DNA of 64,000 nt from positions 16,689-80,688 of the IMG/VR virus record IMGVR_UViG_3300013126_000019. One strand, 5' to 3'. The DNA is from a virus. The notes beneath the pieces are model-generated. The model worked only from the letters and a program-made list of their open reading frames with translations. It had not been told where the DNA came from and made no database searches. How positions within the stretch are numbered: the first letter of the stretch is position 1; each line of letters begins with the position of its first letter. The translations under genes were made by a program, and so were the position numbers. This document shows positions 1-64,000 of this stretch, piece by piece.

Positions 1-545
1 ACTACATTACCATCATTATCAACTAGCTGGTATGTAACCATTGTTGTAGAAGATATGCTATACGGTTTTGCCTCAAACTCTTCACTTTTAAGTTTTTGAA
101 CTCTTGGGTTTTCTAGCTGAGATCCCCCATAAAGAACTTTGTCTTTAAGGTCTTGAGCAATTTCTGCTTGTTTTTTTCCTAGGCCTAATAAGTCTGAGAC
201 GGCTTGCTCAACAGCTTCCATATCTGTTTGACCATCAATAGGAGTAATGTTCTCAAATTGATTTGCCAATCTAACAAGATCTAATACATTAAGACCATTA
301 TTAGAAAGGTACATTAATAGCGGTACATCAGCACCTGTAGCAATGATTGTTCTAGGTAGATTTTTTATTACATCTACGGCAAGCCCTTGGCGGCTGGTGT
401 CATCACCAACCTCTTCTTGGACTTTGTCATACATCATTTTAATAAAATCATTGAGGTTAAACTTTTGGCTGTTCCTCATAATCTTATGAAGTTCTGCTAA
501 TACTCCCTCAAAAAATTCTTGACCGCTATTTATAGGACAACTCAT
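1..545 (-). CDS. N-terminal part of a large virion cargo protein, truncated by the window edge (candidate for the virion RNA polymerase module)
   Basis: Not in the ORF track. ATG at 545-543 overlaps the upstream TAA (TAATG); the frame MSCPINSGQEFFEGVLAELH... is open to position 1. Position follows the other giant cargo genes. Confidence 0.7.
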   Translation of the reverse strand, partial: MSCPINSGQEFFEGVLAELHKIMRNSQKFNLNDFIKMMYDKVQEEVGDDTSRQGLAVDVIKNLPRTIIATGADVPLLMYLSNNGLNVLDLVRLANQFENITPIDGQTDMEAVEQAVSDLLGLGKKQAEIAQDLKDKVLYGGSQLENPRVQKLKSEEFEAKPYSISSTTMVTYQLVDNDGNV

Positions 546-2050
546 TACTTACACTTTAAGGCGTTTAAAAAATTCTGATCAAATTTAACAAAATTACCGT
601 CACTATCCCTAACATTACTTATTGATTCTGCTACTTTTTGTGGATCTTCAATATAACGCTCAATAACACTTTTGCTTATGTTAAAGCTTTCTTTAAAGTC
701 AGCATCTAGCTTAAGAGAAACAGGCACATCATCTATCATGAGACCTTTAACATCATCTTTACTAATTTCAATAAGTTCTCCTTCTTTATTTAAGATAGTG
801 AATTTATCAGTATCCACCTTTCTTAAGTAGCCAATTTGTCCATCATTTGTAACAATAATATCATTTTTCTTAAACTGGATACGGCTTGTCTTACCTTCTA
901 AAAGTTTATCCTGGGCTTCACTATAAGCATTACTTATAGATTCAATTGTAACACCTTTTGCATTAAAACCTGAAATATCTCTAATATAAGAGTCTACTAC
1001 GGATTCAAAAGCTTGATTTAACTCCTCTACTTGAGTATACTCTAAAAACTTATCTTTAATTTTTTGGTTAATACCTTCCTTAATTGCAGATAGATTAAGG
1101 GATTCTTCTGGACTTAAAGTTAGCTTAAGTGGTGTTTTTGAAACAGCTAGTTTATAATCTCCTGAAGATAATTGTCTTATTTCAATTTTACCAAAGCCCA
1201 GACCAGCCGTTGTATTAAACTGTCTTACCTCATTAGCAAGAGCTGTGTATTTATCAGAACCAATAAATTCTTGATCCGGTGTGGTAGTCTTACCAAAACT
1301 TTTATTAATGGCTTTAATAGCAGACTGAGCAGTCATGCCTACATAAATATTTGGCCTGTTAACAAGAAATCTTGCTCTGGCTTCTGCAGAGTTACGAATT
1401 TCATCTGTAGTAAGTTTAGGCAATTGTAATGGATTGAATTTGAATCCGTTAGCAGTCCCAAATAATATAGGTTCCCCGTTAGCATCTAAGGAATTAGAAA
1501 ATTTATTATATCCAGATATAGCCGTATTGTCTAATACTACCAATACATTAGAGTCTATAGTGGGACCTGCATAAAAACCGCGGACTTTAGCCACTGCTGC
1601 AAAATCAAAGAACTTTTTTGCTGTTACAGCTAAATTTGGATCATTGTAATCCAGTTTAAAGTTTTCTCCTCTATTTGCATTATTATAAAGTTTGACTAAG
1701 TTGGCAACACGTGAATCTGCAAAATCTAAAAAACCAATTCTTGTATCTACAAATCTAATGTTATCTAGAGTCTCTAGTCTAACGTCACTAGTCGGTTGCT
1801 GACTATACACTATAGCTGTATCAGAAGAACTAATTGAGGGGTTATCATAAACTCTTTTTATAGCTTCCCAATTACCAAATTCTTTTATAAAAGTTTTAGT
1901 ATAAGTCGCCGCCCATTTGCCTAATGCTTGTTTAGAATCATTATCAGAAATCTGCAATAACTTTTCATATAATGAAGAGTTTAAGCCATTAGGTGCTAGA
2001 ACTTCACTAACATTGCCAGCATCGTCATATATAATTGAACATTGAATCAT
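545..2050 (-). CDS. virion cargo-module protein (501 aa)
   Basis: TAATG-coupled on both sides. KWAATYTKTFIKEFGNW and LDANGEP resemble the F-x-x-W-F-G-D-W / D-x-N-G-E-P motifs of phage polyvalent proteins. Confidence 0.7.
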   Translation of the reverse strand: MIQCSIIYDDAGNVSEVLAPNGLNSSLYEKLLQISDNDSKQALGKWAATYTKTFIKEFGNWEAIKRVYDNPSISSSDTAIVYSQQPTSDVRLETLDNIRFVDTRIGFLDFADSRVANLVKLYNNANRGENFKLDYNDPNLAVTAKKFFDFAAVAKVRGFYAGPTIDSNVLVVLDNTAISGYNKFSNSLDANGEPILFGTANGFKFNPLQLPKLTTDEIRNSAEARARFLVNRPNIYVGMTAQSAIKAINKSFGKTTTPDQEFIGSDKYTALANEVRQFNTTAGLGFGKIEIRQLSSGDYKLAVSKTPLKLTLSPEESLNLSAIKEGINQKIKDKFLEYTQVEELNQAFESVVDSYIRDISGFNAKGVTIESISNAYSEAQDKLLEGKTSRIQFKKNDIIVTNDGQIGYLRKVDTDKFTILNKEGELIEISKDDVKGLMIDDVPVSLKLDADFKESFNISKSVIERYIEDPQKVAESISNVRDSDGNFVKFDQNFLNALKCK

Positions 2051-5000
2051 TACTTACAGGCTTTAGTTTTTTGGTTAATAATAGTATTTATTTCTGATTG
2101 AGAAGGATTGATATCAGATAAGCTGATAGTTCTTTTTGTACTACTTACCGGTATTACCAGAGAGCTCCCAGCATTAGGATGTATCTTATTAAAGCCATCC
2201 CATTGATTAGTATCGAGAGCGCCATTTTTAGCTTTTGGCTTAGCACTAAAAGATCCCGCATCAAAAGCTCCTAATGTAAGATCTTCTGGTTCAACACTGA
2301 AATCTTTCATAATAGACTCAGCTTCTTTTTTTATACCATTAATACTACCAGTAAACTCTCTTACAATAGTATTACCTTTTTGGTCTTTGAATATAAAAAC
2401 AATACTTGATCCAGAAAATCTACTATACTTGCTTTTGCCATCAGCACCTTTACTAAAAGTAAAACTTTGTGCTTTGACACCTGCTTTAGTTGTTAAGCAA
2501 TAAGAAGCTTTGTACAAAGATTCTTGGGAATCCCAATTAATATCTGCAAATTTCCATTGTAAAAGTTTAGTGACAGCAATGTCATCATTACTAAGCTCTG
2601 ATGCAATTTTGTACTTAAGCTTTACAGTATTTTCACCTTGAGCATTTTGCGGCATGAATTGGAATACAGGTACATAATCTGTTGGTTTAATGTCATAGGT
2701 ACCTATTCTCTTTTTAAATACTTCTCTTGCTTCATTTAACTTTTCAGTAGTAGTATATCTACTAAGGTCACCACCTACATCATCCATGATATAGAAATGT
2801 GCAACACCAACTGTATTATCAAAAGTCATTTGACCCACGCGATCTCTAGTTGAGTTACTTGGTCCGGCAAGGTATTCAAATCCTACATCATTAAACCATT
2901 GATTACGGTACATTAATAAACTATCAGTACCAGAACCTTGACCATCTTTAACAGCACCTAAACTTTGAAAATAAGTATTTTCTTGTATATATGCTAGGCG
3001 GTCTTCATTATCCTTAATTGCTTGAGCGTTTGCAACATCTTCAACAGTCTCTTCTTTAACATTTGATATATCATAAAGACCGTATTTAATAAACCCTCGC
3101 ATTATTGTTTGCTTATAAGCATCAGATACGGGTAACCAGTACATAGTATTATCAATAGCATTGCCAACACTCCATGTTGGTTTTGCCATATCTTCTTCCA
3201 CTGTTGAATTAACACCCATATCAAAACCTGCAACACCTGTATAAAGACCAGAGGCCATACTCATTGCAATAAGAACATTTCTAAGTCTTTTGATAATTCT
3301 TCTTATGATACCATCTTTCTTAGTTTTGGGTGCTTGATCTAAATTTGTTTTAGCTCTTCCAAGAGTAGTACTACTAAAATATCTAGTGACTGCATTTTTA
3401 ATATCTGTAATGATTTCAGTCACAGATTTCTTTTCTTTATCAGCTATCTCTTGAAGTTCTTCAGCTGTAGCCTCTTCTTTTACAAGTTCCTCTATAGGTG
3501 CAGCTAATTGATTTGCTAGATTACCCACAGCATCCTTACCATCAGTATTATTAATAGATTCAGATAATACAGTCATTGGGCTTTTAGAACTGTTAGCCTC
3601 AAATTTATTATACTCATCATCAGCCATACCAAGACCTTCTTGCAGGTCAACAAGTTTTCTAACTTTAGCATCTGTAAAGCCAGTCATATCTTTAGCAAGA
3701 ATCTCAAGATATCTATATGAATCTTCAGATAGCTTGCTCATTAATACTCTAAACTCACGGTTAGTTAAGAAGTAAGCTGCAACTTGGTGTGCAGGATTCT
3801 TATCTAATATATAGTTGAGTTTATCTAAAGTATCTTGGTATGGGTAGCCTTCTGCAATCTTTTGTCCTAGTATAGTTTTGATAGCCTCAATTCTAACTTT
3901 AGCTTTATTATCAAAACGCTCCATTGCAATACCCTTAACTTTGCTATCAATATATTGATGTATAAGTTTATGTAGGGTAATTTCCATAGGACTAGAGTAA
4001 CCAAGTAATACAGAGTCACCAAACTTAGTACCAGCGGTATCTAGGTTTCTAATAGTTTCCGGGCTAATAGCAAAACCGTTAGCAGAGAAAAATTGGGAAA
4101 ATCCATAAGTGTTTAAAAGATCTGTTATAAAATCTGATAACTGATTCAAGCTGTTATCTTCTCTTTCTAGACCTGTTACTGTTATGGATGGTAAAGTATC
4201 AATAGGAGTTATAGCAGACTTTTCTCTTCTCTTTGCTACATTCTGATATGTATTTTTTACAATAGTCCCTAGCTTACGCATAAACTTAAGTACTCTATCT
4301 AATAAAGTCTTAAGCTTTTCACGTACTTTACCTGTTGTATTTTTATGTGCTCGGCGAAGTTTCTCATATGCATTATTCATAGCCGGTACCATTCTACCAT
4401 AGCTTGTTTGCATAGATTCTCTAAGCTTAGTAGAGGCTTCTCTAATATCATTAAGAGTTTGCTTAGCTCTTTCTGTTAGAGGTGCGACCTTACCTTCAGT
4501 AGCTTTACGCTCAATTTCATTAAGCTCATTCTCTACTTCTGTTGTAGCATTATCAACCCCAGACATACCCTCATTAACATCATCTCTAGTTTCAGGATTT
4601 TTATTGATGTCGTCATTTACTTCTTGCTCCTCAGTCTTTTCTGGTTCTGTTTGAGTAGTTGTAGTCGTTGTAGTTGTTGACCCCGCTTTTTTCTTAAGTA
4701 CTGGAAGTTGTATGTTAACTGTATTATTTGCCTGATTCCACATCACACGTGCAGTAGGCATAAGAGCTAATACCTTTTCTTTTATCTTATCAAATTCTTC
4801 TCTAGTTGCAACATTTATTTCAGTATACAAAGCTTCTTTCTCTTCTTGAGTCTTTGCATTTTGAAGACCTTCTTTTGAAGCCTGATTTAAAGTAATACTA
4901 TTTGTAACAGGATTGTCACTTGCATCTGTAAGAATTTCATAACCTCTATCAAGTTGTTGTGAGTAAACGCGAAGACCCTCTAAAGATATATTAGTTGTTT

Positions 5001-8000
5001 CAGTATACTCATGATCAGCAGGAAGTCTAGACTGAACTTCAGACAGCATAGTTTTAAATGCCTCTTTATTAGCGGACTCATTAGACATTTTAGAAGTCCA
5101 TCTGTTTGTTGGCTTTCCGTTTTCATATATCCGCACATACCCTACATAATCATTATTACTTGTTCCTGACATAAGTACATCAACAAGACCTGATGCATCA
5201 CCAGTATACTCAGCTATACCTATACCATTTACTTCTGAGTAGTTAGAAATAGTAGAACCTGCAATACCACCTCCAATAGCTTGTGCAAACTCTGTTGTCT
5301 CAGGGAATAAATCTGTGTTTCTAGTAGCTTGTGTGTCTATAGAAGTACTATCTTGAGTTTCTACAGGCTTGTTATACTTTGCTTCAATCTCATCAATCCT
5401 ATCTTGTACAGGTTGTAAAGCATCTCTTAATGGTTGTAGGTTAGGTGTTGTATCATTTAAGATAGCTGTGATCCAAAAAGGTTTTGGTGATCCGCCTTTA
5501 GCAACGTCCTCTGCTGTAACATTTTGAAATAACACAGCTGTAAGTTTACCACTTGGATCCCTTGCCACATTAAGCTTACCACCATATGTTAAGTTAAAAG
5601 TTTTATTAGCACCAAATGGATAATCTTCTTTAGGACCAAATATTTCTGGCATTGTTAGCTTTTCAGCCTCAGCAATGATTATTGCATCCTGCATTTCAGT
5701 TTGAACAATACTTTCTTTTTGAAGGGTTATAGCTGTATTGACAATATCACCATAAACTTGCATAATCTCATGCTGTCTAGGTGTAAGATCTTGACCGTTT
5801 TCCTTTCTAGTTTTAATATCTGTGAGGATATCATCTGAAACATTATTAGTTTCTCTAAATGTTCTTAGGTCATCATCTGAAATAACCTCTACACCAGCTT
5901 GTACATTTGTACCATTTGCTGCAGTAGAACCAGGTTGTTGAGATTGAGCGTTAGGATTTACTCTTCCTGTTTGACTATTTATATTATTTATAAGGATATT
6001 AGCAACGGGATCTGTTGTAACAAACTTTTTAAAGTCATCTTCAGTTGGAGCAAATGATGGATCTTGCGCTGTCTTTTGTTTAACAATGTCATCATAATAC
6101 ATTTTTAAAGCTTGGGCATATTCGGGGATACCGACTATTTCCTCAAAAGGCATGTCTTGTGTAACCGGTACGCCTGTAGGAGTAGGGTTAGTTGAAGAAC
6201 CTCCAGTAGCTGGAGTACTTCCAGCCATATTTGCATTAGGATCAATATTAAATGCTGTAAGGTCTACAGCTTCATCAAGTAATGTTTGTTTTGTGCTAGG
6301 AGCTAATTTAAAAATCTTGGTAAAAAAATCACTTAAAGCTTTTTTAAATTCTTGCCATAAAGACTTTGGTGCCGCTCTTTCACCAGTATACTCAATTGTT
6401 CTAAGAGTCATCTGAAAATTCAGATTAGTCAAAGCTTCACTAATGAAGTTTTCCACTGAGTCTAAACCCAAAGGCATTTGAGAAAAGTTATTATCTTTAT
6501 CTAATATGTTTTGCTTAGCTATGTTTAATAGGTTTTGAGCTTTTGCTTTAAAAGTATCATTCTTTTCAAACTCTGTACTAACAATACCTTTTAAGATACC
6601 ACTAAGTATAATAGGCTCAGCTTTGAGAATACCACCAGAGTAGTCTATAGATACGTATCTTAAATCTATCAATACACCTGTTGCTTCAGAATAGCTAACA
6701 GGCTGTGAAAGGTTTCTAACAAAGGTTACTCTTGCAGCACTACTTACTAAACTTTTAAGTCTTTTAGCAAGCAGCTTTTCAGCAGGCGTAGCCTGTGGAC
6801 TTCTTGACAAAGCTTCTAATACATCTTCTGTAGATGAATAAGATTCAGTAGTATCCTCAGAAGCACCGTATTGCTTAGATAATGTAGACATGTTTCTGAT
6901 ATCATCTTTTGACCGTTTGACTCTTGTCATAGTATCAAAAGGTTGAAACTCTGGAATTAGTTTACCACTTAGAGTTTTACCAGTTGTCCTTTCAAATTTA
7001 TCTATTTCAGCTAATAGATCTTTATACTTAGGGCTTGTGTGATCAAGCTCTTCCATAGTAGTAGAATCAATAAAAGCTTCTGGTAATACCGAATCATCTT
7101 CAAAAGCCTGAGCATACTTAGGGTCATAGAAAATCCCCTTATGCATTAAATTATTTAAAAATGCATTTAAATCTTTTTTATGCTGTAGTTCATCAAATAT
7201 CTTGGTGTTATTTTCCTTGTGCATTTTATGCACATTCTCTAAGGCTTGTTTAATCCTACCATGATGTGCTTCAAATCCTGCAGGATCATAAAGCATATTT
7301 AATGAATCAATGCTATTAGAAAAATCTGCACCATGATCTATCATCTCTCTTAGTGAATCAAACACATCATCAATATTTTCTGATAATGGTGTTTCACTAA
7401 CTTCAGAAGCCATACTTTTTATAACATCAAAGAAAGCATCTCTTAGATCTGTAGCATGACTTTCAATTTTATCTGTAACAGGGTCTATAGTTTGATCTGT
7501 TTCCCCATCTTTTTTCTTTTGGTACCTATTTCTTACATAATCAGCAGGAGCGTTTTTCTTAGCATCCTCATACAATTCATAAGCTGATAAGTATTTATTT
7601 AACAGCTCTAGTCTATTATCAATCTGTGCAAGTCTAGCTGCAGCCTTATCCGAAGTAGTAGCAGTTTGTTCATAAGCAATACGCTCTTTATTAAGCATAT
7701 CAATCTCAGTCTTGATTCCATTATTAGTTAAAATGCTAGTGAACTGGGTACCTGAAATATTAGAAATAGGTTTTATCTTACCAGCTTTATCAAGTAAATC
7801 TGCAATATACTGTTGAGCAAGTACTGTATTTGTTTTTAAGAAAGCTAAATCAAATTTAACTTCCTCTACTGCTAAATACTTATATGCTTCCTCATTATAT
7901 TTTTCCGGCTCTTTGGTTCTATCAAAGTTAAATGGATTGTAACGGTTTTCTATTTTCTCAGCTTCTTTAAAGCTTTTCTCCATTACATCTACCTTACTAA

Positions 8001-10095
8001 GAATATTTTCAACTCTATCTCTTAGTGGTTTGTTATTAGCGTCACCCTCAAGTTTGTATCCAGCAAACGCTGCTTGAAGATCTTCATCAGACATTTTGAG
8101 ATACTCTTTAAAGGTATCTCTTAGTAAGTCTACCTGACCAGCTTTAAATAAGGTTTGTATACGTTTTAGTAATTGGGCGTCTTGACTAACCTTAGCTTGT
8201 TTATTGTCTCCAGCATTTTGAGAAGCAAACACATGCTCATAAAAATTAACTTGGTGAGCCAAGTCATTTTCCATAGCATTAAAGTATGACATTGGATCGG
8301 TGTCTAGATCAGTAACTATATCAGTCATCTGTTTTCTAAACTCTGCTCTTTTTTCTTTTGCAGTACTATAATCTTTACTAATACCGGTTTTATCTGCAAT
8401 AATCATTGGAGCTTTATACATTGACCAGTTAAGTGCCTTACTGTATGTACCTAATCCTCCACCAATAGCAAATCCGCTTAAGAATGTTTGTAAACCTTGA
8501 GTTGTAAATTGTTCTTGAATACCCTTAGACATAGAAGCTCTTAGACCCTTGGCCTGAGCAATATCAGGTGTGTTATATAGTGTTGTGTAATAATCTGTGT
8601 AGGCAATATTTAGCATCTCCTGAGCATTTTCTTGGAGACCCTCCATACTACTACCTAAAGCAAAATTTGAAAATCTGCTAGGCGCTGTTTGTAGATAGTG
8701 TTTATAAAAAAGCTTACCCTCTTTAGAAAACGGTAATACAGCTCTTCTTAAATTTTTACCAACACCATTCTCAAGAAAAACTCTCTTACCATTATCCATA
8801 ACATACTTACCACCAAGAGATTCACTTAGCTGTAAAAGTCTTGATGACTTAGGCAGCATTCTTCCTAACAAACTGTCAAATACAAATTTGTTAGTCATAT
8901 AGATTACCATTGAATTCCAAGCTGTAGTTTCACCACCACCCTTTAATGCTAATTCATAGGCACGTTGAGCATCTTCTTGAGAAAGATTTGGATTTGCTTT
9001 TAAAATACCATCATATATGTCATTCTGTGCAGTACCTCCTTCAACCCGCGCTTCCGATAAAGCCATGTTTATTTCAGAAGCATCTCTGAAAAAATCACCA
9101 AAGTAAGCTTTATTTTTAGACAACTCCTCCATAGTTCTACCAGCTCTGACACCTTTATAGGTATCATATACATTACTTGTTGTTCTATAGAAAGGATTTA
9201 TTAATGCGTTGGCTGTTTTTCCTGCACCAACTCCTGCAAACTTTGCAGCTTGCCAAAAGTCTTTAGCTCTATCTACAGTTTTTATTGTATTTAATAGTTC
9301 AGCACCAACTCTGATACTTCTACCTAAAGCACCTACATTACGTACAGTTCTTAAAAAGCTAACACCACCCGCTGATCCTTCTGATAAAGCTGTAATACCT
9401 ACAAGAGCTGCTTCTTCTAAAGCAAATTCAGTAACAGCTCCCATGGAATATTGTAAAGAAGACATGGTATTAGCAGCACCACCCCAAAAACCACCTCTGT
9501 TAGTTTGATACAACTCCATTGTATCTGTCATTAATCTTGCCGCAGCGGGATCTGTGGGTTTATTCCATTCAAACCAGTTAGTTGCTTGATCAACCATACC
9601 TGCTTTAAATAGTCTATTGGGGGCAACGGCTGTTTTAAAGTCTTCCCAGCCACTTGCATATCCTAAGTATCTATCTGTATTGTCTAAGTATGGTGAAAAT
9701 CCAAGTCTATCAAATGCGGAATGATTATAAGCTTTTGCAAAATTTAAACCATTATTAGCAGCTCCGTATATACTTATTGCACCTGCTGATTTAGGATCAT
9801 AAGAAAAGTTTCCATTATTTAAATAATCAGCTATGGATGATCCTGTAACATTATTATTTGGTCCGGTTAAACCGTTACCTCCAATATTCCTATAAGCCTG
9901 TGAAAGAGGTGTTGGAGTAAATTTACTAGTGTATAAATCAGGTAAGTTATTTGAGCTAAATGCTGGCACGTTAGCATCCGGTAATTGTGTACCTGAATTA
10001 CTTTGAAAAACTGGCGGTGTCGCAAGTGATTGTGATAAATCCTCAGAAGTAAACAAAGGATTAGTAGCTTGAGTAGTTTCAGTATTTTCTTCCAT
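2050..10095 (-). CDS. giant virion cargo/ejection polyvalent protein (2681 aa)
   Basis: Size and position after the tail genes; Gly/Ala-rich hydrophobic segments near the N-terminus; two decayed zincin-like segments; low-complexity linkers. Confidence 0.75.
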   Translation of the reverse strand: MEENTETTQATNPLFTSEDLSQSLATPPVFQSNSGTQLPDANVPAFSSNNLPDLYTSKFTPTPLSQAYRNIGGNGLTGPNNNVTGSSIADYLNNGNFSYDPKSAGAISIYGAANNGLNFAKAYNHSAFDRLGFSPYLDNTDRYLGYASGWEDFKTAVAPNRLFKAGMVDQATNWFEWNKPTDPAAARLMTDTMELYQTNRGGFWGGAANTMSSLQYSMGAVTEFALEEAALVGITALSEGSAGGVSFLRTVRNVGALGRSIRVGAELLNTIKTVDRAKDFWQAAKFAGVGAGKTANALINPFYRTTSNVYDTYKGVRAGRTMEELSKNKAYFGDFFRDASEINMALSEARVEGGTAQNDIYDGILKANPNLSQEDAQRAYELALKGGGETTAWNSMVIYMTNKFVFDSLLGRMLPKSSRLLQLSESLGGKYVMDNGKRVFLENGVGKNLRRAVLPFSKEGKLFYKHYLQTAPSRFSNFALGSSMEGLQENAQEMLNIAYTDYYTTLYNTPDIAQAKGLRASMSKGIQEQFTTQGLQTFLSGFAIGGGLGTYSKALNWSMYKAPMIIADKTGISKDYSTAKEKRAEFRKQMTDIVTDLDTDPMSYFNAMENDLAHQVNFYEHVFASQNAGDNKQAKVSQDAQLLKRIQTLFKAGQVDLLRDTFKEYLKMSDEDLQAAFAGYKLEGDANNKPLRDRVENILSKVDVMEKSFKEAEKIENRYNPFNFDRTKEPEKYNEEAYKYLAVEEVKFDLAFLKTNTVLAQQYIADLLDKAGKIKPISNISGTQFTSILTNNGIKTEIDMLNKERIAYEQTATTSDKAAARLAQIDNRLELLNKYLSAYELYEDAKKNAPADYVRNRYQKKKDGETDQTIDPVTDKIESHATDLRDAFFDVIKSMASEVSETPLSENIDDVFDSLREMIDHGADFSNSIDSLNMLYDPAGFEAHHGRIKQALENVHKMHKENNTKIFDELQHKKDLNAFLNNLMHKGIFYDPKYAQAFEDDSVLPEAFIDSTTMEELDHTSPKYKDLLAEIDKFERTTGKTLSGKLIPEFQPFDTMTRVKRSKDDIRNMSTLSKQYGASEDTTESYSSTEDVLEALSRSPQATPAEKLLAKRLKSLVSSAARVTFVRNLSQPVSYSEATGVLIDLRYVSIDYSGGILKAEPIILSGILKGIVSTEFEKNDTFKAKAQNLLNIAKQNILDKDNNFSQMPLGLDSVENFISEALTNLNFQMTLRTIEYTGERAAPKSLWQEFKKALSDFFTKIFKLAPSTKQTLLDEAVDLTAFNIDPNANMAGSTPATGGSSTNPTPTGVPVTQDMPFEEIVGIPEYAQALKMYYDDIVKQKTAQDPSFAPTEDDFKKFVTTDPVANILINNINSQTGRVNPNAQSQQPGSTAANGTNVQAGVEVISDDDLRTFRETNNVSDDILTDIKTRKENGQDLTPRQHEIMQVYGDIVNTAITLQKESIVQTEMQDAIIIAEAEKLTMPEIFGPKEDYPFGANKTFNLTYGGKLNVARDPSGKLTAVLFQNVTAEDVAKGGSPKPFWITAILNDTTPNLQPLRDALQPVQDRIDEIEAKYNKPVETQDSTSIDTQATRNTDLFPETTEFAQAIGGGIAGSTISNYSEVNGIGIAEYTGDASGLVDVLMSGTSNNDYVGYVRIYENGKPTNRWTSKMSNESANKEAFKTMLSEVQSRLPADHEYTETTNISLEGLRVYSQQLDRGYEILTDASDNPVTNSITLNQASKEGLQNAKTQEEKEALYTEINVATREEFDKIKEKVLALMPTARVMWNQANNTVNIQLPVLKKKAGSTTTTTTTTQTEPEKTEEQEVNDDINKNPETRDDVNEGMSGVDNATTEVENELNEIERKATEGKVAPLTERAKQTLNDIREASTKLRESMQTSYGRMVPAMNNAYEKLRRAHKNTTGKVREKLKTLLDRVLKFMRKLGTIVKNTYQNVAKRREKSAITPIDTLPSITVTGLEREDNSLNQLSDFITDLLNTYGFSQFFSANGFAISPETIRNLDTAGTKFGDSVLLGYSSPMEITLHKLIHQYIDSKVKGIAMERFDNKAKVRIEAIKTILGQKIAEGYPYQDTLDKLNYILDKNPAHQVAAYFLTNREFRVLMSKLSEDSYRYLEILAKDMTGFTDAKVRKLVDLQEGLGMADDEYNKFEANSSKSPMTVLSESINNTDGKDAVGNLANQLAAPIEELVKEEATAEELQEIADKEKKSVTEIITDIKNAVTRYFSSTTLGRAKTNLDQAPKTKKDGIIRRIIKRLRNVLIAMSMASGLYTGVAGFDMGVNSTVEEDMAKPTWSVGNAIDNTMYWLPVSDAYKQTIMRGFIKYGLYDISNVKEETVEDVANAQAIKDNEDRLAYIQENTYFQSLGAVKDGQGSGTDSLLMYRNQWFNDVGFEYLAGPSNSTRDRVGQMTFDNTVGVAHFYIMDDVGGDLSRYTTTEKLNEAREVFKKRIGTYDIKPTDYVPVFQFMPQNAQGENTVKLKYKIASELSNDDIAVTKLLQWKFADINWDSQESLYKASYCLTTKAGVKAQSFTFSKGADGKSKYSRFSGSSIVFIFKDQKGNTIVREFTGSINGIKKEAESIMKDFSVEPEDLTLGAFDAGSFSAKPKAKNGALDTNQWDGFNKIHPNAGSSLVIPVSSTKRTISLSDINPSQSEINTIINQKTKACK

Positions 10096-13000
10096 TATTT
10101 ACTTTTCTTATAATATTGATTCCATGTGCGGAAATCATTAATTAGTTGTTGGTTCCTAACTTCTAATAACTGTTCAGTTGTTTTTTTCCAAATTCCAAGA
10201 TTGTCATTTTCTCCTAATACTGTATTTATAATTCCATTAGGATCTTGTATAACACTTCCTGTGTTAGGATCAATCATGTTTATCTGACCTGCTGCAATAT
10301 ACGATTGTGTAGGTTGATCAAATCTTATAGTTGCATTACCTGAAAATCTTTGACGACCAACATCATTATAGTTAATATTAATAGGTCCTACATTTCTAAC
10401 GTAATCTTTATAAACGTCACCTTTTTTAAGCTGTGTCATAAACTCGTTATTAAAACTTCCAGAAGGTACCATTAAGGTATATTCTCTTGCATCAGATAAA
10501 CTAGATGAAGATACTTCTGAAGCTTGTTCTTCTTGAGTTAATTCTTTAGACGCACTTTCTTTAAGACCTTTAATATATCCACCATCAACTCTAAAAGTAA
10601 GTGCATCAAAACCTGAGCCTGCAACATTAAATCTTACATCCATTAAAGCACGAGGTCTTGTAGCTTGATTACTTTTCCAAGAACCGGCGTTACTCATATC
10701 TGTGCGTAATTGCTGTAATACTTGATAGGCTTCATCATTAAAGTCTTTTCCTAACACATCATTAATATCAAAATCATCACCACCACTAAGCTTACCAGAA
10801 AATAATGTAAATGACCCATCATTTTTTTTATGAGTTTGCATATAGTTTTCTAAATCTGTAAAGACTTGTCTATAATCAGAGTTCCCTGGATTTTTAGCAT
10901 AAGCACCATCAATATCTGACCTATATACTTTTCCCACCAAGCCTCCTCCTGCATTACTGCCGTATAAAGTACTCGTAAGAGTTTTTAATTTTTCTATATT
11001 ATTAGGATCTTCTCCTCTTGCCAATGCTGCAGCTTGATCAACAGCACCACCAATTGTGTTCCATGTTTTATTATATGTCTTTGATATTACGTCAAATCTA
11101 TTATTAAGAGTTTCTTCAAGATTTTTTGTTTTATAACCTCTTTCCGCATCATTTGCACTAACACGCTCACCATTCCATTTATATAATATAGGTGCTCCAC
11201 CACTAGTAGTCATACTACCAAAAGGTCCATTATCTGACATAGATGAATAGCTTGCCATACCCGGTCCTTGAAAGTAAGCTTTCATTTTTTTAGTATAGTA
11301 CTCTTTTCCATACTCTTGAGCATCATCCCATAAATCACCACTTTCTTTTTTAGGATTCTCTTTTTTTAATGTGTTGTATCTTTCATTAATAGCTTGGTTA
11401 GTTTCAACTAAAATATTTTTTTCTATTGTAGGATCAACATCAGAATACTTTACATGAAATTGGTCACCTCTTTTTTCAACATCAATTCTTGCAGGTAATA
11501 CTGATGTAATAGGACCTACCGCTTGTAATGTTCTTTTTGATACAAGCTCATTGTTATACGCCTGGTTTTCACGGGCTACTCTTAATAAAGCTAAATTCAG
11601 TTCTGATTGATCTAAACTTGAATATATCTGATTCATATTAAGTTTAGACTTTAATATTGAAAGTACTGCAGAATCACCAAGTGCAGATTTTAAATTAGCC
11701 ACATTCTTTTCCAAAAAAGATGGTTGATAATCACCTTTATCATTTTTAGATGGGTCAGAAAAAGATACTCCAGAAAGATCAACTTGATTTTTATATAAAT
11801 TAAACCAATTAGCGTATTCTTGATTGCTTGCTTTAAGTGCGGCTTGTCCCTGTCCAGGTTTTAAATAAGCACTAAATGCTTTAAGAATTGCTTCTCTTGC
11901 AACAAGAGCTTCATCTGGATTAGATCCTACAGCAGTTTCATAAAGTTTATCAAGTGTTGTAGCAAAACTTTGTAATATAGGTGCAGTAATATTTTCGTAT
12001 GCAGCTACCTCACCTTCTACAATACTTTTAATAGAATTTCCTGTTAACTGTTCACCATCTGTACCAGAACCTCCTGGTGTAACAGTAAGCTCATCACCTA
12101 ATAACCAACCATCTTGAGAATATGGATTCCTTTGATCAATACCGTTATTACCTTTTCCACTGCCACTGCCGCTACCTTTTCCCTGACTGTCACCATAGTA
12201 ATCTTTAAGGTACATCTCATATTCCATTTCAGAAACATTAAGCTGAGATTGTAATTGCATTTTAGCCTGATCAATTTGAGCTTGAAGCAACATGTTAGAT
12301 CTGTCTAATGCATTGTCAAATGCAGCCTTAGCATATGGATCAGCATCAATTTTTATTTCTTTATTTAACTCAGCATAGTTCATAGCTGTGTTATAAAGCT
12401 TTTCAGATAATAAATCACGTGCTACAGCTACATCTGCACGATTTCTTAATGAACCAAAATCACTAGCTTTTAAAACTTCAGGATTAGTTATTTGTAATGT
12501 TTCATTATGAAACTGTGCTGCACCTTCTTCTACTTGTGCTTGCTCTTCATTATTTCCTAAAATATTATTAAGAGTTTTATCAGGATCATAAATGTCACCA
12601 TTAGCAATTGCATTACTAATAACTTTAGTTTTAGCTTTTGCTACTTTAGCATTTGTTGTGGCTTGCTCTTGAAATCTTTGAGCTTGAACATTAACCTGAT
12701 TTAAAATGTTGTTAAGGTACTGGGTTTCAGCATTTTGCTCTCCACCCATTGCTTGAGCATTTTGAGAAACAAAATCCTTTCTTTTTAAATAAGCTTCTGT
12801 TTGAGCTACTTTAATAACTCTAGGATCATTACCATACATATTAAGAAGGTAATTATAAAGAGGAGCCATTGTCATAGGTCCTCCCTTACCTTGAATAATA
12901 TACTTACCATCGGGCGTCCATGTAGGATTAATTCCCATTGGAAAGTCCATTTTATCCAACTGATCAGAAGCAAGCTTTGTAATATTTAGATAGGGTGTGT

Positions 13001-13508
13001 ACTCAGGCTTAGGCATTTTGTACATGTCCTCAGCACTAGATTTTGCAAAGTCTTGGGCCCAATAGTTTAAAGCTCTATCACCACCTTCCCACCACATACC
13101 ATTCTCAAGAACTTTAGGGTCCATTGTATTCTTAAGTTTTTGACCTCTTTGCATTTCTCTTTGCCATATACGAGTCATACCCATATCAAAATTGATATCT
13201 TTATCCTCAATAAGCGGTTGAAAAATTTTAGCAGCAGCATTAACATTTTGCTCTAAAGACAAATCCATTGTAGAGATCTTTTGGATCTTTTGCTCAATGT
13301 CTCTAAAGAATTGGTCTCTACGCTCAGAGCTTTCTTGTCTAAGTACTGGTGAATTAAGTAAGCCCGAGTATATACTGTTAATACGGTTATATCCCTGGTC
13401 GTATTGGTATTGCTTGGTAGCAAGCATATTACCAAAGAAATTAAGGTCCGGCTGATATGGCTGGATCTCAGGAACAAATTGGGATATACCTTGTAAAAAA
13501 GCTGTCAT
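10095..13508 (-). CDS. virion cargo/ejection protein (1137 aa)
   Basis: Long helical Q/N-rich ORF with a G/S linker; TAATG-coupled to the next giant gene. Confidence 0.7.
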   Translation of the reverse strand: MTAFLQGISQFVPEIQPYQPDLNFFGNMLATKQYQYDQGYNRINSIYSGLLNSPVLRQESSERRDQFFRDIEQKIQKISTMDLSLEQNVNAAAKIFQPLIEDKDINFDMGMTRIWQREMQRGQKLKNTMDPKVLENGMWWEGGDRALNYWAQDFAKSSAEDMYKMPKPEYTPYLNITKLASDQLDKMDFPMGINPTWTPDGKYIIQGKGGPMTMAPLYNYLLNMYGNDPRVIKVAQTEAYLKRKDFVSQNAQAMGGEQNAETQYLNNILNQVNVQAQRFQEQATTNAKVAKAKTKVISNAIANGDIYDPDKTLNNILGNNEEQAQVEEGAAQFHNETLQITNPEVLKASDFGSLRNRADVAVARDLLSEKLYNTAMNYAELNKEIKIDADPYAKAAFDNALDRSNMLLQAQIDQAKMQLQSQLNVSEMEYEMYLKDYYGDSQGKGSGSGSGKGNNGIDQRNPYSQDGWLLGDELTVTPGGSGTDGEQLTGNSIKSIVEGEVAAYENITAPILQSFATTLDKLYETAVGSNPDEALVAREAILKAFSAYLKPGQGQAALKASNQEYANWFNLYKNQVDLSGVSFSDPSKNDKGDYQPSFLEKNVANLKSALGDSAVLSILKSKLNMNQIYSSLDQSELNLALLRVARENQAYNNELVSKRTLQAVGPITSVLPARIDVEKRGDQFHVKYSDVDPTIEKNILVETNQAINERYNTLKKENPKKESGDLWDDAQEYGKEYYTKKMKAYFQGPGMASYSSMSDNGPFGSMTTSGGAPILYKWNGERVSANDAERGYKTKNLEETLNNRFDVISKTYNKTWNTIGGAVDQAAALARGEDPNNIEKLKTLTSTLYGSNAGGGLVGKVYRSDIDGAYAKNPGNSDYRQVFTDLENYMQTHKKNDGSFTLFSGKLSGGDDFDINDVLGKDFNDEAYQVLQQLRTDMSNAGSWKSNQATRPRALMDVRFNVAGSGFDALTFRVDGGYIKGLKESASKELTQEEQASEVSSSSLSDAREYTLMVPSGSFNNEFMTQLKKGDVYKDYVRNVGPININYNDVGRQRFSGNATIRFDQPTQSYIAAGQINMIDPNTGSVIQDPNGIINTVLGENDNLGIWKKTTEQLLEVRNQQLINDFRTWNQYYKKSK

Positions 13509-13561
13509 AATTATGCTATAAAATTATTACAAATCATTTAGATTTACTAAACTTCAAAAAT

Positions 13562-16420
13562 TTAAATACCGTATCCTGAGCCATTTTGCTCAGCACCCTG
13601 AGCATAAGGGTTCATACCGGCTGTATATGCTGACAAAGATCCCATCATTGGAGATGTATAAGCATTCATAATTGATCCTGCCATTGTTTTCTTTCTCCTT
13701 TCTCCTGCATCACCATATTTACTCATATTATACTGAGCAATAACAAGATCTTTTAAATCTTCAGGATCCATATCTGCATATTCAGGATTATTCTTAGCAG
13801 CTTTATAAGCATTAAGAATAGTGCTTGACTCATTAGAATCCAATTGACCATTTGGTGACTTACCACTAGTTTGAACAATGAGTCCTCCAGAACTAGGATC
13901 TATCATAAACTGATCACCATAGATATAATTAACAGCGTCTGTCTTGGCCATATTATCTATAGTAGCAATTGTATTATGTAATATGTTCAGATTTTTAAGC
14001 TGCTTATTTTTATCAGAAATAGCTTTAGATCCTACTACATTAGTATAGTATTCAGCATCTGCTGCAGATTGCGCTTGTGCACCCTGCATACGAGCTTGGG
14101 CATTAAACTGATTAGATTTATCTTCTGACTGTGCATTATACTCTTCAACTTGTGCAGCAGCTTGTGCAGCTTTATCAGCAACATCACCAAATAATAATGA
14201 CTGTCTTGAGCTTGCTTGTTGAGTTCCCATATAAGGACTCATACCTTCTGTCATACCGCGAGCTATAGATGCCGCTTGTTGTGATCTATAGATAGGTGAG
14301 ATAAACTGAGGATCAACTTGAGCAACATATGGTACTTGGGTTCTTACTGGCATGTAACGATTTACATCCTGTAACAACGCTGCACCGGTACCTAAAAGGT
14401 TTTGAAGCCAAGGTTGTGCTGGTGGTCTTTGACCAGGTGTACCAAAATCTCCTGCAGGAATTTTCTCAGCTTCTTTAATTTGCTTAGCCTCTTCATCAAA
14501 TAATTCTGTATCAGGATTAATTTTTGCATATTGCCCAGCGGTGGTATTTGTATAAATCCAGTCTGCATTACTTACCTGACCTTGCGGCTCATCTGCTTTA
14601 CCAAATTGACCTATATCAAATGGATTAAGCTTTGTCTTTGTTTCGGTATCGGTAATACTACCTTTATTTTTAATAAGGTCTCTATAACCTAAGTAGGCAA
14701 TCTGCTCTAGAGGTACTTGATCTTTATCAATAGATAAACCATACTGATCACTAAATTCTTTTAACTTTTGATTTGTGTAGCCTAATGAATTATCTGTATT
14801 GTCTGTAGCAGATACATCAATTTTATGTGCAGCAAATGCAAGATTGCGCTTATTATGCTTTAAGAAGGCATTTACAATTTCATCATCTTTAATAGTACCG
14901 TTTGCAACTTTTTGTCTATAATCAGCGCTGACCTTTTTTCCCCAGTTTTTATCATTTTTAGCAGCTTCTCTTACAGCTTTAACATACTCAGCTTTAACTT
15001 TAGGATCTTTAAAGGACTCTTCAATTTTCTGGTACATAGCTGCAAGGTCTTTGTTACCATTAAAGATTGTTTTAAGATCCTGCTCACTACCTTTATATTC
15101 ACCATAGCCTTTAGTTCGGCTACCGGTTTTATAATACTTGTCTTCAATTTTTACATAGACATTAGCTTTGTTACCAGCTTTATCATACTCTTCTTGTTTA
15201 CGCTTAGCCCAAGCCTCATCTGACTCACCTTTTTTACGCTCAATAACTGTAGCATCTTTTGGTACATCGTATTTAGGTTGTGCAGTTTGTGTAGCGTCTG
15301 GCTGACTTTGTTGTACAGAGCCTGGAGCTGATGCAGGAAATTGCATATCACTAACTGCTAAATCCGGTTCAGTGCTTTCATACTGGTTACCATTTGCATC
15401 TACATAAATATATACGCCTTTTCTTTTATTGTAGTTTCTTTGAATAATATTATCAAAGTCAAACTCAGATGGACCTTGTTGTGCCTTATACACAAAACGT
15501 CCTAGACCTGCTTCACCGCCATCTCTAAATACTTGATAGCCAATCATAGCTTCAGGCATTTCCTCTGGTACTCTACCAGGATAATACGGATTAGGGAAAC
15601 TTGAACCTCCCATTCTTTGCATATACTGACCCATGTCTTGTGCGTATTGCTGATCCATTTCATCTGCAGATTGCTGAGCACTTTCTTGTTCTTGAGCTGC
15701 TCTTGCTTGATCCATTTGTTGGGCAGAATTAAGAAAGTTTTGATAAAAAGGCATTTGGTCAATTGGTATCTTAGGGATATCAAAATCTTCAGCCTCCATA
15801 TTCATTGCTATAACAAAAGGCATTGCCATCTTAGGTGCAGACTCACCTTTCTTAGATTCCTGTGCAATAGCTAAAGCACCAAGTTTTTTAGTCTTGTTTT
15901 TAATATTAGCCAATAAGGTATCAACAGTCATTTTATCATTAACTTCAGTAGGATCTAATAGTTTTGCTATATCCGTATTAAGATCATACTTTTTAGAAAT
16001 GTCGGCAAATGTATAACCACCTTTCTTTTCAGGAAGCCCGAAGTAATCTAAGATACCCTTATCTGTAATTTTAGTTTTTGAATTACCACCAAGTTTAAAA
16101 TCTTTACCATGAAAGTCACTAAATATAAAAGCACCAACCGGTAAATTTAAAGGTGTACCCCCTTGTGGATGACGGTTACCACCAATACCATATTTGGTAA
16201 GCATCCCACCAGGACCAGGCATCATTACTTCTTCACCTTTCTCAGCTTCAACATTAGCTGAATCTCTATCTACAGGTCCTAAGTTTTTTACATAGTCTAG
16301 TTCAGGATCAGAAAGATCTTTACTTGTAAAAGACGGTGCCATTTGATAATAGTTCAAATAGTTACCACCATGTCTTGCCTGTGGAAGATTAGGCATTTTT
16401 TTAATCTTTACTTGATACAT
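13562..16420 (-). CDS. internal virion cargo protein (952 aa)
   Basis: N-terminal NVEAEKGE...HPQGG...FIFSD block of the kind I recall from crAss-like cargo proteins; repeated xxGG motifs. Confidence 0.65.
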   Translation of the reverse strand: MYQVKIKKMPNLPQARHGGNYLNYYQMAPSFTSKDLSDPELDYVKNLGPVDRDSANVEAEKGEEVMMPGPGGMLTKYGIGGNRHPQGGTPLNLPVGAFIFSDFHGKDFKLGGNSKTKITDKGILDYFGLPEKKGGYTFADISKKYDLNTDIAKLLDPTEVNDKMTVDTLLANIKNKTKKLGALAIAQESKKGESAPKMAMPFVIAMNMEAEDFDIPKIPIDQMPFYQNFLNSAQQMDQARAAQEQESAQQSADEMDQQYAQDMGQYMQRMGGSSFPNPYYPGRVPEEMPEAMIGYQVFRDGGEAGLGRFVYKAQQGPSEFDFDNIIQRNYNKRKGVYIYVDANGNQYESTEPDLAVSDMQFPASAPGSVQQSQPDATQTAQPKYDVPKDATVIERKKGESDEAWAKRKQEEYDKAGNKANVYVKIEDKYYKTGSRTKGYGEYKGSEQDLKTIFNGNKDLAAMYQKIEESFKDPKVKAEYVKAVREAAKNDKNWGKKVSADYRQKVANGTIKDDEIVNAFLKHNKRNLAFAAHKIDVSATDNTDNSLGYTNQKLKEFSDQYGLSIDKDQVPLEQIAYLGYRDLIKNKGSITDTETKTKLNPFDIGQFGKADEPQGQVSNADWIYTNTTAGQYAKINPDTELFDEEAKQIKEAEKIPAGDFGTPGQRPPAQPWLQNLLGTGAALLQDVNRYMPVRTQVPYVAQVDPQFISPIYRSQQAASIARGMTEGMSPYMGTQQASSRQSLLFGDVADKAAQAAAQVEEYNAQSEDKSNQFNAQARMQGAQAQSAADAEYYTNVVGSKAISDKNKQLKNLNILHNTIATIDNMAKTDAVNYIYGDQFMIDPSSGGLIVQTSGKSPNGQLDSNESSTILNAYKAAKNNPEYADMDPEDLKDLVIAQYNMSKYGDAGERRKKTMAGSIMNAYTSPMMGSLSAYTAGMNPYAQGAEQNGSGYGI

Positions 16421-16423
16421 GTC

Positions 16424-19400
16424 TTATTGATTATAAGGATTGTCAAAGTTATAATTATTATCTACATATTCAACCTCTCCTCCATTTTCAATGATTTGTT
16501 TAATCATTTCTGGAGTTAAGGTATACACACCACCCTGCTGCATAGTCATAAATAATTCAGCACCTTTTTGTGCATACTGAGGAATTAAGGGTTGACCATA
16601 CTGAACATTTGCACCAGCAAAAGGAGCTCCTGCAAAGGCATCTGTTGTTCTATCAAAACCTCTTAGTCTTGGACTAAACTGTGTATCTGGTGATGTAAGT
16701 GCTAAGTTATTCTCTAAGAATCTGCTAGCTTTAAATTGTTTATATGCATTATTTCTTTCATCGCTAGAAAACACACCATCTGCTAAATATTTACCGGTTG
16801 CATTAGCAATGTTTAAATATCCTGCTGGAGAAATAGAACTTCTAATTTTACCTTTACCTGACGCTGTTGCTTCTTGCTGAGGTTCTTTACCGGTGTATTT
16901 TGGAACATACTGATCCAGTTGTTTTCCAAATGCATCAGCTGTTAATGGAGCATTACCGTTATCAAAGAAAGTTTGCATCCTATTAGCATCAGGAAACACA
17001 TTAACATCAGGTAATCCTAAGCCTTGCGTTTTCTTATTAGGATTCATATTAATAGGGTTTATTTTCCTATTAAGAGGATTTTGTGTATTCCAGTTAATGC
17101 CTGGATAAGTTTTATTAGGATCTGCACTTGGTAGTGCATATACGCCTACACCAAAATTAGGATCATAGATATCCTTTAATACACCATATCCAGGATACTC
17201 ACCATCTACTTGAAACATTGGTAGCATTGTACCACCATCTTGTTTACGATACTGTTGTATACGCGGTTCCCAAGTATAGCCATAAGCATCTGCTTTTTCT
17301 AAACTATCTAGGTAAGCATCTTTTTCAGCTTGCGACATTGCATTAAACTTTGTTTGATCAAAACCTTTTTTATTAGTTCTACCATAAGCTTTAAGACGCT
17401 CATCTAAATACTTATTAATAAAAGCTTTATTATCTTTACCGTAAGCTTCTGAAAATGCTTTTTGTGTATTAGGATCATTAAACAATGCTGTTAACTGATC
17501 AGCATTATAATTATACCTATCAGCATCGTTAATAATACCTTGAGATAGCATTAAGGTTAATCTTGGATCTATACTTTGATTAAATAGCTGGTCCATTACA
17601 GCAGGTCGAATATCTGCAGGTAAAGCATTAACATCAAATCCTTTAATTTTTGCTCTATTCTGATCTCTACCGGAATAATCAATATTTTTCCAATTGTAAA
17701 ATTGCTCTGGGTGTTGAGTTAAGGGTGTATACTCTAATAACCCTGAACCTAATGGACTACCCTTTGTAATTTCATATTGAGCTATCTGATTAATAAATGG
17801 TAAATTTTCTTTTTCTACAGTATTCCAGTCATAATTAGTATTATAAAAAGGCTGGCTTGCTGATGCCGTATTTACAGGAGGTGGTGCAGTGTTTGTACTT
17901 TGTGTTACTGTAGGATTTGCGCCTGTTGCTGGTGCTGTTACTGGAGTACTTGTTTGTACACCAGTACCCATTAAGTCATAAGGGTTTCTAGGTCTTGTAC
18001 CTATCATACCTGCACTTGCAATTTTTTTAGTATTTGCTTCTTCTTCAGCAATTTGATTATCATATGATGCTCTTGCAGCTTCTGTTTCTTCTCTTACTCT
18101 TTGTTTATCTAAATTCTCAAAATAATCTTTACCAAGACGTCTTAAGTTTTTACGGTTAGGATCTATACCTGCAGACTCAAGAACATCTCTTCTATCTCTC
18201 CTAGAGCGGTTCTCCCAGATATAAGGATTCATCTCATCAGTTTGGAATAAACCTCCGCCGGGCATATCTGCATTTTGAGCTCTGATTGCTCTATTTCTAT
18301 TTGCTTCCATACGGTCAGCATCAAAAATACTTTGACCTTCTGGTAATATAGTTTGATTTATATTATAGTTCCTCGTGTCAAACATTTTACCTATACCAAT
18401 TTTGTCAAGGAATCTACCGGCTGCTGTAGGGTCAGCTTCAAACTCAGTTAAGAATCTATCATATTGACCTTTACTTGTTGCATCCTTATACATCTCCTTA
18501 TAGTTTTGAGAATATTCCATATCAGGAATAGTCATATATCTATAAGGACTTAATCCCATATAAGCGCCAGGACTTGGTCTATCAATTCCAAGATTTGTAT
18601 ATGTTTGTGGGGCAGCGGTCCCAGTAAGTAATTCTGGAGCAAAACCTGGACCAGACACACTTACGTTAGGTAGATTTAAGCCATCTCGGCTTGGGTAATT
18701 ATTTAGGTAAGAGAAATCGGCAGATGGACCAAAAGATGGTGTAGGATTATCGTTATATGCTTTAGCAACAGATTGATAATAAGTATTGTACGCATCTTCC
18801 GTAGCTTGTTGTAATTGCTCTTTAGTCAACAAATTTCCTTGTGCATCATAAACAGGTTGATCTGAATTATAATTACCCAAGGTATTTTGAAGATTAGTTT
18901 CTGCTTCCACAACTTCTCTAGGTTTGTATGCTGATGATGAAGTAGTGTTTGCTGTAGTTCCAAAAGTACTACCTGTAGTACCCATCATCTGAGCTTTAGG
19001 TAAACTGTTAGCAGAACCACCTTTCTTTTGTGTTTGGGGTGTTTGTTGCGTTTGAGTATTATTACCCACACCATATCTGCTAGCATAAACTTGTTTGTTA
19101 TATGCGCTAATAGCAGGATTTAATATTGTGTTAGCCGTTGTATTAAAAAGACCTTTAAGTGAATTTAAACCTACACCCTCGTATTTGTCTGACTCCTTTT
19201 TAAAAACTTCACTATTAGCTGGTGTTAGATCCATTTGTGATGGATACATAAAAGGCCCGGGTAAACTTTCCATACGCGCACCTAACTCCATACCATAGGC
19301 GGCTTTAGGTACACCGCCCATTAGTTGTTGAGCATGCAGTTGTTGTAAATCTTCAAATGGTGGAAGTTGTAAAGCTCTACCCAACATATCCTGAGCAGCT

Positions 19401-19546
19401 AATATTGTATGTTCTTGTAAAGCTTCATCTAATGCTTTTCTCTGAACATCCTCCTTATTTGTTTTTACAGATCTAACAAAAGCATCTAAGCGCTGCTTGT
19501 GAAAACCCATAGGCTTTTTTATAAACTGTTGATCCATCATGGCCAT
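16424..19546 (-). CDS. internal virion cargo protein with possible GH108-like peptidoglycan hydrolase domain (1040 aa)
   Basis: Low-complexity N-terminal half; the segment LPADIRPAVMDQLFN...ERLKAY...YGYTWEPRI follows the GH108/PG-binding pattern. Confidence 0.6.
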   Translation of the reverse strand: MAMMDQQFIKKPMGFHKQRLDAFVRSVKTNKEDVQRKALDEALQEHTILAAQDMLGRALQLPPFEDLQQLHAQQLMGGVPKAAYGMELGARMESLPGPFMYPSQMDLTPANSEVFKKESDKYEGVGLNSLKGLFNTTANTILNPAISAYNKQVYASRYGVGNNTQTQQTPQTQKKGGSANSLPKAQMMGTTGSTFGTTANTTSSSAYKPREVVEAETNLQNTLGNYNSDQPVYDAQGNLLTKEQLQQATEDAYNTYYQSVAKAYNDNPTPSFGPSADFSYLNNYPSRDGLNLPNVSVSGPGFAPELLTGTAAPQTYTNLGIDRPSPGAYMGLSPYRYMTIPDMEYSQNYKEMYKDATSKGQYDRFLTEFEADPTAAGRFLDKIGIGKMFDTRNYNINQTILPEGQSIFDADRMEANRNRAIRAQNADMPGGGLFQTDEMNPYIWENRSRRDRRDVLESAGIDPNRKNLRRLGKDYFENLDKQRVREETEAARASYDNQIAEEEANTKKIASAGMIGTRPRNPYDLMGTGVQTSTPVTAPATGANPTVTQSTNTAPPPVNTASASQPFYNTNYDWNTVEKENLPFINQIAQYEITKGSPLGSGLLEYTPLTQHPEQFYNWKNIDYSGRDQNRAKIKGFDVNALPADIRPAVMDQLFNQSIDPRLTLMLSQGIINDADRYNYNADQLTALFNDPNTQKAFSEAYGKDNKAFINKYLDERLKAYGRTNKKGFDQTKFNAMSQAEKDAYLDSLEKADAYGYTWEPRIQQYRKQDGGTMLPMFQVDGEYPGYGVLKDIYDPNFGVGVYALPSADPNKTYPGINWNTQNPLNRKINPINMNPNKKTQGLGLPDVNVFPDANRMQTFFDNGNAPLTADAFGKQLDQYVPKYTGKEPQQEATASGKGKIRSSISPAGYLNIANATGKYLADGVFSSDERNNAYKQFKASRFLENNLALTSPDTQFSPRLRGFDRTTDAFAGAPFAGANVQYGQPLIPQYAQKGAELFMTMQQGGVYTLTPEMIKQIIENGGEVEYVDNNYNFDNPYNQ

Positions 19547-19570
19547 TATATATTCTTAAGATACTCAAAA

Positions 19571-22519
19571 TTACGAACTTTTCCTAGAAGTTGCCCAGGC
19601 ATCAGTAAAATAATCATCAAGAGATTTACTGTTATATTTAGTTACTTTACCACCCTTTTTCTGTTGGGCTACAGCACCTGCTCCTAATAGAAGTGCTGGC
19701 GGTAACAAGCCTTTATATATATTAGGATTGCTCATATCAAAAAACCCTACATTACCTACTGCTGATTTAAGTTGTTTGTTTGTAGGAAAAACTACTTCCC
19801 ATGCATCATCTAAATTTCTTACTCTTTCTATTCCTCTATGTTGATTATGAATAGCTACATCATAATCTAACAACTGTTCATTTAATGGTGCAGTTTTTCT
19901 GTGAAAATTAAATAAATCCATTTCTTTTCCAGCTGGAGAATTTGTACCCATTTTTATTAACTCTTCAGAGGTTATAGGATTTTTTCCTAAACCGTATAAT
20001 TTATATAAAGTGGGTTCAATATCTCCTGTATGCATCCATGCACCAGAAGTTGTATAGCTACTTGCTGAACCTTTAGGGGGAACTGTATAAACACCACTGC
20101 CTGAATATCCAGAATCTCCTAATTGAAACTTAGATTCATCAAAAACATCAAATTTTTTAGGGGAACCATGTTCTAATATCCAAGGACTACCATCAGGATT
20201 TACTAATTTAGAATCTCCAAAAGCTTTTTTAAACCAACTACTTTGTTGTTGTACAAATTGCTCAGGAGTTCCTTTAAATGTAGAACCATCTGGATTCTTC
20301 ATCCATGTTCCATTAGCTTTAGTAGATTCTTCTATTGTATTGTATTCATTAATAAGCTCTGGATATTTAGGTGTATCAGGATTCCATTTAGCCCAATCTA
20401 TTTCTGATTTGAATTTACCAGTATTACTAGAACTAGGTAGTGGCTTAACAATATAGTCAAACCCACCAATATCATTTTTAACTTTACCTACTTGTTTAAA
20501 ATTTAAACCTGTACCAATCAATTCTCTTTCTTCACTTAACGGAATATTTTGACCAATACCGCGCGCAAAGTCTCTAGTGTTTTCTTTATTTATCAATTGC
20601 AATTCATCTTCTGCCAGTGGTGTATATTCATTAGCAATGAAGTTGTTTTTCATTTTTGATAAATGTCTGCTTGGTATAACAATCCTATCTGGAGCACCAC
20701 TGTATCCTACTCTGCCTACGCCTACACTAAATGATGTAGGCCTGTCACCAAAATTTATTGATCCATTTTCTTCAGTAGCACCTAAAGTGCTTTGTCCTGC
20801 TTTGTTACTGTTAAAACGTCTTGTGGCAATTACATTTGAGTTTTCAGGAATTTCAAGCTGATATTTATTAATGATATTGTTTAGCTGTTGTCTTTTAGCG
20901 GCATCGACTGGTCCAAATCTACCTGTAAAAGGAGAACTGTCATGCTGGTATTCAATTATAAGACGTCTTTCTGCTGGAGTCAATTTACCACTATTTATTA
21001 GTGAATTAAACATGTCTGCACTGGCTTCCTGAGAAAGACCTATTGCCGGACTTTTCCATGCGTAAGGTATCATTGAGTTACCAGTTGCAACATTCTTGTA
21101 TGCATTAACAAATGCTTTAATATCTTGAGGTAAAGATCCTGCTCCTAAAAAGTTTAAAGCATTTAAACTACCTTCAAAAGCTACATCAGTTAAATTACCA
21201 GTGCCTTTGTTATACTCAGTCAATGCTTGTCTAAAATCAGAATCGGGATTAAGAAAGTTATATGCACCGTGTGCTGCAAATCCTGTATTAGCTATATTAC
21301 CCAATGTTAAGCCTGTACCTAGTAGCTCCGTGCCTAATAAACCACTAGCTGCTGTTAGTGTTGCTGGTGCCATAAGAGCAGCTTCAAAAATGGGCACACT
21401 TGGTAGTCCAGCTGGATCTGTGTTATAAGGATTTTTTTTCCACTCGTATTCTGCTTGCCGTCTAGCCTTTTCTTGAGAATCTAAAATTTTATTTTCAGCA
21501 TCTAACTCAGCATTAAATTTAGTTGGTCCGGGATGTTGGGCTGCATAAATATTCTTTAGTGCATTTTGTAAAGCCGGTGCCTCTAAATTTGTACCGGCAA
21601 ATCTTTGTCCCCATCCAGAAGCTTCATAGTCTTTTACTGAATTCCAACCCATTGCCTGAGCTCTTCTGTTAAGCTCCATGTTTTCATTATAGGATTTACT
21701 ATAATCATAACTAGGAGAAAAAGTTCCCATAGTTTGCGCTTTAGGCAAATGTCCCCCCTCTTGAAATGAAGCTGCTCTATTTTGTATTTCTTCATTTATC
21801 TTACGCTGTCTTAACCTTAAATTTGGCGTTTCTTCTACAGGTGTATTTGTTTTATACCCAGGATTTCTTAAACCAGGGGATAAATTTGAAAATGGAATTT
21901 CATTTGGAGCTAATGAAAAGTAATTACGCAAAATCATATAATATGCATCAACGGGTCTTGTGCGCCCATTTCTCAAAGATTGTTGATAGTCTATATTAGA
22001 TTTTGGTTGAGCTACTAAAGGTACCACATCTTCTTTCCAACACTCGTCACCGGGGTGACATTGTCTTTTCATGCTGATCATTTTTGCAGCTATCTCTGGA
22101 CCATACTTATTAAGACTTTGTTGGTAGTACTCAAATAAAGAACTATTTGAAGTTGGTGGTATAGCTAAATTATCTACACAGTTTCCATTTCCATCTGGCA
22201 CTTTTCCCTCAGGGCAATTTGTTAAACCCATCATCATATATGAATCTCCAGTAAAACCACCGGCAGCAAATTTTAACAAGTTCTCATTTTGCCGTAATGG
22301 TACCTTTTGTTCTATTACACCCATAGCTCCTGGAAAGTTATATGATGGTACTCCAGGTTTCATCATAACACTACCACCAAAATTTCCATCTGGATATACA
22401 GGTGTAGCCTGTACATAATCCTCTACACCTAACATAGTTAATGCATCACCCGGTATAAATAACTCTTTATGTTTTTTGTCTTTACTGTTTTTCTTGTAAC
22501 CTGTAGTACTAACTTTCAT
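19571..22519 (-). CDS. internal virion protein with two putative ADP-ribosyltransferase domains (982 aa)
   Basis: R-S-E type motifs (ATRR, TSFS, EERE) followed by the ART-PolyVal-like SKLVNPDGSPWILEHGS..FDVFD..GVYT. Confidence 0.6.
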   Translation of the reverse strand: MKVSTTGYKKNSKDKKHKELFIPGDALTMLGVEDYVQATPVYPDGNFGGSVMMKPGVPSYNFPGAMGVIEQKVPLRQNENLLKFAAGGFTGDSYMMMGLTNCPEGKVPDGNGNCVDNLAIPPTSNSSLFEYYQQSLNKYGPEIAAKMISMKRQCHPGDECWKEDVVPLVAQPKSNIDYQQSLRNGRTRPVDAYYMILRNYFSLAPNEIPFSNLSPGLRNPGYKTNTPVEETPNLRLRQRKINEEIQNRAASFQEGGHLPKAQTMGTFSPSYDYSKSYNENMELNRRAQAMGWNSVKDYEASGWGQRFAGTNLEAPALQNALKNIYAAQHPGPTKFNAELDAENKILDSQEKARRQAEYEWKKNPYNTDPAGLPSVPIFEAALMAPATLTAASGLLGTELLGTGLTLGNIANTGFAAHGAYNFLNPDSDFRQALTEYNKGTGNLTDVAFEGSLNALNFLGAGSLPQDIKAFVNAYKNVATGNSMIPYAWKSPAIGLSQEASADMFNSLINSGKLTPAERRLIIEYQHDSSPFTGRFGPVDAAKRQQLNNIINKYQLEIPENSNVIATRRFNSNKAGQSTLGATEENGSINFGDRPTSFSVGVGRVGYSGAPDRIVIPSRHLSKMKNNFIANEYTPLAEDELQLINKENTRDFARGIGQNIPLSEERELIGTGLNFKQVGKVKNDIGGFDYIVKPLPSSSNTGKFKSEIDWAKWNPDTPKYPELINEYNTIEESTKANGTWMKNPDGSTFKGTPEQFVQQQSSWFKKAFGDSKLVNPDGSPWILEHGSPKKFDVFDESKFQLGDSGYSGSGVYTVPPKGSASSYTTSGAWMHTGDIEPTLYKLYGLGKNPITSEELIKMGTNSPAGKEMDLFNFHRKTAPLNEQLLDYDVAIHNQHRGIERVRNLDDAWEVVFPTNKQLKSAVGNVGFFDMSNPNIYKGLLPPALLLGAGAVAQQKKGGKVTKYNSKSLDDYFTDAWATSRKSS

Positions 22520-25500
22520 TATCTAGGAGAATTAAGAAGTTTATTATTTGCAATTTTTAATGACATAAGTTTATCACGACTCTCTGTCTTAATGAGAACA
22601 ACGTGGTTATAGTAATGTCTGAATTTTTTTCTTTGGGTAGCTACTTTTGCATAATCCAAGTTATTTGGATTAAGGTTTCTAATGTAACCATTTTCTTCAG
22701 TTTCCCAAATAGGTTGCTGAACTATAACCCCACCATTAACATATTCTCCACGATCTCTAGTAATATCCCAAAACTGATTAAATCTATACTTCTGCTCTTC
22801 CTTAGAAAACAGTATATCAATACTTGCTTGATTAATAATAGGATAGTTAAGCATTGCAAATGGGTCTTCTTTAGGCTTAAGGTTTAAATTAAGCATACCA
22901 GAAACCTGCTCTGAGTTATATATGATGGCATGATCAAAATTCTCATCTAGTACATGGAAAGAGTCAATTCCGTTTGGTGCAAACTTATAGGCTTCCATTA
23001 TATACTCGATGTTTCTTGTAGTGTTTACAAGCTGACCGGTTTGAGCTATATAGTCAATCTCAAATGGATAATAGGTTCCATAGTAGTTACAGTAGTCATC
23101 AGATCTTAAATTGTGTCTCCAAATACCGTTGTCTTTAGTTGTGTAAAAATCTATAGGTGCAGAGATAACTAAATCAGGATGCCAGTCATGAAAGGATATC
23201 CAATATTTTTGTTTAGGGTCATAACTTACTGTCCACGATGTATCATTAAAGTATCGGGGATCACCCAAATAAATAATAACTGAACTGGGTTTACCATCTA
23301 TAACAGGATGAAATATATTGCCTGAATCATATACAAGTTGCGTAGGTGCATCAGGTCTTAGCATATAGTCCTTTTTACAGAAGTATACTATTTGATCATC
23401 ATTATCATAAATACTTTGACAACCAATACCTATTACAGGATTATCAGTAAGTTGAAAATCTGGAAAATCCCATAATAACCTAAATGGTAAATACCAACTA
23501 AACCACCACTTCATACCATTATTAGAAATCTCATCAAGACCTTGACCAATTGTAAAGACTTTACCTTGACTCTGACTCATCCAGAATAATCCAAATGGTG
23601 TATTAGTAGCTGCAAATTTATTTTGACAGGCCCCATACTGATTTGCAATTTCTGTATTAGTAACACTTTGCGGAGGTGTTGCAAACAAACCACCATCACC
23701 TAAAATAACTTTTGTGTTTAACTCAGTCTGAAGTGTATCTTGACCGGCATATAATAGCGGACTACCATCTTTAAACAATATTGCAAAACCTGTTTTATTA
23801 ATTGATTTTATAGTTATAGGTTTTGTATTATAGTCTTGATAGTCGTTAGTTAGGAATACATCCCAGGTATCTTTTGGAGAATCTGAAGATGGTAAAGAGT
23901 AAATAATTCTATAGGGTAGAGATACGTAACATGTTGCAGAAACGTAAGGGTCATAATATGTCTCTTGCATTTTACCCCATGAAATAAAGTTGCTAAACAA
24001 AGACGTATTACTTAAAGAGTAATCATACTTGTAGTAATTACCAACTTTAATTATCTGGGTATCAAACATCTCAGGAAGATCTGTATACGAATATGCATCA
24101 TAATGTCTTCTTGATGGTTCATTATCCCAATCTCTATATGCAAGGTTAATTTCAGACTCAACATAGAAATCTCTAATACTTGAATTAAACAAGTAGAAGT
24201 ATGCATTTTTAAGTGCAAATCTAAATTTAGAAGCACTTATATTAGCACTAGAGCTATCATTATCTCCTAAATTTCCATAATCACTATAATCAGAATTATA
24301 AGCAGTAGAAGAAACCGTCATTACTGGACAGTTAGATCCGCCTATAGGTAATTGATAAGTTGGGGAATTGGGGTCTGTATCAGTAATACAGTCATTAGGT
24401 ATAGTATAATCCCAGTTTGGATTAGATACAACTGAATAAGTTGTCTGTTGGGTTACTCCCCCACTTACTCCAGGATTAACACCATTACCACCCTGTACAT
24501 CTGTAATACCTTCAAATTCCTCTGGCGCAGCTCCTCTATCAAGGTGAGCAAGATTGCTTGGTATATTCCAATAATTAGTGTCAGTAAGATTCTGCAATAC
24601 ACTGGCTATAAAGCCTTGAGGTTCAAACTCTGTAAAGTCTGCCCAATATCTTGGATAACCAACCATATAATAATCCCGATAGTTAAATTCAGTGCCATCA
24701 GGAACATTATACAACCAGTCATAAAAATAAAAGAAGGTATTTTTTTCAGTATATCTCCCTACATAGGTATCTCCACCAAATAATAAAGAAGAACTGTAAA
24801 TACGTTTTTGTGTAATAGGTTTATTGTTATTTACAATTTCTCTACACGGTATAGGTATCTGTCTTACACTTTGTACTTGACCATATTGATTATCCATACG
24901 GACTTTTAACCCACTATAATAACAAGAAGGTACAGTGCGTATTTCAGCTCTAGGATCTTTGTCGTGATCCCAAGGTTTATTTGGACCATGATAGTCTGGA
25001 TTTGTTAAAGCATCTCCATAATAGCTACCAATAGTCTGAGCAGTATTATCTGCTACAAATGGATTTTGTAATGTAGTAGGTGTACCATTACCATTACCAA
25101 TATGTAAAGCCACAGTTCTATGACGATACATATTATTAATTTTAAATTGCACTGTACTATTAGGTACAAAAAAGTTTTGAAAAGTTGGGTCTAAATATAA
25201 AGACTTATCAATTCTTCTTCTTGTATTTCCCCAAACTGCATTACCTTTCCAATAAGTGTGAAGATTTGCATGGGCTAAATATCTCCATGCATAGTGTCTA
25301 TATTTAACTAAAGATTTTATAATATCCATAGCCACACCCATACCTTGTGAAAAGTATTGACCTGTTAAAATAATACCCGATGCAACTCTTAATACTTTAG
25401 GTAAAGCTTGTATATCAGGCTGCTCAATTTGTTTTTTGTAACGACCACCACTATAACCTGCTAGTAATGCTGATTCAGCAGCGTAACTCGCTTGTGTAGA

Positions 25501-27900
25501 AAGAGCAGCTGAATCCAATCCCCCAAAGCCTGCAGCAATTCCTAACATATTAGCAAAGGATGAACCTGCAATATTTAAAGGTATATACCCGGTATTTGCA
25601 AGAGCTATGTTAGCAGCACTTGCTGTAGTATTTAATCCAGCAAGTGACTCAAAACCTTCTGTCTTTTTACCAGCTAATTTGAATATTAAAGCTTCAGCAA
25701 TACCTGTTAAAGCACCTACAATAAAAGCTAGATCTGTTAGTAGTTTTTCTTTAGGATGTCCTGGTACAGGCTCCCAAGAACCTTTTGCTATATTTTTATT
25801 ACCGAATATATGGGATGTTTCAGCATAGACTTTTAACTCTATTGGTGCAAGATATGGGTTTCTAAAGTTAGTTTCTGGTGAGTGAAACGTAAACATATCC
25901 TGTCTGTAGAATCCGATATTGTCAGGATTTACAGAAGGGCCTTGTGCAGGATTATTTACAGTTCCTGAATAAGCCTCATACTCTGGGGGCGAATCACCAG
26001 GACCACCTTCAAGTTCTCTAGCTGATAATGCAGGATCTGCATATAAAGGATTATAGGGATAGTTTTGAAATAAACCAATTTCGGTACCATCCGTTTCACC
26101 ACCAGTTACACTTTGTAATCTGTAGGTGCGCATATTGTTTAATAATCCTTTTGCAATAACTGTCTTATTACCAACACGGGTACCTCTTAATATTTCATAA
26201 CCTACAACACCAGGGATGATATTACCATCATTATCTAGGGGTGTTTTTATATTTGAAAATTCTACACCTAGTAATCTTATAGCAATAGCATCACCTTGAG
26301 CATTAGTTCTAGTATGTGTTAAAGCATCATATATTGTTGATGTCTGACTACCATTAAATAAATAAATTAAATCAGCCGGCATCTTATGGTGCCTAATAGG
26401 CTTACCACATAAATCATAGTCAATGTTAGATGTACCTGACCATAAACTGTTATAGGTAGCATTCCAAACTTGGGGCATATCATCAACGTATTTTTCAGAT
26501 GATTCCCAGTAGCCCATTTTACCACGAGCAACTACAACACCTCCATCAGCTAATGTTTGTTGTGTTATACTTGTATGATATGCAGTATTATATACCTGCC
26601 ATCTTTTTGGTACATATGGGTCAACATCCTCTAGTTGTTCATATGCGTCAGAATTTGTTGTAACGTAATCATTTACACCATCCCATTCTCTATTTAACTC
26701 TTTTGCTCTACCCGGTATATGGTATGATGAACTTGTAGAGCCATCTTTATATACCCATCTAATCCAAAAAGCATACTGCTCATCACGCATATATCCTACA
26801 TTAGTACCACCTTTTTCATAGTAGTCATTAGGATATTCTACCATAACCCAGTTAGTACTAATCTGATTAGCAAAAGGTTGGTAGTTAAAATCAAATTTAG
26901 CAGTAGGGCCTATTCTAAATAAGTTGTCACCAATAGAAACCATTGATTCAGACTTATCATAGTTAATTCCTTTAAACGGAATAATCTTAATAGGAATATT
27001 TGGTAAAGACTCTTCTAAATTATCAATACCAATATGTTTTGTTCTAGTGCTGTATACACCAACTCTTTGAGCTGCTGTATTACTACCTACCATTTTTACT
27101 ATAACTAATTCAAATTCATCATAGTTATCTACATCAAGATTGCTAAATTCAATATCTAGTGAGCCTTGAAGATTTGCATGATTAAATACACCGGCAATAT
27201 TACTAGGAGGGAAATAATCTGTAGCTTTAACACTATTAACTGCATACGCTATAACTGCAAAATAAGAACCATTTGCAAGTGTACCGCCTGTTGTTCCTGT
27301 AGTAATATTAATACACGGACTATTAGAATTTCTATTAAGTAGGATAGCATCACAATCAAGGTGCGGAGTATCAACACATATTACGCATCCTGCTGCATCT
27401 GTAATACAGTTTTGCTGATAAGGAACTTTATCAACATTGATAGATCTATCAGGGTTATTATTATCAGCAAAGTATACTTGATAAGTGCAATCAAAATTCA
27501 TTTTTGCTGCACCGGTAACCAAAAAATCAGTACTAAAATTTAAACACTTGTCATTAACTACTTTTTTATATGCATCTGCATCACCACATTTAGCGGTGTC
27601 AAATAAACCAATTTCCGAATCTGTATTATTAGTTGAAAAAATAGCCCATGTTGTTTCATACATATAGACAGCTCCTATAATGGTATATGGGGCTGATCCG
27701 CAGCTAAGATTAGAGCGCTCATTACTTAATGATCCAAGTTCACCTTCATTAGTATTATTAACCGCATTACGTGCATGAAACCACGCACCTTCTGGAAAAT
27801 AAACTTCATCATAATCTTTATAAAGCCCTTTATTAAAGGTCATTGTTCTAACTTCTGAACCAGAAGCCATAGAACCAGCAGATCTTTCTTTTTTAGCCAT
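22519..27900 (-). CDS. tail stabilization/nozzle-type protein (1793 aa)
   Basis: Large beta-rich protein directly after the ring-type genes. C-terminal WTVSYDP..WISFHDWHP is typical of crAss-like tail stabilization proteins. Confidence 0.65.
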   Translation of the reverse strand: MAKKERSAGSMASGSEVRTMTFNKGLYKDYDEVYFPEGAWFHARNAVNNTNEGELGSLSNERSNLSCGSAPYTIIGAVYMYETTWAIFSTNNTDSEIGLFDTAKCGDADAYKKVVNDKCLNFSTDFLVTGAAKMNFDCTYQVYFADNNNPDRSINVDKVPYQQNCITDAAGCVICVDTPHLDCDAILLNRNSNSPCINITTGTTGGTLANGSYFAVIAYAVNSVKATDYFPPSNIAGVFNHANLQGSLDIEFSNLDVDNYDEFELVIVKMVGSNTAAQRVGVYSTRTKHIGIDNLEESLPNIPIKIIPFKGINYDKSESMVSIGDNLFRIGPTAKFDFNYQPFANQISTNWVMVEYPNDYYEKGGTNVGYMRDEQYAFWIRWVYKDGSTSSSYHIPGRAKELNREWDGVNDYVTTNSDAYEQLEDVDPYVPKRWQVYNTAYHTSITQQTLADGGVVVARGKMGYWESSEKYVDDMPQVWNATYNSLWSGTSNIDYDLCGKPIRHHKMPADLIYLFNGSQTSTIYDALTHTRTNAQGDAIAIRLLGVEFSNIKTPLDNDGNIIPGVVGYEILRGTRVGNKTVIAKGLLNNMRTYRLQSVTGGETDGTEIGLFQNYPYNPLYADPALSARELEGGPGDSPPEYEAYSGTVNNPAQGPSVNPDNIGFYRQDMFTFHSPETNFRNPYLAPIELKVYAETSHIFGNKNIAKGSWEPVPGHPKEKLLTDLAFIVGALTGIAEALIFKLAGKKTEGFESLAGLNTTASAANIALANTGYIPLNIAGSSFANMLGIAAGFGGLDSAALSTQASYAAESALLAGYSGGRYKKQIEQPDIQALPKVLRVASGIILTGQYFSQGMGVAMDIIKSLVKYRHYAWRYLAHANLHTYWKGNAVWGNTRRRIDKSLYLDPTFQNFFVPNSTVQFKINNMYRHRTVALHIGNGNGTPTTLQNPFVADNTAQTIGSYYGDALTNPDYHGPNKPWDHDKDPRAEIRTVPSCYYSGLKVRMDNQYGQVQSVRQIPIPCREIVNNNKPITQKRIYSSSLLFGGDTYVGRYTEKNTFFYFYDWLYNVPDGTEFNYRDYYMVGYPRYWADFTEFEPQGFIASVLQNLTDTNYWNIPSNLAHLDRGAAPEEFEGITDVQGGNGVNPGVSGGVTQQTTYSVVSNPNWDYTIPNDCITDTDPNSPTYQLPIGGSNCPVMTVSSTAYNSDYSDYGNLGDNDSSSANISASKFRFALKNAYFYLFNSSIRDFYVESEINLAYRDWDNEPSRRHYDAYSYTDLPEMFDTQIIKVGNYYKYDYSLSNTSLFSNFISWGKMQETYYDPYVSATCYVSLPYRIIYSLPSSDSPKDTWDVFLTNDYQDYNTKPITIKSINKTGFAILFKDGSPLLYAGQDTLQTELNTKVILGDGGLFATPPQSVTNTEIANQYGACQNKFAATNTPFGLFWMSQSQGKVFTIGQGLDEISNNGMKWWFSWYLPFRLLWDFPDFQLTDNPVIGIGCQSIYDNDDQIVYFCKKDYMLRPDAPTQLVYDSGNIFHPVIDGKPSSVIIYLGDPRYFNDTSWTVSYDPKQKYWISFHDWHPDLVISAPIDFYTTKDNGIWRHNLRSDDYCNYYGTYYPFEIDYIAQTGQLVNTTRNIEYIMEAYKFAPNGIDSFHVLDENFDHAIIYNSEQVSGMLNLNLKPKEDPFAMLNYPIINQASIDILFSKEEQKYRFNQFWDITRDRGEYVNGGVIVQQPIWETEENGYIRNLNPNNLDYAKVATQRKKFRHYYNHVVLIKTESRDKLMSLKIANNKLLNSPR

Positions 27901-27902
27901 TA

Positions 27903-28805
27903 TTAAACTGCATTATTGATGTTATAATCTATAGGTCTATAGTAAGACTTGAACATATCATAGTACTTAGAGTACATTGCTTTACGATTCATAGCCCATA
28001 CTTTTTGCATTTCAGAGAAGTTAGGAGTATTTACAATACTTAAAGCGTTATTTCTGGCAGCTCTAAATTCTGCAGCAACAAGTTGATATTGACCTGATAC
28101 ATTTTCACCAGACATAACAAGAGTTTCTAAAATTTTTTTCTTAAGCGCATACTCATAGTATTCATTAAGCATAGGATGATCTGGGACCATTAATTCACCA
28201 TCTTCATTTTCTAGTGTACCTTGATAATTTATATAGATCTTACCGTCTTGAAAAGTGGTCCAAATAAAATTATCTTTGATGTATGCTTCATCTAATCCCT
28301 TATAAGATAAGTTAGGACACTCGCAATCAATGAATTGTGAATTCTTAAATCTAATAGGAAACATGCGGTTATAGGTTCTTGTTTCAGTGTTTACTACTTG
28401 GATTAGCTGATAGGCATCTCCACATTGAGTTAAACATACTGGAGTATTAGGCGTATTAACATTAGAACAATTGTTACCATCTACCCAACCTCTATAACTA
28501 GGTACAACTTGTTGAATATTAGTACCTTGAGGTGGAACAAATGATACTGTATAATCACCGCACAGTAATGCAAAATTCATCACATAAAAGTCATCCGGTA
28601 ATCTTACACGCCCTTTCTCTACTTCAAGAACACGCTCTTTGGTCATATAGATTCTAAGACCTAAATCGTAGTTTGTCTTAATTGCAATTTTAATTAACGT
28701 TGCAGGATCAACCTTACCTTCCAAAGACAAGCCTGGAAGATCTACTTTAACATCTTCTAAAAGTTGTTCAAAGGTTCTGTATTTAAGAGTGTAGTTGTAA
28801 TTCAT
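27903..28805 (-). CDS. tail ring/tubular protein
   Basis: 300 aa; position before the large tail protein; pattern LPDDF...G.IYINY...ED.ELMVPD. Confidence 0.55.
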   Translation of the reverse strand: MNYNYTLKYRTFEQLLEDVKVDLPGLSLEGKVDPATLIKIAIKTNYDLGLRIYMTKERVLEVEKGRVRLPDDFYVMNFALLCGDYTVSFVPPQGTNIQQVVPSYRGWVDGNNCSNVNTPNTPVCLTQCGDAYQLIQVVNTETRTYNRMFPIRFKNSQFIDCECPNLSYKGLDEAYIKDNFIWTTFQDGKIYINYQGTLENEDGELMVPDHPMLNEYYEYALKKKILETLVMSGENVSGQYQLVAAEFRAARNNALSIVNTPNFSEMQKVWAMNRKAMYSKYYDMFKSYYRPIDYNINNAV

Positions 28806-29476
28806 TATCTAGCAATGTTTTGTTTATCTGATATGGCCATATCTGATGGCACCTGCATACTAACCAGTATTGACTGAATTACTTGTTGCTCTATTTCTGA
28901 AAATAAATACTCAGGAATAGATAGTTGCTGTTCTTGTCTTAGTGTACAATCTGTTTTAGAGTCACAGGTAAAATTAGAAACATCATCTTCAAAAATACCT
29001 TCAACTTTTATAGAATCCCAGTCAATGTTTGGAAAATATAAATAACCATTAAGGTACCAATAATACTTTTGCTTATTATACTTAAACTTTGTAGTTTTAG
29101 TCATTGATACATATTGTGCAGGATCTGTTTTATAGACAGTGTAATAGCCGTCAATTGAGGTAACAGTTCTAAACAGGGGACCGTATGTACCTTCCATGAT
29201 ATTGGGAAGTTTATCCTTAGTTCTTTTAATAGTTACCCCAGATTTGATATCACAACACGCCTCTACCTTATCTACCTCAATAAGATCAACGCAAGGTAAA
29301 GTTCTAAATAAGCTATTGTACTTAATAAGTTGATTAAGAGAGTCTTGTCTGCGTAAAAAGAATTTAGCAGACTTAATGATAAAGCTAAATATCAAACGGT
29401 CAGTAATAAAAGCATCTTGTGTCAAACCTTTTATTATAGAACGGACTCTTGAAACACTTTCACCAATTGTAGTCAT
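28805..29476 (-). CDS. tail ring protein
   Basis: 223 aa; YW.LNGYLY and VEGIFED patterns; synteny. Confidence 0.5.
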   Translation of the reverse strand: MTTIGESVSRVRSIIKGLTQDAFITDRLIFSFIIKSAKFFLRRQDSLNQLIKYNSLFRTLPCVDLIEVDKVEACCDIKSGVTIKRTKDKLPNIMEGTYGPLFRTVTSIDGYYTVYKTDPAQYVSMTKTTKFKYNKQKYYWYLNGYLYFPNIDWDSIKVEGIFEDDVSNFTCDSKTDCTLRQEQQLSIPEYLFSEIEQQVIQSILVSMQVPSDMAISDKQNIAR

Positions 29477-29478
29477 AA

Positions 29479-30063
29479 TTAAAATTCAAATTCATTATAT
29501 GTATCATAATCAAAGACTTCTTCAACAATAGGCATTTTGTCATACTCATATCTAAATACCTTTGCAAAAAGCTTTGATATATTATCTGCTGGGGTTAGCA
29601 TTAAGTACTTTGCCCAGTTATTTTTATAATTAGCAGAGAATGATCTTTTAAACTGTCTTATAGGGACAAACCCCCATAAAGTTCTATCTTTTAAAATACC
29701 CTTCTCTGTATAGTTAGTATAAAATATTTTACCTAGATACCCATCAGTATTTAGGTTTACTTCTTTCTTTTCTCCACCTGCAGTACTATAACTTTTATAG
29801 ATACCGGCATTTCTTTTTTTACAGGAGGCCCCTACTAAAATACCTAAATTTTCAGGTAACTTAACACCATCCCTTGTATTTATAACAGTTTGCCATATTT
29901 GTTCAGAATGATGATTAATCACACTTTTAAAATCAGCATAGTCTAAATCTTTATACTTAGGATACTTTTCTTTAAACTCTTTAAACATCTCACCGTTAAT
30001 TGTTGTAAGAACTGTTTTCCTACAACGCGGTCCTTTTACATCTGGTTTTTTATTAGTACTCAT
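29479..30063 (-). CDS. HU/IHF-like DNA-binding protein
   Basis: Basic protein with GVKLPENLGIL and a F.P.R.FKR-type motif; crAss-like tail modules carry IHF-like genes. Confidence 0.5.
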   Translation of the reverse strand: MSTNKKPDVKGPRCRKTVLTTINGEMFKEFKEKYPKYKDLDYADFKSVINHHSEQIWQTVINTRDGVKLPENLGILVGASCKKRNAGIYKSYSTAGGEKKEVNLNTDGYLGKIFYTNYTEKGILKDRTLWGFVPIRQFKRSFSANYKNNWAKYLMLTPADNISKLFAKVFRYEYDKMPIVEEVFDYDTYNEFEF

Positions 30064-30137
30064 ACCCTTATAACAATTTACAAAATTTCTTTCAGCTTTA
30101 AAAGTAATACTTAATTACTTCGTATACAAATATTAGT

Positions 30138-30171
30138 GAAAAACCCCCAAGCCTTTGCCTGAGGGTCTTTC
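30138..30171 (-). terminator. intrinsic terminator
   Basis: Minus strand GACCCTCAGGCAAAGGCTTGGGGGTTTTT after the FN3 gene. Confidence 0.55.
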
Positions 30172-30205
30172 TGTTTAGTCACGCTAAACCAACAAACGTG
30201 GACTA

Positions 30206-30739
30206 TTATAATGTCCGTATAATAATTATTGCACTTTCTGAGGTAGCTGTACCGCAGTCAGTTGTAACTTTAAAAAAGTATTGAGTACTAGAATTTAGGT
30301 TGGTTAACGTATAACTAGTTACATTTAATCCTGAAATAGCGGTAGTTGTAGAAGGAGTTGTTCCATAAGATAGTGTATATGACTCAGCTCCGGTATCTTC
30401 CCAATTAATGACAATTGCTGTAGTTCCTACATATGATGGATGTAAGTTTACCACAGCTGTACAATCGGGATCATAGCTATTAAAAGATAATGCCTGAAAT
30501 GCATTTTCTAGTGTAGCTCCTGCAGGCAAACTATAGCCTGTAGTACCGGCAAAAGAACCAAAATTATAAATTTGGTAATCTAGATTATGTTTTACACAAG
30601 TATCCTGGATAGTTTCATAACACGGTGTTGGATCCGGGCAAACTGTATCAGGAGGGCAGGTGTATGTAGGCATGGTTGTAAGAGGTAAATCCTTACAACC
30701 ACACTTATTATTTGTACAATTACATGTTTTACAAGCCAT
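30206..30739 (-). CDS. Cys-rich structural protein with C-terminal fibronectin type III domain
   Basis: W...Y.LSY...YTLTNL.SSTQY.FKV FN3 signature; Cys-rich N-terminus. Confidence 0.65.
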   Translation of the reverse strand: MACKTCNCTNNKCGCKDLPLTTMPTYTCPPDTVCPDPTPCYETIQDTCVKHNLDYQIYNFGSFAGTTGYSLPAGATLENAFQALSFNSYDPDCTAVVNLHPSYVGTTAIVINWEDTGAESYTLSYGTTPSTTTAISGLNVTSYTLTNLNSSTQYFFKVTTDCGTATSESAIIIIRTL

Positions 30740-30744
30740 TTTTA

Positions 30745-32211
30745 TTAAGGTTTAGTAGTTACTGATGAATAAGGGCAATCTTTAATTACAGAGCCAATAA
30801 TAACTCTCACTCTAACCTGATATGTAACAGCTGCTGTAAGTCCTGTTAGGGTTCCAATTACGGCTCCTGCTGCAGGATTTATAATTGTTTGACCGGTAAC
30901 TATTGTTGTTAAAGCATTATTCCAACACTCAATAACATATGTTACAGGACTACTTATAAGATTAGTAAGTGAAAAATCAATTTCAGTTACATCGGCAGCA
31001 TATACAATTGCTGGACAATATGCAGAATTTGTAACACTTGTTGTAAGTACTTGATTACATTTTAATTTGTTAGTAGGATCATCAGTACAAACATTAAGTG
31101 ATACAGTGTAGTCCGTGTAAGGGTTTAAGGATGTAGCACCAATATTTATTGATACAGCTGCTCCGCCAACATTTGATACTACAGGAACTGAAGTTACATA
31201 TGTATTACCGTATGTATCTGTAATTGTAACAGCAGATCCACCTGAATAGCAATCTGTAAAAGTTCCACCAATTGTTCCTCCAATTGTAAGTAAAATATTT
31301 GGTGATGAATATGTTGCCGTAATAAATAAGTTTACATCATCGCATGATGGAGCGCAGCAGGTAGTTACTACATTATAAAGCGCCGAGCGCATGTCACAAA
31401 TTGTAATCCACATATTATTAAGTGAATCTGCAACAGTATTGTAATTACCTGCAGTAATCCATCCGGGTAAACTACCCATATTAACTGAAGTATTAGTTAA
31501 GGATGGAGATGTATCTAAATTTACACACTCTTGCGCAATAGCTGAATATAATTCTGTGGTAGTTCCTGTTGCTGTTTGTAATTCACAAAAAGCTGTTTCA
31601 AGATCTTCTACAAATGTTGCAATAGGAATATCTGTACTAGCCGATAAGCAACTAGTAGGAACTGTAATTGGTGGGATAACTGGATTACAGGCATCACAGT
31701 CTTCAAATACTTGAATACGTGCATCTAAGTCATCTAACCTTGCATTAACTACAACCAATTCTGCAACAATCTCACAAACTTTAGTAGCAATTGCCGTTGC
31801 ATAATCTTCAATAGATAATTGGGTTATAAGGTCACCGTATTGATTAGTTTTTTGAAAACAAGGCACAATAGATACCATGCAGTTTAAACTGTCTGTACAG
31901 TTAAATGTAGAACTTTTTCCGCCTGTACCCTGAGACTGTTGACACAGCTGATCTATAATAAACTGAATAAGATCGTGAATGTTTTCAGGCTTAGGACAAA
32001 TAGGAGGAAAGCATGATACATCAAATCCAGTAATATCTAACTGATCTACTAATGTACAAAGCTCTGTTGCTACTTTATAAGTAACATCAGAAATGCTGTC
32101 CCCTTTGCATAATGTAATGCATGGAATATCTGGCCCCTGCCAGATTACGCAGTTACTTGAAACAGGATTACATCCTGCTTGTGTATCTGAGGGTTGAATA
32201 GGAAGTGCCAT
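30745..32211 (-). CDS. Cys-rich structural/fibre-associated protein with FN3-like C-terminus
   Basis: SSNCVIWQGPDI.C N-terminus; LTGLTAAVTYQVRV FN3-like end. Confidence 0.6.
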   Translation of the reverse strand: MALPIQPSDTQAGCNPVSSNCVIWQGPDIPCITLCKGDSISDVTYKVATELCTLVDQLDITGFDVSCFPPICPKPENIHDLIQFIIDQLCQQSQGTGGKSSTFNCTDSLNCMVSIVPCFQKTNQYGDLITQLSIEDYATAIATKVCEIVAELVVVNARLDDLDARIQVFEDCDACNPVIPPITVPTSCLSASTDIPIATFVEDLETAFCELQTATGTTTELYSAIAQECVNLDTSPSLTNTSVNMGSLPGWITAGNYNTVADSLNNMWITICDMRSALYNVVTTCCAPSCDDVNLFITATYSSPNILLTIGGTIGGTFTDCYSGGSAVTITDTYGNTYVTSVPVVSNVGGAAVSINIGATSLNPYTDYTVSLNVCTDDPTNKLKCNQVLTTSVTNSAYCPAIVYAADVTEIDFSLTNLISSPVTYVIECWNNALTTIVTGQTIINPAAGAVIGTLTGLTAAVTYQVRVRVIIGSVIKDCPYSSVTTKP

Positions 32212-32239
32212 ATCTTTAATTTACAAAAATTTATTCTAT

Positions 32240-33748
32240 TTAACTAGGTTCTGGACAAATAACTGGTGGTGTCGGTGTAACAATTGTGCATGCCGTAGGA
32301 TCATTTATAACAGCTAAATCAGATAGTTGTTTCTTAATCCAAATACTATCTAAGTTTACAGTATTACACTCTGAGTTAATACCATATTTAAGATTCTTAA
32401 ACAGTCTATAATAAGCTTCAGCAAACTTTATGTTTGATGAAATATCACACTGACTTTGTGTAACTTGATAAAAGTGTCTATCCGGTTTAGGTATTACTCT
32501 AGTATATTTAGCTGGTGCAGGAGGTGCAGGAGGTAAGCAGCATGTACAGTCATCAAAAATTAATGGGTAACCTCCTGTGTTATTTGCAATTTCAACGTCT
32601 ACAAGAGTTTGGTCATCAAAGGCAATAATGTTAACACTCCAACATAAAGGTGATCCTACAATATTTATAACTCTACTTACACCTGAACTTAAGATTGGAC
32701 TAGTAGAATATATTGGATTTGCTTGACCTGTGCAGTCATATAATGCATATATATCAGAATCTTTAACCAAAGTCCATACTGCCGTAGCAATATTTCCTGA
32801 TGCATAGTAGTCATTACTTACAGTTGCTGTAATTGTTGTACTAGCATTTTCTGCTTTAAATACAGCACCTATTGCATTACCTCCATCATCAATAGCAAAA
32901 AAGCCATCTGTTGGTGTATAAAAGTGGGCTGCCCAAATACTTCTAATATCTGATCCCGGATCTAGCGGTGGGTATACTTCTGACCAAGTTGCACCTGCAT
33001 CAGAAGAGTATAGTATTGGTCCATTAGATCCAGACACCCACATTGTATTATCGTCATACCATGTTAGGTGCGTGTACTTTAGTGGTGTACCAGCATAGTC
33101 ACCGTCTGCAGCAATAATATCATAAACACTTGTAAATGTTGTGCCACTATCAGTACTTCTAAATATATCATTACTAGTTACAGCAACAATTACGGATTCA
33201 TCAGCTGAGATGTGTACACCTGATACATAGTCAGCGCTAATCTCTAATCCTCCGTTCAGGTATGTCCAGTTTGCTCCACCATCAATAGTTTTTGCAATAG
33301 CTTTGCTGTGACCAATAACACCTATAAGATTATCTTTAAAATGAACTGAGAAAGCAGTATTCCCATATTGTACTCCATCTAGACCATTGATGCACAATGT
33401 ATATGTAATTCCGCCATCAGTAGATTTAAGCACAGCCACTTGTTTACCAGAACCTGTCCCGCATATGTATATAGTTTGGGATACAGTTGTTGGTATAGAT
33501 ATCTGAAGGGCTCTTGTAACCTGAGTAGGGTTTACAGCAATTGATTGTACTGTTGCGCCAGCATCCGTTGTATAACCAATGTAATTGCTGCCACATACAA
33601 TAGCATAATTAGGATTACTATGATCTGTTTTTACATCATATAAATCCTGGGTAGTAAAACCAGTATAGTCAGTCCAAACAGTTGTTGTATGATCATAGAC
33701 CTTAAAAAGACCGTTCTTACCTGATAAGTATGTTTTACCGATTGCCAT
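32240..33748 (-). CDS. BNR/Asp-box beta-propeller structural protein (possible receptor/glycan binding)
   Basis: Repeated S/T-x-D-G/A/S-G-x-T/N-W/Y/F boxes: TTDAGAT, STDGGIT, TIDGGANW, STDSGTTF, SSDAGATW. Confidence 0.7.
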   Translation of the reverse strand: MAIGKTYLSGKNGLFKVYDHTTTVWTDYTGFTTQDLYDVKTDHSNPNYAIVCGSNYIGYTTDAGATVQSIAVNPTQVTRALQISIPTTVSQTIYICGTGSGKQVAVLKSTDGGITYTLCINGLDGVQYGNTAFSVHFKDNLIGVIGHSKAIAKTIDGGANWTYLNGGLEISADYVSGVHISADESVIVAVTSNDIFRSTDSGTTFTSVYDIIAADGDYAGTPLKYTHLTWYDDNTMWVSGSNGPILYSSDAGATWSEVYPPLDPGSDIRSIWAAHFYTPTDGFFAIDDGGNAIGAVFKAENASTTITATVSNDYYASGNIATAVWTLVKDSDIYALYDCTGQANPIYSTSPILSSGVSRVINIVGSPLCWSVNIIAFDDQTLVDVEIANNTGGYPLIFDDCTCCLPPAPPAPAKYTRVIPKPDRHFYQVTQSQCDISSNIKFAEAYYRLFKNLKYGINSECNTVNLDSIWIKKQLSDLAVINDPTACTIVTPTPPVICPEPS

Positions 33749-33757
33749 TACTAATTT

Positions 33758-33892
33758 TTATTTTTTAGGTTCAGCTTGTTGCTGTTGTTTTAATGTATTA
33801 ATGCATTTACTACATGCTTGTTTACCATTTGGTGTTACTCTTTTTTGGCAACCACATGTTAGTGTTGCTCCACAGTTTGCACATTTACTCAT
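33758..33892 (-). CDS. 44-aa Cys-rich (Zn-binding-like) protein
   Basis: Not in the ORF track. MSKCANCGATLTCGCQKRVTPNGKQACSKC... fills the gap and is preceded by the AAAAACCAACAATT leader. Confidence 0.7.
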   Translation of the reverse strand: MSKCANCGATLTCGCQKRVTPNGKQACSKCINTLKQQQQAEPKK

Positions 33893-33914
33893 AATTGTTG
33901 GTTTTTATTACTAT

Positions 33915-34469
33915 TTAACATGATTCACATCCACAGCCACATGCTAATTTTGTAAGCTTAGCTGTAACGTAGTTATATATATCCATGCCGTGTTGTGGTG
34001 TGTGACAATATTCTACTTTAGCTTTAGCAGCTTGAAGCATTGTTGATAATAGTTGTAACTCTTTAAGCTTATCTTTCATAGGAGGAAGAGGCTCACAGTT
34101 AGGCACATCTAAACAACAAAGGATATTATTAATTTTATTTAGCGCTTGAGTAATACGTAAATGGTTATATTCTACGTATACAGTATCATTAGGGGCAACA
34201 CTATACCTAACTACATATATTCCATCAGGTAATGCATTTCGAGTAGTACTACAGTTAGTTAACTGTAAATCTAAATCGCATGCAGTATAATTAGCAGAAA
34301 AATCTGTACCTGGTTGTAACTCTACAGAAGTAGTAAAACCGGGAGCCGTTATCTGTAATTTTGGACAGTCCAAAGGTACTGCATCATTGTAAGTACTAGT
34401 ATCAATAATTCTAAAGATACATGTTGTAAGTACATCTGGAATTTCTATTGAAAGTGCGTGTTGTGCCAT
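33915..34469 (-). CDS. structural protein (184 aa)
   Basis: LPDGIY.V.YSV motif; Cys-rich C-terminus CGCGCESC. Confidence 0.55.
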   Translation of the reverse strand: MAQHALSIEIPDVLTTCIFRIIDTSTYNDAVPLDCPKLQITAPGFTTSVELQPGTDFSANYTACDLDLQLTNCSTTRNALPDGIYVVRYSVAPNDTVYVEYNHLRITQALNKINNILCCLDVPNCEPLPPMKDKLKELQLLSTMLQAAKAKVEYCHTPQHGMDIYNYVTAKLTKLACGCGCESC

Positions 34470-34506
34470 ATATAATACTAAGTTACAAAGATATAGTGTA
34501 AAAATA

Positions 34507-34542
34507 AAAAAGGGAAGGAGTTTTTTTGCTCCCTCCCTTTTT
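34507..34542. terminator. intrinsic terminator (possibly bidirectional)
   Basis: AAAAAGGGAAGGAG...CTCCCTCCCTTTTT hairpin with A/T tails after the 492-aa gene. Confidence 0.65.
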
Positions 34543-34559
34543 ATAAGTTTTAGTTAAGG

Positions 34560-36038
34560 TTAACCTACTGAAACAATAGGATCCACTTGAACACATACTC
34601 TTGGACAAGTGTAAGCTTTGAAGATATCACAACTTTGGCAGTCATTAACCCAGGTTGTAACTGTAGTTTCAAAATTAGCAAGTGACTCCTCAATGAAGAA
34701 TAAAGATTGACCATCTGTTACAGATACGGTACCGGTCATTGTTACTTCTTTGTCTATTGCATTTACGCTTAACACAGTTGCTGTGCTATATGCACCACCT
34801 GCAACAGATACAACCATACCTGCAACAATTCCACTAACATCAGCTACAGTGATAACAGCAGCAACATTAGCTCCTACAGCTACAGTGTTAACAGTAGCAA
34901 GACCTACAATCTCTAACAAGTACTGATCATTATCAAATGTTCCAGTTGGGTTATTAAAGCGTGGCACACTGTGTTGCAAGTAATAACGTGTATAGCTAGA
35001 AAAACGGTCAATTGCATCATATACATCTGTACCGTTAGTAATCTCACGGATACGTAGGTCTTGACCAGTATAGAATGGTTGTTGCATGTAACCTTCAGTT
35101 AAAATAAGATCACGGATAACATTCTCACCAGTACCTTTTAATTGTACAGGTTCACAAACATCATTACTACAAAGACCTTGGAAAGCACATGGATCACCAT
35201 TAAGATCTACTTCAGAAGCATAAAGCTTCACAGGCTCTAAGAAAGCAATAACAGAATCATTTGGATAGAATGTACAGTTTTGGAAACGAGTGTCTGCATA
35301 AGCACCTGTAATGATCAAACCAGCAAGAGTATTTTCATCTCCAGGGAATGTAGCACCTTCCAAAGTATAAGGTAAAAGATTGGCTACACTAGTTGTAGGA
35401 TCAGAAATACTATTTGGAGCAAAAGCTAACCAGTTAGCACCGCCATCAGTTGAGTAGGTAATAGCAATTTGGATAAATGGGTTAATCAAAGGACTGTTTA
35501 AGAAGTCATAAGCCCATTTAGAATAAACAATTAAAGGGTTAACTGCTACTGGAGCAATAGCATCTTCTGCACAACATCCAGTATACGCACCAGAAGTGTA
35601 GTAAGAGTTACGAGTTAAGTAACGCAATGCTGGTGATCCTTTAATGTCTAAACGCAAAGAATAAGTTTCTCCGCACAAAAATTGCTTTACACAAGCACCG
35701 GCATGGTTATCTACTGTTGCACCCACTACAATTTGAGCTTGTTGTGCTGGGCATGGATCTACGCGATAAAATGCAGATACATACTTAGGATTAATAGTTT
35801 TAGATTTTACAGATTCACTGTATCCACCGTGATAAGGACCAATTTTGTCATTAGAGTGAATAGAACCTGATACTAACACTACAGGGCAGCAGTTGGCAGG
35901 TTCACCAACTTGAGTCCAAGTTTTTGGATCATAAAATGAGAATTGACCAAGAGCAAGTCCTGTAGTCGCTGCGCCATTAGTTACAAAACCTTGAGTTCCC
36001 ACAAAGGTTTTTTGAAAGGCATGATTGAAATAAGCCAT
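34560..36038 (-). CDS. auxiliary capsid/major structural protein (492 aa)
   Basis: Shares the AACCCTTAA..AAACAAAAA leader with the MCP gene; followed by a terminator; position downstream of MCP. Confidence 0.5.
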   Translation of the reverse strand: MAYFNHAFQKTFVGTQGFVTNGAATTGLALGQFSFYDPKTWTQVGEPANCCPVVLVSGSIHSNDKIGPYHGGYSESVKSKTINPKYVSAFYRVDPCPAQQAQIVVGATVDNHAGACVKQFLCGETYSLRLDIKGSPALRYLTRNSYYTSGAYTGCCAEDAIAPVAVNPLIVYSKWAYDFLNSPLINPFIQIAITYSTDGGANWLAFAPNSISDPTTSVANLLPYTLEGATFPGDENTLAGLIITGAYADTRFQNCTFYPNDSVIAFLEPVKLYASEVDLNGDPCAFQGLCSNDVCEPVQLKGTGENVIRDLILTEGYMQQPFYTGQDLRIREITNGTDVYDAIDRFSSYTRYYLQHSVPRFNNPTGTFDNDQYLLEIVGLATVNTVAVGANVAAVITVADVSGIVAGMVVSVAGGAYSTATVLSVNAIDKEVTMTGTVSVTDGQSLFFIEESLANFETTVTTWVNDCQSCDIFKAYTCPRVCVQVDPIVSVG

Positions 36039-36102
36039 TGTTTTTGTTTTTAAGGGTTATAAATATATATTTAATATAAGAAAAGTATTTCTACTTTCCA
36101 AA

Positions 36103-36564
36103 TTATTTTAAGAAAAGTAACTTATACTTAGCTGAATTAAGAGTAGACTTAACAGTATCTAACTCATTTACAATCTCAGAGTAAGGCATTTTATCCTGTA
36201 AACTTGATACCATTTCTACCAACATTTTTAAATACTTAATACCTTCATCTACAGTATTTAAGGTTTTAGGTGCCTCGTCATTATACTTTAATAATGTTTC
36301 AGCAGCTCCTTGAAAACCTTCTGCAAGGTCATCTGCGTGTCCAGGTAGGGCATCATAAAGATCATTTAAAGCTTTATGCGCAGCATATGAACCCACACCT
36401 GTTACCTTAAGGTGTAATTTATGAAAAGTTGTTGCAGCATTCATTAATTCTGATACACATGCTGCAGTAATTTCTTCAATAGATCCACCAACATAACCTT
36501 TTGCAGATGATGATGTGGTATTTGTTTTCAGTGTTCTTTTTAGAACATTATTTATTTCAGCCAT
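36103..36564 (-). CDS. ferritin/Dps-like four-helix protein (DUF5856-like)
   Basis: HKLHL...SYAAHKAL..LYD...D.LAE and C-terminal KYKLLFL. Confidence 0.7.
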   Translation of the reverse strand: MAEINNVLKRTLKTNTTSSSAKGYVGGSIEEITAACVSELMNAATTFHKLHLKVTGVGSYAAHKALNDLYDALPGHADDLAEGFQGAAETLLKYNDEAPKTLNTVDEGIKYLKMLVEMVSSLQDKMPYSEIVNELDTVKSTLNSAKYKLLFLK

Positions 36565-36576
36565 TATTTTTAGTTA

Positions 36577-37281
36577 TTACGAGTTTTGTTCACTGGACGC
36601 TTGTGAAATTTGGTATTCAGTAATAGATTCAATATCACCTGCAAGTATTTGTACGGCATTATCAATGATTGTTTCTGTTACATCTTCTTTAAATTCACAC
36701 TCTACATTTGTTGTAGATACAGCACCTGTATAAGGGTTTACACAACCTTGTATTTCAATTTTAATAGGCTCTCTATAGTACATAAGCTTAGCACTAGTAA
36801 CTGTAAAGTCATCATTTGTGTAGATCTTTACTTTATTACTTGCCAATGTACAAAAGGTTTCTGCCCAATCAAAACTAGGCTTTTTGTTTTCATCACGCAG
36901 CAAAATTGCTGCATTAGCTTCTTCAGCTAAATAAACAACAAATCTTCTAGGATCTGGACAACAGTCACTAGATCCATAAGCATCAACTCGCTTAAACTCC
37001 ATATAGTCCTCAGGTAATGTTTCTGAAATAACATAACCTGGCATATTAGAGTAAGCCATATCCGCTACATTAAGTAAGGGTTGTAAATCATCAATTTTAC
37101 GCTTAGACTGCTCATCACCTTGGTTAAGTATATTTATACCTGCAAGCTGACGCCTAACCCATTGAACCTGAGCCTTATTAAAAGCTTCAACAATTTGCCA
37201 GCATTCTATGTTGTCATAGTCATTACTTGCAAGCTTGTTAAGCCTTTGCATTATTTTTAATCTAAGTGTAGAATTATTCAT
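36577..37281 (-). CDS. head-tail ring/adaptor protein
   Basis: 234 aa; FNKAQ, LPEDY, YYREP and CEF patterns; synteny. Confidence 0.5.
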   Translation of the reverse strand: MNNSTLRLKIMQRLNKLASNDYDNIECWQIVEAFNKAQVQWVRRQLAGINILNQGDEQSKRKIDDLQPLLNVADMAYSNMPGYVISETLPEDYMEFKRVDAYGSSDCCPDPRRFVVYLAEEANAAILLRDENKKPSFDWAETFCTLASNKVKIYTNDDFTVTSAKLMYYREPIKIEIQGCVNPYTGAVSTTNVECEFKEDVTETIIDNAVQILAGDIESITEYQISQASSEQNS

Positions 37282-37475
37282 TATCCTTTAACTTTCTTTA
37301 GTTTTGGATTAGCAGCTTTAGCTTTAGCAGAAGCCTTACGTGTACTAGCAGCTAAGATAGCACCGGCAGCTTGTTTAGACACACCCTGCTTGGAAGCAAT
37401 TTTTGCTTGTACAGCTTTAAATCCAGGATGTGAACCACCCTTTTTCATTTGACCACATGTTTTACAGTTTTTCAT
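37281..37475 (-). CDS. small basic K/A-rich protein (possible internal DNA-binding protein)
   Basis: 64 aa, MKKGG motif, TAATG-coupled. Confidence 0.6.
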   Translation of the reverse strand: MKNCKTCGQMKKGGSHPGFKAVQAKIASKQGVSKQAAGAILAASTRKASAKAKAANPKLKKVKG

Positions 37476-37479
37476 AAAT

Positions 37480-37614
37480 TTACTTTTTGCAGCTAGGGTC
37501 TGATTTTTTAGTTGGATACGCAGAACCCAAAGCTCCTCCTTTTTTAAAGGAAGGCTTTGAGTTAGGATATCCTATTAGGTTTTTCTTTTCAGAATTGCTT
37601 ATGATTTTACTCAT
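37480..37614 (-). CDS. small basic protein (44 aa)
   Basis: Not in the ORF track. ATGA overlap with the upstream gene; MSKIISNSEKK...SFKKGGALG...SCKK. Confidence 0.6.
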   Translation of the reverse strand: MSKIISNSEKKNLIGYPNSKPSFKKGGALGSAYPTKKSDPSCKK

Positions 37615-37799
37615 TTTGAGCTTTTCTTAGGTGTAGGCACTGGCTTATTAACTCCACCAGAAGACTTACCTTTAGATACTTTTTGAGCTGCAGCATTTGC
37701 TTTAGAGTTTACTCCTCCTGAAGATTTACCAGAAGATACTTTTGTAGCTACAGCTTTTGCATTGGGGTTAATCATGCCACCGGTTTTCATTTTTTTCAT
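37611..37799 (-). CDS. small basic protein with internal duplication
   Basis: KVS(S/K)GKSSGGVN occurs twice; MKTGG motif. Confidence 0.6.
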   Translation of the reverse strand: MKKMKTGGMINPNAKAVATKVSSGKSSGGVNSKANAAAQKVSKGKSSGGVNKPVPTPKKSSK

Positions 37800-37823
37800 A
37801 GTTGTGTGTTTATATAAAGATAG

Positions 37824-38846
37824 TTATTGATTCCAATACTTTTCTACTCTTGCTTGTAAATCTATTAAAATTTCCTCATTTAGTGGATTTTTTAAATACT
37901 CTACAATCTCAGCTTGGTTTCTACCTAAAAGAGCACCTTTGTCTTTATGATATATAAAGCCATCGGCTCTATTAATCACAATTTTAAAGTATGAAGCATC
38001 TTTAACAATAGCTCTAAGCTTTAACATTTCCATATCTTGGTCACAAGCATCTAAAAACATTTGAGCAGCACGTGCAGCATTTTTCTCAGAACCCTCACCC
38101 ATAATGAATCTATCCATGTTATCATAGATTAAATCATTAGGTGTTGATTTTCTATATTGAGAACCTGACACCTCTACTAACTTAGCCACATAGAATAACT
38201 TGTTAGTGTTTTTATCAAATAATTTTTGTAACTCAGAAAGTGCTTTGTTACGAATTTTCTTGGTTTCAGTTTTAGTAGAAACAGTTTCTTCCATTTTGTC
38301 TAAGTAAAACTTAGGTATTTTATTAAAAGGTCGACTTCTCGCATCTTCTAAACTTTTTGCTACAATACTAAATCCACCAGCATTAATTGCATATAACTTA
38401 ATTAAGTCATATGGATCACGAGTAGGATCTAAATACAAAGGCTCATTTCCGCACTTTAATTCAATCTTACTCCAAAACTCATCATTATCAGGACGTAGTA
38501 ATTTTACTTTAACCCAAAAATCTTTATCTTCTGGATCAATAACATTTGCAGCTAATTCCTTCTCTAACTCACAAATCACATTTCTAATTTCTTTAATCTT
38601 AGCTTCTCGATCTTCAAGATTAGGAATATTTTTAACATCCGGTGCAAACTCATTTAATCCAGTAATATATCTTTTAACACCGTTGTGCTCAAGACATGCT
38701 AACTGTTCTTGGTGATATACTCTATCGTATAATACCATTCCGTATTTTTCTAGACCTAAGTTATTAACTTGTCTGTCAAAATAAGGTTTAATCATAATAG
38801 GACTACGCTTAGTTGTGTAGCCTTGTTCAATAAGTGTAAAGCTCAT
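37824..38846 (-). CDS. conserved protein downstream of the major capsid gene
   Basis: 340 aa; position matches the conserved crAss-like gene after MCP. Confidence 0.55.
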   Translation of the reverse strand: MSFTLIEQGYTTKRSPIMIKPYFDRQVNNLGLEKYGMVLYDRVYHQEQLACLEHNGVKRYITGLNEFAPDVKNIPNLEDREAKIKEIRNVICELEKELAANVIDPEDKDFWVKVKLLRPDNDEFWSKIELKCGNEPLYLDPTRDPYDLIKLYAINAGGFSIVAKSLEDARSRPFNKIPKFYLDKMEETVSTKTETKKIRNKALSELQKLFDKNTNKLFYVAKLVEVSGSQYRKSTPNDLIYDNMDRFIMGEGSEKNAARAAQMFLDACDQDMEMLKLRAIVKDASYFKIVINRADGFIYHKDKGALLGRNQAEIVEYLKNPLNEEILIDLQARVEKYWNQ

Positions 38847-38885
38847 AATTTGTTGGTTTTGTTTATTGGTTTTTGTAAAGGTAGT

Positions 38886-38916
38886 AAAAAGGGGGAGGCT
38901 TTCAACTCTCCCCCAA
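38886..38916 (-). terminator. intrinsic terminator after the MCP gene
   Basis: Minus strand GGGGGAGAG-TTGAAAG-CCTCCCCC-TTTTT. Confidence 0.65.
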
Positions 38917-38933
38917 TTTACAGGTTATTAAAA

Positions 38934-40568
38934 TTAGAATGATCCGCCAGTGATTGGGTTACGCATAACAATCTTCAACACTTTGGTTGGGTCTTTAACC
39001 CAGATTGCCGGCATGTTTTGAGTCATGTATACGCGATATCCATTAAATTGTCCAGAGCTTTGGAATCCTTGGGTACGACCCATATAGTCCATAGTTCCGT
39101 TTTGGTACCACCATTTCAATTGATTATCCCAAGATAACTTCAACAAGAAGATGTTGTCATTAGTGTTATCTGTAATATCAAAGATGATGAAGCTATAAGA
39201 AGACAATGGGAAACCATCAATGATTGGGTTTTCAATGTCATTGGTGTGTAGGTTATCAAACGCTGGGTTTAATACAAATTTCACGTTAGCCAAGAATGGG
39301 ATAACATAAGAAGTGTAAGCAAATCCAAAGTTTAAGTCCATACCTTTACCAGTGATTGCTCCAATGTCAGCAGCTTGGATTAACAATCCAGAAGACATTG
39401 CTTCACGCTTGATTGCTTCATTAACCATGCGCATACCACCCATACCAGTTTGTACAATCAACTGACGCTTAGGATCTGGACCTTGGAAGTCAACCTTACC
39501 AGCATAAAAGTTATATAACTCAGAGCGGAATAAGTCAAGGCTGAAGCCTGATTTGTTATATACACGCTTAAATGAGTTATCCAACTGCTTCCAAAGACCG
39601 ACAGACAAGCGGATATCATCTGGACCATCTTGACGCACGCGTCCACCTTGTCCCCACATTAAGTAGGTTTCAATGTCATTAGCTACTTTACTCAAGTGAG
39701 CTGCTTCCATTGTAGTCAAGAAAGTACGTGATAATGAACCATTAGACATAGCACGCTTAACATAGTCCTTACCCATACGAGATACCATTGTATCAAGATT
39801 AGCAACTGAAGGATCTAAGTTTTTGTCAAAGTTACGCCAGATTTCAGTTACTGGAACAGTACCGTCTGCATTCATACCACCCTTAGACATAAGGTCAGCG
39901 CGGCTTGATACAGAATAGTGTACGTGTGCTTCAGCTCCTCCTACAAAGTTGTAGAATTCACGGAAACCTGTAGAAGTAACGATATCAGAAAAACGTTCTC
40001 CATACTCACCACGTGCAGAACCTTTACGGAAGACTTTAGTTCCTGGTGCTACATAGTCAGCAGTTAAACCATATGATGAATCATTGTTTACTAACTGCAC
40101 AGTGTAGATAAAACCATCTCCTACTGGTACAATGTCTTCTGTTGGGACAATGTACATTTCAGCTCCATTGTATTTGTCATAAGTGATGATATCACCATGT
40201 CCAAATTCACGACGAGAAATTTTAAGTTTGAAGGTAGTACCGTCAACACCTAGATTTTCTACAGCGCCGGTTTCTACTAAATCAACAATGTAAGGAAGAT
40301 CTTGAACAACTGGGGTTTCCCATTTGTACTCTCCGCGAGCATTGTTAACATTAATTACATTTTTTCCACCAAAACTTGACATTTGGTAAAGTGGCATTTC
40401 GACCTTTTGTGCCATAGCCCAAAGATCTACTGGTCCTAAATCCATAGGTTCAGCATTCTTAAGCATGTTCACTAAATGGTACGAATCCACGTGTGAGCTC
40501 GCAGCATACTGCGTGTCACGTAGAAATATCCCATTATTTAAAACAGGAGTCGTGTTGTTTAAAGCCAT
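38934..40568 (-). CDS. major capsid protein
   Basis: 544 aa after portal and scaffold; EYKW, TYLMWG, GLWKQ, TGMGG and IWVKDPT motifs; strong terminator. Confidence 0.85.
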   Translation of the reverse strand: MALNNTTPVLNNGIFLRDTQYAASSHVDSYHLVNMLKNAEPMDLGPVDLWAMAQKVEMPLYQMSSFGGKNVINVNNARGEYKWETPVVQDLPYIVDLVETGAVENLGVDGTTFKLKISRREFGHGDIITYDKYNGAEMYIVPTEDIVPVGDGFIYTVQLVNNDSSYGLTADYVAPGTKVFRKGSARGEYGERFSDIVTSTGFREFYNFVGGAEAHVHYSVSSRADLMSKGGMNADGTVPVTEIWRNFDKNLDPSVANLDTMVSRMGKDYVKRAMSNGSLSRTFLTTMEAAHLSKVANDIETYLMWGQGGRVRQDGPDDIRLSVGLWKQLDNSFKRVYNKSGFSLDLFRSELYNFYAGKVDFQGPDPKRQLIVQTGMGGMRMVNEAIKREAMSSGLLIQAADIGAITGKGMDLNFGFAYTSYVIPFLANVKFVLNPAFDNLHTNDIENPIIDGFPLSSYSFIIFDITDNTNDNIFLLKLSWDNQLKWWYQNGTMDYMGRTQGFQSSGQFNGYRVYMTQNMPAIWVKDPTKVLKIVMRNPITGGSF

Positions 40569-40599
40569 TTTTGTTTATTTATTAAGGGTTAAAAGTTAA

Positions 40600-41814
40600 T
40601 TATCCGCGTTTAAAAAAGTTATCATTTCTGGCAATCTTACGCTGTACTTTTTCTTCTTTCTCCACCACTGGTGTGCTAGAAGTTCTGCGTGCCTCTTCAG
40701 TTTTTAATTGGCGTACAGTTTTTTCTACAGCTTCGGTCTTGCCGGTATCTTTAATTTTGTTTCTATATCCTTCAGGATCTTGCAGTAACCATAAAGCTTC
40801 TGCAATCAAGTCATGTCTGGGTTCAACATATTGGTACTTCTCAAGCAGATGCCCTAATAAATTAGTTGGGCGACCTGACATTGATGGGTAGTTAGGTTGA
40901 ACAAGACCAGAGTATAACATAGCCTGAGTCTTTTTATCTAACTTAACACCATTCAACTCTCCTGGCTGCAATACAGTATATACATTATGCATATACATTT
41001 TAGCAGCCTCTTGTTGCTGGTTCTTAAGTTTTTCTTGTTCCGCAAGTCTTTGAGCTACAACTTGTTCTTGCATTTTGTCCAACTTTGGTTTGAACTTTAA
41101 TGCTTTAGCTTCAAGATCTCCGCGATCTCTCCAGTCCTCAATTTCTTCTTCAATCTCTTCAGATGTTCCAAAATTAGTTGCTCTTAGATACTCACGTACA
41201 ATTTGTTCCTGATCATTAGAACTTTTAGGGTTTAATTCACGTACTTCCTCAACTTGAGAAAGAATTCTAAATAATCCTTTTAAGTCATCACCACCATCTG
41301 CAACATACTTAGCAGCTGCTTGTAATTCCTGAGGTAAAGCTTGAAAAAATTCAATAGGTGTTTGCTCACGAATTTCCTTTTCTCTCTCCATGAAGTTTGC
41401 TTCTAGAAGTTCTTCATAGTCTTTCATAGAATACTCCTCAAGAGGTTTGTCATCATCAAAAGGTACAATTTGCCCTTTTTCAATAAGCTTATTTACAAGC
41501 TCAGCCATACCACTTTTATCAATCTTTTGACGACCAGCAACTTTTGGTTTATCATCATCAGCAGAAGTATCAATAGGATCTACCTCACTAATTACATCAT
41601 CAATAGATGGTGTATTTTCAGGTTTATCATTTTCTGACCCTTCATCATCAGAATTGTCAAGGAAGGAGAAGTCATTAGTTTCCTTAGTAAACATACTAGG
41701 TTTTTTTTCTGCTTCTGGGAGCACAACGTTTTCTGCTCCTGGGGTTCCTAGAATTTCATCTAGGTTTAATTCTACCTGACTAACTTGCGTTACGTCATTT
41801 GTATCAGTACTCAT
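40600..41814 (-). CDS. acidic scaffold-like protein
   Basis: D/E-rich disordered N-terminus and coiled coil; located between portal and MCP. Confidence 0.6.
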   Translation of the reverse strand: MSTDTNDVTQVSQVELNLDEILGTPGAENVVLPEAEKKPSMFTKETNDFSFLDNSDDEGSENDKPENTPSIDDVISEVDPIDTSADDDKPKVAGRQKIDKSGMAELVNKLIEKGQIVPFDDDKPLEEYSMKDYEELLEANFMEREKEIREQTPIEFFQALPQELQAAAKYVADGGDDLKGLFRILSQVEEVRELNPKSSNDQEQIVREYLRATNFGTSEEIEEEIEDWRDRGDLEAKALKFKPKLDKMQEQVVAQRLAEQEKLKNQQQEAAKMYMHNVYTVLQPGELNGVKLDKKTQAMLYSGLVQPNYPSMSGRPTNLLGHLLEKYQYVEPRHDLIAEALWLLQDPEGYRNKIKDTGKTEAVEKTVRQLKTEEARRTSSTPVVEKEEKVQRKIARNDNFFKRG

Positions 41815-41913
41815 AGTTTGTTGGTTTTACAATATCAATATAGGCAAATATATTTAAATAAACTTACAAGATTTTAAAATCTTAAAAATTAAAGCTGATT
41901 ATATAGCTAACCG

Positions 41914-44649
41914 TTACTCCTCAGCTTCTAGGTCATAGCGATTTTTATTCTCCCTAGCTATTTGAAGTTTTGTCATTGCAATATCTTTTTGTGTTTGCAG
42001 CTTTTCTTTTTCTAAAGATAACTTGTTATTTGCGTTTGCTTGTTGGTTATTGTCCCGAGCCTCCTGCAAATCTGTGTTTCTTTTATATAGCTCAGTGTTT
42101 TCTATTTTATCCATAGCATCCACATAATCACTTTGCATATTCTGATTAATATCTTGAGTAGATGCGTAACCGGCAGATTTAATCTGAGCTTGAAGAATAG
42201 CAGCTTGTCTATCTTTATCATTTTCACTTGCTTCAAACTCCATTTTCATCTTAGCTTCTTGTTGTTTAGCCTGAATCTGCTGGTCTTGCATTTGCTGCAT
42301 TTGCTGCATTTCTGCTTGTTTTTGAGCTTGTTGTTTAGCTTCAGCCTTTTTAAGAATACTTGTTACTTCAACAATAGACTCAGATTTAATAATATTACCC
42401 AGGTCAAAAATTGTAGCATTTGTTGTATTATTTTGAACAGCTAAAGCTTTTATTTGCTCAAGAATTGCTCTATGATTTGCTTTAGTAGTACAATATACAT
42501 TAAGATCTCTCAGTAATAAATCGGTGCCACTAACTTCAAATGTAGCTTTTTCTTCATTTGATGTAATGTATTGCAATCTAACCGACGGTTTAGTAGAGTG
42601 ATAATACTGAGAAAGGTCTGTGCGCATTCTATGCACTCTAGGCATTAAGTAGTCACAGTGCTGTATAAAGTACATTTCTGTTTGAGCATAGCTAGCATTT
42701 ACAGATTGTTCTACTCCAGTTGCTGTTTCTTGACTTATTTGTTGACCTAAGCGTTGTGGTGTAATACCAACAACCTCAAATGCTTGCATTTTAAAGTAAT
42801 TAGCCAGTTGAATCCGTGACATCAAACGGTTAGTTTGTTCAAGATCTAATTTCTGGTAATGTTGGAAAGCCAGAGCATTCTCTGTATTGGTAATAGAAGT
42901 ATCCAATGGTAACATCTGGAAGTTCTTCATTGCCACATAAGCTTTGGCAAGATTATTTTTTCCCCAGTCTTCCCCTAGTGAGTGCTTAGGTAAAGCATTC
43001 TGATCCAATAAGATAACAGTACCAAGCTCATCCACAAGGATATCAGCAATCTGGTTATTTACAATATTATAACCAATCTGGAACGGTTTCATTAAATCTA
43101 CAAGAGATGTGGATCTTGTGTTACGATCAGAAAATACTGAGCCTTCTACTGGTAACTTACATCCATATATAGAGTTGTCCCCTTTAAACTGAAACTTAAC
43201 AGGCTTAATATTATTTTGATTTATCCCAAGATAAATAGGGTTAATGCCACCTGGAGATTTAGTTCCCCAAAAAGAAGGTTGATGAGGGCCAATTTTAACG
43301 CCACCCCATACTTCATTAATCCAAATCCAATCAATATGCTCACCAAAAAGAAGATTATCCTTAGACTTATTTTTAATAAGGTTTGTATCATAAACAGGTT
43401 TATCTACTACATCATAATCTTCTGTAACAACATCAATACTAGTATTACCTAAATCATCTATTTTAGTAAGATGTCCTACGCGTCTTTGAGATTTCCAATA
43501 GCAAGTTGTTACACGAAGTAAGTTTGTCATTCCCATATCAAAGTAATCCTCTGACTCACTCATAATCCATTTAACAATATCTCCACCACTACTGGTGTTT
43601 TCCCACATAGATGTAAACTGACGATAGCCTAAAGATGGTAATTCTGTATTCCACTCATAGGATTTTGTACCGTCATAATATGTACCATCATTTTGATACC
43701 CTTGGATTGGATAACCCGCTGATCTTACAGGGTAAATAAGTTCTAAAGACTTTAACTGCTCCTCATTCATTAACCAGCCATAGCGGTCAATAACATCGGC
43801 AACAGTCATCATATCAAATTTACCAACCCAGCTTGCATCTGATATATAACGGATATCCGGGGATTTATGATAAAAAGTAAGAACCGGGTTCCATAACTCT
43901 ACATCATAATCATCGTCCATCATGCGAAAATGCCAAAACTCACGGTCTGTAATCAGCATATCTCTGAAAGCTCTCTCTTCAAGTTCTTCCATTTTAAATC
44001 TCTCAACATCATTTAAATGCTGATGAGTAGCCCATTGTTCTACCATTGACTTATAGTCTTTAGTAAAGAAATTCTCAATTTCAGGCAAACTCTTTAAGTT
44101 TTCAGGACTTAAAAGTTGATCATACTCGGGATTATCAAACTCAAATCCCATATTTTCAAGATTAGTCCTAACTTTAAGCTCTGCATTTCTAAGAAGTAGT
44201 TGTTCTACTTCAGTACGCTTTGCTGCCATTTGTTCATTATAGGACTCATCATCAACACCTTTATAAACAACTTTAGTTGATCTTTTAGCAAATTCCGCTA
44301 CAAGTGTGTTAACTACATTAGGGATAACTGGATAAAATTTTAATTCTAGAGCAGTACTATCTTCTTTAGTAAGTGTCTCAATTAAATCAGCATACTCATT
44401 ATCTGTCTCAACAATATAGTCCGTTTTATCTATAATACCTTTTGCCAACTTATAGTTCTTCATAAGTCTGCGGGCATTGCGTCTTACTTGTTTAAGACCT
44501 TCCCATTCTAACCAATCTAAATTCCATGCAGTCCAGTCTTCATCTTTCTTTTTTCTTGGTAAAAATTGGATAGGCTGGTTAAGAGTACCCATTTTGTTGT
44601 ACTCAACTTTGGCACCAGCCTTTACTTGCATCGCATTATATATTTGCAT
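41914..44649 (-). CDS. portal protein
   Basis: 911 aa directly after TerL; YPVIPN, SLVDLMKPFQ and GITPQRLG motifs; Q-rich coiled-coil C-terminus. Confidence 0.85.
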   Translation of the reverse strand: MQIYNAMQVKAGAKVEYNKMGTLNQPIQFLPRKKKDEDWTAWNLDWLEWEGLKQVRRNARRLMKNYKLAKGIIDKTDYIVETDNEYADLIETLTKEDSTALELKFYPVIPNVVNTLVAEFAKRSTKVVYKGVDDESYNEQMAAKRTEVEQLLLRNAELKVRTNLENMGFEFDNPEYDQLLSPENLKSLPEIENFFTKDYKSMVEQWATHQHLNDVERFKMEELEERAFRDMLITDREFWHFRMMDDDYDVELWNPVLTFYHKSPDIRYISDASWVGKFDMMTVADVIDRYGWLMNEEQLKSLELIYPVRSAGYPIQGYQNDGTYYDGTKSYEWNTELPSLGYRQFTSMWENTSSGGDIVKWIMSESEDYFDMGMTNLLRVTTCYWKSQRRVGHLTKIDDLGNTSIDVVTEDYDVVDKPVYDTNLIKNKSKDNLLFGEHIDWIWINEVWGGVKIGPHQPSFWGTKSPGGINPIYLGINQNNIKPVKFQFKGDNSIYGCKLPVEGSVFSDRNTRSTSLVDLMKPFQIGYNIVNNQIADILVDELGTVILLDQNALPKHSLGEDWGKNNLAKAYVAMKNFQMLPLDTSITNTENALAFQHYQKLDLEQTNRLMSRIQLANYFKMQAFEVVGITPQRLGQQISQETATGVEQSVNASYAQTEMYFIQHCDYLMPRVHRMRTDLSQYYHSTKPSVRLQYITSNEEKATFEVSGTDLLLRDLNVYCTTKANHRAILEQIKALAVQNNTTNATIFDLGNIIKSESIVEVTSILKKAEAKQQAQKQAEMQQMQQMQDQQIQAKQQEAKMKMEFEASENDKDRQAAILQAQIKSAGYASTQDINQNMQSDYVDAMDKIENTELYKRNTDLQEARDNNQQANANNKLSLEKEKLQTQKDIAMTKLQIARENKNRYDLEAEE

Positions 44650-44652
44650 AGC

Positions 44653-46860
44653 TTATCTAAAGTTTTTAAAAGGTGATCTTGGTAACTTCATATTACCAAA
44701 AGTATGACCTCCTCCGCCTATGTGGCGAAAAGGGCTCATATTTAATTTACTGAATTTATCAGAGTTATCCAAGATTTTTGCTCTTCCTGTTTCCTCAAAA
44801 CGTTTTTTATAACCTCTATTTGCTTGTTGGACTTTAGCAAATGCTACTAAAGCAGCAAATGCTACAAGCCTATCCACGTTAACTCCCTCACGATAAGACA
44901 TCATTTCTTTAAGCAACATTGGGTCTGGTATACGCTCTACACCATATATAGTTTTAACTACCTTACCATCTTCAAGAACTTCTTGATCAAGTTCTTCTTT
45001 TAGGAACTCAATAGCATAACTTACCATGTGACTCTTAAATAAAGTGCCTGTATTACGCCAGCCATATTCTTGGAAGACATTGGCATTTGCACCAATGTCT
45101 TTTAACCAAAGTATTTGATTTCTAGGCACAAGATATCTTTGTCTTTTTCTATTAATCATGTGAGTAATAAATTGAGGAATATTGTTTTCTACAATAGTCC
45201 AGGCATTATACCACTCAATTATTAGCTCTAATCGCTCATGAGTTTTATTGATATCATCAAATCTACCACACCAGGCAGCTACTATACCATCTCTTTCTAT
45301 ATATGTTTGAGTCTCATCTAAGTCGCGCTTAGTTACCTCAACAGCTGTTTTATATATATAAATTGAGCATAGAGACTCTGACGTCGTAGTTTTTCCTTCT
45401 CCGACAGGGTCAATACTTGCGTAGTACATCCCAAACTCAGGATCTTTACAGGGTCTTTCCCACACTACTAAACAACCTGTTTTATCTTCAGTATTTTTAG
45501 TAATAGGAAATTCAGATATAGGTTGTTTATTGGATGCTGTTGTAGCAGGCTTACCGTCAGCATCCCTATATATGTCTAAAAATTCATATGGATAAATTTT
45601 GTCGTCAATTCTTCTTGCTTGCGCATTTATAAGATGACTAGGAAATACTGATACAGATCTAAAGTCAAAAGCCTCTTTAATGTTTCTAGGATGCTGAGAA
45701 ATACGAAGTTGATACTCTTGAGGATCTAAATCTTTTTTCCATTCAGCAAACTGCTCATCTAGTGCTGTTAATGCTTCTTCTACTTTGGAGTTACCATATT
45801 GATCAATAAATGGTGGCATTGACCATTGCTCGGGAATAAATAATCCTGTTTTTCCAACTACACCGGTTTCATCTATAAGATTAGAAGTTACACTATAAAT
45901 ATCATTACCATCAGGTCTAGTAATCATTTTCTTAAGTGGCTCACACTGAGATAAATCCCCTACTGATCCAGCAGCAATAAACATCCCTGTAGTCATGAAA
46001 CCTGATTTCATAGCAGGGCGAATATACTCAAAGGTTGTATCCATCTTAGGGGCAATACCAGCTTCCTCATGAAAAAAGTATTTACATGGTCCCCCTACAC
46101 CATTAGTAGGATCTTTTTCAAAAGACATTCCCTGCATAACACCTTTAAGACCTACTTCCGATTTACGCTTACTTAAGGGCTCTACAGTTTCAATCTTCTG
46201 TTGCCACATCATTACCTTATTAGGATTCATTGGGCGGTACCAGGCAGTGTGTTTATTTAAGAATGCCTCATACTCATTTAAGAATTTCCAAGTACCTTTC
46301 TCATTAATATAGTCTTTAAGGCTAGCGCCCATTTTGAGCGTTATACCCTCTTCAAACCAGATTTGATTAATAAGTTTACCAGCATGAAAATAACTAGATG
46401 CAATCTGACGTTTCTTTAAGATAGCTGCATGCTTATAGTTTAATTCTGCTAGTGCTTCATAAAGAGCCATGTGATACTGAGCATCACGGATATCAGCAAA
46501 ACCAAACTTCTGAGTTTCTTTATTAAATATAGGTAGGAAGTTTAACCACATGTAGTAATCACGTGGAATATACCAGGTGTTACCATTGCTTTTATAGATT
46601 GCACCAGACCTGCATTTAGTCTTTTGATCATTCCAATAAGTAATAAAGTCTTTAGTACCTTGAGGAGCTTTACAGTAAAAACCTTGTTGATTAAATATTC
46701 TAGCTTGTTCATTAAAGATTAAACTAGTTTCATCAAACTGATATTGACCGGGCTCTTTAAAAATGTTAAATACAAAATCCTTAAACTCATCGCGTGAGTT
46801 AAAAGATGTTGTACTCCACTCTCCATTTTCCCAAGTAGGTATTTCTATATTAGTACTCAT
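44653..46860 (-). CDS. terL: terminase large subunit
   Basis: KKRQIASSY Walker-A-like, FFHEEAG Walker B, SIDPVG and NVDRL nuclease motifs. Confidence 0.9.
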   Translation of the reverse strand: MSTNIEIPTWENGEWSTTSFNSRDEFKDFVFNIFKEPGQYQFDETSLIFNEQARIFNQQGFYCKAPQGTKDFITYWNDQKTKCRSGAIYKSNGNTWYIPRDYYMWLNFLPIFNKETQKFGFADIRDAQYHMALYEALAELNYKHAAILKKRQIASSYFHAGKLINQIWFEEGITLKMGASLKDYINEKGTWKFLNEYEAFLNKHTAWYRPMNPNKVMMWQQKIETVEPLSKRKSEVGLKGVMQGMSFEKDPTNGVGGPCKYFFHEEAGIAPKMDTTFEYIRPAMKSGFMTTGMFIAAGSVGDLSQCEPLKKMITRPDGNDIYSVTSNLIDETGVVGKTGLFIPEQWSMPPFIDQYGNSKVEEALTALDEQFAEWKKDLDPQEYQLRISQHPRNIKEAFDFRSVSVFPSHLINAQARRIDDKIYPYEFLDIYRDADGKPATTASNKQPISEFPITKNTEDKTGCLVVWERPCKDPEFGMYYASIDPVGEGKTTTSESLCSIYIYKTAVEVTKRDLDETQTYIERDGIVAAWCGRFDDINKTHERLELIIEWYNAWTIVENNIPQFITHMINRKRQRYLVPRNQILWLKDIGANANVFQEYGWRNTGTLFKSHMVSYAIEFLKEELDQEVLEDGKVVKTIYGVERIPDPMLLKEMMSYREGVNVDRLVAFAALVAFAKVQQANRGYKKRFEETGRAKILDNSDKFSKLNMSPFRHIGGGGHTFGNMKLPRSPFKNFR

Positions 46861-47512
46861 TAAGAAGTCTTAAAATTTCTGTAAGTGCCTCGTGACGATG
46901 ATTATCAAGTAAAATAATTTTATTAACCCACTCTGACTTTTCTAACTTTGGTACCTCATGAATAGCTGAATCATTCTTAAACTTTAAGTCAATCTGGTGA
47001 GGATCACCGGTAAAGATCATAGTTGAGTTCTTACCAAGACGTCCCACACACATTTGCAACTGAGCTTTAGTTAAGTTTTGAAACTCATCAATAATACAAA
47101 TACAATCATCAAAGGTTCTGCCTCTAAAGTGGGTAAGAGATACTAGTTCAATATTTTCTTCCTCTTCAAGCTTTGCTAGAATCTCAGGCTTATCATAGAC
47201 CTTTCTCATGTTAGATTTGATAGGTACTAGCCAAGGTTCCATTTTTTCTTTTTCAGATCCTGGTAAAAACCCATTATCTTCTGTAGACACTGTAGGTCTT
47301 GTGATAACAATTTTGTTTACCTTTCTCTTAAAGTACATGTCAAGCGCCATTTGTACAGCAAGTAATGTTTTACCAGAACCAGCATTACCCAGTAAGAAGT
47401 TGTAAGGAGTTTGGAGCATAAGCTCTTTAGCTCTTTTCTGTTCTTCAGATAATGTAATAGAGAACTTAATGTCTCCTTTTGGTGCAGTTTTCTCAACGTT
47501 TTGCTTTGCCAT
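46850..47512 (-). CDS. phoH: PhoH-like ATPase
   Basis: GNAGSGKT, ITRP, GFLPG, FRGRTF, IIDEFQN, GRLG, GDPHQID. Confidence 0.93.
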   Translation of the reverse strand: MAKQNVEKTAPKGDIKFSITLSEEQKRAKELMLQTPYNFLLGNAGSGKTLLAVQMALDMYFKRKVNKIVITRPTVSTEDNGFLPGSEKEKMEPWLVPIKSNMRKVYDKPEILAKLEEEENIELVSLTHFRGRTFDDCICIIDEFQNLTKAQLQMCVGRLGKNSTMIFTGDPHQIDLKFKNDSAIHEVPKLEKSEWVNKIILLDNHRHEALTEILRLLNEY

Positions 47513-47711
47513 TTTCTATAAGTTTTATTAATGAGTTAATGTCCTTATCTTTACTTGGTAAGGAGTAACTGTTCATAAAGGTAGTTAAATTATCTCTAGG
47601 TATTGCCATCCATTCTTCAGTTTGGCAAGAATAGTAAATAAAATAATCTGATAACTTACAACTGGTCGTAGGCAAGTCCTGCGCCACCGCGTGCTCTTCC
47701 TGATTGTTCAT
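47493..47711 (-). CDS. small hypothetical protein (start uncertain)
   Basis: Fills the gap between the 172-aa gene and phoH and overlaps both; ATG at 47711. Confidence 0.45.
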   Translation of the reverse strand: MNNQEEHAVAQDLPTTSCKLSDYFIYYSCQTEEWMAIPRDNLTTFMNSYSLPSKDKDINSLIKLIENGKAKR

Positions 47712-48174
47712 CTTGTAAATCTTTATAGGCGCCTTTATAGGCTTCTCTAATTTGTTGAAATTTTGCTGCTGTATTTGTAAGCGCTGTAATATTACCATCT
47801 CTACCATCAGTAATATTTGTTGTTGCCATATATTTTGCTAATCTATCCAGCATCTGTTTAATACCATCATATGCTCGCATAGTAGGAGTTTCATATAATT
47901 TTTTACATAAGTCTAAAGCGCCAGGAATACCATCGTCTTCAGGACTAAACTCCGCATTTATTTGTTCTAATATAAGCTCCTCCTTATCATCTTCAGCAAC
48001 ATTAAAAAAAGGATTTAAGTCTGGATTAGGACAAGTCATATAAAATAAATACTGATATATCTTAAGGTAATCCTCAGGATAATTATCCATAATCTTTTTA
48101 AGCGTTGTAATTGTATAGCAGTGTTCTGTTGGAATTACTACACCATCCTGTATATCAAATAGTCTAACAATCAT
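47656..48174 (-). CDS. conserved helical protein upstream of terminase (terminase small subunit candidate)
   Basis: 172 aa, helical, C-terminal RARGG; inferred from position only. Confidence 0.4.
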   Translation of the reverse strand: MIVRLFDIQDGVVIPTEHCYTITTLKKIMDNYPEDYLKIYQYLFYMTCPNPDLNPFFNVAEDDKEELILEQINAEFSPEDDGIPGALDLCKKLYETPTMRAYDGIKQMLDRLAKYMATTNITDGRDGNITALTNTAAKFQQIREAYKGAYKDLQDEQSGRARGGAGLAYDQL

Positions 48175-48989
48175 TTTTCTTTAAGTGTATTAATAATACT
48201 TATTACTTCTGTTTTTAGGTAGGGTACCTCATACTCTACTATTTTACTGACTACAGGCTCACCCATCTCATCATATAGTACAACTCTATTATCATAAGCA
48301 TCTTTACCAGCTTCTTCAAATACAATATGTTCTATAATCATTTTTCCAGGTTTAAGCTTAGGATTATGCTTTAAAATCATGTACATGTATAAACTTAACT
48401 GCAAGCTATAGTGATTAAGATTACAATCATCCAAATGACTGATTGGATTAAGCATCTTATCGCTAATTCCTTCCCAGTTAACATAAGACTCGGTCTTAAT
48501 CTCTTTATTTGTTTTATAGTCATAAATATTTACAAAACCTTTAATAATTTCAACTCTATCTGCCTGACCGCATAAACCTACACTCTTAAGATACACCATA
48601 TGTTCTGGATATATACCTTCTTGTAGTTTTTGCTCAGGTGCTTTTTTAATACCATCGGTTTCTAATGGCTTAAATATTTTTATAGAACAGCCTTCTTTTT
48701 CTATTGTATCACAGGATGTATAGGCTAGTTCTCTTTGATTATGGTACCAGGTACCAAGATTAGTAGCTTTTAAGGATTCATTTTTCCACGCTTCTTTAAT
48801 ATCTTCTACAGACATACCATACCATTTACTCTTCTTATTTTTAGAAGACTTTAATGCAATAGTTTCAGCATCAAATGGTTTTTTAAATTTAGATATAACA
48901 CTAGTTACACTAGTCCAAGCAATGCTTTCATTTGGATCTATACTTGTATAACTGTGAGTTTCTGGTTTAAATACTATGGCCATAATCAT
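48171..48989 (-). CDS. PD-(D/E)XK exonuclease
   Basis: SVTSVI, GTWYH, E..GQAD..IYDYKT and Y.LQLSLY motifs. Confidence 0.8.
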   Translation of the reverse strand: MIMAIVFKPETHSYTSIDPNESIAWTSVTSVISKFKKPFDAETIALKSSKNKKSKWYGMSVEDIKEAWKNESLKATNLGTWYHNQRELAYTSCDTIEKEGCSIKIFKPLETDGIKKAPEQKLQEGIYPEHMVYLKSVGLCGQADRVEIIKGFVNIYDYKTNKEIKTESYVNWEGISDKMLNPISHLDDCNLNHYSLQLSLYMYMILKHNPKLKPGKMIIEHIVFEEAGKDAYDNRVVLYDEMGEPVVSKIVEYEVPYLKTEVISIINTLKEK

Positions 48990-49293
48990 CTAATTTAGAA
49001 TTAAGTAAATCTTCATCTTCTTCACTCATAACTGCAAACCATCTTCCTTTAGGACATGATGAAGACATACTATGTGTTTTATATTTTAGTGAACATCCGC
49101 AATCGCTGCAACATGGTTGAGTACCCGGTACTTCACATTTAGTTCCTTTAAGATCAAGGAGAGGACAGTTATTACAGATGTCTTGTCTATAGCTTGCTAT
49201 CTTAGTAATTTTCTTACGGGTAAAATAGTAGTTAAAGATTCCTTCTAGGATTAACCACTTATTCTTCCATATCTTTTTTATTTTTTTTAGCAT
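48967..49293 (-). CDS. Cys-rich Zn-finger protein
   Basis: CNNC...C..CGC...K...SCPKGRW. Confidence 0.65.
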   Translation of the reverse strand: MLKKIKKIWKNKWLILEGIFNYYFTRKKITKIASYRQDICNNCPLLDLKGTKCEVPGTQPCCSDCGCSLKYKTHSMSSSCPKGRWFAVMSEEDEDLLNSKLDDYGHSI

Positions 49294-49639
49294 TTCGGTG
49301 TTGATTTTTTTTGACTATATGCTGATCTATAATTTCTTTAACTTCTTTATACCTCTGTATTTTTTCTTTATGACTGTTATAAGTTATATACTTGATAAAT
49401 GATGTGGGTGGGGGCTGCTCAAGTATTTTATCTATCATGTTAATTTTACCTACAAGGTTTTTGTATCTAATGGTAAAAGTACCAAGATTTGGCAGCCTTA
49501 TATAGGGATGCTCTATCTTACCTAGCATTTTACGTACCTTTAACCAATAAAAATCAACTATGTCATCAACAAGTTCTTGATCTTTATTGAGTGCTATAGC
49601 AGTAAGTTTATTTAACTCCTTCGCTTTCTTGGGGCTCAA
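49259..49639 (-). CDS. HU/IHF-like protein
   Basis: Helical N-terminus followed by IRLPNLGTFTIR. Confidence 0.55.
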   Translation of the reverse strand: MSPKKAKELNKLTAIALNKDQELVDDIVDFYWLKVRKMLGKIEHPYIRLPNLGTFTIRYKNLVGKINMIDKILEQPPPTSFIKYITYNSHKEKIQRYKEVKEIIDQHIVKKNQHRNAKKNKKDMEE

Positions 49640-49997
49640 TTCTTATAAATTTATAGTCTAACAATATGTTACCATTTGTCTGAATTACAATATCCTTAGA
49701 TACTTTTATTCTTTTTCTGTTTTTACCAACTTTTACAAACTCAATCAAGCCTTTTCTCTCAGCTTTAGCAACGGCATTTCTAACAGATTGACTGCAGCCG
49801 AAGATGTTATTATCGGCTGCAGTATTACAAAAATCTGTTAAATCAGTTTCTCCCTGAATTGCAAGCATAGAAAGACAGCTTAAATCAAGATCTGAAATTT
49901 TGATGTTTTTTATAAAACAGTGCACAAGGAATTGAACTTTGACACATTCCCAAAGATCCATCCTTACTTTTTTCTGTACTTGATTTACAACCGCCAT
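49608..49997 (-). CDS. winged-HTH-like protein
   Basis: SQSVRNAVAKAERKGLIE helix-wing pattern. Confidence 0.45.
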   Translation of the reverse strand: MAVVNQVQKKVRMDLWECVKVQFLVHCFIKNIKISDLDLSCLSMLAIQGETDLTDFCNTAADNNIFGCSQSVRNAVAKAERKGLIEFVKVGKNRKRIKVSKDIVIQTNGNILLDYKFIRIEPQESEGVK

Positions 49998-50000
49998 AGT

Positions 50001-50258
50001 TTATTTTTCTTTTTTAAGACTTCTTGCTTTTGACTCTTCTTCTGGAGTACTTTCAGGACTAGGCGGAGGCGCCATAATTTGTGTGACACGCATATTAGCT
50101 AATGCACGTCGAGCTCTAAGCTCGTCAAGTTCAGTAAGTACAGTTTCATACTCTTTTTGAGCTGTTAAAATTTCTACCTGTTCTTTGAAGAAGCTGATCA
50201 TTTCTGCTTTTTTCTCTTGAATTTCAGCATCTGTAAATTCTACTTGTTGGTTTTCCAT
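50001..50258 (-). CDS. coiled-coil hypothetical protein
   Basis: 85-aa ORF with a TATATTTG box upstream. Confidence 0.6.
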   Translation of the reverse strand: MENQQVEFTDAEIQEKKAEMISFFKEQVEILTAQKEYETVLTELDELRARRALANMRVTQIMAPPPSPESTPEEESKARSLKKEK

Positions 50259-50323
50259 AACTTTTAAATGTTTAGAGTTTAGACAAATATACTATAAAAA
50301 GTTTAAACTCCAAATGTTTAGTT

Positions 50324-50357
50324 AAAAATAAAGCCTAGGTATGACACCCAGGCTTTA
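50324..50357 (-). terminator. intrinsic terminator
   Basis: TAAAGCCTGGGT..ACCTAGGCTTTA followed by a T run on the minus strand. Confidence 0.5.
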
Positions 50358-50379
50358 AACCTAAACTAATAATTATCTA

Positions 50380-50724
50380 TTAACCTTTCTTCTCTTTACT
50401 AGCCTTAATATATCCGGTAAGCTCCGCAATATTGTTACTTAAGGTAGTCATATGAGCTGTTAGATTATCCATCTTAAGGTCTAATTTTTCATGAGCTTTT
50501 TTTTGCTCTTCCTTAATCTGTTCCATACGATCATAGATTATAGTTTCTTTTTTATTGATTTCATCTTCAAGATGATCAATTTCTTCTTGCATGGATTCCA
50601 TTTGTAGTTTTAAAGCGTTAACATCTTGCTTATTTGCAAAATATACCGAAATACCTGAGGCTACAATGGTAATTATCCAAATCACATCTTTTCCTGTAAA
50701 TACCCAAGTTTCTATTGCTCCCAT
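50380..50724 (-). CDS. single-TM coiled-coil membrane protein (holin/lysis-accessory candidate)
   Basis: N-terminal hydrophobic helix VIWIITIVASGISVYF followed by heptad repeats. Confidence 0.45.
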   Translation of the reverse strand: MGAIETWVFTGKDVIWIITIVASGISVYFANKQDVNALKLQMESMQEEIDHLEDEINKKETIIYDRMEQIKEEQKKAHEKLDLKMDNLTAHMTTLSNNIAELTGYIKASKEKKG

Positions 50725-51173
50725 TATTCTAAAAATTTAACGCGTATATAAAAGTTTTCAAGGTAATCTTGCGGAGCTGCAGCAGAATCATATGTAGCAA
50801 CTTCAATAAAATTAATGTTGGTTGTTACTTGCGCAAGTTTTGAGAAGGGGGGTAATCCAGAATTAAAAAGACTAAACGCTGTAGTAGCATCAAATCCTTT
50901 TATATCAAGACCATTGGTAAAATTAAGAAAATACTGCCCCTGTGACCATCTGCTCCAACCGGCTGTATAACCCGTGGTATTAGTTATCTCAACAACTGTA
51001 AAAGTGAAGTCATTATTAAGACTAACCATAGCCTCATAAATTATTTCAGACTTTGTTGGTGTTTGGTTTTCTAAAGCAATAGCAATGGCTTCCAAACCTT
51101 GAAGTACTTTTAACTCATAGTTAAAGTTTGAGCCTTTATCTCCTTCTTTTGGGTTTCCGTTTCCTAATGACAT
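50724..51173 (-). CDS. virion accessory/fibre-like protein
   Basis: N-terminal MSLGNGN..SN..ELKVL module plus a beta-rich domain. Confidence 0.5.
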   Translation of the reverse strand: MSLGNGNPKEGDKGSNFNYELKVLQGLEAIAIALENQTPTKSEIIYEAMVSLNNDFTFTVVEITNTTGYTAGWSRWSQGQYFLNFTNGLDIKGFDATTAFSLFNSGLPPFSKLAQVTTNINFIEVATYDSAAAPQDYLENFYIRVKFLE

Positions 51174-51175
51174 AT

Positions 51176-51280
51176 TTATAGGGCATTAAGGATCCGTTGC
51201 AAGAGACGTAGCACCTGCAACTGGAACCTATAGTTAGACTTTTTATTACCGTTAGTGTAATTACCGTTACCTAAACTCAT
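51176..51280 (-). CDS. 34-aa peptide paralogous to the N-terminus of the next gene
   Basis: Not in the ORF track: MSLGNGNYTNGNKKSNYRFQLQVLRLLQRILNAL. Confidence 0.7.
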   Translation of the reverse strand: MSLGNGNYTNGNKKSNYRFQLQVLRLLQRILNAL

Positions 51281-51297
51281 AGCTTGATGGTTTTAGA

Positions 51298-51780
51298 TTA
51301 TACGTACTGGCGAATTTCAATCACAATGGAAAGTAGATCATCACCTGTTGTGCTATCTGTTGGTTTCACAGCGCTTAGAGTAACTGCCCCTGATGTAGGT
51401 TCCGCTGAAACATTTACAGATAAAGCTGCGTTGTTAGTTACAAATACAGCCTCACTAACACCTGTTAAGTCTGTATTTGCAATCTCATATACACCTGGAC
51501 TGAGATATGTTGTTGACCATGTGCCTCCAATCTCATCTATTAGAGTAGTTTCAATAACAGGCGCTGCTGTATCAGCTTGCGTAAGAGTCATTACCGTAGA
51601 TTTATAACCTTTTGCTGAAATCATAAAGTCAGCAACAGTCATAACATAATTTTGGTATTTATCACCACGTTTTACAAACGTAGCATCTGCACCCAATAAG
51701 ATTAAATCTTTATCTGGGGTTTCTACTGTGGTTCTAGTGAACCCTTTCTTTACTAAGTAAAGCCAATTTAAAATGTCCAT
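51298..51780 (-). CDS. virion accessory protein
   Basis: 160 aa, T/V-rich beta domain ending IEIRQY. Confidence 0.55.
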   Translation of the reverse strand: MDILNWLYLVKKGFTRTTVETPDKDLILLGADATFVKRGDKYQNYVMTVADFMISAKGYKSTVMTLTQADTAAPVIETTLIDEIGGTWSTTYLSPGVYEIANTDLTGVSEAVFVTNNAALSVNVSAEPTSGAVTLSAVKPTDSTTGDDLLSIVIEIRQYV

Positions 51781-51833
51781 AGTTTTAGATTTTGAGTTGA
51801 TTATTCTATAAGACTAATATACAACAAACTAAC

Positions 51834-52088
51834 TTAACTTCCAAGGTTTAACCCTAGATAAGTTAAAAATGCCGTGTTAGGATCTTGTACAAGTAAAGAT
51901 ACAAAGTACTCGAGTTTGCTAGGATCCTGAAAATCCTGAATCATTTGAATATGCTCAGGTAATCCCCTTGGTGGCATTTCTTCGGTACCGGTAAGATCTT
52001 CAGATAAGATAAATACTATTACGTCATTACCTACAAGCACTTGAAGTTGCCAGTCCCCATTTTCTAGTTGTGTATAATTGTAATTCAT
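51834..52088 (-). CDS. hypothetical protein (possible fibre chaperone)
   Basis: 84 aa, TAATG-coupled to the fibre gene. Confidence 0.5.
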   Translation of the reverse strand: MNYNYTQLENGDWQLQVLVGNDVIVFILSEDLTGTEEMPPRGLPEHIQMIQDFQDPSKLEYFVSLLVQDPNTAFLTYLGLNLGS

Positions 52089-53089
52089 TAGCTTAACGAG
52101 AAATTAAATGAAACAGTAGTGATTTGTGCTGATGTAGCACCTCCTACCACGTTAGGATTTTTTGCTATGCAGTACAATCTATCGCCATTTGAAAATGATA
52201 CAGTTGTACCATCATCTGTTGCGTATACTCCTGCAGCACTACCTGCGGCAATAGTAACTTTAGCGCCTAAAACGGATGCCGTTGCATTAGCTACATAAAC
52301 TTGAAGACTATTTGTTGCTGGGTTAGCAGACCTTGTTATTACTCTCATTTTGCTTGCTACTCCAGCAGGCATTGGGTACCCGGGCATAAAAGCAGCTGCC
52401 GCACTACCATAATCACCTGCTGTAACAGCTACGGTAGCTACTGGTGTACCCCCTAAATAAATTGAACCTCTAGCCCCGTTTGTGATACCCGCTCCGTTAG
52501 CATTTCCAACAAAGACAGTAGTATTTGAAGTTTGATAAGTATTTGTATCTAAAGCAAATGTACCCGCAGCAGTCATTTTTACAAAAGGCGTGCCCGATAC
52601 CCAAGCAGGATAGTTAACAGCTGCCCACGTCCCTAGTGTTGGAGTCCCTGTAAGTTTACTATAAGCTAAACTTGTAAGCCAAGAAGGGTCAGCATAACTA
52701 CCTGAACTTAATAAATCTCCAACAGTCCAGGATCTATCTGCTGATAAATCGTAGCTTGTGCCGTTAATATTAAGAGTTCTTGATGTTGGAACATAGCCTG
52801 TTAAAGACGCTGATGTAATGTATCCAGCAGGGTTAGTTAGTGGGTAATATGTACTTGCAGCTGATGCAATAGTTAAATAACTAGATAGTGCTGCAGATGT
52901 AATATACCCTGCAGGGTTGCTAGCGTCATACTTTAAGTTAAGTGCTGTTTGTAAATCTGTTTGCGCAGATAAAGTACCTGTAATAGTACCCCATACAGCA
53001 GCACCAGGAGGAGATGTAGATAAAATATTATAGATCTCCTGGAGACGCTCTAGTGTAAGTAACTCAAATTTATTATTAGTAGCGGACAT
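52088..53089 (-). CDS. fibre protein
   Basis: WGTITGTLSAQTDLQ, duplicated NPAGYITSA and RTLNINGTSYDLSADRSW fibre motifs. Confidence 0.7.
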   Translation of the reverse strand: MSATNNKFELLTLERLQEIYNILSTSPPGAAVWGTITGTLSAQTDLQTALNLKYDASNPAGYITSAALSSYLTIASAASTYYPLTNPAGYITSASLTGYVPTSRTLNINGTSYDLSADRSWTVGDLLSSGSYADPSWLTSLAYSKLTGTPTLGTWAAVNYPAWVSGTPFVKMTAAGTFALDTNTYQTSNTTVFVGNANGAGITNGARGSIYLGGTPVATVAVTAGDYGSAAAAFMPGYPMPAGVASKMRVITRSANPATNSLQVYVANATASVLGAKVTIAAGSAAGVYATDDGTTVSFSNGDRLYCIAKNPNVVGGATSAQITTVSFNFSLS

Positions 53090-53523
53090 TACAATTGTAC
53101 AAATGCATTAAGAACATACCATGTGTCAACATTAGTAGGATTAGCCATTACTGTAACTGATCCTAATTGTCCCGGTGACCCAGGAGGATCTAATGTAAGT
53201 GTTGCATAATCTCCCTCATCAAAGGTGGTACTACCTACTGTATCTATAGTTAATGTATCAGCGGATGTATTTTTGATTACAATTGTCTGACCCAGTAAAC
53301 TATTGGTAGATGGTAAATACAAGTTTATGCCACCACCGGTAGTAGGTCCAACAACATTAATATATGTGATGTAACTAATTAATTCAGCGCATGATAAGCT
53401 GTAGTCGGTTAATCCCTCAGCAAAATAATCCAGAGTAATTACATTAGGTGCTCCTACTGGAGTAGATTTCACATTAGGTTTTGTAAATACGTTATTACTA
53501 AAAAAGTTATTATTTCCAGCCAT
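53089..53523 (-). CDS. fibre/spike-like beta protein
   Basis: LYLPS...GQTIVIKN...LTI...W motif. Confidence 0.5.
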   Translation of the reverse strand: MAGNNNFFSNNVFTKPNVKSTPVGAPNVITLDYFAEGLTDYSLSCAELISYITYINVVGPTTGGGINLYLPSTNSLLGQTIVIKNTSADTLTIDTVGSTTFDEGDYATLTLDPPGSPGQLGSVTVMANPTNVDTWYVLNAFVQL

Positions 53524-53813
53524 TATTTCAATCTTTTATTATTTCCTTTTCCATTACGAGCACGGTTAGTAGACCGCGATTCCTTAACCAGTTTACCCGA
53601 TTTAGTATGAGATTCATCTTTACCGTCTTTATTACCATAGGTCCCATCAGCTCTATTTGCCATATTTAACTGTGCCCGGTATTTGTTCCTCTCTGGTGTG
53701 CTGTGATACTCTTTATTATAGGCATTCTTTTTAGCACGTGCCTCAGGATGGCTAGCAAAATATTTAGCCGATTTAGACTTGCCCGTAGATTTTCCAGCTA
53801 GACTATTTCTCAT
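53523..53813 (-). CDS. small basic protein, HNH-like
   Basis: DGKDESH...STNRARN resembles a reduced HNH motif. Confidence 0.45.
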   Translation of the reverse strand: MRNSLAGKSTGKSKSAKYFASHPEARAKKNAYNKEYHSTPERNKYRAQLNMANRADGTYGNKDGKDESHTKSGKLVKESRSTNRARNGKGNNKRLK

Positions 53814-53894
53814 ATTATAAAGATATAAAATTTTTAGCTAAGTTACTGAAGTATAGAGTTTTTTTACTAAACTTGTATAAGATATCTAAAGCAT

Positions 53895-54896
53895 ATGCCT
53901 CAACTTTCACCTACTGGCAAACTTGCCAAACAGTATTTAAAGAAGTATCCTAAACTTCCTATCCTCACGATTGCCAAACTCATGTATTCTGAAAATGACC
54001 TACACTTTAATAGTGTTGAGCATGCAAGAAGTATACTTAAAAAACATGCTGGACTAGCAGGTGCAAAGTCTAGAAAAACGGTAGATGCAGAAGTGCAAAG
54101 ACAAATCAGTTATAACTATGCACCGTTTAACAACATCCCCAAATCATTTAAGTCTGGACCCAATATCTTCACGTTACCAAGTGATGCAAATAACATCCTT
54201 GTTCTTTCAGATATACATTTTCCTTATCATGATGAAGACGCTCTTGCAGCAGCAATACAATATGGAATTGACGAGCAGGTTAACACAGTACTTCTTGATG
54301 GTGATGTACTAGACTTTTATCAGTTATCACGATTTGATAAAGACCCTAGTAAACCTAAGCTAAAAACAGAGCTTGAACAAGGTAGATGGTTTATGGCAGC
54401 ATTACGTGAAACATTCCCTGATGCTAGAATCTATTATAAAGTTGGTAACCACGAGGATAGACTAGAAAAGTGGTTAAAGATTAAAGCTCCAGAATGGTTA
54501 GGTATGGAGGAGTTTGAACTTAAAATGCTACTACGCTTTGGTGAAAACCGCATAGAACTTATAGAATCTGACGCAACAATAAAAGCTGGTCATTTAAACA
54601 TCATACACGGTCATGAATACTTAGGAGGTGGTACAGTAAATCCAGCAAGAAATTTGTATCTTAAAGCTAAGGCCAGTACAATCTGCGGACACTTCCATAG
54701 AAAATCAGAGTTTGTTACCCGGGATATTAATAACCATATCCAAGGAGCATGGACAATGGGATGTTTATGTGAGTTATACCCAGAGTACATGAAAGGTCAC
54801 AGTGATTGGGTACACGGATTTGCGGTAGTCAAAGTAAACAAAGACGGGTCCTTCTCTGTAGATAACAAAATGATCATTGACGGTAAAGTAGTATAA
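53895..54896 (+). CDS. calcineurin-like metallophosphoesterase
   Basis: SDIH, GDVLD, GNHE, HGHE and GHFH motifs. Confidence 0.9.
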   Translation: MPQLSPTGKLAKQYLKKYPKLPILTIAKLMYSENDLHFNSVEHARSILKKHAGLAGAKSRKTVDAEVQRQISYNYAPFNNIPKSFKSGPNIFTLPSDANNILVLSDIHFPYHDEDALAAAIQYGIDEQVNTVLLDGDVLDFYQLSRFDKDPSKPKLKTELEQGRWFMAALRETFPDARIYYKVGNHEDRLEKWLKIKAPEWLGMEEFELKMLLRFGENRIELIESDATIKAGHLNIIHGHEYLGGGTVNPARNLYLKAKASTICGHFHRKSEFVTRDINNHIQGAWTMGCLCELYPEYMKGHSDWVHGFAVVKVNKDGSFSVDNKMIIDGKVV

Positions 54897-54898
54897 CT

Positions 54899-55120
54899 AT
54901 GGCAACAACTATTAAAGCAGGTATCTATATTGATCCACTAAGTGAGGATCAATCTACCCCGGATGTATATATAGATCATAGTATTATCCAGATCTATAGT
55001 CAAGAAGATATTTTAGTAGTTGAACTTACCTATGAAGAACTCCGGGGTATAATGGCCATCATGGCAGCAGAACAAGAAAAGACCCACTTAAGAATCCAGG
55101 CCATCAGTAGAAATAACTAA
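54899..55120 (+). CDS. hypothetical protein
   Basis: 73-aa ORF starting 2 nt after the phosphoesterase stop. Confidence 0.55.
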   Translation: MATTIKAGIYIDPLSEDQSTPDVYIDHSIIQIYSQEDILVVELTYEELRGIMAIMAAEQEKTHLRIQAISRNN

Positions 55121-55861
55121 GTCTCTCAGCTTAGACTTAAATATCATAAACCTGTAGTCATCTGACTTCAACCACTGGGTATAAGCATCCAAGACTCTTC
55201 TAGAATCTAGTGACCCCATACGTTGTGGATAGAAATACCATATTATAAGAAGAAAGCTGGAAATGATTAACAGGATTAATACCTTTCCTGAACGCCCTAA
55301 ATCTGATATAGTCTTCCCCATTAGCTTTAATTTCTAGAGCCTCAAACACTTCCATAAGGCTAGCTTGATCATCTTCTCTATAAGTCATAGGACAAATATA
55401 TAATAAATCTTCATATAAACACCCCCGGGTAATAAACTTTGTTGGGATACCCCCGGGGCATGGTGCGAGATCTATAATATGTAATGGCTTTTTAAATTTA
55501 TACTGTGGGAGAGAGTGTGGGTGGTCTTCTATAGCAACCACCCCGGCTCGCTCCGCTCGGGGGGTCACCCCCTGTCAAACGGCTAAGCATGCTCTCGCTT
55601 CACGCACACACCCACCCCCACCCCACAAGCCCACCGCACATGGCCATCTGCACGCTGTGCACTGGCGTCCTTCGGCCACCGCGCACACCACGCAGCTGTG
55701 CCATCTCCTGCCCGCACCTGCCCGCACTCGCTTCAAATCACACTCACCATCGCCAAGGCATATTTCTATATAGCGGTTTTCACTATTGTTATATAATATG
55801 ACCAAACGGTGTATGCAGGCTACCGACAAGTGTCTGCACTAACGGCTAAAACTTAATCACA

Positions 55862-56545
55862 ATGGAACAGAACTTCCAAGCCGTAATGCGTTTAGAAGAC
55901 CGACGCTCAACAAACGGGTCTTCACTTATCTGTCGTTATGCTTGTATTGGTGCAGGCTTAACTGAATTATTGTTAAACACTCTTGAAGCTGGTGCAAAGA
56001 CGCGCCTTGGCAACATTTGGGTATTTGACCCTAATTCAACAGACCCTCAAATTAGGGAACGGTCACTTGCAGACTGTGCGTGGTTCAAACGCGAGACAGG
56101 TGCAGACTTGACTCAATACCTACCTGCGGGCACACCAATCGTGCTGACCTCAACCGACACACCTGTCCACTATTTCCTCACGGGATACAAGGCAGATATG
56201 TCTATTGACGAGTCAGGGCGTACTTATCTATCTCAGCATCCTGACCTTGTGTCAAGAGATACCGAGATGCAAGCCATTTTCCGTGAACAGCGTAAGACAA
56301 TGCGTCTTGCAGGTCTGGACCGTGAAAAGGCTGACATTGCCATTGCTAACTCATTTATGTCTGTACTGACTGACGAGATTAAAGCAATGCGCAGTGTCAA
56401 GACACCTAAGGTCAACCTTTCTGAATTAGATTTCAGCAAGATAGACTTTGGTGCTGTCCCTGTCACACCACCTGCAGACAAGCAGGAAGACTTGAACTTG
56501 CCTGACTTCAGCACACCTGCTGATGACACAAAGGCAAAGGCCTAA
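55862..56545 (+). CDS. early hypothetical protein (227 aa)
   Basis: Follows the repeat element; acidic disordered tail; terminator downstream. Confidence 0.75.
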   Translation: MEQNFQAVMRLEDRRSTNGSSLICRYACIGAGLTELLLNTLEAGAKTRLGNIWVFDPNSTDPQIRERSLADCAWFKRETGADLTQYLPAGTPIVLTSTDTPVHYFLTGYKADMSIDESGRTYLSQHPDLVSRDTEMQAIFREQRKTMRLAGLDREKADIAIANSFMSVLTDEIKAMRSVKTPKVNLSELDFSKIDFGAVPVTPPADKQEDLNLPDFSTPADDTKAKA

Positions 56546-56564
56546 GTCCTTGGTGCAAAGAAAT

Positions 56565-56600
56565 CCTCGCATAGCCTTCGGGCTGTGCGGGGTTTTTTTT
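56565..56600 (+). terminator. intrinsic terminator
   Basis: CCTCGCATAGCC-TTCG-GGCTGTGCGGGG-T8 (cUUCGg loop). Confidence 0.9.
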
Positions 56601-56755
56601 CTCTGTCCACAGGCCTGGTCCACCCGATCCCCCCGCAATACGCTTCACACACACTCACCTTACTCATAGTGTGGCGCTTCGCGGTAATGATTATTTACTA
56701 TCACCTACACCTAAAGTGGTTACACTCTAATATGGAAAACTTAATACATACATAT

Positions 56756-57079
56756 ATGAACACAACTCGACCAATCTTATCCTGCGCGGGTAGAAAAGCA
56801 GTGTCTATTGACTCTGCTCTATTACAGGAACTCTTATTGAGTTTCAAACCTAACACCATTGGAATCAGAGAAAGGGCAAACCGATTAGGAAACTCCTTAT
56901 TTGCATTAGACTCTGGTGAATATGGTGATAAAAGCCTTGAAGCATTCAAGGAAATAATCACAACTGAGTTCTTATCTATCCAACTGATGGAGGCAAGCAA
57001 ACTTGCGAGACAGGGATCTGCGGATGCTGTTGCTGATGCACCATCAACGGATGATAGCGAGTACCATCTTGGTGCGTAA
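56756..57079 (+). CDS. early hypothetical protein (about 107 aa; start reassigned to MNTTRP)
   Basis: The track start at 56585 lies inside the terminator; an AT-rich leader precedes ATG 56756. Confidence 0.65.
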   Translation: MNTTRPILSCAGRKAVSIDSALLQELLLSFKPNTIGIRERANRLGNSLFALDSGEYGDKSLEAFKEIITTEFLSIQLMEASKLARQGSADAVADAPSTDDSEYHLGA

Positions 57080-57089
57080 CTCATTAACT

Positions 57090-57122
57090 ACAGGGTATCC
57101 CAATTGGGGTACTCTGTTTTTT
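57090..57122 (+). terminator. intrinsic terminator
   Basis: ACAGGGTATCCC-AATT-GGGGTACTCTGT followed by a T run. Confidence 0.8.
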
Positions 57123-57428
57123 ACTATAACCTCTCTCCAATAAACCAATATACTACTATGGTTGGAAAGCTAACTGAGTCTTGTATGTGGGATGGAGACA
57201 GACTAATATGCTGTAAATGAGTGTGTTAGTATTTTACCATTCTTGGAATCCTATGAGAGACACAAGGAGAGGGAAGGGCATGGAAATGCTTGTATGCGCG
57301 CTTCGCGCGCTTCTTTTCCCCCCGCGCGCTTTACGCAAACTCACTTTATTCAAGGTATTGCGCTTCGCGTGAGTGTTAACTCATATGCGTGATTACCAAC
57401 AAGTTAGGATATTATATAGATACATACA

Positions 57429-57992
57429 ATGTTAAAAGCAATTTACATTGGTAGTGGCGAGAAGGGAGTTTCTCGTAATTACAAGGTTACCGGTCCTACA
57501 ACCGAGTTAGTAGCATTTAAAGCTTGGAACTTAAGCCAAATTGGTAAAGATGGATTACCTATCTTACGCAAGTTCCCAGATGTACTTACTGTACCAAGCA
57601 AGCTTTATAATGAAGCCGGTGAGATTATTGGTGACAAGCCTTTATTCTTTACAGGTATTGTGCAAGCAAGACAATTGTTAGCGGGTGAGCGTATAGGCCA
57701 AACGGTCTATGAGTTAATTCCAAATGCCTATGAATCAGCTATTAAGGCTGTTATGGAGAGCGATGGAATTGAGGTTACCACAACATTGGTTAACTTGGGA
57801 GTTATTAATAAGGCAGAATTAGACTCTGCAACTTATGGGATGGCTCACGAGTTACCTTCAGGTACTGCAGTTCCCACTGTTGCAACGCCTACTTTGTCAA
57901 ATAACATTGATTTATCAATGCCAGAGACACCAGCTGATGAATCTAAGCCTGAAACCAAAGGTTCAGAGAAAAAAGACTACACAAAGTCTTGA
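57429..57992 (+). CDS. early hypothetical protein (187 aa)
   Basis: Follows the fourth repeat copy; disordered acidic tail like the 227-aa protein. Confidence 0.75.
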   Translation: MLKAIYIGSGEKGVSRNYKVTGPTTELVAFKAWNLSQIGKDGLPILRKFPDVLTVPSKLYNEAGEIIGDKPLFFTGIVQARQLLAGERIGQTVYELIPNAYESAIKAVMESDGIEVTTTLVNLGVINKAELDSATYGMAHELPSGTAVPTVATPTLSNNIDLSMPETPADESKPETKGSEKKDYTKS

Positions 57993-58641
57993 TAATCAAG
58001 TAGTTAAGAGTGAGTATGTGAGTGTTAAAAACCCACTGCTCACTCTCTAACTATCTGATTACCAGCACAAAAAGTACAAAAAGTTGAACATTATATGGCT
58101 AGCTATGATACGCACTATTAACTTTATTGGTAAACTCTATTCTCACATTGTCTCTATGTATTACTCTCTTAGAGATAGATACTACTATGTTAGATTTCAC
58201 ATAGTCAGGCTCCGGGGCGGAGTTTGCTACGGTTACTTCTCTGTTAGTGATGACCCCGATAATGTCATTGCTCTATAAGTGATACCTTTCACTAGTTTAA
58301 TCCTAGTCTAACTTTCACAGGTAAAACTTGTACTGATATACAGGTAATCCTATACTAGGTAGGTTCTTGGTTCCGTGGGTTAATCACCACGTTAAACAGC
58401 AGGATTATATGATACACTAATGTTTTTTTAAATCAAGTTGGAAAACAGAAGGTGATGCCTATAATCTAATAGGCTATGTGTATTTACCCAAAGGTCAGTC
58501 TATGGGATATTACTGAAGTAATAGTTACACGGATGATTGGTATAAGGACTTGACAAGTCTATCCAAAGGTAGTTTGAAATTACAGGTGTATGTCAAAACA
58601 CCACTAACAAAACAGTTGTATTGTATTACAGTACAACTGTT

Positions 58642-58834
58642 TGTATTAATGCACCATAACTTACTTCACAAGGGTAAGCAGTTGTAACAAACCTTCTTGA
58701 TAAACCTGAATAATTACAGGTCAAGGTAATGCTATGCTTGTCATAGATATACACAACGGACTCTATGAGTCTAAACTAGGTTAGGAAGTGATTCCTTATA
58801 ACCAATGTGTTACAACTGAGTGCAGAGTGGTACA
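58642..58834 (+). ncRNA. twister-ribozyme-like element 1 (type P1 variant with extended P5)
   Basis: P1 TGTAT/GTACA; TAA; P2 TGCAC/GTGCA; P4 CTTACT/GGTAAG; L4 TCACAAG; T1 TCAC:GTGG; GAG; P5 CAGTTGTAACA/TGTTACAACTG. Confidence 0.7.
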
Positions 58835-58888
58835 TAGTGTGCAAGAGACCGATTTTTGATTAAGTTTATCGGTCAGTGTTTAACTTAG

Positions 58889-58928
58889 AAACCGTGGGTG
58901 TTTAGCCGTGCCCACGGTTTTACTTTTT
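58889..58928 (+). terminator. intrinsic terminator-like hairpin
   Basis: AAACCGTGGG...CCCACGGTTT-TACTTTTT. Confidence 0.6.
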
Positions 58929-58977
58929 ACGGTTAGCTATATTGATGAGTAAACAAAAACAACTAATAATAACAACT

Positions 58978-59178
58978 ATGGCAGAAATTAAAGAAATCAC
59001 TATGTGCAAAATAACTCTTATTGAAGACATCAATAAAGTGCACAAGCTTAGTACAGGTACTAACATTAACGTAAATACATTTGATACTCTATATGATATG
59101 AATGTAGAGAGATTAGAGATACATTTGCAAATGGTAGTCTTTAAATACGAACTTATGAAACTTGTTAATGAAATGTAA
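58978..59178 (+). CDS. small protein, paralog of 62956..63192
   Basis: KITLIEDINK.H.L....FD.LYDM..E.LE..LQ is shared; A-rich leader before ATG 58978. Confidence 0.7.
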   Translation: MAEIKEITMCKITLIEDINKVHKLSTGTNINVNTFDTLYDMNVERLEIHLQMVVFKYELMKLVNEM

Positions 59179-59277
59179 CTTAACAACTAATAAGAAATAA
59201 AATACTCCGAGGGTGCAGTAATCGTCAACCACAGTAAATATGTGAGTTTGGGTTACTGTACCTACGAGTATACTATA

Positions 59278-59351
59278 TTGTAAAGTAAAGAATGTTAACT
59301 GCACTATAAACTAAATGGTATGTTACACAAACACATTCTGTATCTTTACAA
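59278..59351 (+). ncRNA. TROVE-associated hairpin RNA, unit A
   Basis: Outer stem TTGTAAAG/CTTTACAA; AGAATGT/ACATTCT-G; CTGCACTATA. Confidence 0.65.
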
Positions 59352-59356
59352 CCTTA

Positions 59357-59443
59357 TATTCTTACTCTTAAAGGAATAGTCTCAGCACTATAACTCTACC
59401 ATCTAAATAGGTTAAACAGTCCCTATTCTGCAGAGTAAGAATA
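59357..59443 (+). ncRNA. TROVE-associated hairpin RNA, unit B
   Basis: Outer stem TATTCTTACTCT/AGAGTAAGAATA; GGAATAG/CTATTCT-G; CAGCACTATA. Confidence 0.65.
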
Positions 59444-59448
59444 CAAAT

Positions 59449-59574
59449 TGTTATAATATTAGCTAGTACAACGGACAAGGCTCAGGGTCAAGGTGATTTA
59501 CCGTCAAGGTAACATTCTACCGTTAAATAGACATGGGTAGCGCGTGGTTGACCAGCTAGCTAATTATTGTAACA
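59449..59574 (+). ncRNA. multi-stem structured RNA between units B and C
   Basis: Closing stems TGTTATAATA/TATTGTAACA and TTAGCTAG/CTAGCTAA; inner GGTCAA/TTGACC and TTACC/GGTAA. Confidence 0.5.
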
Positions 59575-59578
59575 TTAA

Positions 59579-59689
59579 GCACATCAAAGAATGAAACAGC
59601 GCTATATATATAACTATAACGCAAAACCCAGAGATTGGTAGGCCACAGCAGTTAACTGCAAGGCTCTCTCGTCATTCTGTAGTATGTGC
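59579..59689 (+). ncRNA. TROVE-associated hairpin RNA, unit C
   Basis: Outer stem GCACAT/ATGTGC; AGAATGA/TCATTCT-G; CAGCGCTATA. Confidence 0.6.
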
Positions 59690-59756
59690 AAAGCCGGGTA
59701 GTGATACTCGTGGCCTGCCAAACTCAAAATTGTTTAACCTTAAATTCCTTAAAGCA

Positions 59757-61154
59757 ATGGATAACTTTACCAATGCAATGTTTTCTAATGACAGTCTTAC
59801 TAATAACGGTGCTATTACACATAGTACTGCAGGTAATTACTGTCTTGACCTGTTCTTTTTAGCAGGTGCGAGCCGTGAAATGTCTAATGAAGATATCTTA
59901 AAAGCATTTATTAGAGCTTATCATGAAGATAAGTCAATAGCTCTTAAGATTCTATTTTGGGCACGTGATGCACGTGGTGGTGCTGGTGAGAAGAGATTCT
60001 TCCAGGTTATTATGCGATCTTTATTAGCCAATGAACCAGAGGTATATGAGCAGTTAGCTATATATATCCCAACTTTTGGCTATTGGAAGGATATTTTTGT
60101 TATTGAGACACCTACCGAGAACACCCTTAATTGGTTATCTATTCAGTTAGATGAAAACCCTAATGCTAATCTATTAGCTAAGTGGTTCCCAAGAAGAGGA
60201 CCTTGGTTTGTAGCAATGCATAAGTATTTGGGTGTTAGCCCTAAAGCTTTCCGTAATCGCTTAGTTACTATGTCTAATACCGTAGAGCAGAAGATGTGTG
60301 CTAATGAATGGGAAACTATTCAGTATAGCCAGGTACCTTCTGTTGCAGGTAAGACATATAGTAGAGCATTTAACATGCACGATGGTGTAAGATACGCCTC
60401 TTATATCAGTGATGTTATGGAAGGTAAGCAGAAGATGAATGCTTCAGTACTATTTCCTAGTGATCTTGTACATAAAGTATTTGCGGGTGAGTCTGATACA
60501 AGTGCATATGATGCAATGTGGAAGTCTCTACCTAACTTTATGCAAGATTGTACAGAGCGTATATTACCGGTATGTGATGTATCAGGTAGTATGGCAGGTA
60601 CACCTATGGAAGTATCTATAGGACTAGGTATGTATATCTCAGAACGTAACGAGGGTCCTTTTAAGGATTTAGTGTTAACGTTTAGTAATGAACCCGAGTT
60701 TCACATGATAGAGGGTAATACTTTTACTGAAAGAGTAAATAACCTACATCAAGCAAACTGGGCTATGAATACTAATCTTTATTTAACATTTAAAGTATTA
60801 CTGAGACGTGCTGTTGCAGGTAAAGTATTACAAGAAGAGATGCCTACTAAGATCCTGATTATCAGTGATATGGAATTTGATAGGGCTTGTGGTAATCATA
60901 CAAACTTTGATGAAATCAAGGATATGTATGCACAAGCAGGTTATCAAATGCCGGGCTTAGTCTTCTGGAATGTTAACGGTAGACTTGGTAATTCACCAGT
61001 TAAAGCTGATACACCAAACACTGCACTTGTTAGTGGGTTTAGTCCCAGTATCATCAAGTCTGTATTAGGTGGTGATGACTTGAGTCCGGTAGCTGTGATG
61101 CTGAAGACTATTAATACAGAAAGATATGAATGCATTAAAGTAGATTCTCTATGA
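59757..61154 (+). CDS. Ro60/TROVE-like RNA-binding protein with VWA (MIDAS) domain, DUF2828-type
   Basis: T.NGA..H.T, LDLFF, RDARGGAGE, GYWKD, AKWFPR, MIDAS DVSGSM, SDMEFD, FWNV and VSGFS motifs; ATG at 59757. Confidence 0.85.
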   Translation: MDNFTNAMFSNDSLTNNGAITHSTAGNYCLDLFFLAGASREMSNEDILKAFIRAYHEDKSIALKILFWARDARGGAGEKRFFQVIMRSLLANEPEVYEQLAIYIPTFGYWKDIFVIETPTENTLNWLSIQLDENPNANLLAKWFPRRGPWFVAMHKYLGVSPKAFRNRLVTMSNTVEQKMCANEWETIQYSQVPSVAGKTYSRAFNMHDGVRYASYISDVMEGKQKMNASVLFPSDLVHKVFAGESDTSAYDAMWKSLPNFMQDCTERILPVCDVSGSMAGTPMEVSIGLGMYISERNEGPFKDLVLTFSNEPEFHMIEGNTFTERVNNLHQANWAMNTNLYLTFKVLLRRAVAGKVLQEEMPTKILIISDMEFDRACGNHTNFDEIKDMYAQAGYQMPGLVFWNVNGRLGNSPVKADTPNTALVSGFSPSIIKSVLGGDDLSPVAVMLKTINTERYECIKVDSL

Positions 61155-61423
61155 AAGCATTATTTATAATTCTGTATTATGTTATAGGACTTACGGCAGT
61201 TACAATAATTGCAGTAGGTTGTGATCATAAACAACCTGAAGCTGCAACTAAGTACCCTTATCTTATTAGAGATGGTAGAGATTATGGTACTATGATATAC
61301 TGCGATAAAGCTACATCATTAAGCGCTAGCAGAGTACAATACATTAGGGGTAGTGATACCCTTATTGTTGAGTCTGATAGGTACCTGTACATCCAAACTA
61401 ACTCATACTATATCCCTAAATAG
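61151..61423 (+). CDS. lipoprotein
   Basis: MK, hydrophobic stretch, then IAVG-C lipobox; ATGA-coupled to the TROVE gene. Confidence 0.7.
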   Translation: MKALFIILYYVIGLTAVTIIAVGCDHKQPEAATKYPYLIRDGRDYGTMIYCDKATSLSASRVQYIRGSDTLIVESDRYLYIQTNSYYIPK

Positions 61424-61450
61424 GTTAATATAATATGAATTTATAATCTT

Positions 61451-61484
61451 AAATAGAGTGTATCAATGACATACACTCTATTTT
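61451..61484 (+). terminator. terminator-like hairpin
   Basis: AAATAGAGTGTAT...ATACACTCTATTTT. Confidence 0.5.
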
Positions 61485-61564
61485 CCTATACTCTATGTTA
61501 CCGGGAAATCGGTTAAGGGACAACGGTCCCGGGTTAAGAATTAGTCACTACTCGGTGACATAGA

Positions 61565-61810
61565 GTTACTAATGTGCCACAACCCTAGTGTATGAAGACT
61601 TCTTAGTGACAGCCATTAAACCATTAAGATGTGAAACCACAATAATTAACTTGAGCTAACCATAAAGACAGGGCTATGCGTGACTCAGTTCACCCTGTTA
61701 GTTAATCATTTTCCCAAGTTAGGGCAGTTGTAGCAGTACGTGAAAGCACGTAAATTATGGACGCTGTAGCCCAGCAAACCAGCTACTACAACTGAGCACA
61801 GAGGGGTAAC
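61565..61810 (+). ncRNA. twister-ribozyme-like element 2 (with an insertion of about 120 nt in L4)
   Basis: P1 GTTAC/GTAAC; TAA; P2 TGTGC/GCACA; P4 CCCTAG/TTAGGG; TCCCAAG; T1 TCCC:GGGG; P5 CAGTTGTAG/CTACAACTG. Confidence 0.6.
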
Positions 61811-61914
61811 AAGCATAGCATAAGTGCTGATGAAACGATGCAAGTATGGGATACTTACTATCTCACATGTAGACTGAAAGGTCTACTCTTTAAGTAATCT
61901 AATCACACAACATC

Positions 61915-62145
61915 ATGGCTCCAGAAGAAAAGGGAAAAGAAATTCAAGCGGAGATTACAAGGATAATCAGAGAAAGAGGTACGCTAAGTAGAAAGCTACA
62001 AGCAGATGGACATCCTAACCCAAAAAATGAAGCTAGTAGGCTAATCAATCTCAAGTATGGAAAAGGTTGGAAAGAAAAGCTAGAACTGCAAGATCCCACT
62101 AGAGAGTATGGGAAAAATCTGTTAAAAGTGTCTTATTACTATTAA
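61915..62145 (+). CDS. hypothetical protein
   Basis: 76 aa; TAATCACACAA leader shared with the next gene. Confidence 0.65.
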   Translation: MAPEEKGKEIQAEITRIIRERGTLSRKLQADGHPNPKNEASRLINLKYGKGWKEKLELQDPTREYGKNLLKVSYYY

Positions 62146-62158
62146 TCACACAAAACTT

Positions 62159-62434
62159 ATGAGAAGCAATAAAGAACTATTAGAGCTGATGTTAAAGAAT
62201 CAGCATCATTTTACAAAAGTATCAGGTTTATGTCACTGGGTAAATCTTGTTTGTGCTCATAAAGTTATTACTGAAGATGAAGCAGATTCTCTTATGTCAT
62301 TAATTCATTGGAATCGCCCACGGAAGAAGTGGAGCAGCATTAGTGCTTACAGTAACGCAGGCTTCTACTGGGAGCCAGGTAAAATCAAGCCACGTATTAA
62401 GTGGATCAAAAAGCAAATCAAACTAAATTCTTAA
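62159..62434 (+). CDS. hypothetical protein
   Basis: 91 aa; GLC...FYW...RIKW pattern seen in small phage proteins. Confidence 0.65.
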   Translation: MRSNKELLELMLKNQHHFTKVSGLCHWVNLVCAHKVITEDEADSLMSLIHWNRPRKKWSSISAYSNAGFYWEPGKIKPRIKWIKKQIKLNS

Positions 62435-62438
62435 TCAA

Positions 62439-62945
62439 ATGGCAAAATCAATACCTGCTACTAAAATGGTAGCTAAAAAGCCTGTTGCTAAAACTAAATC
62501 ATCACCTGATTTTTTAGAAAAAGTGACAACAGTTAAAGTTAATTGGAAGAAAGTACCTAATGGAACTTATGTTAGTGTTGGGGTAGGTAGTAAAAGAACT
62601 ATCTCTGGTTTCTTTTATAGAGAAGAACCATCAGCTGATGAGTTTTTTATCTTACATGATAATTACAATAATGCTGGAAATTCTCCTAAATATATGTCAA
62701 CTAGTACTTTCAAGTATGGTTGGGTTATTCTTGATGATGATACTGAACTTCTTGAAGACGTTGAGTTTCCTCCAATATTGTTTGATCGTAAAACAATGAG
62801 ACTTCCTAAAAAACCAACTAATGTTATTAGAATTGGTGATTATGACGCTACTGTTACTAATGCTAGTATCAAAGTAGGGTGTACTACAGTACCCCGCAAG
62901 AAAGTAGAAGCTGTGCTTAAACTCATGCAATCACTTGATAAATAA
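62439..62945 (+). CDS. hypothetical protein
   Basis: 168 aa; C-terminal IGDY.A.V...IKVGC motif. Confidence 0.7.
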   Translation: MAKSIPATKMVAKKPVAKTKSSPDFLEKVTTVKVNWKKVPNGTYVSVGVGSKRTISGFFYREEPSADEFFILHDNYNNAGNSPKYMSTSTFKYGWVILDDDTELLEDVEFPPILFDRKTMRLPKKPTNVIRIGDYDATVTNASIKVGCTTVPRKKVEAVLKLMQSLDK

Positions 62946-62955
62946 AACTAATAAA

Positions 62956-63192
62956 ATGGATACAGAACACTTAACAAAGATTACTCTTATTGAAGATATC
63001 AATAAGATGCATAATCTAGAGTACGGGGGTAACCTCACTGCAGAAAATTTTGATGAACTGTATGACATGCCTAATGAAGATTTAGAGCGTGTGCTACAGA
63101 TTATAACGGCTCAACATGAGCGTGCGGGCCTTAGTGCTGCTGAACTACTTAACTTTCTTACTAATACTTCTCAATATGGCAAAAAAGATTGA
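62956..63192 (+). CDS. small protein, paralog of 58978..59178
   Basis: KITLIEDINK...FDELYDM; ATG at 62956. Confidence 0.7.
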   Translation: MDTEHLTKITLIEDINKMHNLEYGGNLTAENFDELYDMPNEDLERVLQIITAQHERAGLSAAELLNFLTNTSQYGKKD

Positions 63193-63484
63193 TGAACTTA
63201 CAGAAAAGCTAAGTCATGAGGATAATGATCTTAAAGCTATGGGTATTATTAGGAAGATTACCCGGGAAAAACGTAATGATAACTTTTTAGATAAGTGGTT
63301 ACCACGTATTGAAGCAAAGTGTACCGTTACAGTTGATCCAAACATGGGTAAGTATACTATTCAACCCACACCAAAGGGTATTATAGATTACTACCCAAAA
63401 TCCAATAGACTATTAATCCGTACAAGTAATACTTGGAAGGATGGTGGTCTTGCAATATTAATTAACTTACTGAAACTAAGATGA
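63176..63484 (+). CDS. hypothetical protein (start reassigned to MAKKIDE)
   Basis: ATG at 63176; IDYYPKSNRLLIR..W. Confidence 0.65.
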   Translation: MAKKIDELTEKLSHEDNDLKAMGIIRKITREKRNDNFLDKWLPRIEAKCTVTVDPNMGKYTIQPTPKGIIDYYPKSNRLLIRTSNTWKDGGLAILINLLKLR

Positions 63485-63801
63485 GCAAGACAAAGAACAC
63501 CCCAGAATTTCAACGCATGATGGATGAGCAAGAACTTATGCAATCTTTTCACCATGCTGAACAAGAGTTAGAGCGTGAGCAACTACTCAAAGATTTGGCA
63601 ATAGAAGATGCTATGCGTGATGCTATTCAAGAGTATATAGAAGCACAGAAGACTTTTATATCTGCACAAGACAAGTTTAAGAAAGCATTGGACTCATACA
63701 AAGAGTACAAGAATGGTCTTACAGATGAAGAGCAACCAGTAGAAGATACCGTAAGCCTATTAACCAATATGTTTGCAGGATTTAACCCTAATGCCCTATG
63801 A
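63481..63801 (+). CDS. coiled-coil hypothetical protein
   Basis: ATGA-coupled 106-aa ORF. Confidence 0.65.
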   Translation: MSKTKNTPEFQRMMDEQELMQSFHHAEQELEREQLLKDLAIEDAMRDAIQEYIEAQKTFISAQDKFKKALDSYKEYKNGLTDEEQPVEDTVSLLTNMFAGFNPNAL

Positions 63802-63965
63802 AGAAAGTTAACTTTTATATATTACTATACTTTGTAGTAATTATAGTTGTGGCTTCCTTGGTTTCTTGTACTCCGAGTAAACAAGTAACGGTGAACCCGT
63901 GTGAGAATATGGTAGTTAAGACTAAAGGGTATAACCCTAATCACTTACTACCTTATAGACATTAG
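63798..63965 (+). CDS. small lipoprotein (55 aa)
   Basis: Not in the ORF track. ATGA-coupled; MKK, hydrophobic stretch, then LVS-C lipobox. Confidence 0.65.
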   Translation: MKKVNFYILLYFVVIIVVASLVSCTPSKQVTVNPCENMVVKTKGYNPNHLLPYRH

Positions 63966-64000
63966 TCCTATTAGTCAGGACCTAACTAATAAAATTTATA

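Follow-up and report, generated by a model that had tools for sequence, protein, structure and literature searches.

Repeated one-stranded units ahead of the first rightward genes of a crAss-like lake phage: candidate early promoters of a gp66-type virion RNA polymerase

The window analyzed here is a stretch of 64,000 nucleotides (positions 16,689 to 80,688) of a viral contig (IMG/VR record IMGVR_UViG_3300013126_000019) from an uncultured phage known from lake metagenomes. The contig is incomplete (80,688 bp, versus about 98 to 122 kb in relatives), so further copies of the units described below may lie past its end. The phage combines crAss structural genes, including a muzzle protein (crAss_MUZ, PF25731; E = 6e-16), with an early module bearing the gene for a TROVE/Ro60-like RNA-binding protein (59730 to 61154, + strand; PHROG 850; E = 5e-137), which lies downstream of the units and is the marker that assigns this stretch to the crAss early module. 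In crAss001, RNA-seq places the TROVE protein and a transcriptional regulator among the early genes (PMC8375218). A blastn search with the region found nothing similar among GenBank phages, Rfam searches over 53000 to 64000 returned nothing credible, and no tRNAs were found. The units are identical, without variation, across contigs of four lake DNA runs. Contig ends fall at differing map positions in G001 and G003, and hence the direct terminal repeat flags of IMG/VR do not place the physical ends of the genome.

The head of the rightward early module is marked by a boundary element (55505 to 55575, + strand) made up of GGGAGAGAGTGTGGGTGG, AACCACCCCGGC, and a GGGGGG-TCA-CCCCC palindrome. Its blocks recur at the equivalent place in two relatives (about 2945 to 3010 in L039 and about 3440 to 3505 in L036), and a variant is present in another lake contig; unlike the repeated motifs downstream, it is not lineage-specific. 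Beyond it, all on the + strand, lie three early genes and four copies of a composite sequence. Copy 1 (55596 to 55615; CGCTTCA and then CACACCCAC) is degenerate, with ACCCAC for ACTCAC, opens a C-rich tract, and has no ORF within 130 nt behind it. Unit 2 (55717 to 55748), which comprises CCTGCCCGCA twice, CGCTTCA, and CACACTCACC and has no mini-palindrome, precedes early gene 1 (55862 to 56545; 227 aa, no known family), for which no relatives were found in viral contigs. An intrinsic-terminator-like hairpin of 12 pairs with a run of eight T's (56565 to 56600) follows gene 1, and behind it comes unit 3 (56629 to 56684), consisting of CCCCCCGC, CGCTTCA (56641), CACACTCAC-CTTACTCA (56650 to 56666), and the mini-palindrome CGC-TTC-GCG (56675 to 56683); its arms CACACT (56650 to 56655) and AGTGTG (56668 to 56673) are also able to pair. 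Early gene 2 (56732 to 57079), whose start matching relatives is probably the ATG at 56756, ends ahead of a second intrinsic-terminator-like hairpin with a T-run (57090 to 57123). Next are a perfect GCGCGC-TTC-GCGCGC palindrome, which is at the same time (GCGCGCTTC)x2, followed by TTCTTTT (57296 to 57317), and unit 4 (57318 to 57376), with CCCCCCGC, CGCTTTA (57327), CAAACTCAC-TTTATTCA (57336 to 57351), CGC-TTC-GCG (57361 to 57369), and GTGAGTGT, which repeats the ACTCAC core in inverted form. Early gene 3 (57429 to 57992; 187 aa, no known family) is trailed by an inverted repeat, AGAGTGAG/CTCACTCT (58003 to 58050), which holds two ACTCAC cores on the − strand and has no T-run. Searches with genes 1 to 3 against Pfam, PHROG, PDB, and Atlas yielded no lead, and gene 3 shares just a PLFFT pentapeptide with L036 genes. 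The order of terminator, unit, and ORF thus holds for genes 2 and 3, and unit 2 precedes gene 1.

Counting over the whole 80,688-bp contig, as the earlier note had proposed, bore out its inventory of the repeats. The pattern CGCTT[CT]A plus CA[CA]AC[TC]CAC occurs exactly four times (55596, 55729, 56641, and 57327) and the 9-mer GCGCTTCGC exactly three times (56674, 57298, and 57360); all copies are on the + strand and confined to 55596 to 57368. In 2,000 dinucleotide-preserving local shuffles of the segment from 55540 to 57400, a background GC-richer than the window, 0.44 copies of CGCTTC were expected against 7 seen, 0.005 of GCGCTTCGC against 3, and 0.001 of the composite against 4, and none of the shuffles reached any of these counts; dinucleotide shuffles of the whole window gave expectations of 0.03 for GCGCTTCGC and 0.00 for composites. 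The test on the composite is partly circular, since the pattern was written from the same copies, but those on the hexamer and the 9-mer are not. The phage thus has a repeated, strand-specific motif set between terminators and early ORFs and absent from the rest of the incomplete contig. Copies 3 and 4 lie within longer units (56629 to 56684 and 57318 to 57370) that are identical in 42 of 56 columns (75%), both open with CCCCCCGC, and are each closed by the mini-palindrome exactly 33 nt past CGCTTYA; unit 2 is about 62 to 64% identical to either. The annotated ATGs lie 114 nt (gene 1), 73 nt (gene 2; 97 nt if counted to the ATG that matches relatives), and 84 nt (gene 3) beyond the end of the element, roughly the 85 to 115 nt previously given. 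The placement of copies just after a terminator, also part of the earlier account, holds for copy 3, 41 nt past the T-run of the 56565-to-56592 terminator; copy 4 adjoins the GC hairpin and T-rich run at 57296 to 57317 and not the gene 2 terminator (57090 to 57117). The former is flagged as terminator-like, with a 6-bp GC stem, a triloop, and TTCTTTT, although for an intrinsic terminator the stem is short and the run interrupted; a small terminator, a tandem repeat, and a GCGAAGC hairpin of the template strand are all possible readings of it. Its 6-bp palindrome, formerly placed at 57295 to 57309, does exist, one base further on (57296 to 57310).

On the template strand, the mini-palindromes read GC-GAA-GC at 56675 to 56683, 57296 to 57310, and 57361 to 57369, with stems of 3, 6, and 3 bp. 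In form they agree with the N4-type hairpin, in which the template strand makes a purine loop of 3 nt that a C-G pair closes (sheared G:A). The two premises from which a role for them had been argued have support in the literature: the DNA mini-hairpin d(GCGAAGC) is extraordinarily stable, with a Tm of 76.5°C (reviewed in PMC13037366), and the N4 virion RNAP recognizes template-strand hairpins with GGA or GAA triloops (PMC4496689, PMC13037366). The intergenic hairpins of this phage, L036, L042, and L044 differ in their stems, which nevertheless stay paired (TTGC/GCAA, AATGC/GCATT, GCGC/GCGC, ATTCGC/GCGAAT, and CGC/GCG), and every loop follows T-N-Y on the coding strand, i.e., R-N-A on the template strand. 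At the place homologous to 57296 to 57313, which is a tandem direct repeat plus a T-rich run, a row of three small hairpins, each with a T-run, is found in L036, L042, and L044, and the L036 counterpart is also a direct repeat, one that folds poorly; the portion of unit 4 past its palindrome also resembles the hairpin-type signal of these three genomes. DNA folding of units 3 and 4 is only mildly better than that of shuffles (z of about −1.9 to −2.7), and unit 2 has no such fold. The hairpin is absent before gene 1 and from two of the three classes of motifs in relatives (A and B, see below), and the copy at 57296 to 57313 is also a tandem repeat; these observations leave the mini-hairpin unsupported as the recognized element.

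The opposite end of the window (1 to 545, − strand) holds the N-terminal end of a gene for a 3,558-aa protein, the remainder of which lies upstream of the window (genome positions 6557 to 17233). The ORF has a DFDND motif at residue 2287, within a DFDxDK signature invariant in seven of its relatives. Single-sequence searches with this ORF found nothing; a profile built from it and its relatives was needed, and this matched gp66 of phage phi14:2 (PDB code 6VR4, chain A; E = 1.7e-21) over gp66 residues 1332 to 1677, spanning the DFDxDK site. AlphaFold modeled the catalytic segment poorly (pLDDT 41), and the profile-to-PDB sequence search was used in its place. The nearest polymerases include P0002 (90% identical, from a 118.5-kb contig), P0005 (64%, from a 121-kb contig), P0003, P0004, and P0007; protein-pattern scans of viral contigs for gene 1, gene 2, and the polymerase disclosed no close relatives. 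In phi14:2, virion gp66 transcribes the early genes in a rifampicin-resistant manner (Drobysheva et al., 10.1101/2020.03.07.982082), and in vitro it transcribes single-stranded DNA (ssDNA) well and double-stranded DNA (dsDNA) poorly. A packaged and injected polymerase with rifampicin-resistant early transcription is known for phi14:2 only. The premise that crAss-like phages inject their own RNAP is borne out here as regards the encoded gp66-type enzyme, and by analogy with phi14:2 this enzyme is probably injected as well.

To place the units in a comparative context, we located relatives via the TROVE gene and found that each carries an array of its own between terminators and small ORFs; those of classes A and H are restricted to the early module and to one strand. 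AACTCCTTACT occurs 10 times in 2.7 kb of a complete 116-kb genome, AAGTCCTTAAT 13 times in 4.7 kb of a complete 114-kb genome, AAACTCTTTACT 10 to 12 times in L037, and TTGC-NNN-GCAA plus ATAC four times in G002 and three times in G007. The class A motif stands about 27 to 33 nt ahead of each ATG, after a terminator, in contrast to the 73 to 114 nt seen here, and in the H class TTGC lies about 17 nt ahead of CATAT-like hexamers. A position weight matrix of the class A motif had no hit above shuffles in this genome, and we therefore do not claim homology of the box to it. In the catalytic region, the polymerases are 93.5% (H), 65.7% (B), and 42.7% (A) identical within a class and 30 to 39% between classes; the polymerase of this phage is at most 34% identical to that of any of the seven genomes compared, and its motif is unique. 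The TROVE proteins are 74 to 89% identical among all of them, and their grouping does not follow motif class. The motif class thus appears to follow the virion RNAP cluster and not the TROVE protein, a link that is only suggestive given three classes and seven genomes. Even phages with about 80% identity in their TROVE and phosphoesterase genes have sharply different early signals. Gene 2 offers a direct view of such a difference: it is common to L035, L039, and eight metagenome contigs (its protein is 67 to 70% identical to the L039 and L035 copies and 58 to 72% to those of the eight contigs), and in all of these it has a class A motif about 30 nt upstream; in this phage it is unit 3 that stands upstream. 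The same gene therefore carries different upstream signals in different genomes, and DNA homology to L039 and L035 starts only at 56770, within the gene. DNA pattern scans of viral contigs for the elements gave just single, scattered matches; a 27-nt look-alike in L007 and L016 was set aside because it lies in coding sequence of a large, unrelated phage. No GC-triloop palindromes comparable to those described here were found in the first 14 kb of phi14:2.

We consider the chances about even that the units are early promoters of the injected gp66-type RNAP. They would then be the phage's own early-class start signals, one ahead of each of the first three rightward genes, at which transcription would begin, and their reader would most likely be the 3,558-aa polymerase delivered by the virion. 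Specificity would reside in the linear box CGCTTYA-N2-3-CAMACTCAC-YTTAYTCA with the C-tract upstream of it, and the GCGCTTCGC mini-palindrome 33 nt downstream (template GCGAAGC) would be accessory: it may aid the opening of the duplex and so offer an ssDNA template to an enzyme that prefers one. The ssDNA preference of gp66, the stability of the GCGAAGC hairpin, and the use of hairpins by the N4 virion RNAP lend this scheme support. The proposal of early promoters made in the earlier note is sustained in part, by the arrays of the relatives and by a motif class that varies with the polymerase cluster; our reading departs from it in the role given to the hairpin and in the kinship with N4. Were the promoter reading correct, it would bear on a signal that has lacked a definition ever since the first description of the enzyme: in the only experimental study, no upstream motif was common to the mapped early 5' ends of phi14:2 (Drobysheva et al., 10.1101/2020.03.07.982082), and our literature search for a published crAss early promoter motif found none. 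The candidates that the lake clade supplies are short and sharply defined, and they are not the same in each polymerase lineage.

Other readings of the units draw on the same observations. Unlike the full composite, which is strictly one-stranded, its ACACTC core is regionally enriched on both strands (8 of the 21 genome copies, four on each), a distribution as compatible with a binding protein or with inverted repeats as it is with a promoter. The units might accordingly be operators at which a DNA-binding regulator, encoded by the phage or the host, turns the early genes off or on, and they would overlap or adjoin promoters located elsewhere in the leaders; inverted copies flank the mini-palindrome of unit 4 (ACTCAC and GTGAGT) and follow the box of unit 3 (CACACT and AGTGTG), the 73 to 114 nt up to the ATGs leave room for a separate proximal promoter, and the crAss001 regulator is an early gene. 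We hold this unlikely, as no DNA-binding domain was found in genes 1 to 3, the hairpin loops are strand-asymmetric in a way that a symmetric dimer site does not need, and, in a comparison that covered the polymerase and the TROVE protein, the motif class follows the polymerase. Position and layout would suit any promoter, including one used by the host RNA polymerase together with a sigma-like factor of host or phage origin. The phi14:2 data, in which no motif was found for gp66 transcripts and host-type middle promoters are clear, fit such an assignment, as does the 17-nt spacing of the H-class signals. Against it, the signal tracks the virion RNAP, differing between phages with similar TROVE and phosphoesterase genes, and the + strand has no sigma-70-like site upstream of genes 1 to 3 and no Bacteroidota −7 box (TAnnTTTG) from 53268 to 59076; genome-wide, the Bacteroidota promoter consensus is not enriched (114 matches versus about 102 expected; composite, 6 versus 3.9). 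These consensus sequences may not be those of the host, and the host-polymerase reading seems to us slightly less probable than operators.

Two further readings set transcription initiation aside altogether. The elements could act in RNA, by structuring the leader, by marking sites for its processing, or as small hairpin-and-U-run terminators or attenuators: the leaders are long, the segment from 57296 to 57317 scores as terminator-like, and L036, L042, and L044 have their three T-run hairpins at the homologous place. Yet RNA folds of the leaders are no better than shuffles (z of −0.5 to −1.6), no T-run follows the GCGCTTCGC copies of units 3 and 4, a GC-UUC-GC triloop on a 3-bp stem is a weak RNA structure whereas the complementary DNA strand takes the exceptionally stable form, and Rfam has no match, all of which makes action in RNA improbable. 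Stable hairpins of GCGNAGC or GCGNNAGC type also mark the complementary-strand origins of G4, St-1, and alpha3 and ssiA of RSF1010 (PMC13037366), where they are strand-specific primase sites on ssDNA, and the CGCTTC repeats and GCGAAGC hairpins could likewise form a replication origin or primase entry sites at the switch in gene orientation. The seven one-strand CGCTTC copies resemble iterons and cumulative GC skew is lowest near 56 to 57 kb of the window, but the switch in orientation alone would produce such a minimum. Moreover, the copies are spread over 1.8 kb, interleaved with genes in leaders between terminators and ORFs rather than clustered by an AT-rich unwinding element, and in relatives there is one motif per gene, up to 13 times, which is not origin-like; an origin is thus very improbable.

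Returning to promoters of the injected polymerase, we compared the units with the signals of known systems. The N4 promoters P1 to P3 (PMC4496689, PMC13037366) likewise serve early genes in a phage whose virion delivers its own polymerase, share a GC-rich palindrome with a template GC-GNA-GC hairpin (GCGAAGC here; GCGGAGC or GAA loops in N4), and belong to an enzyme that, like gp66, needs or prefers a single-stranded template. However, the N4 enzyme is a T7-like single-subunit RNAP, and the two-barrel gp66-type enzyme is unrelated to it, so N4 is an analogy and not family. In N4, moreover, the hairpin is present at every early promoter, centered at −11, with stems of 5 to 7 bp, whereas here it is absent at gene 1 and in most relatives, its stems have 3 bp, or 6 bp in one case, and what is conserved is the linear box upstream of it. 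We entertain, as a doubtful extension, that the two-barrel gp66-type RNAP converged on the N4 device, with extrusion of a template GC-GNA-GC hairpin exposing ssDNA and a lineage-specific linear box conferring specificity. Such convergence would explain why gp66 transcribes ssDNA rather than dsDNA in vitro and why covarying, strand-asymmetric GC-triloop palindromes lie at early promoters in at least two virion RNAP lineages (this phage and the G002/G007 group); if the mini-hairpin matters, the ssDNA preference of the enzyme would be tied to a concrete DNA-opening mechanism.

Closer in its enzyme is Thermus phage P23-45, whose gp96, also a virion two-barrel RNAP, uses pre-early promoters with a phage-specific motif upstream of the first genes, restricted to relatives with a gp96-type enzyme (10.1101/2022.12.01.518664). 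That motif is AT-rich and was mapped by transcription start site sequencing and ChIP, whereas the units here, candidates from sequence analysis, are GC- and C-rich with a mini-palindrome. Phage phi14:2 (10.1101/2020.03.07.982082) has a polymerase of the same family and an early module that likewise joins small genes to long noncoding stretches; the clear repeated motifs of this phage and its lake relatives set them apart from it. In their layout, the units recall the PeSL cassettes of the T4-type phages RB49 and phi1 (PMC2839356), in which small genes are singly boxed by a terminator stem-loop and a repeated promoter and relatives differ by whole cassettes, just as genes 1 and 3 are unique here and gene 2 is shared. 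The PeSL promoters are strong and of the sigma-70-like host type; here there are the terminators and no sigma-70-like sites. A gene-by-gene cassette organization of this kind would explain the swapping of early genes between related phages, with the start signal matched to the resident polymerase.

The window forms the final 64 kb of one viral contig of 80,688 bp. Most of it is occupied by minus-strand structural and giant genes, and rightward genes begin at about 53.9 kb. The first three rightward early genes of this uncultured lake crAss-like phage are each preceded by a repeated unit: unit 2 lies upstream of gene 1 (227 aa; 55862..56545) and unit 3 upstream of gene 2 (56732..57079), each gene being followed by a terminator, and unit 4, which is reached after a 170-nt spacer and a GCGCGC-TTC-GCGCGC palindrome with a T-rich run, lies upstream of gene 3 (187 aa; 57429..57992), all on the plus strand. 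The box common to the units (CGCTT[CT]A, a 2- to 5-nt gap, and CA[CA]AC[TC]CAC) has four copies in the whole contig (55596, which is degenerate, 55729, 56641, and 57327), and GCGCTTCGC has three (56674, 57298, and 57360). All of these are on the plus strand within 55.5 to 57.4 kb; shuffles of the whole window gave expectations of 0.00 for the composite box and 0.03 for GCGCTTCGC. Since its G+C content exceeds that of the remaining sequence, 55540-57400 was also shuffled separately (2,000 dinucleotide-preserving shuffles), with observed versus expected counts of 7 versus 0.44 for CGCTTC, 3 versus 0.005 for GCGCTTCGC, and 4 versus 0.001 for the composite box; 0 of the 2,000 shuffles matched any of the observed counts. 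Units 3 and 4 (56629-56684 and 57318-57370) are identical in 42 of 56 columns and share the order CCCCCCGC, CGCTTYA, CAMACTCAC-YTTAYTCA, and a mini-palindrome of the CGC-TTC-GCG type exactly 33 nt past CGCTTYA, and unit 2 (55717-55748) consists of a C-rich lead and the box without the palindrome. The four box copies and extra mini-palindromes described in the earlier note are confirmed and extended. As the contig ends within the rightward module (80.7 kb versus 98 to 122 kb in related genomes) and probably lacks the replication genes, genome-wide motif counts are lower bounds.

The crassvirus muzzle family is matched by a 1,793-aa protein, and a 474-aa gene at 59730 encodes a TROVE/Ro-like "RNA-binding protein" (PHROG 850); in crAss001, a TROVE/Ro-like gene is found among the early genes (PMC8375218). 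A 3,558-aa minus-strand ORF (genome positions 6557-17233; first 181 codons at window positions 1-545) carries the motif DFDND. Searched as a single sequence it recovered no match, but a profile of its catalytic part together with six relatives matched phi14:2 gp66 (PDB code 6VR4; E = 1.7e-21) across the DFDxDK site, which identifies it as the predicted crAss-type two-barrel virion RNA polymerase of this phage. The rifampicin-resistant gp66 makes early transcripts and transcribes single-stranded DNA, with double-stranded DNA hardly transcribed at all; the sequences upstream of its transcripts yielded no shared motif (10.1101/2020.03.07.982082).

Relatives were represented by 43 loci retrieved through the TROVE gene. 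The ten nearest, whose TROVE proteins are 72 to 80% identical to that of this phage (74 to 89% among all, this phage included), are laid out in broadly the same way, but the repeated signal differs from lineage to lineage. In class A, AACTCCTTACT occurs 10 times in a 2.7-kb stretch of one complete genome (116 kb), on one strand only, AAGTCCTTAAT 13 times in a 4.7-kb stretch of another (114 kb), and AAACTCTTTACT 10 to 12 times in locus L037, each copy being 3' of a terminator and about 27 to 33 nt ahead of a small-ORF ATG. The class H signal (L036, L042, L044, and G007), TTGC-NNN-GCAA followed after 4 to 9 nt by ATAC..CATAT, is confined to one strand of the early module, and class B (L038 and L040) has repeats of TTACTATCATC. 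As far as could be tested, these arrays are not host-type promoters. They differ between phages with about 80% identical neighboring genes, and a class A matrix scanned against the genome of this phage recovered nothing significant. Gene 2 also occurs in L035 and L039 and in eight metagenome contigs, where every copy has a class A motif about 30 nt upstream, whereas in this phage DNA homology starts only within the gene, with unit 3 upstream. The same gene thus has different upstream signals, indicating that the signal goes with the genome and not the gene. A 27-nt near-identical look-alike of the unit 3 box (CGCTTCA, CACACTCACCTTATTCA) in two pattern-scan loci (L007, reverse strand, about 1749-1780 of the reversed locus; L016, 1145-1175) falls within coding sequence of an unrelated phage contig (191 kb) and is probably due to chance, though the match is long.

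Among seven genomes, the catalytic region of the polymerase is 93.5% identical within class H, 65.7% within class B, 42.7% within class A, and 30 to 39% between classes; the enzyme of this phage is at most 34% identical to any other, and its early signal is likewise unique. TROVE identities show no grouping by motif class, the top cross-class pair being L039 (class A) and L040 (class B) at 88.9%. This covariation of polymerase and motif, which spans three classes only, is as would be predicted for a polymerase-specific promoter. The virion polymerases are 30 to 39% identical where the TROVE and metallophosphoesterase proteins are 74 to 89% identical, suggesting either very fast evolution or exchange as a module.

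On the strand that serves as template for the early genes, each of the three 9-mers gives GCGAAGC, well known as a DNA mini-hairpin of extraordinary stability (Tm, 76.5°C; PMC13037366), and the virion RNAP of N4 binds hairpins of the template strand whose loop is GGA or GAA (PMC4496689; PMC13037366). These premises of the earlier note hold. Speaking against a central role of the hairpin, the palindrome is absent before gene 1 and from classes A and B. The intergenic palindromes of this phage and class H keep a GC-NNN-GC core, with outer pairs that vary yet stay complementary (TTGC/GCAA, AATGC/GCATT, GCGC/GCGC, ATTCGC/GCGAAT, and CGC/GCG), which, with the strand-asymmetric loops noted below, would favor a real structural element. 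The palindrome at 57296 can also be read as (GCGCGCTTC)x2, a tandem repeat, and together with its T-rich tail was flagged as terminator-like by a scan; its aligned counterpart in L036, (GCTCGCTT)x2, folds poorly. DNA folding energies of units 3 and 4 beat those of shuffles by only about 2 SD, and RNA folding energy was not significant against shuffles. Given these absences, the repeat/terminator ambiguity, and the weak folding, we take the specificity of the proposed promoter to lie probably in the linear box, with the mini-hairpin as a possible accessory to it. Upstream of one early gene, class H has three small palindromes in succession (GCGC-TTC-GCGC, AATGC-TTC-GCATT, and ATTCGC-TAC-GCGAAT), each followed by a T-run (L036, 5365-5440; L042, 1218-1290; L044, 1960-2045; homologous to window 57290-57400), resembling either a tandem attenuator or a series of GNA hairpins on the template strand.

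The units are one lineage-specific variant of a wider crAss-like early-motif pattern, for which no published motif was found in the literature. The best reading of these sequence comparisons is that they are promoters from which the injected gp66-type polymerase would start early transcription, as proposed earlier, and to this we give about an even chance: the tracking of polymerase by motif class and the arrays in the early modules of relatives speak for it, and the lack of a class A match and the distance of 73 to 114 nt from unit to ATG, much greater than for class A motifs, speak against it. The units could instead be operators for a regulator, a reading kept alive by the ACACTC core, which is enriched here on both strands (8 of its 21 copies in the genome lie in this region; minus strand at 55513, 57219, 57371, and 58020). 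We consider it improbable; the hairpin loops of this phage and class H are all T-N-Y on the coding strand, i.e., R-N-A on the template strand, and a strand bias of this kind speaks against a symmetric site for a protein. For the promoter reading, N4 early promoters are the closest functional analogy, but this phage differs in both traits that define them, since its enzyme belongs to another family and not every proposed promoter has a hairpin; among promoters of a related type of enzyme, those read by P23-45 gp96 come closest. PeSL cassettes have a similar layout, but their host-type promoter has no counterpart here.

The minus-strand ACACTC copy at 55513 falls inside the gap 55390-55860, which may hold divergent promoters, given a plausible leftward 60-aa ORF (start MTYREDDQ; 55208-55389, minus strand) between a 73-aa gene and the early module. 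The early module is headed by a conserved boundary element (55505-55575; L039, about 2945-3010; L036, about 3440-3505) containing GGGAGAG(A)GTGTGGG, AACCCCGGC, and a GGGGG-T(C)A-CCCCC palindrome. Phages with differing early motifs have it in common, and it may serve in packaging, mark a genome end or the DNA that enters first, or be a regulatory site that these phages share. A second element, TTTTTACTATCACCTCT (56696-56705 and 57122-57131; L035, 3324, 6407, and 14026; L037, 5432 and 6531; L039, 4163), sits after terminators and, in contrast to the class-specific signals, is kept across motif classes; its copies in relatives often form the 3' arm of an inverted repeat, GGTGATAG/CTATCACC, with one G-T pair in one case. 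The long ORF-poor stretch from gene 3 to the TROVE gene contains blocks (58451-58687, 59275-59430, and 59573-59730) whose 74 to 94% conservation in many relatives makes them candidate noncoding RNAs adjoining the Ro/TROVE-like protein; no Rfam match to twister or Y RNA was found at E ≤ 1 in 53000-64000. In the early module of phi14:2, too, long intergenic regions are highly transcribed (10.1101/2020.03.07.982082). Downstream of the TROVE gene, a further long noncoding stretch (61423-61915) precedes the next small ORFs, with a weak class A-like site at 61880, ahead of the ATG at 61915.

Follow-up and report, generated by a model that had tools for sequence, protein, structure and literature searches.

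The DNA analysed here is a 64,000-nucleotide window of an 80.7-kb IMG/VR virus record, and the feature of interest is a 193-base stretch at 58642-58834 on the plus strand, found in DNA from lake-water metagenomes. The flanking genes lie on the same strand, and no tRNAs were found near the element. Downstream of it, also on the plus strand, are a hairpin (58846-58876) and an intrinsic-terminator-like hairpin followed by a U-run (58888-58921), the latter identified by a terminator scan with a 14-bp stem containing 6 G-C pairs and then ACUUUUU. The next large gene on this strand, 0.9 kb downstream at 59730-61154, is Ro60/TROVE-like (phrog_850 "RNA-binding protein"; Pfam DUF2828 and DUF7788) and has homologues in 710 GenBank phage records. 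It lies between the element and a second copy of the same putative ribozyme at 61565-61810 (plus strand). The record, 67% complete, yielded no RtcB ligase, an enzyme that might make use of ribozyme ends.

Sequence and predicted architecture of the element

Read from the sequence, 58642-58834 shows the elements of a type-P1 twister in complete order, P5 arm included. The 5' half reads UGUAU (5' strand of P1, 58642-58646), U-A-A (L1, 58647-58649), UGCAC (5' strand of P2, 58650-58654), C58655 and an AUAA linker (5' strand of L2, 58655-58659), CUUAC (5' strand of P4, 58660-58664), UUCACAAGG (loop L4, 58665-58673), GUAAG (3' strand of P4, 58674-58678), a linker C58679, and AGUUGUAACA (5' strand of P5, 58680-58689). 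An insert of 118 nt in P5 (58690-58807) follows, after which the 3' half reads UGUUACAACU (3' strand of P5, 58808-58817), G58818-A58819, GUGCA (3' strand of P2, 58820-58824), G58825-A58826 (L1), and GUGG followed by UACA. Within this last part, GUG (58827-58829) is the 3' strand of pseudoknot T1 and pairs with C58669, A58668, and C58667 of L4, while GUACA (58830-58834) is the 3' strand of P1 and the 3' edge of the unit; G58830 has alternative partners in U58666 or U58646. In L4 the T1 strand C58667-A58668-C58669 is followed by A58670 and A58671 and then by G58672 and G58673 on the T2 side, with C58655 as the candidate T2 partner of G58672.

The strands of P1 were placed by the sequence and the alignment to the covariance model described below, those of P4 and the 3' strand of P5 by the sequence and covariation (with the model alignment for both 3' strands), and the 3' strand of P2 by the model alignment and covariation. 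For the 5' strand of P5 the minimum free energy (MFE) folds agree with the covariation, and the insert was delimited by MFE and RNAalifold. P1, P2, P4, and P5 were all recovered in the MFE fold of 58642-58834 (-56.8 kcal/mol, z = -3.0). The original prediction had listed all type-P1 elements in this order, and the sequence, the family model, and the covariation of P1, P2, and P4 agree with it. The predicted scissile bond, U58647/A58648, is placed by analogy with the U-A site of twister (PMC5408937, PMC6154101), and G58825 occupies the position of the conserved catalytic guanine at the base of P2, a role likewise assigned by analogy (PMC6154101, PMC5408937).

The element belongs to a family found in other phages

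When IMG/VR was scanned for the 3' motif AACTGAGNNCAGAGNGG, at least 120 loci were found, and a P2 complement preceded by TAA was present upstream in 72 of the 123 matches listed. Among 28 short members, the 5' half, which the search pattern left free, was nearly invariant (UAAUG.ACCA ... UUC.CAAGG ... CAGUU), and the UAA of L1 within it was invariant in the family. From these 28 copies, all of them from other phages and with the window excluded, we built a covariance model, R1. This model matched 58639-58838 over its full length (model positions 1-130) with 88.4 bits and an E value of 7e-22; since the window was left out of the model, such a match excludes chance. R1 also detected the 3' part of the second copy (61565-61810), and these two were the only copies in the record.

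Neither the intergenic region nor a short family member had a DNA match in GenBank phages, and among 185,579 prokaryote species genomes the family occurred in three MAG contigs only, which are probably phage DNA and give no clue to the host. No description of this twister variant was found in the literature. A P5 arm is universal in the family, and the base of its stem is conserved in sequence (CAGUUGUAA with UUACAACUG), while the P5 inserts range from about 35 to more than 300 nt and are unrelated to one another in sequence. The same insert was found in cores with differing P4 and linker sequences in two cases (L053 and L035; L038 and L080).

Four further loci (L093:5983-6106, L073:13073-13241, L023:6532-6652, and L127, minus strand, at about 6591) either keep P2, P5, and GAGGGG but have as P4 a simple hairpin that lacks the CCCAAGG loop, or have lost the 3' catalytic strand; they appear to be derivatives that have decayed or are non-catalytic.

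Stems and pseudoknot T1 covary

To the 62 strong R1 matches we applied a pair count, with P1, P2, P4, P5, T1, and one T2 pair as the structure. In these copies 96.0% of cells were paired versus 83.7% in shuffles, changes on both sides occurred in 21 of 27 pairs, and the observed values were reached by 0 of 500 shuffles, although these counts lean towards the structure because the model shaped the alignment and the pattern by which most copies were ascertained fixes the 3' strand. Slid controls gave 31-50% paired. By stem, 82% of cells were paired in P1 (3 of 4 pairs covarying), 99% in P4 (all five pairs covarying), and 96% in P5 (8 of 9 pairs covarying). In P2 and T1 every cell was paired (100% each), with compensatory changes in pairs 3, 4, and 5 of P2 and at two positions of T1. 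Covariation among homologues, on which the original prediction had staked the assignment, is thus present across the 62 strong copies.

Individual changes bear this out at the level of single pairs. The fifth pair of P2 changed from C:G to U:A in three independent copies (L080:617-771 and L010:6563-6786, both detected by the model alone, and L129), in keeping with the 5-bp P2 that had been predicted. Among copies found by the model alone, the fourth P2 pair changed from A:U to G:C, and a T1 position other than the middle one was compensated in L080:2532-2607 (CCA with UGG). L4 is invariant across the family save for this T1 covariation. In the window copy it is the middle T1 position that differs, with A:U in place of C:G, and a less biased scan, which fixed the 5' side alone and required a non-C at this middle position, returned seven loci. 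All six UUCAC copies had GAGUG downstream and were intact (6/6), and the single UUCUC copy had lost its 3' catalytic strand. UCAC:GUGG is therefore a genuine compensated variant of the pseudoknot, as had been proposed from its comparison with UCCC:GGGG in the second copy.

Twister's catalytic positions are invariant and pseudoknot T2 is non-canonical

Neither A58648, located 3' of the predicted scissile bond, nor G58825, at the base of P2, varies within the family, and this extends to copies that lie outside the search pattern. The GA that follows the 3' strand of P2 likewise persists in copies that were detected by the model without this pattern, and the L4 motif U-CNC-AAG is invariant in the family.

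Pseudoknot T2, described as the most critical tertiary contact of twister, joins the conserved GC dinucleotide of L2 to a pair of bulged nucleotides on the 3' side of L4 (PMC5408937), and a later descriptor gives "NC" as its 5' strand (PMC11662667). In all short-type copies L2 reads CC-A and L4 reads AAGG, and the canonical GC dinucleotide of L2 is absent. C58655 (C20) and G58672 (G37) had zero variants in IMG/VR; in the strong model copies this pair position was C:G in 60 and U.G in 1. As both nucleotides are invariant, pairing between them is possible but covariation is impossible. C58654:G58673, the candidate second pair, would be in competition with C58654:G58820, the fifth pair of P2, which covaries. 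At G58673 (G38) one IMG/VR variant was seen in the short type (L130), and the position varies in the long type, with U in the second copy and A in L023. The original prediction had described T2 as non-canonical with a single C-G pair. The first part holds; for the second, C58655:G58672 is the sole unambiguous candidate pair and from the sequences a single-pair T2 is plausible, with the competing C58654:G58673 as a possible second pair.

A second copy represents a long subtype

The copy at 61565-61810 is of a long type, with a predicted cut at U61570/A61571. It has P1 GUUAC with GUAAC, P2 UGUGC with GCACA, P4 CCCUA with UAGGG, and T1 CCC with GGG, so that P1, P2, P4, and T1 all differ from those of the element in a compensatory manner. 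About 124 nt (61588-61711) are inserted between the 5' strand of P4 and the T1 strand, and P5 spans 61726-61793. An nhmmer profile of 11 long-type members matched this copy with an E value of 1e-24, and the compensatory differences together with this match uphold its identification as a relative in which the pairing is kept.

Among the matches listed, the long type is common to eleven other phage contigs. Its layout is GUGG - AUAUAAAGACUUCUUA ... UAAGAUGUGAAA - CCAC, then a helix, then CU-CCCAAGG; this second helix shows covariation (UGAUUAA with UUAAUCA and variants). On its 5' side, L4 carries two additional helices together with an asymmetric internal loop, AUAUAAAGAC... / ...GAUGUGAAA, that is strongly conserved. 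Twisters are reported, from high-throughput data, to tolerate an imperfect first L4 position (PMC11662667).

Catalogued Rfam models do not detect the family

None of the Rfam families matched the window at gathering score. In 58000-62500 at E<=10 there was no twister model among the matches, which were weak and spurious miRNA and sRNA matches only, and RF03160 returned nothing relevant on the whole 80.7-kb record. Rfam Twister-sister (RF02681), pistol (RF02679), and hatchet (RF02678) gave no match on the element. The original prediction had looked to the Rfam twister-P1 model, with and without the P5 insert, for confirmation, and this did not come: the model matched neither the element nor natural copies with a short P5. 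One such copy, L077:3860-4010, had no Rfam match at E<=10, and RF03160 at E<=10 found nothing in five records with short-P5 copies. The misses are thus not due to the insert alone, because natural short-P5 relatives are missed as well. No canonical twisters were found in 32 family loci. The element is a variant outside the catalogued Rfam models and not a canonical twister masked by its insert; we file it as a variant because both the Rfam models and the canonical definition of T2 failed.

The P5 insert forms four hairpins and is under constraint

MFE and RNAalifold place four hairpins in the insert, all on the plus strand: H1 at 58696-58725, H2 at 58726-58752, H3 at 58758-58772, and H4 at 58779-58803, the last with a GUGA loop at 58788-58791. 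The insert had been predicted as structured, with three hairpins and a GUGA tetraloop; the structure and the loop stand, and the number of hairpins is revised to four. In IMG/VR, homologues of the insert occur in L128, L090, and L006 only, always inside the same P5. It is conserved at 100% in the complete genome G006, to which L128 corresponds, and at about 88% in L090 and L006. Among L128, L090, and L006, the substitutions in stems are all compensatory and the others are confined to loops or linkers; the loop of H4 is GNRA throughout (GUGA, GUAA, or GCGA). We infer that the insert (58690-58807) projects away from the core as a selected, structured "cargo".

Thirteen nucleotides of H2 (58729-58741) are exactly complementary to 61809-61821, which comprises the last two bases of P1 of the second copy and then sequence downstream of it, and a second 13-nt antisense match of the insert lies at 41617. 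Two such matches compare with about 0.2 expected by chance, and the 13-mer at 58729-58741 is not conserved in L090 and L006. We regard these two matches as too weak to interpret and set antisense targets of the insert aside.

An identical unit occurs in another phage genome

L128:3134-3329, located at G006:9287-9482, is 100% identical to 58639-58834 of the window. G006 is a complete 78-kb genome with terminal repeats. When the last 20 kb of the window were compared with the rest of G006, a 1.1-kb block (window 51890-52993, G006:5176-6279) was 94% identical and a 106-nt block was 77% identical; the sequences were otherwise unalignable. The 1.1-kb block amid unalignable sequence indicates, at the level of sequence, that the window phage and G006 are mosaically related. 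The match stops precisely at the two outer edges of P1, at 58834 on the 3' side. As 100% identity is confined to 58639-58834, with at most 94% or no alignment elsewhere, the predicted ribozyme is an evolutionary unit, and the pattern of identity fits a recent exchange of ribozyme and insert as one module between mosaic phages.

Just upstream of the element (58612-58640, plus strand) is a hairpin with a perfect 9-bp stem, CAGUUGUA with UACAACUG, that repeats the base of P5 and could therefore compete with P5 during folding. It lies outside the conserved unit and is missing upstream of the identical unit in L128. We considered whether it is a decayed tandem copy and found no support for this, as an unfiltered model search matched the P5-like hairpin only, with 6.7 bits.

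Genomic context of the family

In 24 of 56 distinct family contexts an ATG-started ORF of at least 50 aa begins within 50 nt downstream on the same strand, compared with 17% for random positions in the same loci. A typical copy, lying shortly before a gene start, would therefore stay on the mRNA that follows as its structured 5'-OH leader. Terminator-like sites no more than 150 nt away were present in only 4 of the 56 contexts, and the window copy is one of these four. In L103, L113, L046, and L097, a homologue of the Ro60/TROVE-like gene at 59730-61154 follows a family copy at a distance of 190-360 nt, and such a gene was also noted in L016.

Twister-sister, pistol, and hatchet are small self-cleaving RNAs of phage-like metagenomic DNA. 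Two of these classes were found about 0.3-1.2 kb from family copies in phage contigs: an Rfam Hatchet (79 bits, L008:6387-6553) and an Rfam Pistol (42 bits, L083:1434-1498).

A family copy at L048:3230-3427 (minus strand) borders directly on a tRNA gene at its 3' end, and here the putative ribozyme would stay attached to the 5' leader of the tRNA precursor.

Discussion

The sequence comparisons reported above make it probable that 58642-58834 is a twister-type self-cleaving ribozyme with type-P1 topology, belonging to a large, uncatalogued variant family restricted to phages. By analogy with twister, cleavage is expected at 58647/58648, where an in-line attack by the 2'-OH of U58647 would leave a 2',3'-cyclic phosphate on the upstream product and a 5'-OH on A58648. 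In such a ribozyme the second pseudoknot would be rewired from the canonical GC:GC to C58655:G58672, perhaps with C58654:G58673 in competition with the fifth P2 pair, and the 118-nt, four-hairpin P5 insert would be a cargo that points away from the core. Because the strong terminator at 58888-58921 follows the element, cleavage would cut from the 3' end of the upstream transcript a separate RNA of about 280 nt with a 5'-OH, consisting of the ribozyme body, the insert, and the terminator hairpins. Most relatives would instead stay attached, as a structured 5' leader located 20-50 nt ahead of a gene start. That the window copy ends in a terminator points to a released non-coding RNA rather than to mRNA processing. 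We tentatively, and with considerable doubt, suggest that the ribozyme is a delivery or processing scaffold and the insert the working part of the 280-nt RNA, perhaps acting with the Ro60/TROVE-like protein and the small-RNA array just downstream, and that ribozyme and cargo are exchanged as one precise cassette.

The same region might instead be a structured non-coding RNA that adopts a twister-like fold and does not cleave, serving as a scaffold that displays the P5 insert or as a protein-binding element, for example for the Ro60/TROVE-like protein. The non-canonical T2 and the failure of the Rfam models speak for this idea, as do a P5 base conserved in sequence beyond the needs of pairing, an insert under selection for structure, and the Ro-like gene that is found 190-360 nt downstream in four other loci and 0.9 kb downstream here. 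We nevertheless consider it unlikely: none of twister's catalytic positions varies, not even the UA site or the G after P2, for which a scaffold would have no use, T1 is kept by compensation, Hatchet and Pistol adjoin family copies, and the copies without L4 or the 3' strand resemble decay products. Short ORFs do overlap the element (58550-58687, plus strand, and 58626-58754, minus strand), and we asked whether it is protein-coding sequence or a chance resemblance. This is exceedingly improbable and was ruled out by the R1 match, with an E value of 7e-22 to a model from other phages, and by covariation that is of the pairing type and not of the codon type; the edges of the conserved unit, moreover, match P1 and not the ORFs.

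An active twister would also be compatible with a plainer function, namely ordinary operon processing or control of transcript stability as its main role, with the P5 insert as a tolerated passenger. We hold this to be possible, if short of an even chance, given that P5 inserts of about 35 to more than 300 nt across the family are unrelated in sequence and that family copies are typically just ahead of gene starts. Against a passenger stands the conservation of the insert, which reaches 100% in G006 and about 88% in L090 and L006, with changes that are loop or compensatory only and with the GNRA loop kept, and after the window copy there is a terminator, not a gene.

Twister is among the fastest natural self-cleaving ribozymes, yet little is understood of what it does biologically. 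With its phage copies, well over a hundred and missed by Rfam, the family widens the twister search space. Its fold tolerates a rewired T2, its P5 is obligatory, with a stem whose sequence is conserved and structured inserts that can be swapped, and one subtype carries a two-helix expansion inside L4. The copies ahead of gene starts, beside pistol or hatchet, and upstream of Ro-like genes offer natural contexts in which to ask about the roles of these putative ribozymes. Within the family the window copy is unusual for the terminator that follows it and for its unchanged recurrence in another phage genome.

Comparison with known self-cleaving ribozymes

The order of elements and the conserved positions agree with the descriptions of twister in reviews of the class (PMC5408937, PMC6154101) and with large-scale activity data (PMC11662667). 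Like twister type P1 with its optional P5 (RF03160), the family is arranged as P1, the U-A site, P2, L2, P4, L4, P4', P5, P2', G-A, T1', and P1'. Both have a three-pair T1 that connects L4 to the 3' strand of L1, an L4 motif of U-CCC-A-A-G, a conserved A after the scissile bond and a conserved G at the base of P2, and a P1 that is short and variable. Twister-sister lacks the double-pseudoknot fold (PMC6154101), whereas the T1 of the element is supported.

The family departs from twister in the L2 dinucleotide, which is CC and not the conserved GC, and in the end of L4, which is GG and not GC. It further has one extra U in L4 and a covarying fifth P2 pair that uses the first C of the L2 CC. P5 is present in only about 1% of annotated twisters (PMC6154101), whereas in the family it is universal, has a base conserved in sequence, and accommodates inserts of about 35 to more than 300 nt; the long subtype, with two extra helices on the 5' side of L4, is a further feature by which the family differs from twister.

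What the first reader, a model, noticed from the sequence alone, without database searches (positions are those of the whole stretch)
59278..61154. Ro60/TROVE-like protein preceded by an array of motif-sharing small RNAs: candidate phage ribonucleoprotein system
Seen: three units (59278-59351, 59357-59443, 59579-59689) share one architecture. Each has an outer stem whose sequence differs but always pairs, then AAA, an inner stem RGAAT-R, C(A/T)GC(A/G)CTATA..AACT, a variable loop, ATTCTG(T/C)A, and the closing outer strand. Conserved boxes with covarying stems point to selection on RNA structure. The array sits directly upstream of the TROVE-VWA gene. Established: Ro60/Rsr binds Y RNAs at a bulged stem, and bacterial Y RNAs are encoded next to rsr. 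Inference: these are cognate RNAs of a divergent Ro-like protein. They do not show the classical Y RNA Ro-box, and the variable loops could be adaptors, decoys or guides.
Basis: partly seen in the sequence, partly recalled or inferred. Interest (0 to 1): 0.9.

Follow-up and report, generated by a model that had tools for sequence, protein, structure and literature searches.

The report
Phage Ro60-like protein with partner RNAs
An uncultured phage encodes three small folded RNAs that share one conserved "handle" directly upstream of a gene whose protein folds like the RNA-surveillance ring Ro60. The same RNA handle turned up in all 15 other phage genomes tested that carry this gene and in none of seven that lack it, so the RNAs are probably the protein's partner RNAs, of a kind no RNA catalogue lists.

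Summary
Units 59278-59351, 59357-59443 and 59579-59689 share an outer stem, a 7-bp inner stem, a C(A/T)GC(A/G)C box and a 3' G.

A covariance model of the family scores the three units 38.8, 28.0 and 25.9 bits; the next best hit within 5 kb scores 12.3. Unit 3 was in no seed alignment.

The gene at 59757-61154 (Pfam DUF2828 + DUF7788, phrog_850) has the Ro60 fold over both domains: Z 21.5 to Xenopus Ro60, 405 residues aligned.

The handle (A, 7-bp covarying stem, WWA, CAGCA, ..., stem, G) recurs on the gene's strand in FelixO1, Listeria P100-like, Staphylococcus, Bacillus, Campylobacter, Enterococcus, Ralstonia, Synechococcus and mycobacteriophage genomes. It lies next to the gene or inside tRNA arrays. 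It is absent from seven large phages without the gene.

In five lineages one long unit carries a YrlA-type tRNA-like module, which ties the family to bacterial Y RNAs. The window's units have no such module.

Protein binding and function are inferred, not shown. Rfam 15 has no such family. Two papers only guess at Y RNAs near these genes. This scan reached the same reading before on other phage DNA.

Verdict: a new variant of the Ro60/Y-RNA kind.

The parts
59278..59351 (+). Unit 1, short handle RNA. Outer stem 59278-85/59344-51, inner stem 59289-95/59333-39, box CTGCAC 59299-304, 3' G 59340.
   Evidence: R1, E 7e-10; R3, 38.8 bits
59357..59443 (+). Unit 2, short handle RNA. 12-bp outer stem 59357-68/59432-43, inner stem 59373-79/59423-29, box CAGCAC 59383-88.
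   Evidence: E 3e-7; 28.0 bits; no shuffle of 300 reached the 12-bp outer stem
59579..59720 (+). Unit 3, long proximal RNA with a 3' tail. Handle: 59579-84/59684-89 and 59588-94/59672-78. Box CAGCGC 59597-602. Hairpin P3 59599-606/59615-22. Long-range helix A 59637-46/59710-19. Hairpin P5 59648-51/59656-59. Helix B 59662-65/59692-95. Hairpin P6 with a GNRA loop, 59695-59710. The tail ends 36 nt before the ATG.
   Evidence: interior-tail duplex -43.3 kcal/mol, z -5.8; same in 13 of 13 lineages; 25.9 bits, not in any seed
59757..61154 (+). Ro60-like gene (465 aa): helical DUF2828 region plus a vWA domain (DUF7788). MIDAS residues D274, S276, S278, T339 and D371 are intact.
59202..59272 (+). Stable hairpin at the head of the array. 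It has no handle motif. One homologue, in L006.
   Evidence: (z -4.9)
59449..59574 (+). Structured element closed by a 19-bp stem, between units 2 and 3. It has no handle motif and no homologue in the fetched loci. Role unknown.
   Evidence: (z -3.2)

Best explanation
The three units are small non-coding RNAs that act as Y-RNA counterparts for a phage clade of Ro60-like proteins (DUF2828/DUF7788, phrog_850).

Each RNA presents a conserved handle: a 7-bp helix of free sequence, a 5' A, a 3' G, and the box WWA-CAGCA directly after the 5' strand. This box sits where bacterial YrlA RNAs carry their GNCGAA motif. I propose that the ring protein binds this handle. The variable interior would then gate the ring or tether it to another factor, such as a host 3'-5' exonuclease or a defence protein. 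The resulting particle would act on RNA metabolism or counter-defence early in infection.

Shown here: the RNA motif with its covarying stems, the Ro60 fold, and the co-occurrence of gene and motif across phage genomes.

Inferred: transcription and processing in this phage, protein binding, and the biological role.
For: 1. Fold. The AlphaFold model has pLDDT 86. It matches Ro60 over both domains: 1yvp_A Z 21.5, 405 aa aligned, rmsd 4.0 A. Thermus phage Ro60 gives Z 13.8-14.6 and Rsr 13.4, while vWA-only hits reach at most 10.8.

2. RNA structure. Compensatory changes occur at 5-7 of the 7 stem pairs. The 43 seed units have 34 distinct stems around a near-invariant CAGCA (C, G and C in 43 of 43, the two A in 41 and 42).

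3. Co-occurrence near the gene. Model R1, built from the window's clade and its kin L013-L015 and L033, found units beside the gene, all on the + strand, in clades L016-L032, L040 and L044. It also found them in FelixO1 (E 8e-6), Listeria cka17 (3e-5), Campylobacter CP8, Enterococcus VRE9_3 and Staphylococcus 6ec.

4. Co-occurrence genome-wide. In whole-genome scans with R3, all hits at E < 1e-3 in five complete genomes cluster at the gene. Seven gene-bearing genomes that gave nothing to the model all have hits at E <= 0.03. Seven large phages without the gene give a best E of 0.47 or worse.

5. Link to Y RNAs. In FelixO1, Thrax2, OhShagHennessy, RSP15 and L016, one long unit encloses a T-arm, a closed acceptor-like hairpin and a D-arm, which is the YrlA layout. 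The mycobacteriophage copy matches Rfam YrlA at E 2.5e-5.

6. Precedent. A canonical phage Ro60 binds two genome-adjacent Y-like RNAs and host PNPase (PMC12135203).

7. Likely expression in a relative. In cka17 a TTGACA-17-TATCAT promoter lies about 20 nt upstream of the first unit's stem. The sister phage CKA15 has highly transcribed unannotated regions near its tRNA genes, upstream of its Rsr-like gene (PMC12282133).
Against: - No binding or expression data exist for this phage.
- Model R2, built only from distant phages, gives the window's unit 1 only E 0.17.
- In KVP40, Aeh1 and pEa_SNUABM_12 the units lie 7 to 200 kb from the gene, inside or (pEa_SNUABM_12, not inspected) presumably inside tRNA clusters. 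In Fnu1 they lie on the other strand. Adjacency is therefore not universal.
- Bas63 gp130 is most likely the FelixO1-type orthologue; I did not check this by sequence. Expressed alone from a plasmid or from T7, it counters the ppl defence (PMC11482910). At least one function therefore needs no phage RNA.
- The units from Thrax2, OhShagHennessy, 6ec and RSP15 were picked by a scan that required a perfect stem and a 3' G. Their pairing is partly by construction.
Confidence: 0.65

Rival explanations
1. The units are cis-acting parts of one transcript. They would be processing or stability signals (for RNase III or RNase E), or, for unit 3, an operator in the gene's own leader through which the protein controls its translation. 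On this reading they are not free-standing partner RNAs.
For: Unit 3 lies in the 5' leader. Its interior pairs with a tail that ends 36 nt before the ATG, and this pairing is kept with different sequences in 13 of 13 lineages. Long perfect outer stems of 12-14 bp, and the 19-bp stem at 59449-59574, resemble RNase III substrates.
Against: In many phages the units lie downstream of the gene (L016-L032, FelixO1, 6ec, OhShagHennessy, B23). In others they lie kilobases away in tRNA clusters (KVP40, Aeh1, pEa_SNUABM_12). A leader operator cannot explain either position. An autoregulatory role for unit 3 could still exist alongside trans-acting RNAs.
Confidence: 0.15
2. The handle RNAs belong to the phage tRNA module and work without the Ro-like protein. 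For example, they could be decoys or substrates for host tRNA-targeting nucleases or tRNA enzymes. They would travel with the gene only because both sit in the same accessory region.
For: In FelixO1, Thrax2, KVP40, Aeh1, RSP15 and CP8 the units are interleaved with tRNA genes. The long units mimic tRNA. Bas63 gp130 works alone against ppl (PMC11482910).
Against: The window has no tRNA gene in 64 kb and no T-arm-like motif, yet three units abut the gene. Phages rich in tRNA genes but lacking the gene (T4, T5, RB69, S-PM2, K, SPO1, Bxz1) have no handle.
Confidence: 0.15
3. The units are a chance similarity of A+T-rich hairpins, or DNA-level repeats with no RNA function.
For: The region is A+T-rich, the conserved box is short, and the independent model gives a weak score.
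Against: The motif is strand-specific. The stems covary around an invariant box. It was found across phages of Gram-positive, Gram-negative and actinobacterial hosts, including a G+C-rich mycobacteriophage. Seven control genomes were clean.
Confidence: 0.03

Closest known systems
Ro60/Rsr with Y RNAs, especially bacterial and mycobacteriophage YrlA/YrlB (Rfam RF02553; Chen et al. 2014, PMC4201824)
   Same: - A ring protein of helical repeats plus a vWA domain with a MIDAS site.
- Several small RNAs encoded within about 2 kb on the same strand.
- A terminal 5'-3' stem with a short conserved motif just after its 5' strand.
- A variable module, which in five lineages is the YrlA-type permuted tRNA-like domain.
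   Different: - The protein shares 10-16% identity with Ro60 and is not matched by Pfam TROVE.
- The box is CAGCA, not GNCGAA or GGUCCGA.
- Rfam finds no Y_RNA or YrlA in the window.
- Bxz1, which has canonical Ro and YrlA, lacks the handle.
- The window's units have no tRNA-like module.
Thermus phage phiLo Ro60 with Yrl1 and Yrl2 (PDB 9KOP, 9L5Y; PMC12135203)
   Same: A phage-encoded Ro60-fold protein with two upstream small RNAs. Those RNAs were shown to bind the protein and to form a complex with host PNPase. It is among the closest structural matches to the model (Z 13.8-14.6).
   Different: It is a canonical TROVE protein and its RNAs carry the CGAA motif. Here the protein clade and the RNA handle are both different, and binding is untested.
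Bas63 gp130 (PMC11482910) and Listeria phage CKA15_055 (PMC12282133)
   Same: Both are probably members of the same protein family, in FelixO1-like and P100-like phages. Both papers noted the likeness to Ro60 and guessed that nearby RNAs might be Y RNAs.
   Different: Neither paper defined an RNA motif. PhageMaP suspected the annotated tRNAs. The CKA15 authors' most transcribed region corresponds, in cka17, to a ROOL RNA and not to the handle units. I did not verify by sequence that these proteins are orthologues of the window's protein.

Membership tests
Ro60/TROVE protein family | Ring of helical repeats followed by a vWA domain, seen in structure | tested here: met
   Model pLDDT 86, pTM 0.86. 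1yvp_A Z 21.5, 405 of 465 residues aligned, model 9-442 to Ro 12-536. The ten entries with Z above 12 are all Ro60, Rsr or the Thermus phage Ro60, and Foldseek's best matches are the same proteins.
Ro60/TROVE protein family | Sequence match to Pfam TROVE (PF05731) | tested here: not met
   Pfam reports only DUF7788 (5e-52) and DUF2828 (2e-31) at E <= 0.1. No solved Ro60 chain was found by sequence.
Ro60/TROVE protein family | MIDAS motif DxSxS...T...D in the vWA domain | tested here: met
   D274, S276, S278, T339 and D371 are invariant in 25 homologues. DVSGSM can be read directly in the sequence.
Ro60/TROVE protein family | Binds Y RNA on the outer surface and misfolded RNA ends in the cavity | not testable with these tools
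   No tool here predicts protein-RNA complexes. This needs EMSA, CLIP or a solved structure.
Y RNA / YrlA (Rfam RF00019, RF02553) | Match to the family covariance model at its gathering score | tested here: not met
   No Y_RNA or YrlA hit in the window, even at E <= 10 in 631 nt. The OhShagHennessy long unit reaches 39.8 bits against a gathering score of 69.
Y RNA / YrlA (Rfam RF00019, RF02553) | Ro-binding motif (GGUCCGA with a bulged helix, or GNCGAAN0-1G) near the 5' end | tested here: not met
   The box at that position is WWA-CAGCA.
Y RNA / YrlA (Rfam RF00019, RF02553) | Terminal 5'-3' stem enclosing a variable module, encoded near the Ro gene on the same strand | tested here: met
Y RNA / YrlA (Rfam RF00019, RF02553) | tRNA-like domain (T-arm, closed acceptor-like stem, D-arm) | tested here: not met
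   The window has no T-arm-like motif on either strand. The domain is present in long units of five other lineages.
CAGCA-handle RNA family defined here (models R1-R3) | A, 7-bp stem, WWA, CAGCA(A/C), ..., A-rich run, 7-bp stem, G, on the strand of a DUF2828 gene | tested here: met
   The three window units score 38.8, 28.0 and 25.9 bits. The consensus comes from 43 units.

The most novel reading that the evidence does not exclude
The variable interiors are exchangeable adaptor modules. Each handle RNA would aim the phage Ro-like ring at a different host target: a tRNA-directed defence nuclease, PNPase or another exonuclease, or particular host RNAs. A phage would then carry a small, evolvable set of RNA adaptors for counter-defence. 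tRNA-like modules are one option. The window's pseudoknotted 3' domain would be another, so far undescribed.
Probability: 0.2. Interest if true: 0.88.

Novelty: new variant of a known kind. Interest (0 to 1): 0.72.

Why it matters
- The protein family is common: tblastn finds it in 710 phage records. These include workhorse and therapeutic phages such as FelixO1-like, P100/A511-like and KVP40-like phages, Campylobacter and Enterococcus phages, and mycobacteriophages.
- One probable member was recently reported to defeat a bacterial defence system (ppl). Another was found inside virions.
- A sequence-and-structure model of the partner RNAs makes the system testable at once. It predicts which intergenic 'spacers' in phage tRNA arrays are functional RNAs and which nucleotides to mutate.
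- It extends Ro60/Y-RNA biology to a second, much larger phage clade with its own recognition motif.

Tried and rejected
- Rfam 15. Nothing relevant in the window at E <= 10. At gathering scores the 18 related loci gave only tRNAs.
- Independent model R2, built from distant phages only. It puts unit 1 top of the window, but at E 0.17, too weak to stand alone.
- Public RNA runs. No RNA holder was listed for window 58600-61200.
The interior hairpins of units 1 and 2 do not have 7-nt loops of the U33/R37 pattern. Not supported in this window.
- tRNA-like module in the window. No T-arm-like motif in 64 kb and no tRNA genes.
- RNA-repair partners. No RtcB or RNA-ligase family match in the 80.7-kb record, which is estimated 67% complete. 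The ten neighbouring ORFs have no Pfam match, and only one has a marginal PHROG match of unknown function.
- Twister ribozyme reading of 58640-58830. No Rfam match. Kept only as a passing note.
- CKA15 transcription data. The paper and its supplement give coordinates for one region only, so the match between the handle units and its 'highly transcribed regions' could not be confirmed.
- Supplement of Chen et al. 2014, which lists the phages studied. It is not held.
- A K-turn reading of the handle was considered and dropped, because there is no G-A after the 3-nt spacer.

Full report
**What is in the window**

Between a strong terminator-like hairpin (58888-58921) and the ATG at 59757 there are five structured elements on the + strand:
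- a hairpin at 59202-59272;
- unit 1 at 59278-59351;
- unit 2 at 59357-59443;
- an element closed by a 19-bp stem at 59449-59574;
- unit 3 at 59579-59689.

Each has an outer stem (8, 12 and 6 bp), a 5' (U/C)AA(A), a 7-bp inner stem, 2-3 nt, the box C(U/A)GC(A/G)C, a variable interior, the returning strand AUUCU, G(U/C), and the outer strand. The window has no tRNA gene and no Rfam match of note.

**The protein**

The gene at 59757-61154 encodes 465 aa. Pfam assigns DUF2828 and DUF7788, and PHROGs assigns phrog_850, 'RNA-binding protein'. Sequence search finds no solved relative.

An AlphaFold model built from 25 homologues is confident (pLDDT 86, pTM 0.86). Foldseek's best matches are all Ro60, Rsr or the Ro60 of Thermus phage phiLo (E 4e-9 to 2e-5). 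VIA-align gives Z 21.5 to Xenopus Ro60, with 405 residues aligned at rmsd 4.0 A across both domains. Hits to the vWA domain alone stay at or below 10.8. The MIDAS residues are invariant.

So it has the Ro60 fold, but it is not a member of Pfam TROVE by sequence.

**The RNA motif is real and conserved**

The closest viral contigs (L003-L012, 73-80% protein identity) carry orthologues of the units. More distant contigs (L013-L015, L033, L043; 49-60% identity) carry units with different stems (GGAUAC/GUAUCC, GGGAUGC/GCAUCCC, AGGCUAC/GUAGCCU and others) around the same box.

In 21 short units, RNAalifold predicts only the 7-bp stem, with compensatory changes at 5 of 7 pairs. In 47 model-aligned units all 7 pairs show them, and 97.6% of cells are paired. 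That alignment leans towards the model.

The consensus from 43 units with 34 distinct stems is: A, 7 bp, WWA, CAGCA(A/C)..., an A-rich run, 7 bp, G.

**Co-occurrence with the gene**

Model R1 was built from the window's clade and its kin L013-L015 and L033. It found further units, all on the gene's strand:
- in clades at 41-46% protein identity, there mostly just downstream of the gene;
- in FelixO1, between tRNA genes;
- in Listeria phage cka17, Campylobacter CP8, Enterococcus VRE9_3 and Staphylococcus 6ec.

A simple pattern scan added six units in Bacillus phage Thrax2, three in the G+C-rich mycobacteriophage OhShagHennessy, and two in Ralstonia RSP15. That scan required a perfect stem, so pairing in those units is partly by construction.

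I then scanned whole genomes with the pooled model R3:
- Five complete genomes have all hits at E < 1e-3 at the gene and none elsewhere.
- Seven gene-bearing genomes that contributed nothing to the model all have hits at E <= 0.03: KVP40, Aeh1, Synechococcus B23, Fusobacterium Fnu1, Staphylococcus PG-2021_41, Erwinia pEa_SNUABM_12 and Enterococcus TJE1.
- Seven large phages without the gene give a best E of 0.47 or worse: T4, T5, RB69, K, SPO1, S-PM2, and Bxz1, which has a canonical Ro and YrlA.

That is 7 of 7 against 0 of 7. Position varies:
- adjacent to the gene in B23, PG-2021_41 and TJE1;
- in tRNA clusters 7 to 10.5 kb away in KVP40 and Aeh1;
- 200 kb away in the Erwinia jumbo phage (region not inspected);
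- on the opposite strand in Fnu1.

**Link to Y RNAs**

Each phage tends to have several short units plus one or two long ones. In FelixO1, Thrax2, OhShagHennessy, RSP15 and L016, the long unit encloses three elements in this order:
- a T-arm (GGUUCRANYCC on a covarying 5-bp stem);
- a closed acceptor-like hairpin;
- a D-arm.

This is the permuted tRNA-like layout of YrlA. The mycobacteriophage copy matches Rfam YrlA over the full model at 39.8 bits (E 2.5e-5), below the gathering score of 69, and its lower stems do not fit the model. The handle box occupies the place of the GNCGAA motif that Chen et al. (PMC4201824) tie to Rsr binding.

This is the strongest argument that the handle RNAs are Y-RNA counterparts.

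**What is special in the window's clade**

There is no tRNA-like module. Instead, the interior of unit 3 pairs with the 3' tail:
- helix A, 59637-46 with 59710-19;
- helix B, 59662-65 with 59692-95;
- two hairpins, one on each strand between helices A and B, one with a GNRA loop.

The tail ends 36 nt before the ATG. The interior-tail duplex is far stronger than shuffles in 13 of 13 lineages (-34 to -48 kcal/mol, z -3.7 to -7.2), although the sequences differ completely between clades. Long units of other phages lack it.

This helix crosses the handle, so it is either a pseudoknot or an alternative fold. I cannot tell which. An autoregulatory or processing role for unit 3 is a fair rival for that unit alone. 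Long outer stems are a feature of this clade, not of the family.

**Function**

Nothing here shows binding. Published leads:
- Canonical phage Ro60 binds two adjacent Y-like RNAs and host PNPase (PMC12135203).
- Bas63 gp130 is Ro60-like and lies directly upstream of the tRNAs of a Felixounavirus. It counters the ppl defence, and it does so alone when moved to a plasmid or to T7 (PMC11482910). That activity therefore does not need phage RNAs.
- CKA15_055 is found in virions, and its authors suspected Y RNAs among highly transcribed regions upstream of it (PMC12282133).

In the sister phage cka17, a TTGACA-17-TATCAT promoter lies about 20 nt upstream of the first of three units. The region that corresponds to CKA15's most transcribed stretch is a ROOL RNA.

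I found no RtcB or RNA ligase in this phage record.

**Standing**

The Ro60/Y-RNA principle is known, including in phages. The new points are a defined RNA family with its own handle, its link to the large DUF2828 clade, and the non-tRNA module of this clade. Rfam 15 has no such family, and the papers I could search do not describe it.

Earlier follow-ups in this scan reached the same reading on other phage contigs. I re-derived it here independently. I added negative-control genomes, the YrlA-type modules, the long-range helix and the literature links.

Noticed in passing
window 58640-58830 (+): A conserved two-part element. The 5' half is AATGCACC..CACAAGGG..CAGTTGTAAC, then a roughly 110-nt insert, then the 3' half GTTACAACTGAGTGCAGAGTGG. 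Copies occur in L004, L010, L012, L013 (two), L014 (two) and L033. The loop CCC with 3' GGG in L013 becomes CAC with GTG here, which is a compensatory change. The layout recalls a twister ribozyme, but Rfam gives no match.
   Followed up: partly
L033 2566-2651: A hammerhead core (CUGAUGAG...CGAAAC) just upstream of the handle units. It matches Rfam RAGATH-1 hammerhead at 35.5 bits, E 0.013, below the gathering score. Self-cleaving RNAs may help to cut the array.
   Followed up: partly
L048 (Listeria phage cka17) 2470-3021: A ROOL RNA (Rfam RF03087, 90.1 bits, E 1e-17, just under the gathering score), downstream of a TTGACA-17-TATAGT promoter. By position it corresponds to 'CKA15_059-061', which took up to 67% of phage reads in PMC12282133 and was not recognised there as ROOL.
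   Followed up: partly
window 59449-59574 and 59202-59272: Two stable structured elements inside the array that lack the handle. Relatives carry other cassettes closed by long stems at the same places (L003, L004/L011, L005, L012). Role unknown; they may be further RNAs or RNase III sites.
   Followed up: partly
L013, L014, L033 about 4270-4430: Just past the 3' end of the Ro-like gene, a stretch matches the 3' end of the alpha-proteobacterial tmRNA model (up to 35.9 bits, E 3e-7, below gathering). It may be a tRNA-like acceptor/T-arm piece.
   Followed up: no
L060 (T4 70908-71171) and L061 (T5 30284-33949): T4 and T5 tRNA clusters carry long-known stable RNAs of unknown function (T4 rnaC and rnaD; T5 RNAI, RNAIII and others). 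Neither genome, these stable RNAs included, gives a hit to the handle model better than E 0.5, and both phages lack the gene.
   Followed up: yes
G000 6052-6108 (-), outside the window: A weak extra hit of the handle model (22.7 bits, E 0.04), far from the gene and on the other strand. Probably chance.
   Followed up: no
window 58978-59178 (+): A 66-codon ORF between the terminator and the RNA array. It has no visible ribosome-binding site and no PHROG match, so it may not be coding. The Ro-like gene also has no visible ribosome-binding site.
   Followed up: no

Follow-up and report, generated by a model that had tools for sequence, protein, structure and literature searches.

Copy 2, the element at 61565-61810 on the plus strand of the window (the whole 64,000-nt stretch of DNA analysed here, from an 80.7-kb IMG/VR record), probably belongs, in diverged form, to a branch of type-P1 twister ribozymes specific to phages, and within it to a sub-branch that carries a two-hairpin arm; it is predicted to be self-cleaving. 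In the sequence alignments, the arm of this sub-branch (I1/I2 plus I3) sits directly after the P4 5′ strand and ahead of the conserved U with which loop L4 starts. Copy 2 possesses the fold (P1, P2, P4, P5, T1 and the arm stems), an insert homologous to those of other phages, and an intergenic position in sense orientation.

All twister blocks were found in copy 2 in the correct order, i.e. P1, U^AA, P2, P4, the UCCCAAG loop, P5 and GAGGG (Table 1), and every block by which the initial annotation had aligned it with copy 1, the canonical arm-less member in the same window, was located in the sequence at its place. A first MAFFT alignment of the two copies was uninformative. The insertion that had been noticed inside L4, with a length of about 120 nt (61589-61711), was delimited to ∼123 nt (61588-61710), flanked by the P4 5′ strand and loop L4. 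Minimum-free-energy folding of the copy 2 RNA recovered P1, P2, P4 and P5 as well as both inner stems that had been read in the insert (ATTAACT 61645-51 / AGTTAAT 61700-06, and ACAGGG 61668-73 / CCCTGT 61693-98). The 3′ part of copy 2 alone matched a model made from other copies with an E of ∼1e-5, and the 5′ word TAATGYRCCAYAA has two occurrences only on the plus strand of the 80.7-kb record, namely copies 1 and 2, which are the only two family copies of that record; because the insert is also homologous to sequences in other phages, a chance origin is excluded.

Table 1. Features of copy 2, its comparison copy and a neighbouring conserved block (window coordinates unless a locus is named)
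Feature	Position	Strand	Sequence and partner	Remark
Possible P0 hairpin	61544-61559	+	GUCAC UACUCG GUGAC	5 nt 5′ of P1; read from the letters
P1 5′ strand	61565-61569	+	GUUAC; partner 61806-61810	5/5 Watson-Crick; in the minimum-free-energy fold
L1 5′ strand with predicted cleavage site	61570-61572	+	U61570^A61571, then A61572	
P2 5′ strand	61573-61577	+	UGUGC; partner GCACA 61796-61800	2 pairs compensated relative to consensus UGCAC/GUGCA
T2 (PK1)	61578	+	C; partner G61718	conserved C of the twister 'NC'; followed by ACAA
P4 5′ strand	61583-61587	+	CCCUA; partner UAGGG 61720-61724	all five P4 pairs covary family-wide
Arm 1	61588-61640	+	I1 GUG 61588-90 / CAC 61638-40; internal loop; I2 ACUUCUUA 61598-605 / UAAGAUGU 61625-32; short variable hairpin cap	homologous to blocks A and B
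Arm 2 (I3)	61641-61710	+	AAUAAUUAACU 61641-51 / AGUUAAUCAUU 61700-10; variable apex including ACAGGG/CCCUGU	I3 covariation
Loop L4	61711-61719	+	UU CCC A A G U; C61713-15 with G61803-05 (T1), A61716 opposite A61802, G61718 with C61578 (T2)	fits twister L4 consensus UCCCAAGC
P5 arm	61725-61794	+	base CAGUUGUAG 61725-33 / CUACAACUG 61786-94	3′ side of L2, as twister P5
3′ core	61795-61810	+	A61795 (L2 3′ strand), GCACA 61796-800 (P2 3′ strand), G61801, A61802, GGG 61803-05 (T1), GUAAC 61806-10 (P1 3′ strand)	model match
Copy 1, canonical arm-less member	58643-58840	+	predicted site U58647^A58648	comparison copy
Conserved ∼35-nt block	61813-61850; L086:9779-9847; L115:10577-10616; L140:10905-10940			no Rfam match

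To define the parent family, five copies that related contigs carry next to DUF2828 genes served to build a covariance model; scanning IMG/VR with a pattern gave at least 120 stretches, and the model at least 122 elements in ∼100 loci, often with two or three in tandem. The members range from 58 nt to ∼200 nt, with P5 accounting for the difference, and copy 1 scored 136.5 bits against model R1, among whose five building sequences it is, with a fold z-score of −3.2. In the 122-member alignment, 98.6% of cells pair versus 85.6% in shuffles, two-sided changes occur in 22 of the 24 pairs including two of the T1 pseudoknot, and no shuffle of 500 attained any of the observed measures; as a control, sliding the 3′ partner by 1-3 columns left pairing of just 27-46%. 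P2, P4 and P5 covary both in the 122 and in the 28 arm-bearing sequences, and all ten base pairs of P5 do so family-wide, the P5 base being unusually conserved in sequence. The T1 triplets are CCC:GGG in 98 distinct members, CAC:GUG in 17 and CUC:GAG in one, another pair is C:G in 110 and A:U in four, and the A/A column is invariant. The search pattern partly fixed the 5′ and L4 blocks and left the 3′ block free, so that the covariation of T1 and the 3′ half is an independent test; this 3′ active-site block is kept in 119-121 of the 122 members. The UAA at the predicted cleavage site, fixed by the pattern, is present in 120 of 122 members, and the T2 column pair, likewise fixed, is C:G in 120 of 122. 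Immediately 5′ of the T2 cytidine stands a base in perfect covariation with the one preceding the P2 3′ strand (C:G 90, U:A 29; alignment A4, columns 18/352), and its expected L4 partner stays G across the family. This pattern suggests that the second T2 pair is replaced in the family by a fifth P2 pair; either P2 would have five pairs and T2 one, or both pairings alternate.

According to published descriptions, the P4/L4 of type-P1 twisters has the form CCGG UCCCAAGC CCGG, one pseudoknot uses a two-base 'NC' strand and the other consists of three Watson-Crick pairs and an A.A, cleavage takes place at N^A with a catalytic A and a catalytic G, and P5 lies on the 3′ side of L2; the family agrees with this block for block. 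Common to it and the type-P1 class (Roth et al. 2014; RF03160; rice Osa-1-4; PMC5408937; bioRxiv 10.1101/2024.07.11.603121) is the order P1, L1 (N^AA), P2, 'NC', P4, L4 (U CCC A A G N), optional P5, P2′, G-A-GGG and P1′, together with a T1 of three Watson-Crick pairs and an A.A, optional P0 and P5, and conservation of the general-acid A and the general-base G. In copy 2, P1, P2 and P4 are arranged around L1, L2 and L4 in the type-P1 order, T1 is formed by C61713-15:G61803-05 with A61716/A61802, and the active-site bases A61571, A61572, G61801 (the general-base G position), U61712 and A61716-17 are kept along with CCC:GGG and C61578:G61718; at the second T2 position there is a C.U mismatch, the L4 partner U61719 standing where the family consensus has G. 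Unlike the type-P1 twisters, the family has one extra 5′ nucleotide in L4 and a T2 of CC:GG rather than GC:GC, its first T2 position seems to act as the fifth P2 pair, its P5 base is conserved in sequence, and the sub-branch bears the two-hairpin arm of 100-250 nt in L4, outside P0, P3 and P5.

Neither copy 2 nor copy 1 reached the gathering cut-off of Rfam RF03160. Rfam searches at gathering thresholds on the whole window gave no twister, riboswitch, Y RNA or YrlA match; with the limit set to E 10, the segments 57000-64000, 58600-58880 and 61530-61850 likewise had no match to twister, riboswitches or Y RNA, and the whole loci of three minimal relatives had no twister match at E up to 1. For a 101-nt piece around one minimal relative, the 58-nt L084, twister-P1 was the sole Rfam match, over the full model length and with 18.8 bits (E 0.055) against a gathering cut-off of 67.2; it aligns the UAA, P2 and GAGGG of L084, through which the UAA and GAGGG of copy 2 are aligned to those of the Rfam model. 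Because the block-for-block fit to twister is accompanied by an Rfam score far below the cut-off, the family is called, from its sequence, a twister-type fold forming a divergent branch outside the catalogued Rfam members. The twister-like character initially assigned to copy 2 thus holds in its element order, conserved L1/L4 bases and T1, this one weak match being the only one in Rfam. Twister-sister (RF02681) has a loosely similar junction, some similar loop bases and also phage-related contexts, but according to a review it has no pseudoknots and cuts the opposite internal-loop strand; this identity was ruled out by the covarying T1 pseudoknot and by having no Rfam match.

The distance from A1 to L4 is 140 nt in copy 2 versus 16-17 nt in copy 1 and more than 120 canonical relatives. 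A blastn search of the insert (E up to 0.01) against the loci collected at that stage and against the window yielded no match, and its homology surfaced only when a descriptor scan combined 5′ cores with 3′ cores lying far away. At L049:7251-7641 the A1-L4 distance is 217 nt, and the insert there has the words AUGAAGACUUCU and AAGAUGUGAAACCAC in common with that of copy 2. The insert blocks GUGGAUAURAAGACUUCUUA ... UAAGAUGUGAAACCAC ... CUGAUUAA/UUAAUCAG were found at the identical site in ∼60 IMG/VR phage contigs, and an exact search with the block-A 18-mer retrieved a complete set of 63 stretches, nearly all of them followed by block B, L4 and the 3′ core. The consensus of the arm-bearing members (n = 28 aligned) reads P4 5′ strand, GUGGAUAURAAGACUUCUUA, a variable hairpin, UAAGAUGUGAAACCAC, (A)CUGAUUAA, a variable hairpin, UUAAUCAG(U), CU CCC AA GG and P4 3′ strand. 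Across this subfamily arm 1 consists of I1 (GUGG/CCAC), an asymmetric internal loop and I2 (ACUUCUUA/UAAGAUGU, with an invariant U.U), arm 2 is I3, and the whole arm spans 100-250 nt. In the 28 members 95.6% pairing and double changes at 20 of 43 pairs were determined, values that were reached by none of 500 shuffles. Covariation was found in two of the three arm stems: I3 shows two-sided changes in six of its eight pairs, and the top pairs of I2 vary as UUA/UAA, UUG/CAA, UGA/UCA and UCA/UGA; I1 is invariant across the subfamily and hence gives no covariation signal either way. Part of the arm's invariance is due to exact-word searching.

The reviews consulted name only P0, P3 and P5 as optional twister stems, and literature searches on twisters in phage or crAss contexts and on L4 insertions turned up no L4 domain. 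All core bases are kept in the ∼60 IMG/VR elements that bear the arm at this same site, which supports the earlier suggestion of a new tolerated insertion site. According to a crystal-structure review, the conserved L4 uridine pairs with an L4 adenine atop P4, and the arm enters immediately 5′ of this uridine, where the canonical family members already have one extra nucleotide; given this entry point, the arm plausibly extends from the top of P4, clear of both T1 and T2.

Among the 28 arm-bearing members copy 2 is the most diverged, differing at 11 of the 88 columns with at least 90% conservation among the other 27, while the next differs at eight and most at 0-5. Four of its differences make up compensated P2 pairs (61575/76 with 61797/98), and all five pairs of its P4 (CCCUA/UAGGG) are unlike the consensus and still paired. 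Not compensated are the loss of 2 nt from block A, which leaves I1 with three pairs, a G to A at 61644 that produces an A61644.C61707 mismatch in I3, and, in L4, a C to U at 61711 and, at the second T2 position, a G to U (61719). The deletion in the arm, the A.C mismatch and the G-to-U at T2 mean that copy 2 may cut poorly, and its activity is probably reduced compared with that of the consensus members; in published high-throughput assays, single mismatches in the T2 pseudoknot lower but do not abolish cleavage.

These changes also bear on the strongest alternative, that copy 2 descends from the arm-bearing ribozyme subfamily, has lost efficient cleavage and persists as a neutral relic or a plain structured spacer. 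Its rank as the most diverged member, the changes left uncompensated in block A, in I3 and at L4 position 9, and the cost of pseudoknot mismatches in the assays would fit such decay, as would a search with block A/B and 3′-core words in the fetched 3-kb flanks of the DUF2828 gene in the closest relatives, which found no ortholog of copy 2. We nevertheless consider decay rather unlikely. The catalytic and T1 bases of copy 2 are all intact, a non-G at L4 position 9 occurs in other subfamily members too, e.g. L049/L200 and L206, with A also seen at the position of 61719, and the changes in P2 (two pairs) and P4 (all five) were compensated, from which we conclude, as far as sequence comparison allows, that the fold of copy 2 was under selection after its divergence. 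The inactivated scaffold that the initial annotation had offered as one option is accordingly unlikely for the subfamily and possible for copy 2 itself.

In the preferred reading, copy 2 as a self-cleaving twister, the element would be transcribed together with the flanking plus-strand genes, and in the folded RNA L4 (CCC-A, G) would be paired with both GAGGG and C61578. The chain would then be cut between U61570 and A61571, giving an upstream RNA with a 3′ cyclic phosphate and a 5′-OH RNA comprising the ribozyme and ORF 61915-62145; the likeliest role would be the cutting of polycistronic phage RNA between genes. The arm would most likely be a folding or docking module off the top of P4 that leaves the active site intact. 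Conserved extra domains on a small catalytic core that may aid folding or control are known from extended hammerheads with their loop-loop contacts and from the glmS ribozyme-riboswitch; these have no sequence or family relation to the arm of copy 2.

An arm that regulates is a second alternative, in which a small molecule, a protein or another RNA bound by it would gate T1/T2 formation and cleavage, as had also been raised initially. The near-invariance of blocks A and B, including the U.U and the asymmetric internal loop AUAURAAG opposite GAAA, exceeds what a simple helix needs, and the arm directly adjoins the strands forming both pseudoknots. Against this stand the exact-word artefact in the invariance, the usually structural nature of extra ribozyme stems, the lack of a match to any known aptamer family at E up to 10, and neighbour genes that do not point consistently to a ligand, so that we regard allostery as improbable. 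It would be a similarly long shot that the arm is a sensor for a metabolite, a phage or host protein or another part of the transcript, deciding whether T1/T2 form; such elements would be the first natural allosteric twisters, timing polycistronic cuts in lake and crAss-like phages.

The genomic context is that of a tailed phage from lake water, with the portal, the large terminase subunit and the major head protein encoded on the record; a search of sequencing runs found no RNA run with the sequence, its sole strong match being one lake-water DNA metagenome, possibly the sample of origin. Copy 2 lies 142 nt past ORF 61151-61423 and 105 nt ahead of ORF 61915-62145, all on the plus strand. The same arrangement prevails in the family: of 150 elements ∼129 are outside ORFs of at least 70 aa, and the next ORF is on the same strand for 116 and on the opposite strand for 10, at a median distance of ∼200 nt. 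A strong intrinsic terminator (58888-58921) follows ∼50 nt 3′ of copy 1, which is therefore at the 3′ end of a transcription unit. Between the two copies, ORF 59730-61154 (474 aa) encodes a protein with Pfam DUF2828 and DUF7788, assigned to PHROG 850 'RNA-binding protein'; its relatives are found in KVP40-like Vibrio phages, Bacillus phages and jumbo Erwinia phages, and blastn of the locus against GenBank phages gave matches confined to the DUF2828 gene.

It is highly improbable that these are twister-shaped RNAs with another role, e.g. as partners of the DUF2828/TROVE-like protein like Y RNAs with Ro60, since the two copies flanking the DUF2828 gene, the copies within 3 kb at six of 43 related DUF2828 loci and the unusually conserved P5 base are outweighed by conservation concentrated on exactly the catalytic bases of twister and by a DUF2828 gene at just ∼4 of 234 family or candidate loci. 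The latter count also gives no support to a role for the TROVE-like protein and, together with the lack of a Y RNA or YrlA match in Rfam searches of the window, speaks against a Y RNA or YrlA identity. From the six of 43 and ∼4 of 234 loci, the DUF2828-RNA pairing is a trait of the lineage of the window phage, not of the RNA family.

Twister is among the best-studied small ribozymes; its accepted plan admits additional stems at P0, P3 and P5 only, and its L4 is part of the active-site scaffold. If true, the arm-bearing sub-branch would mean that a catalytic loop can host an entire domain; such RNAs would be a ready-made scaffold for engineering switches, and natural regulation would become a possibility. 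The parent family, with hundreds of copies in environmental phages, often tandem, sense and intergenic, is missed by Rfam, so that censuses of ribozymes in phage genomes are likely undercounts. Copy 2 itself adds little beyond one more, rather degraded, example.

Several minor observations were made around the elements. Just 5′ of copy 1, a hairpin (58612-58640; AACAGUUGUA...UACAACUGUU) reuses the P5-base words CAGUUGUA/UACAACUG and could be a P0 stem or a competitor of P5. Upstream of the DUF2828 gene, a gene-poor stretch of ∼1.4 kb (58280-59730) contains long hairpins (∼59342-59460) and a structured segment (59600-59730), and a comparable GC-rich hairpin lies right before the DUF2828 gene at two other loci (L014, L015). 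ARAGORN detected no tRNA in the window. The word CUGAUGAAAC downstream of copy 2 was considered as a hammerhead and rejected, being without stem II and without Rfam match. The conserved block of ∼35 nt (AGCAUAGCAUAAGUGCUGAUGAAACRAUGC) stands 3′ of a twister-type element in four unrelated phage contigs (Table 1), has a hairpin after it and may represent a further small structured RNA.

At other loci, a Hatchet ribozyme (RF02678, 78 bits) was identified at L049:5635-5767, ∼1 kb upstream of a pair of canonical and arm-bearing elements, in line with reports that self-cleaving ribozymes are clustered near one another and near phage genes. Contig L034 has an arm-bearing copy without the T2 cytidine (1715-1895), then an ORF (1960-2470), then a second, degenerate copy (2468-2625); the ORF, with a GIY-YIG-like motif, extends into the 5′ part of the degenerate copy, after which comes a hammerhead-like CUGAUGAG...CGAAAC scoring under the Rfam gathering cut-off. 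Two family-bearing contigs also carry tmRNA genes, at L062:69-403 (−) and L142:7798-8271 (+).
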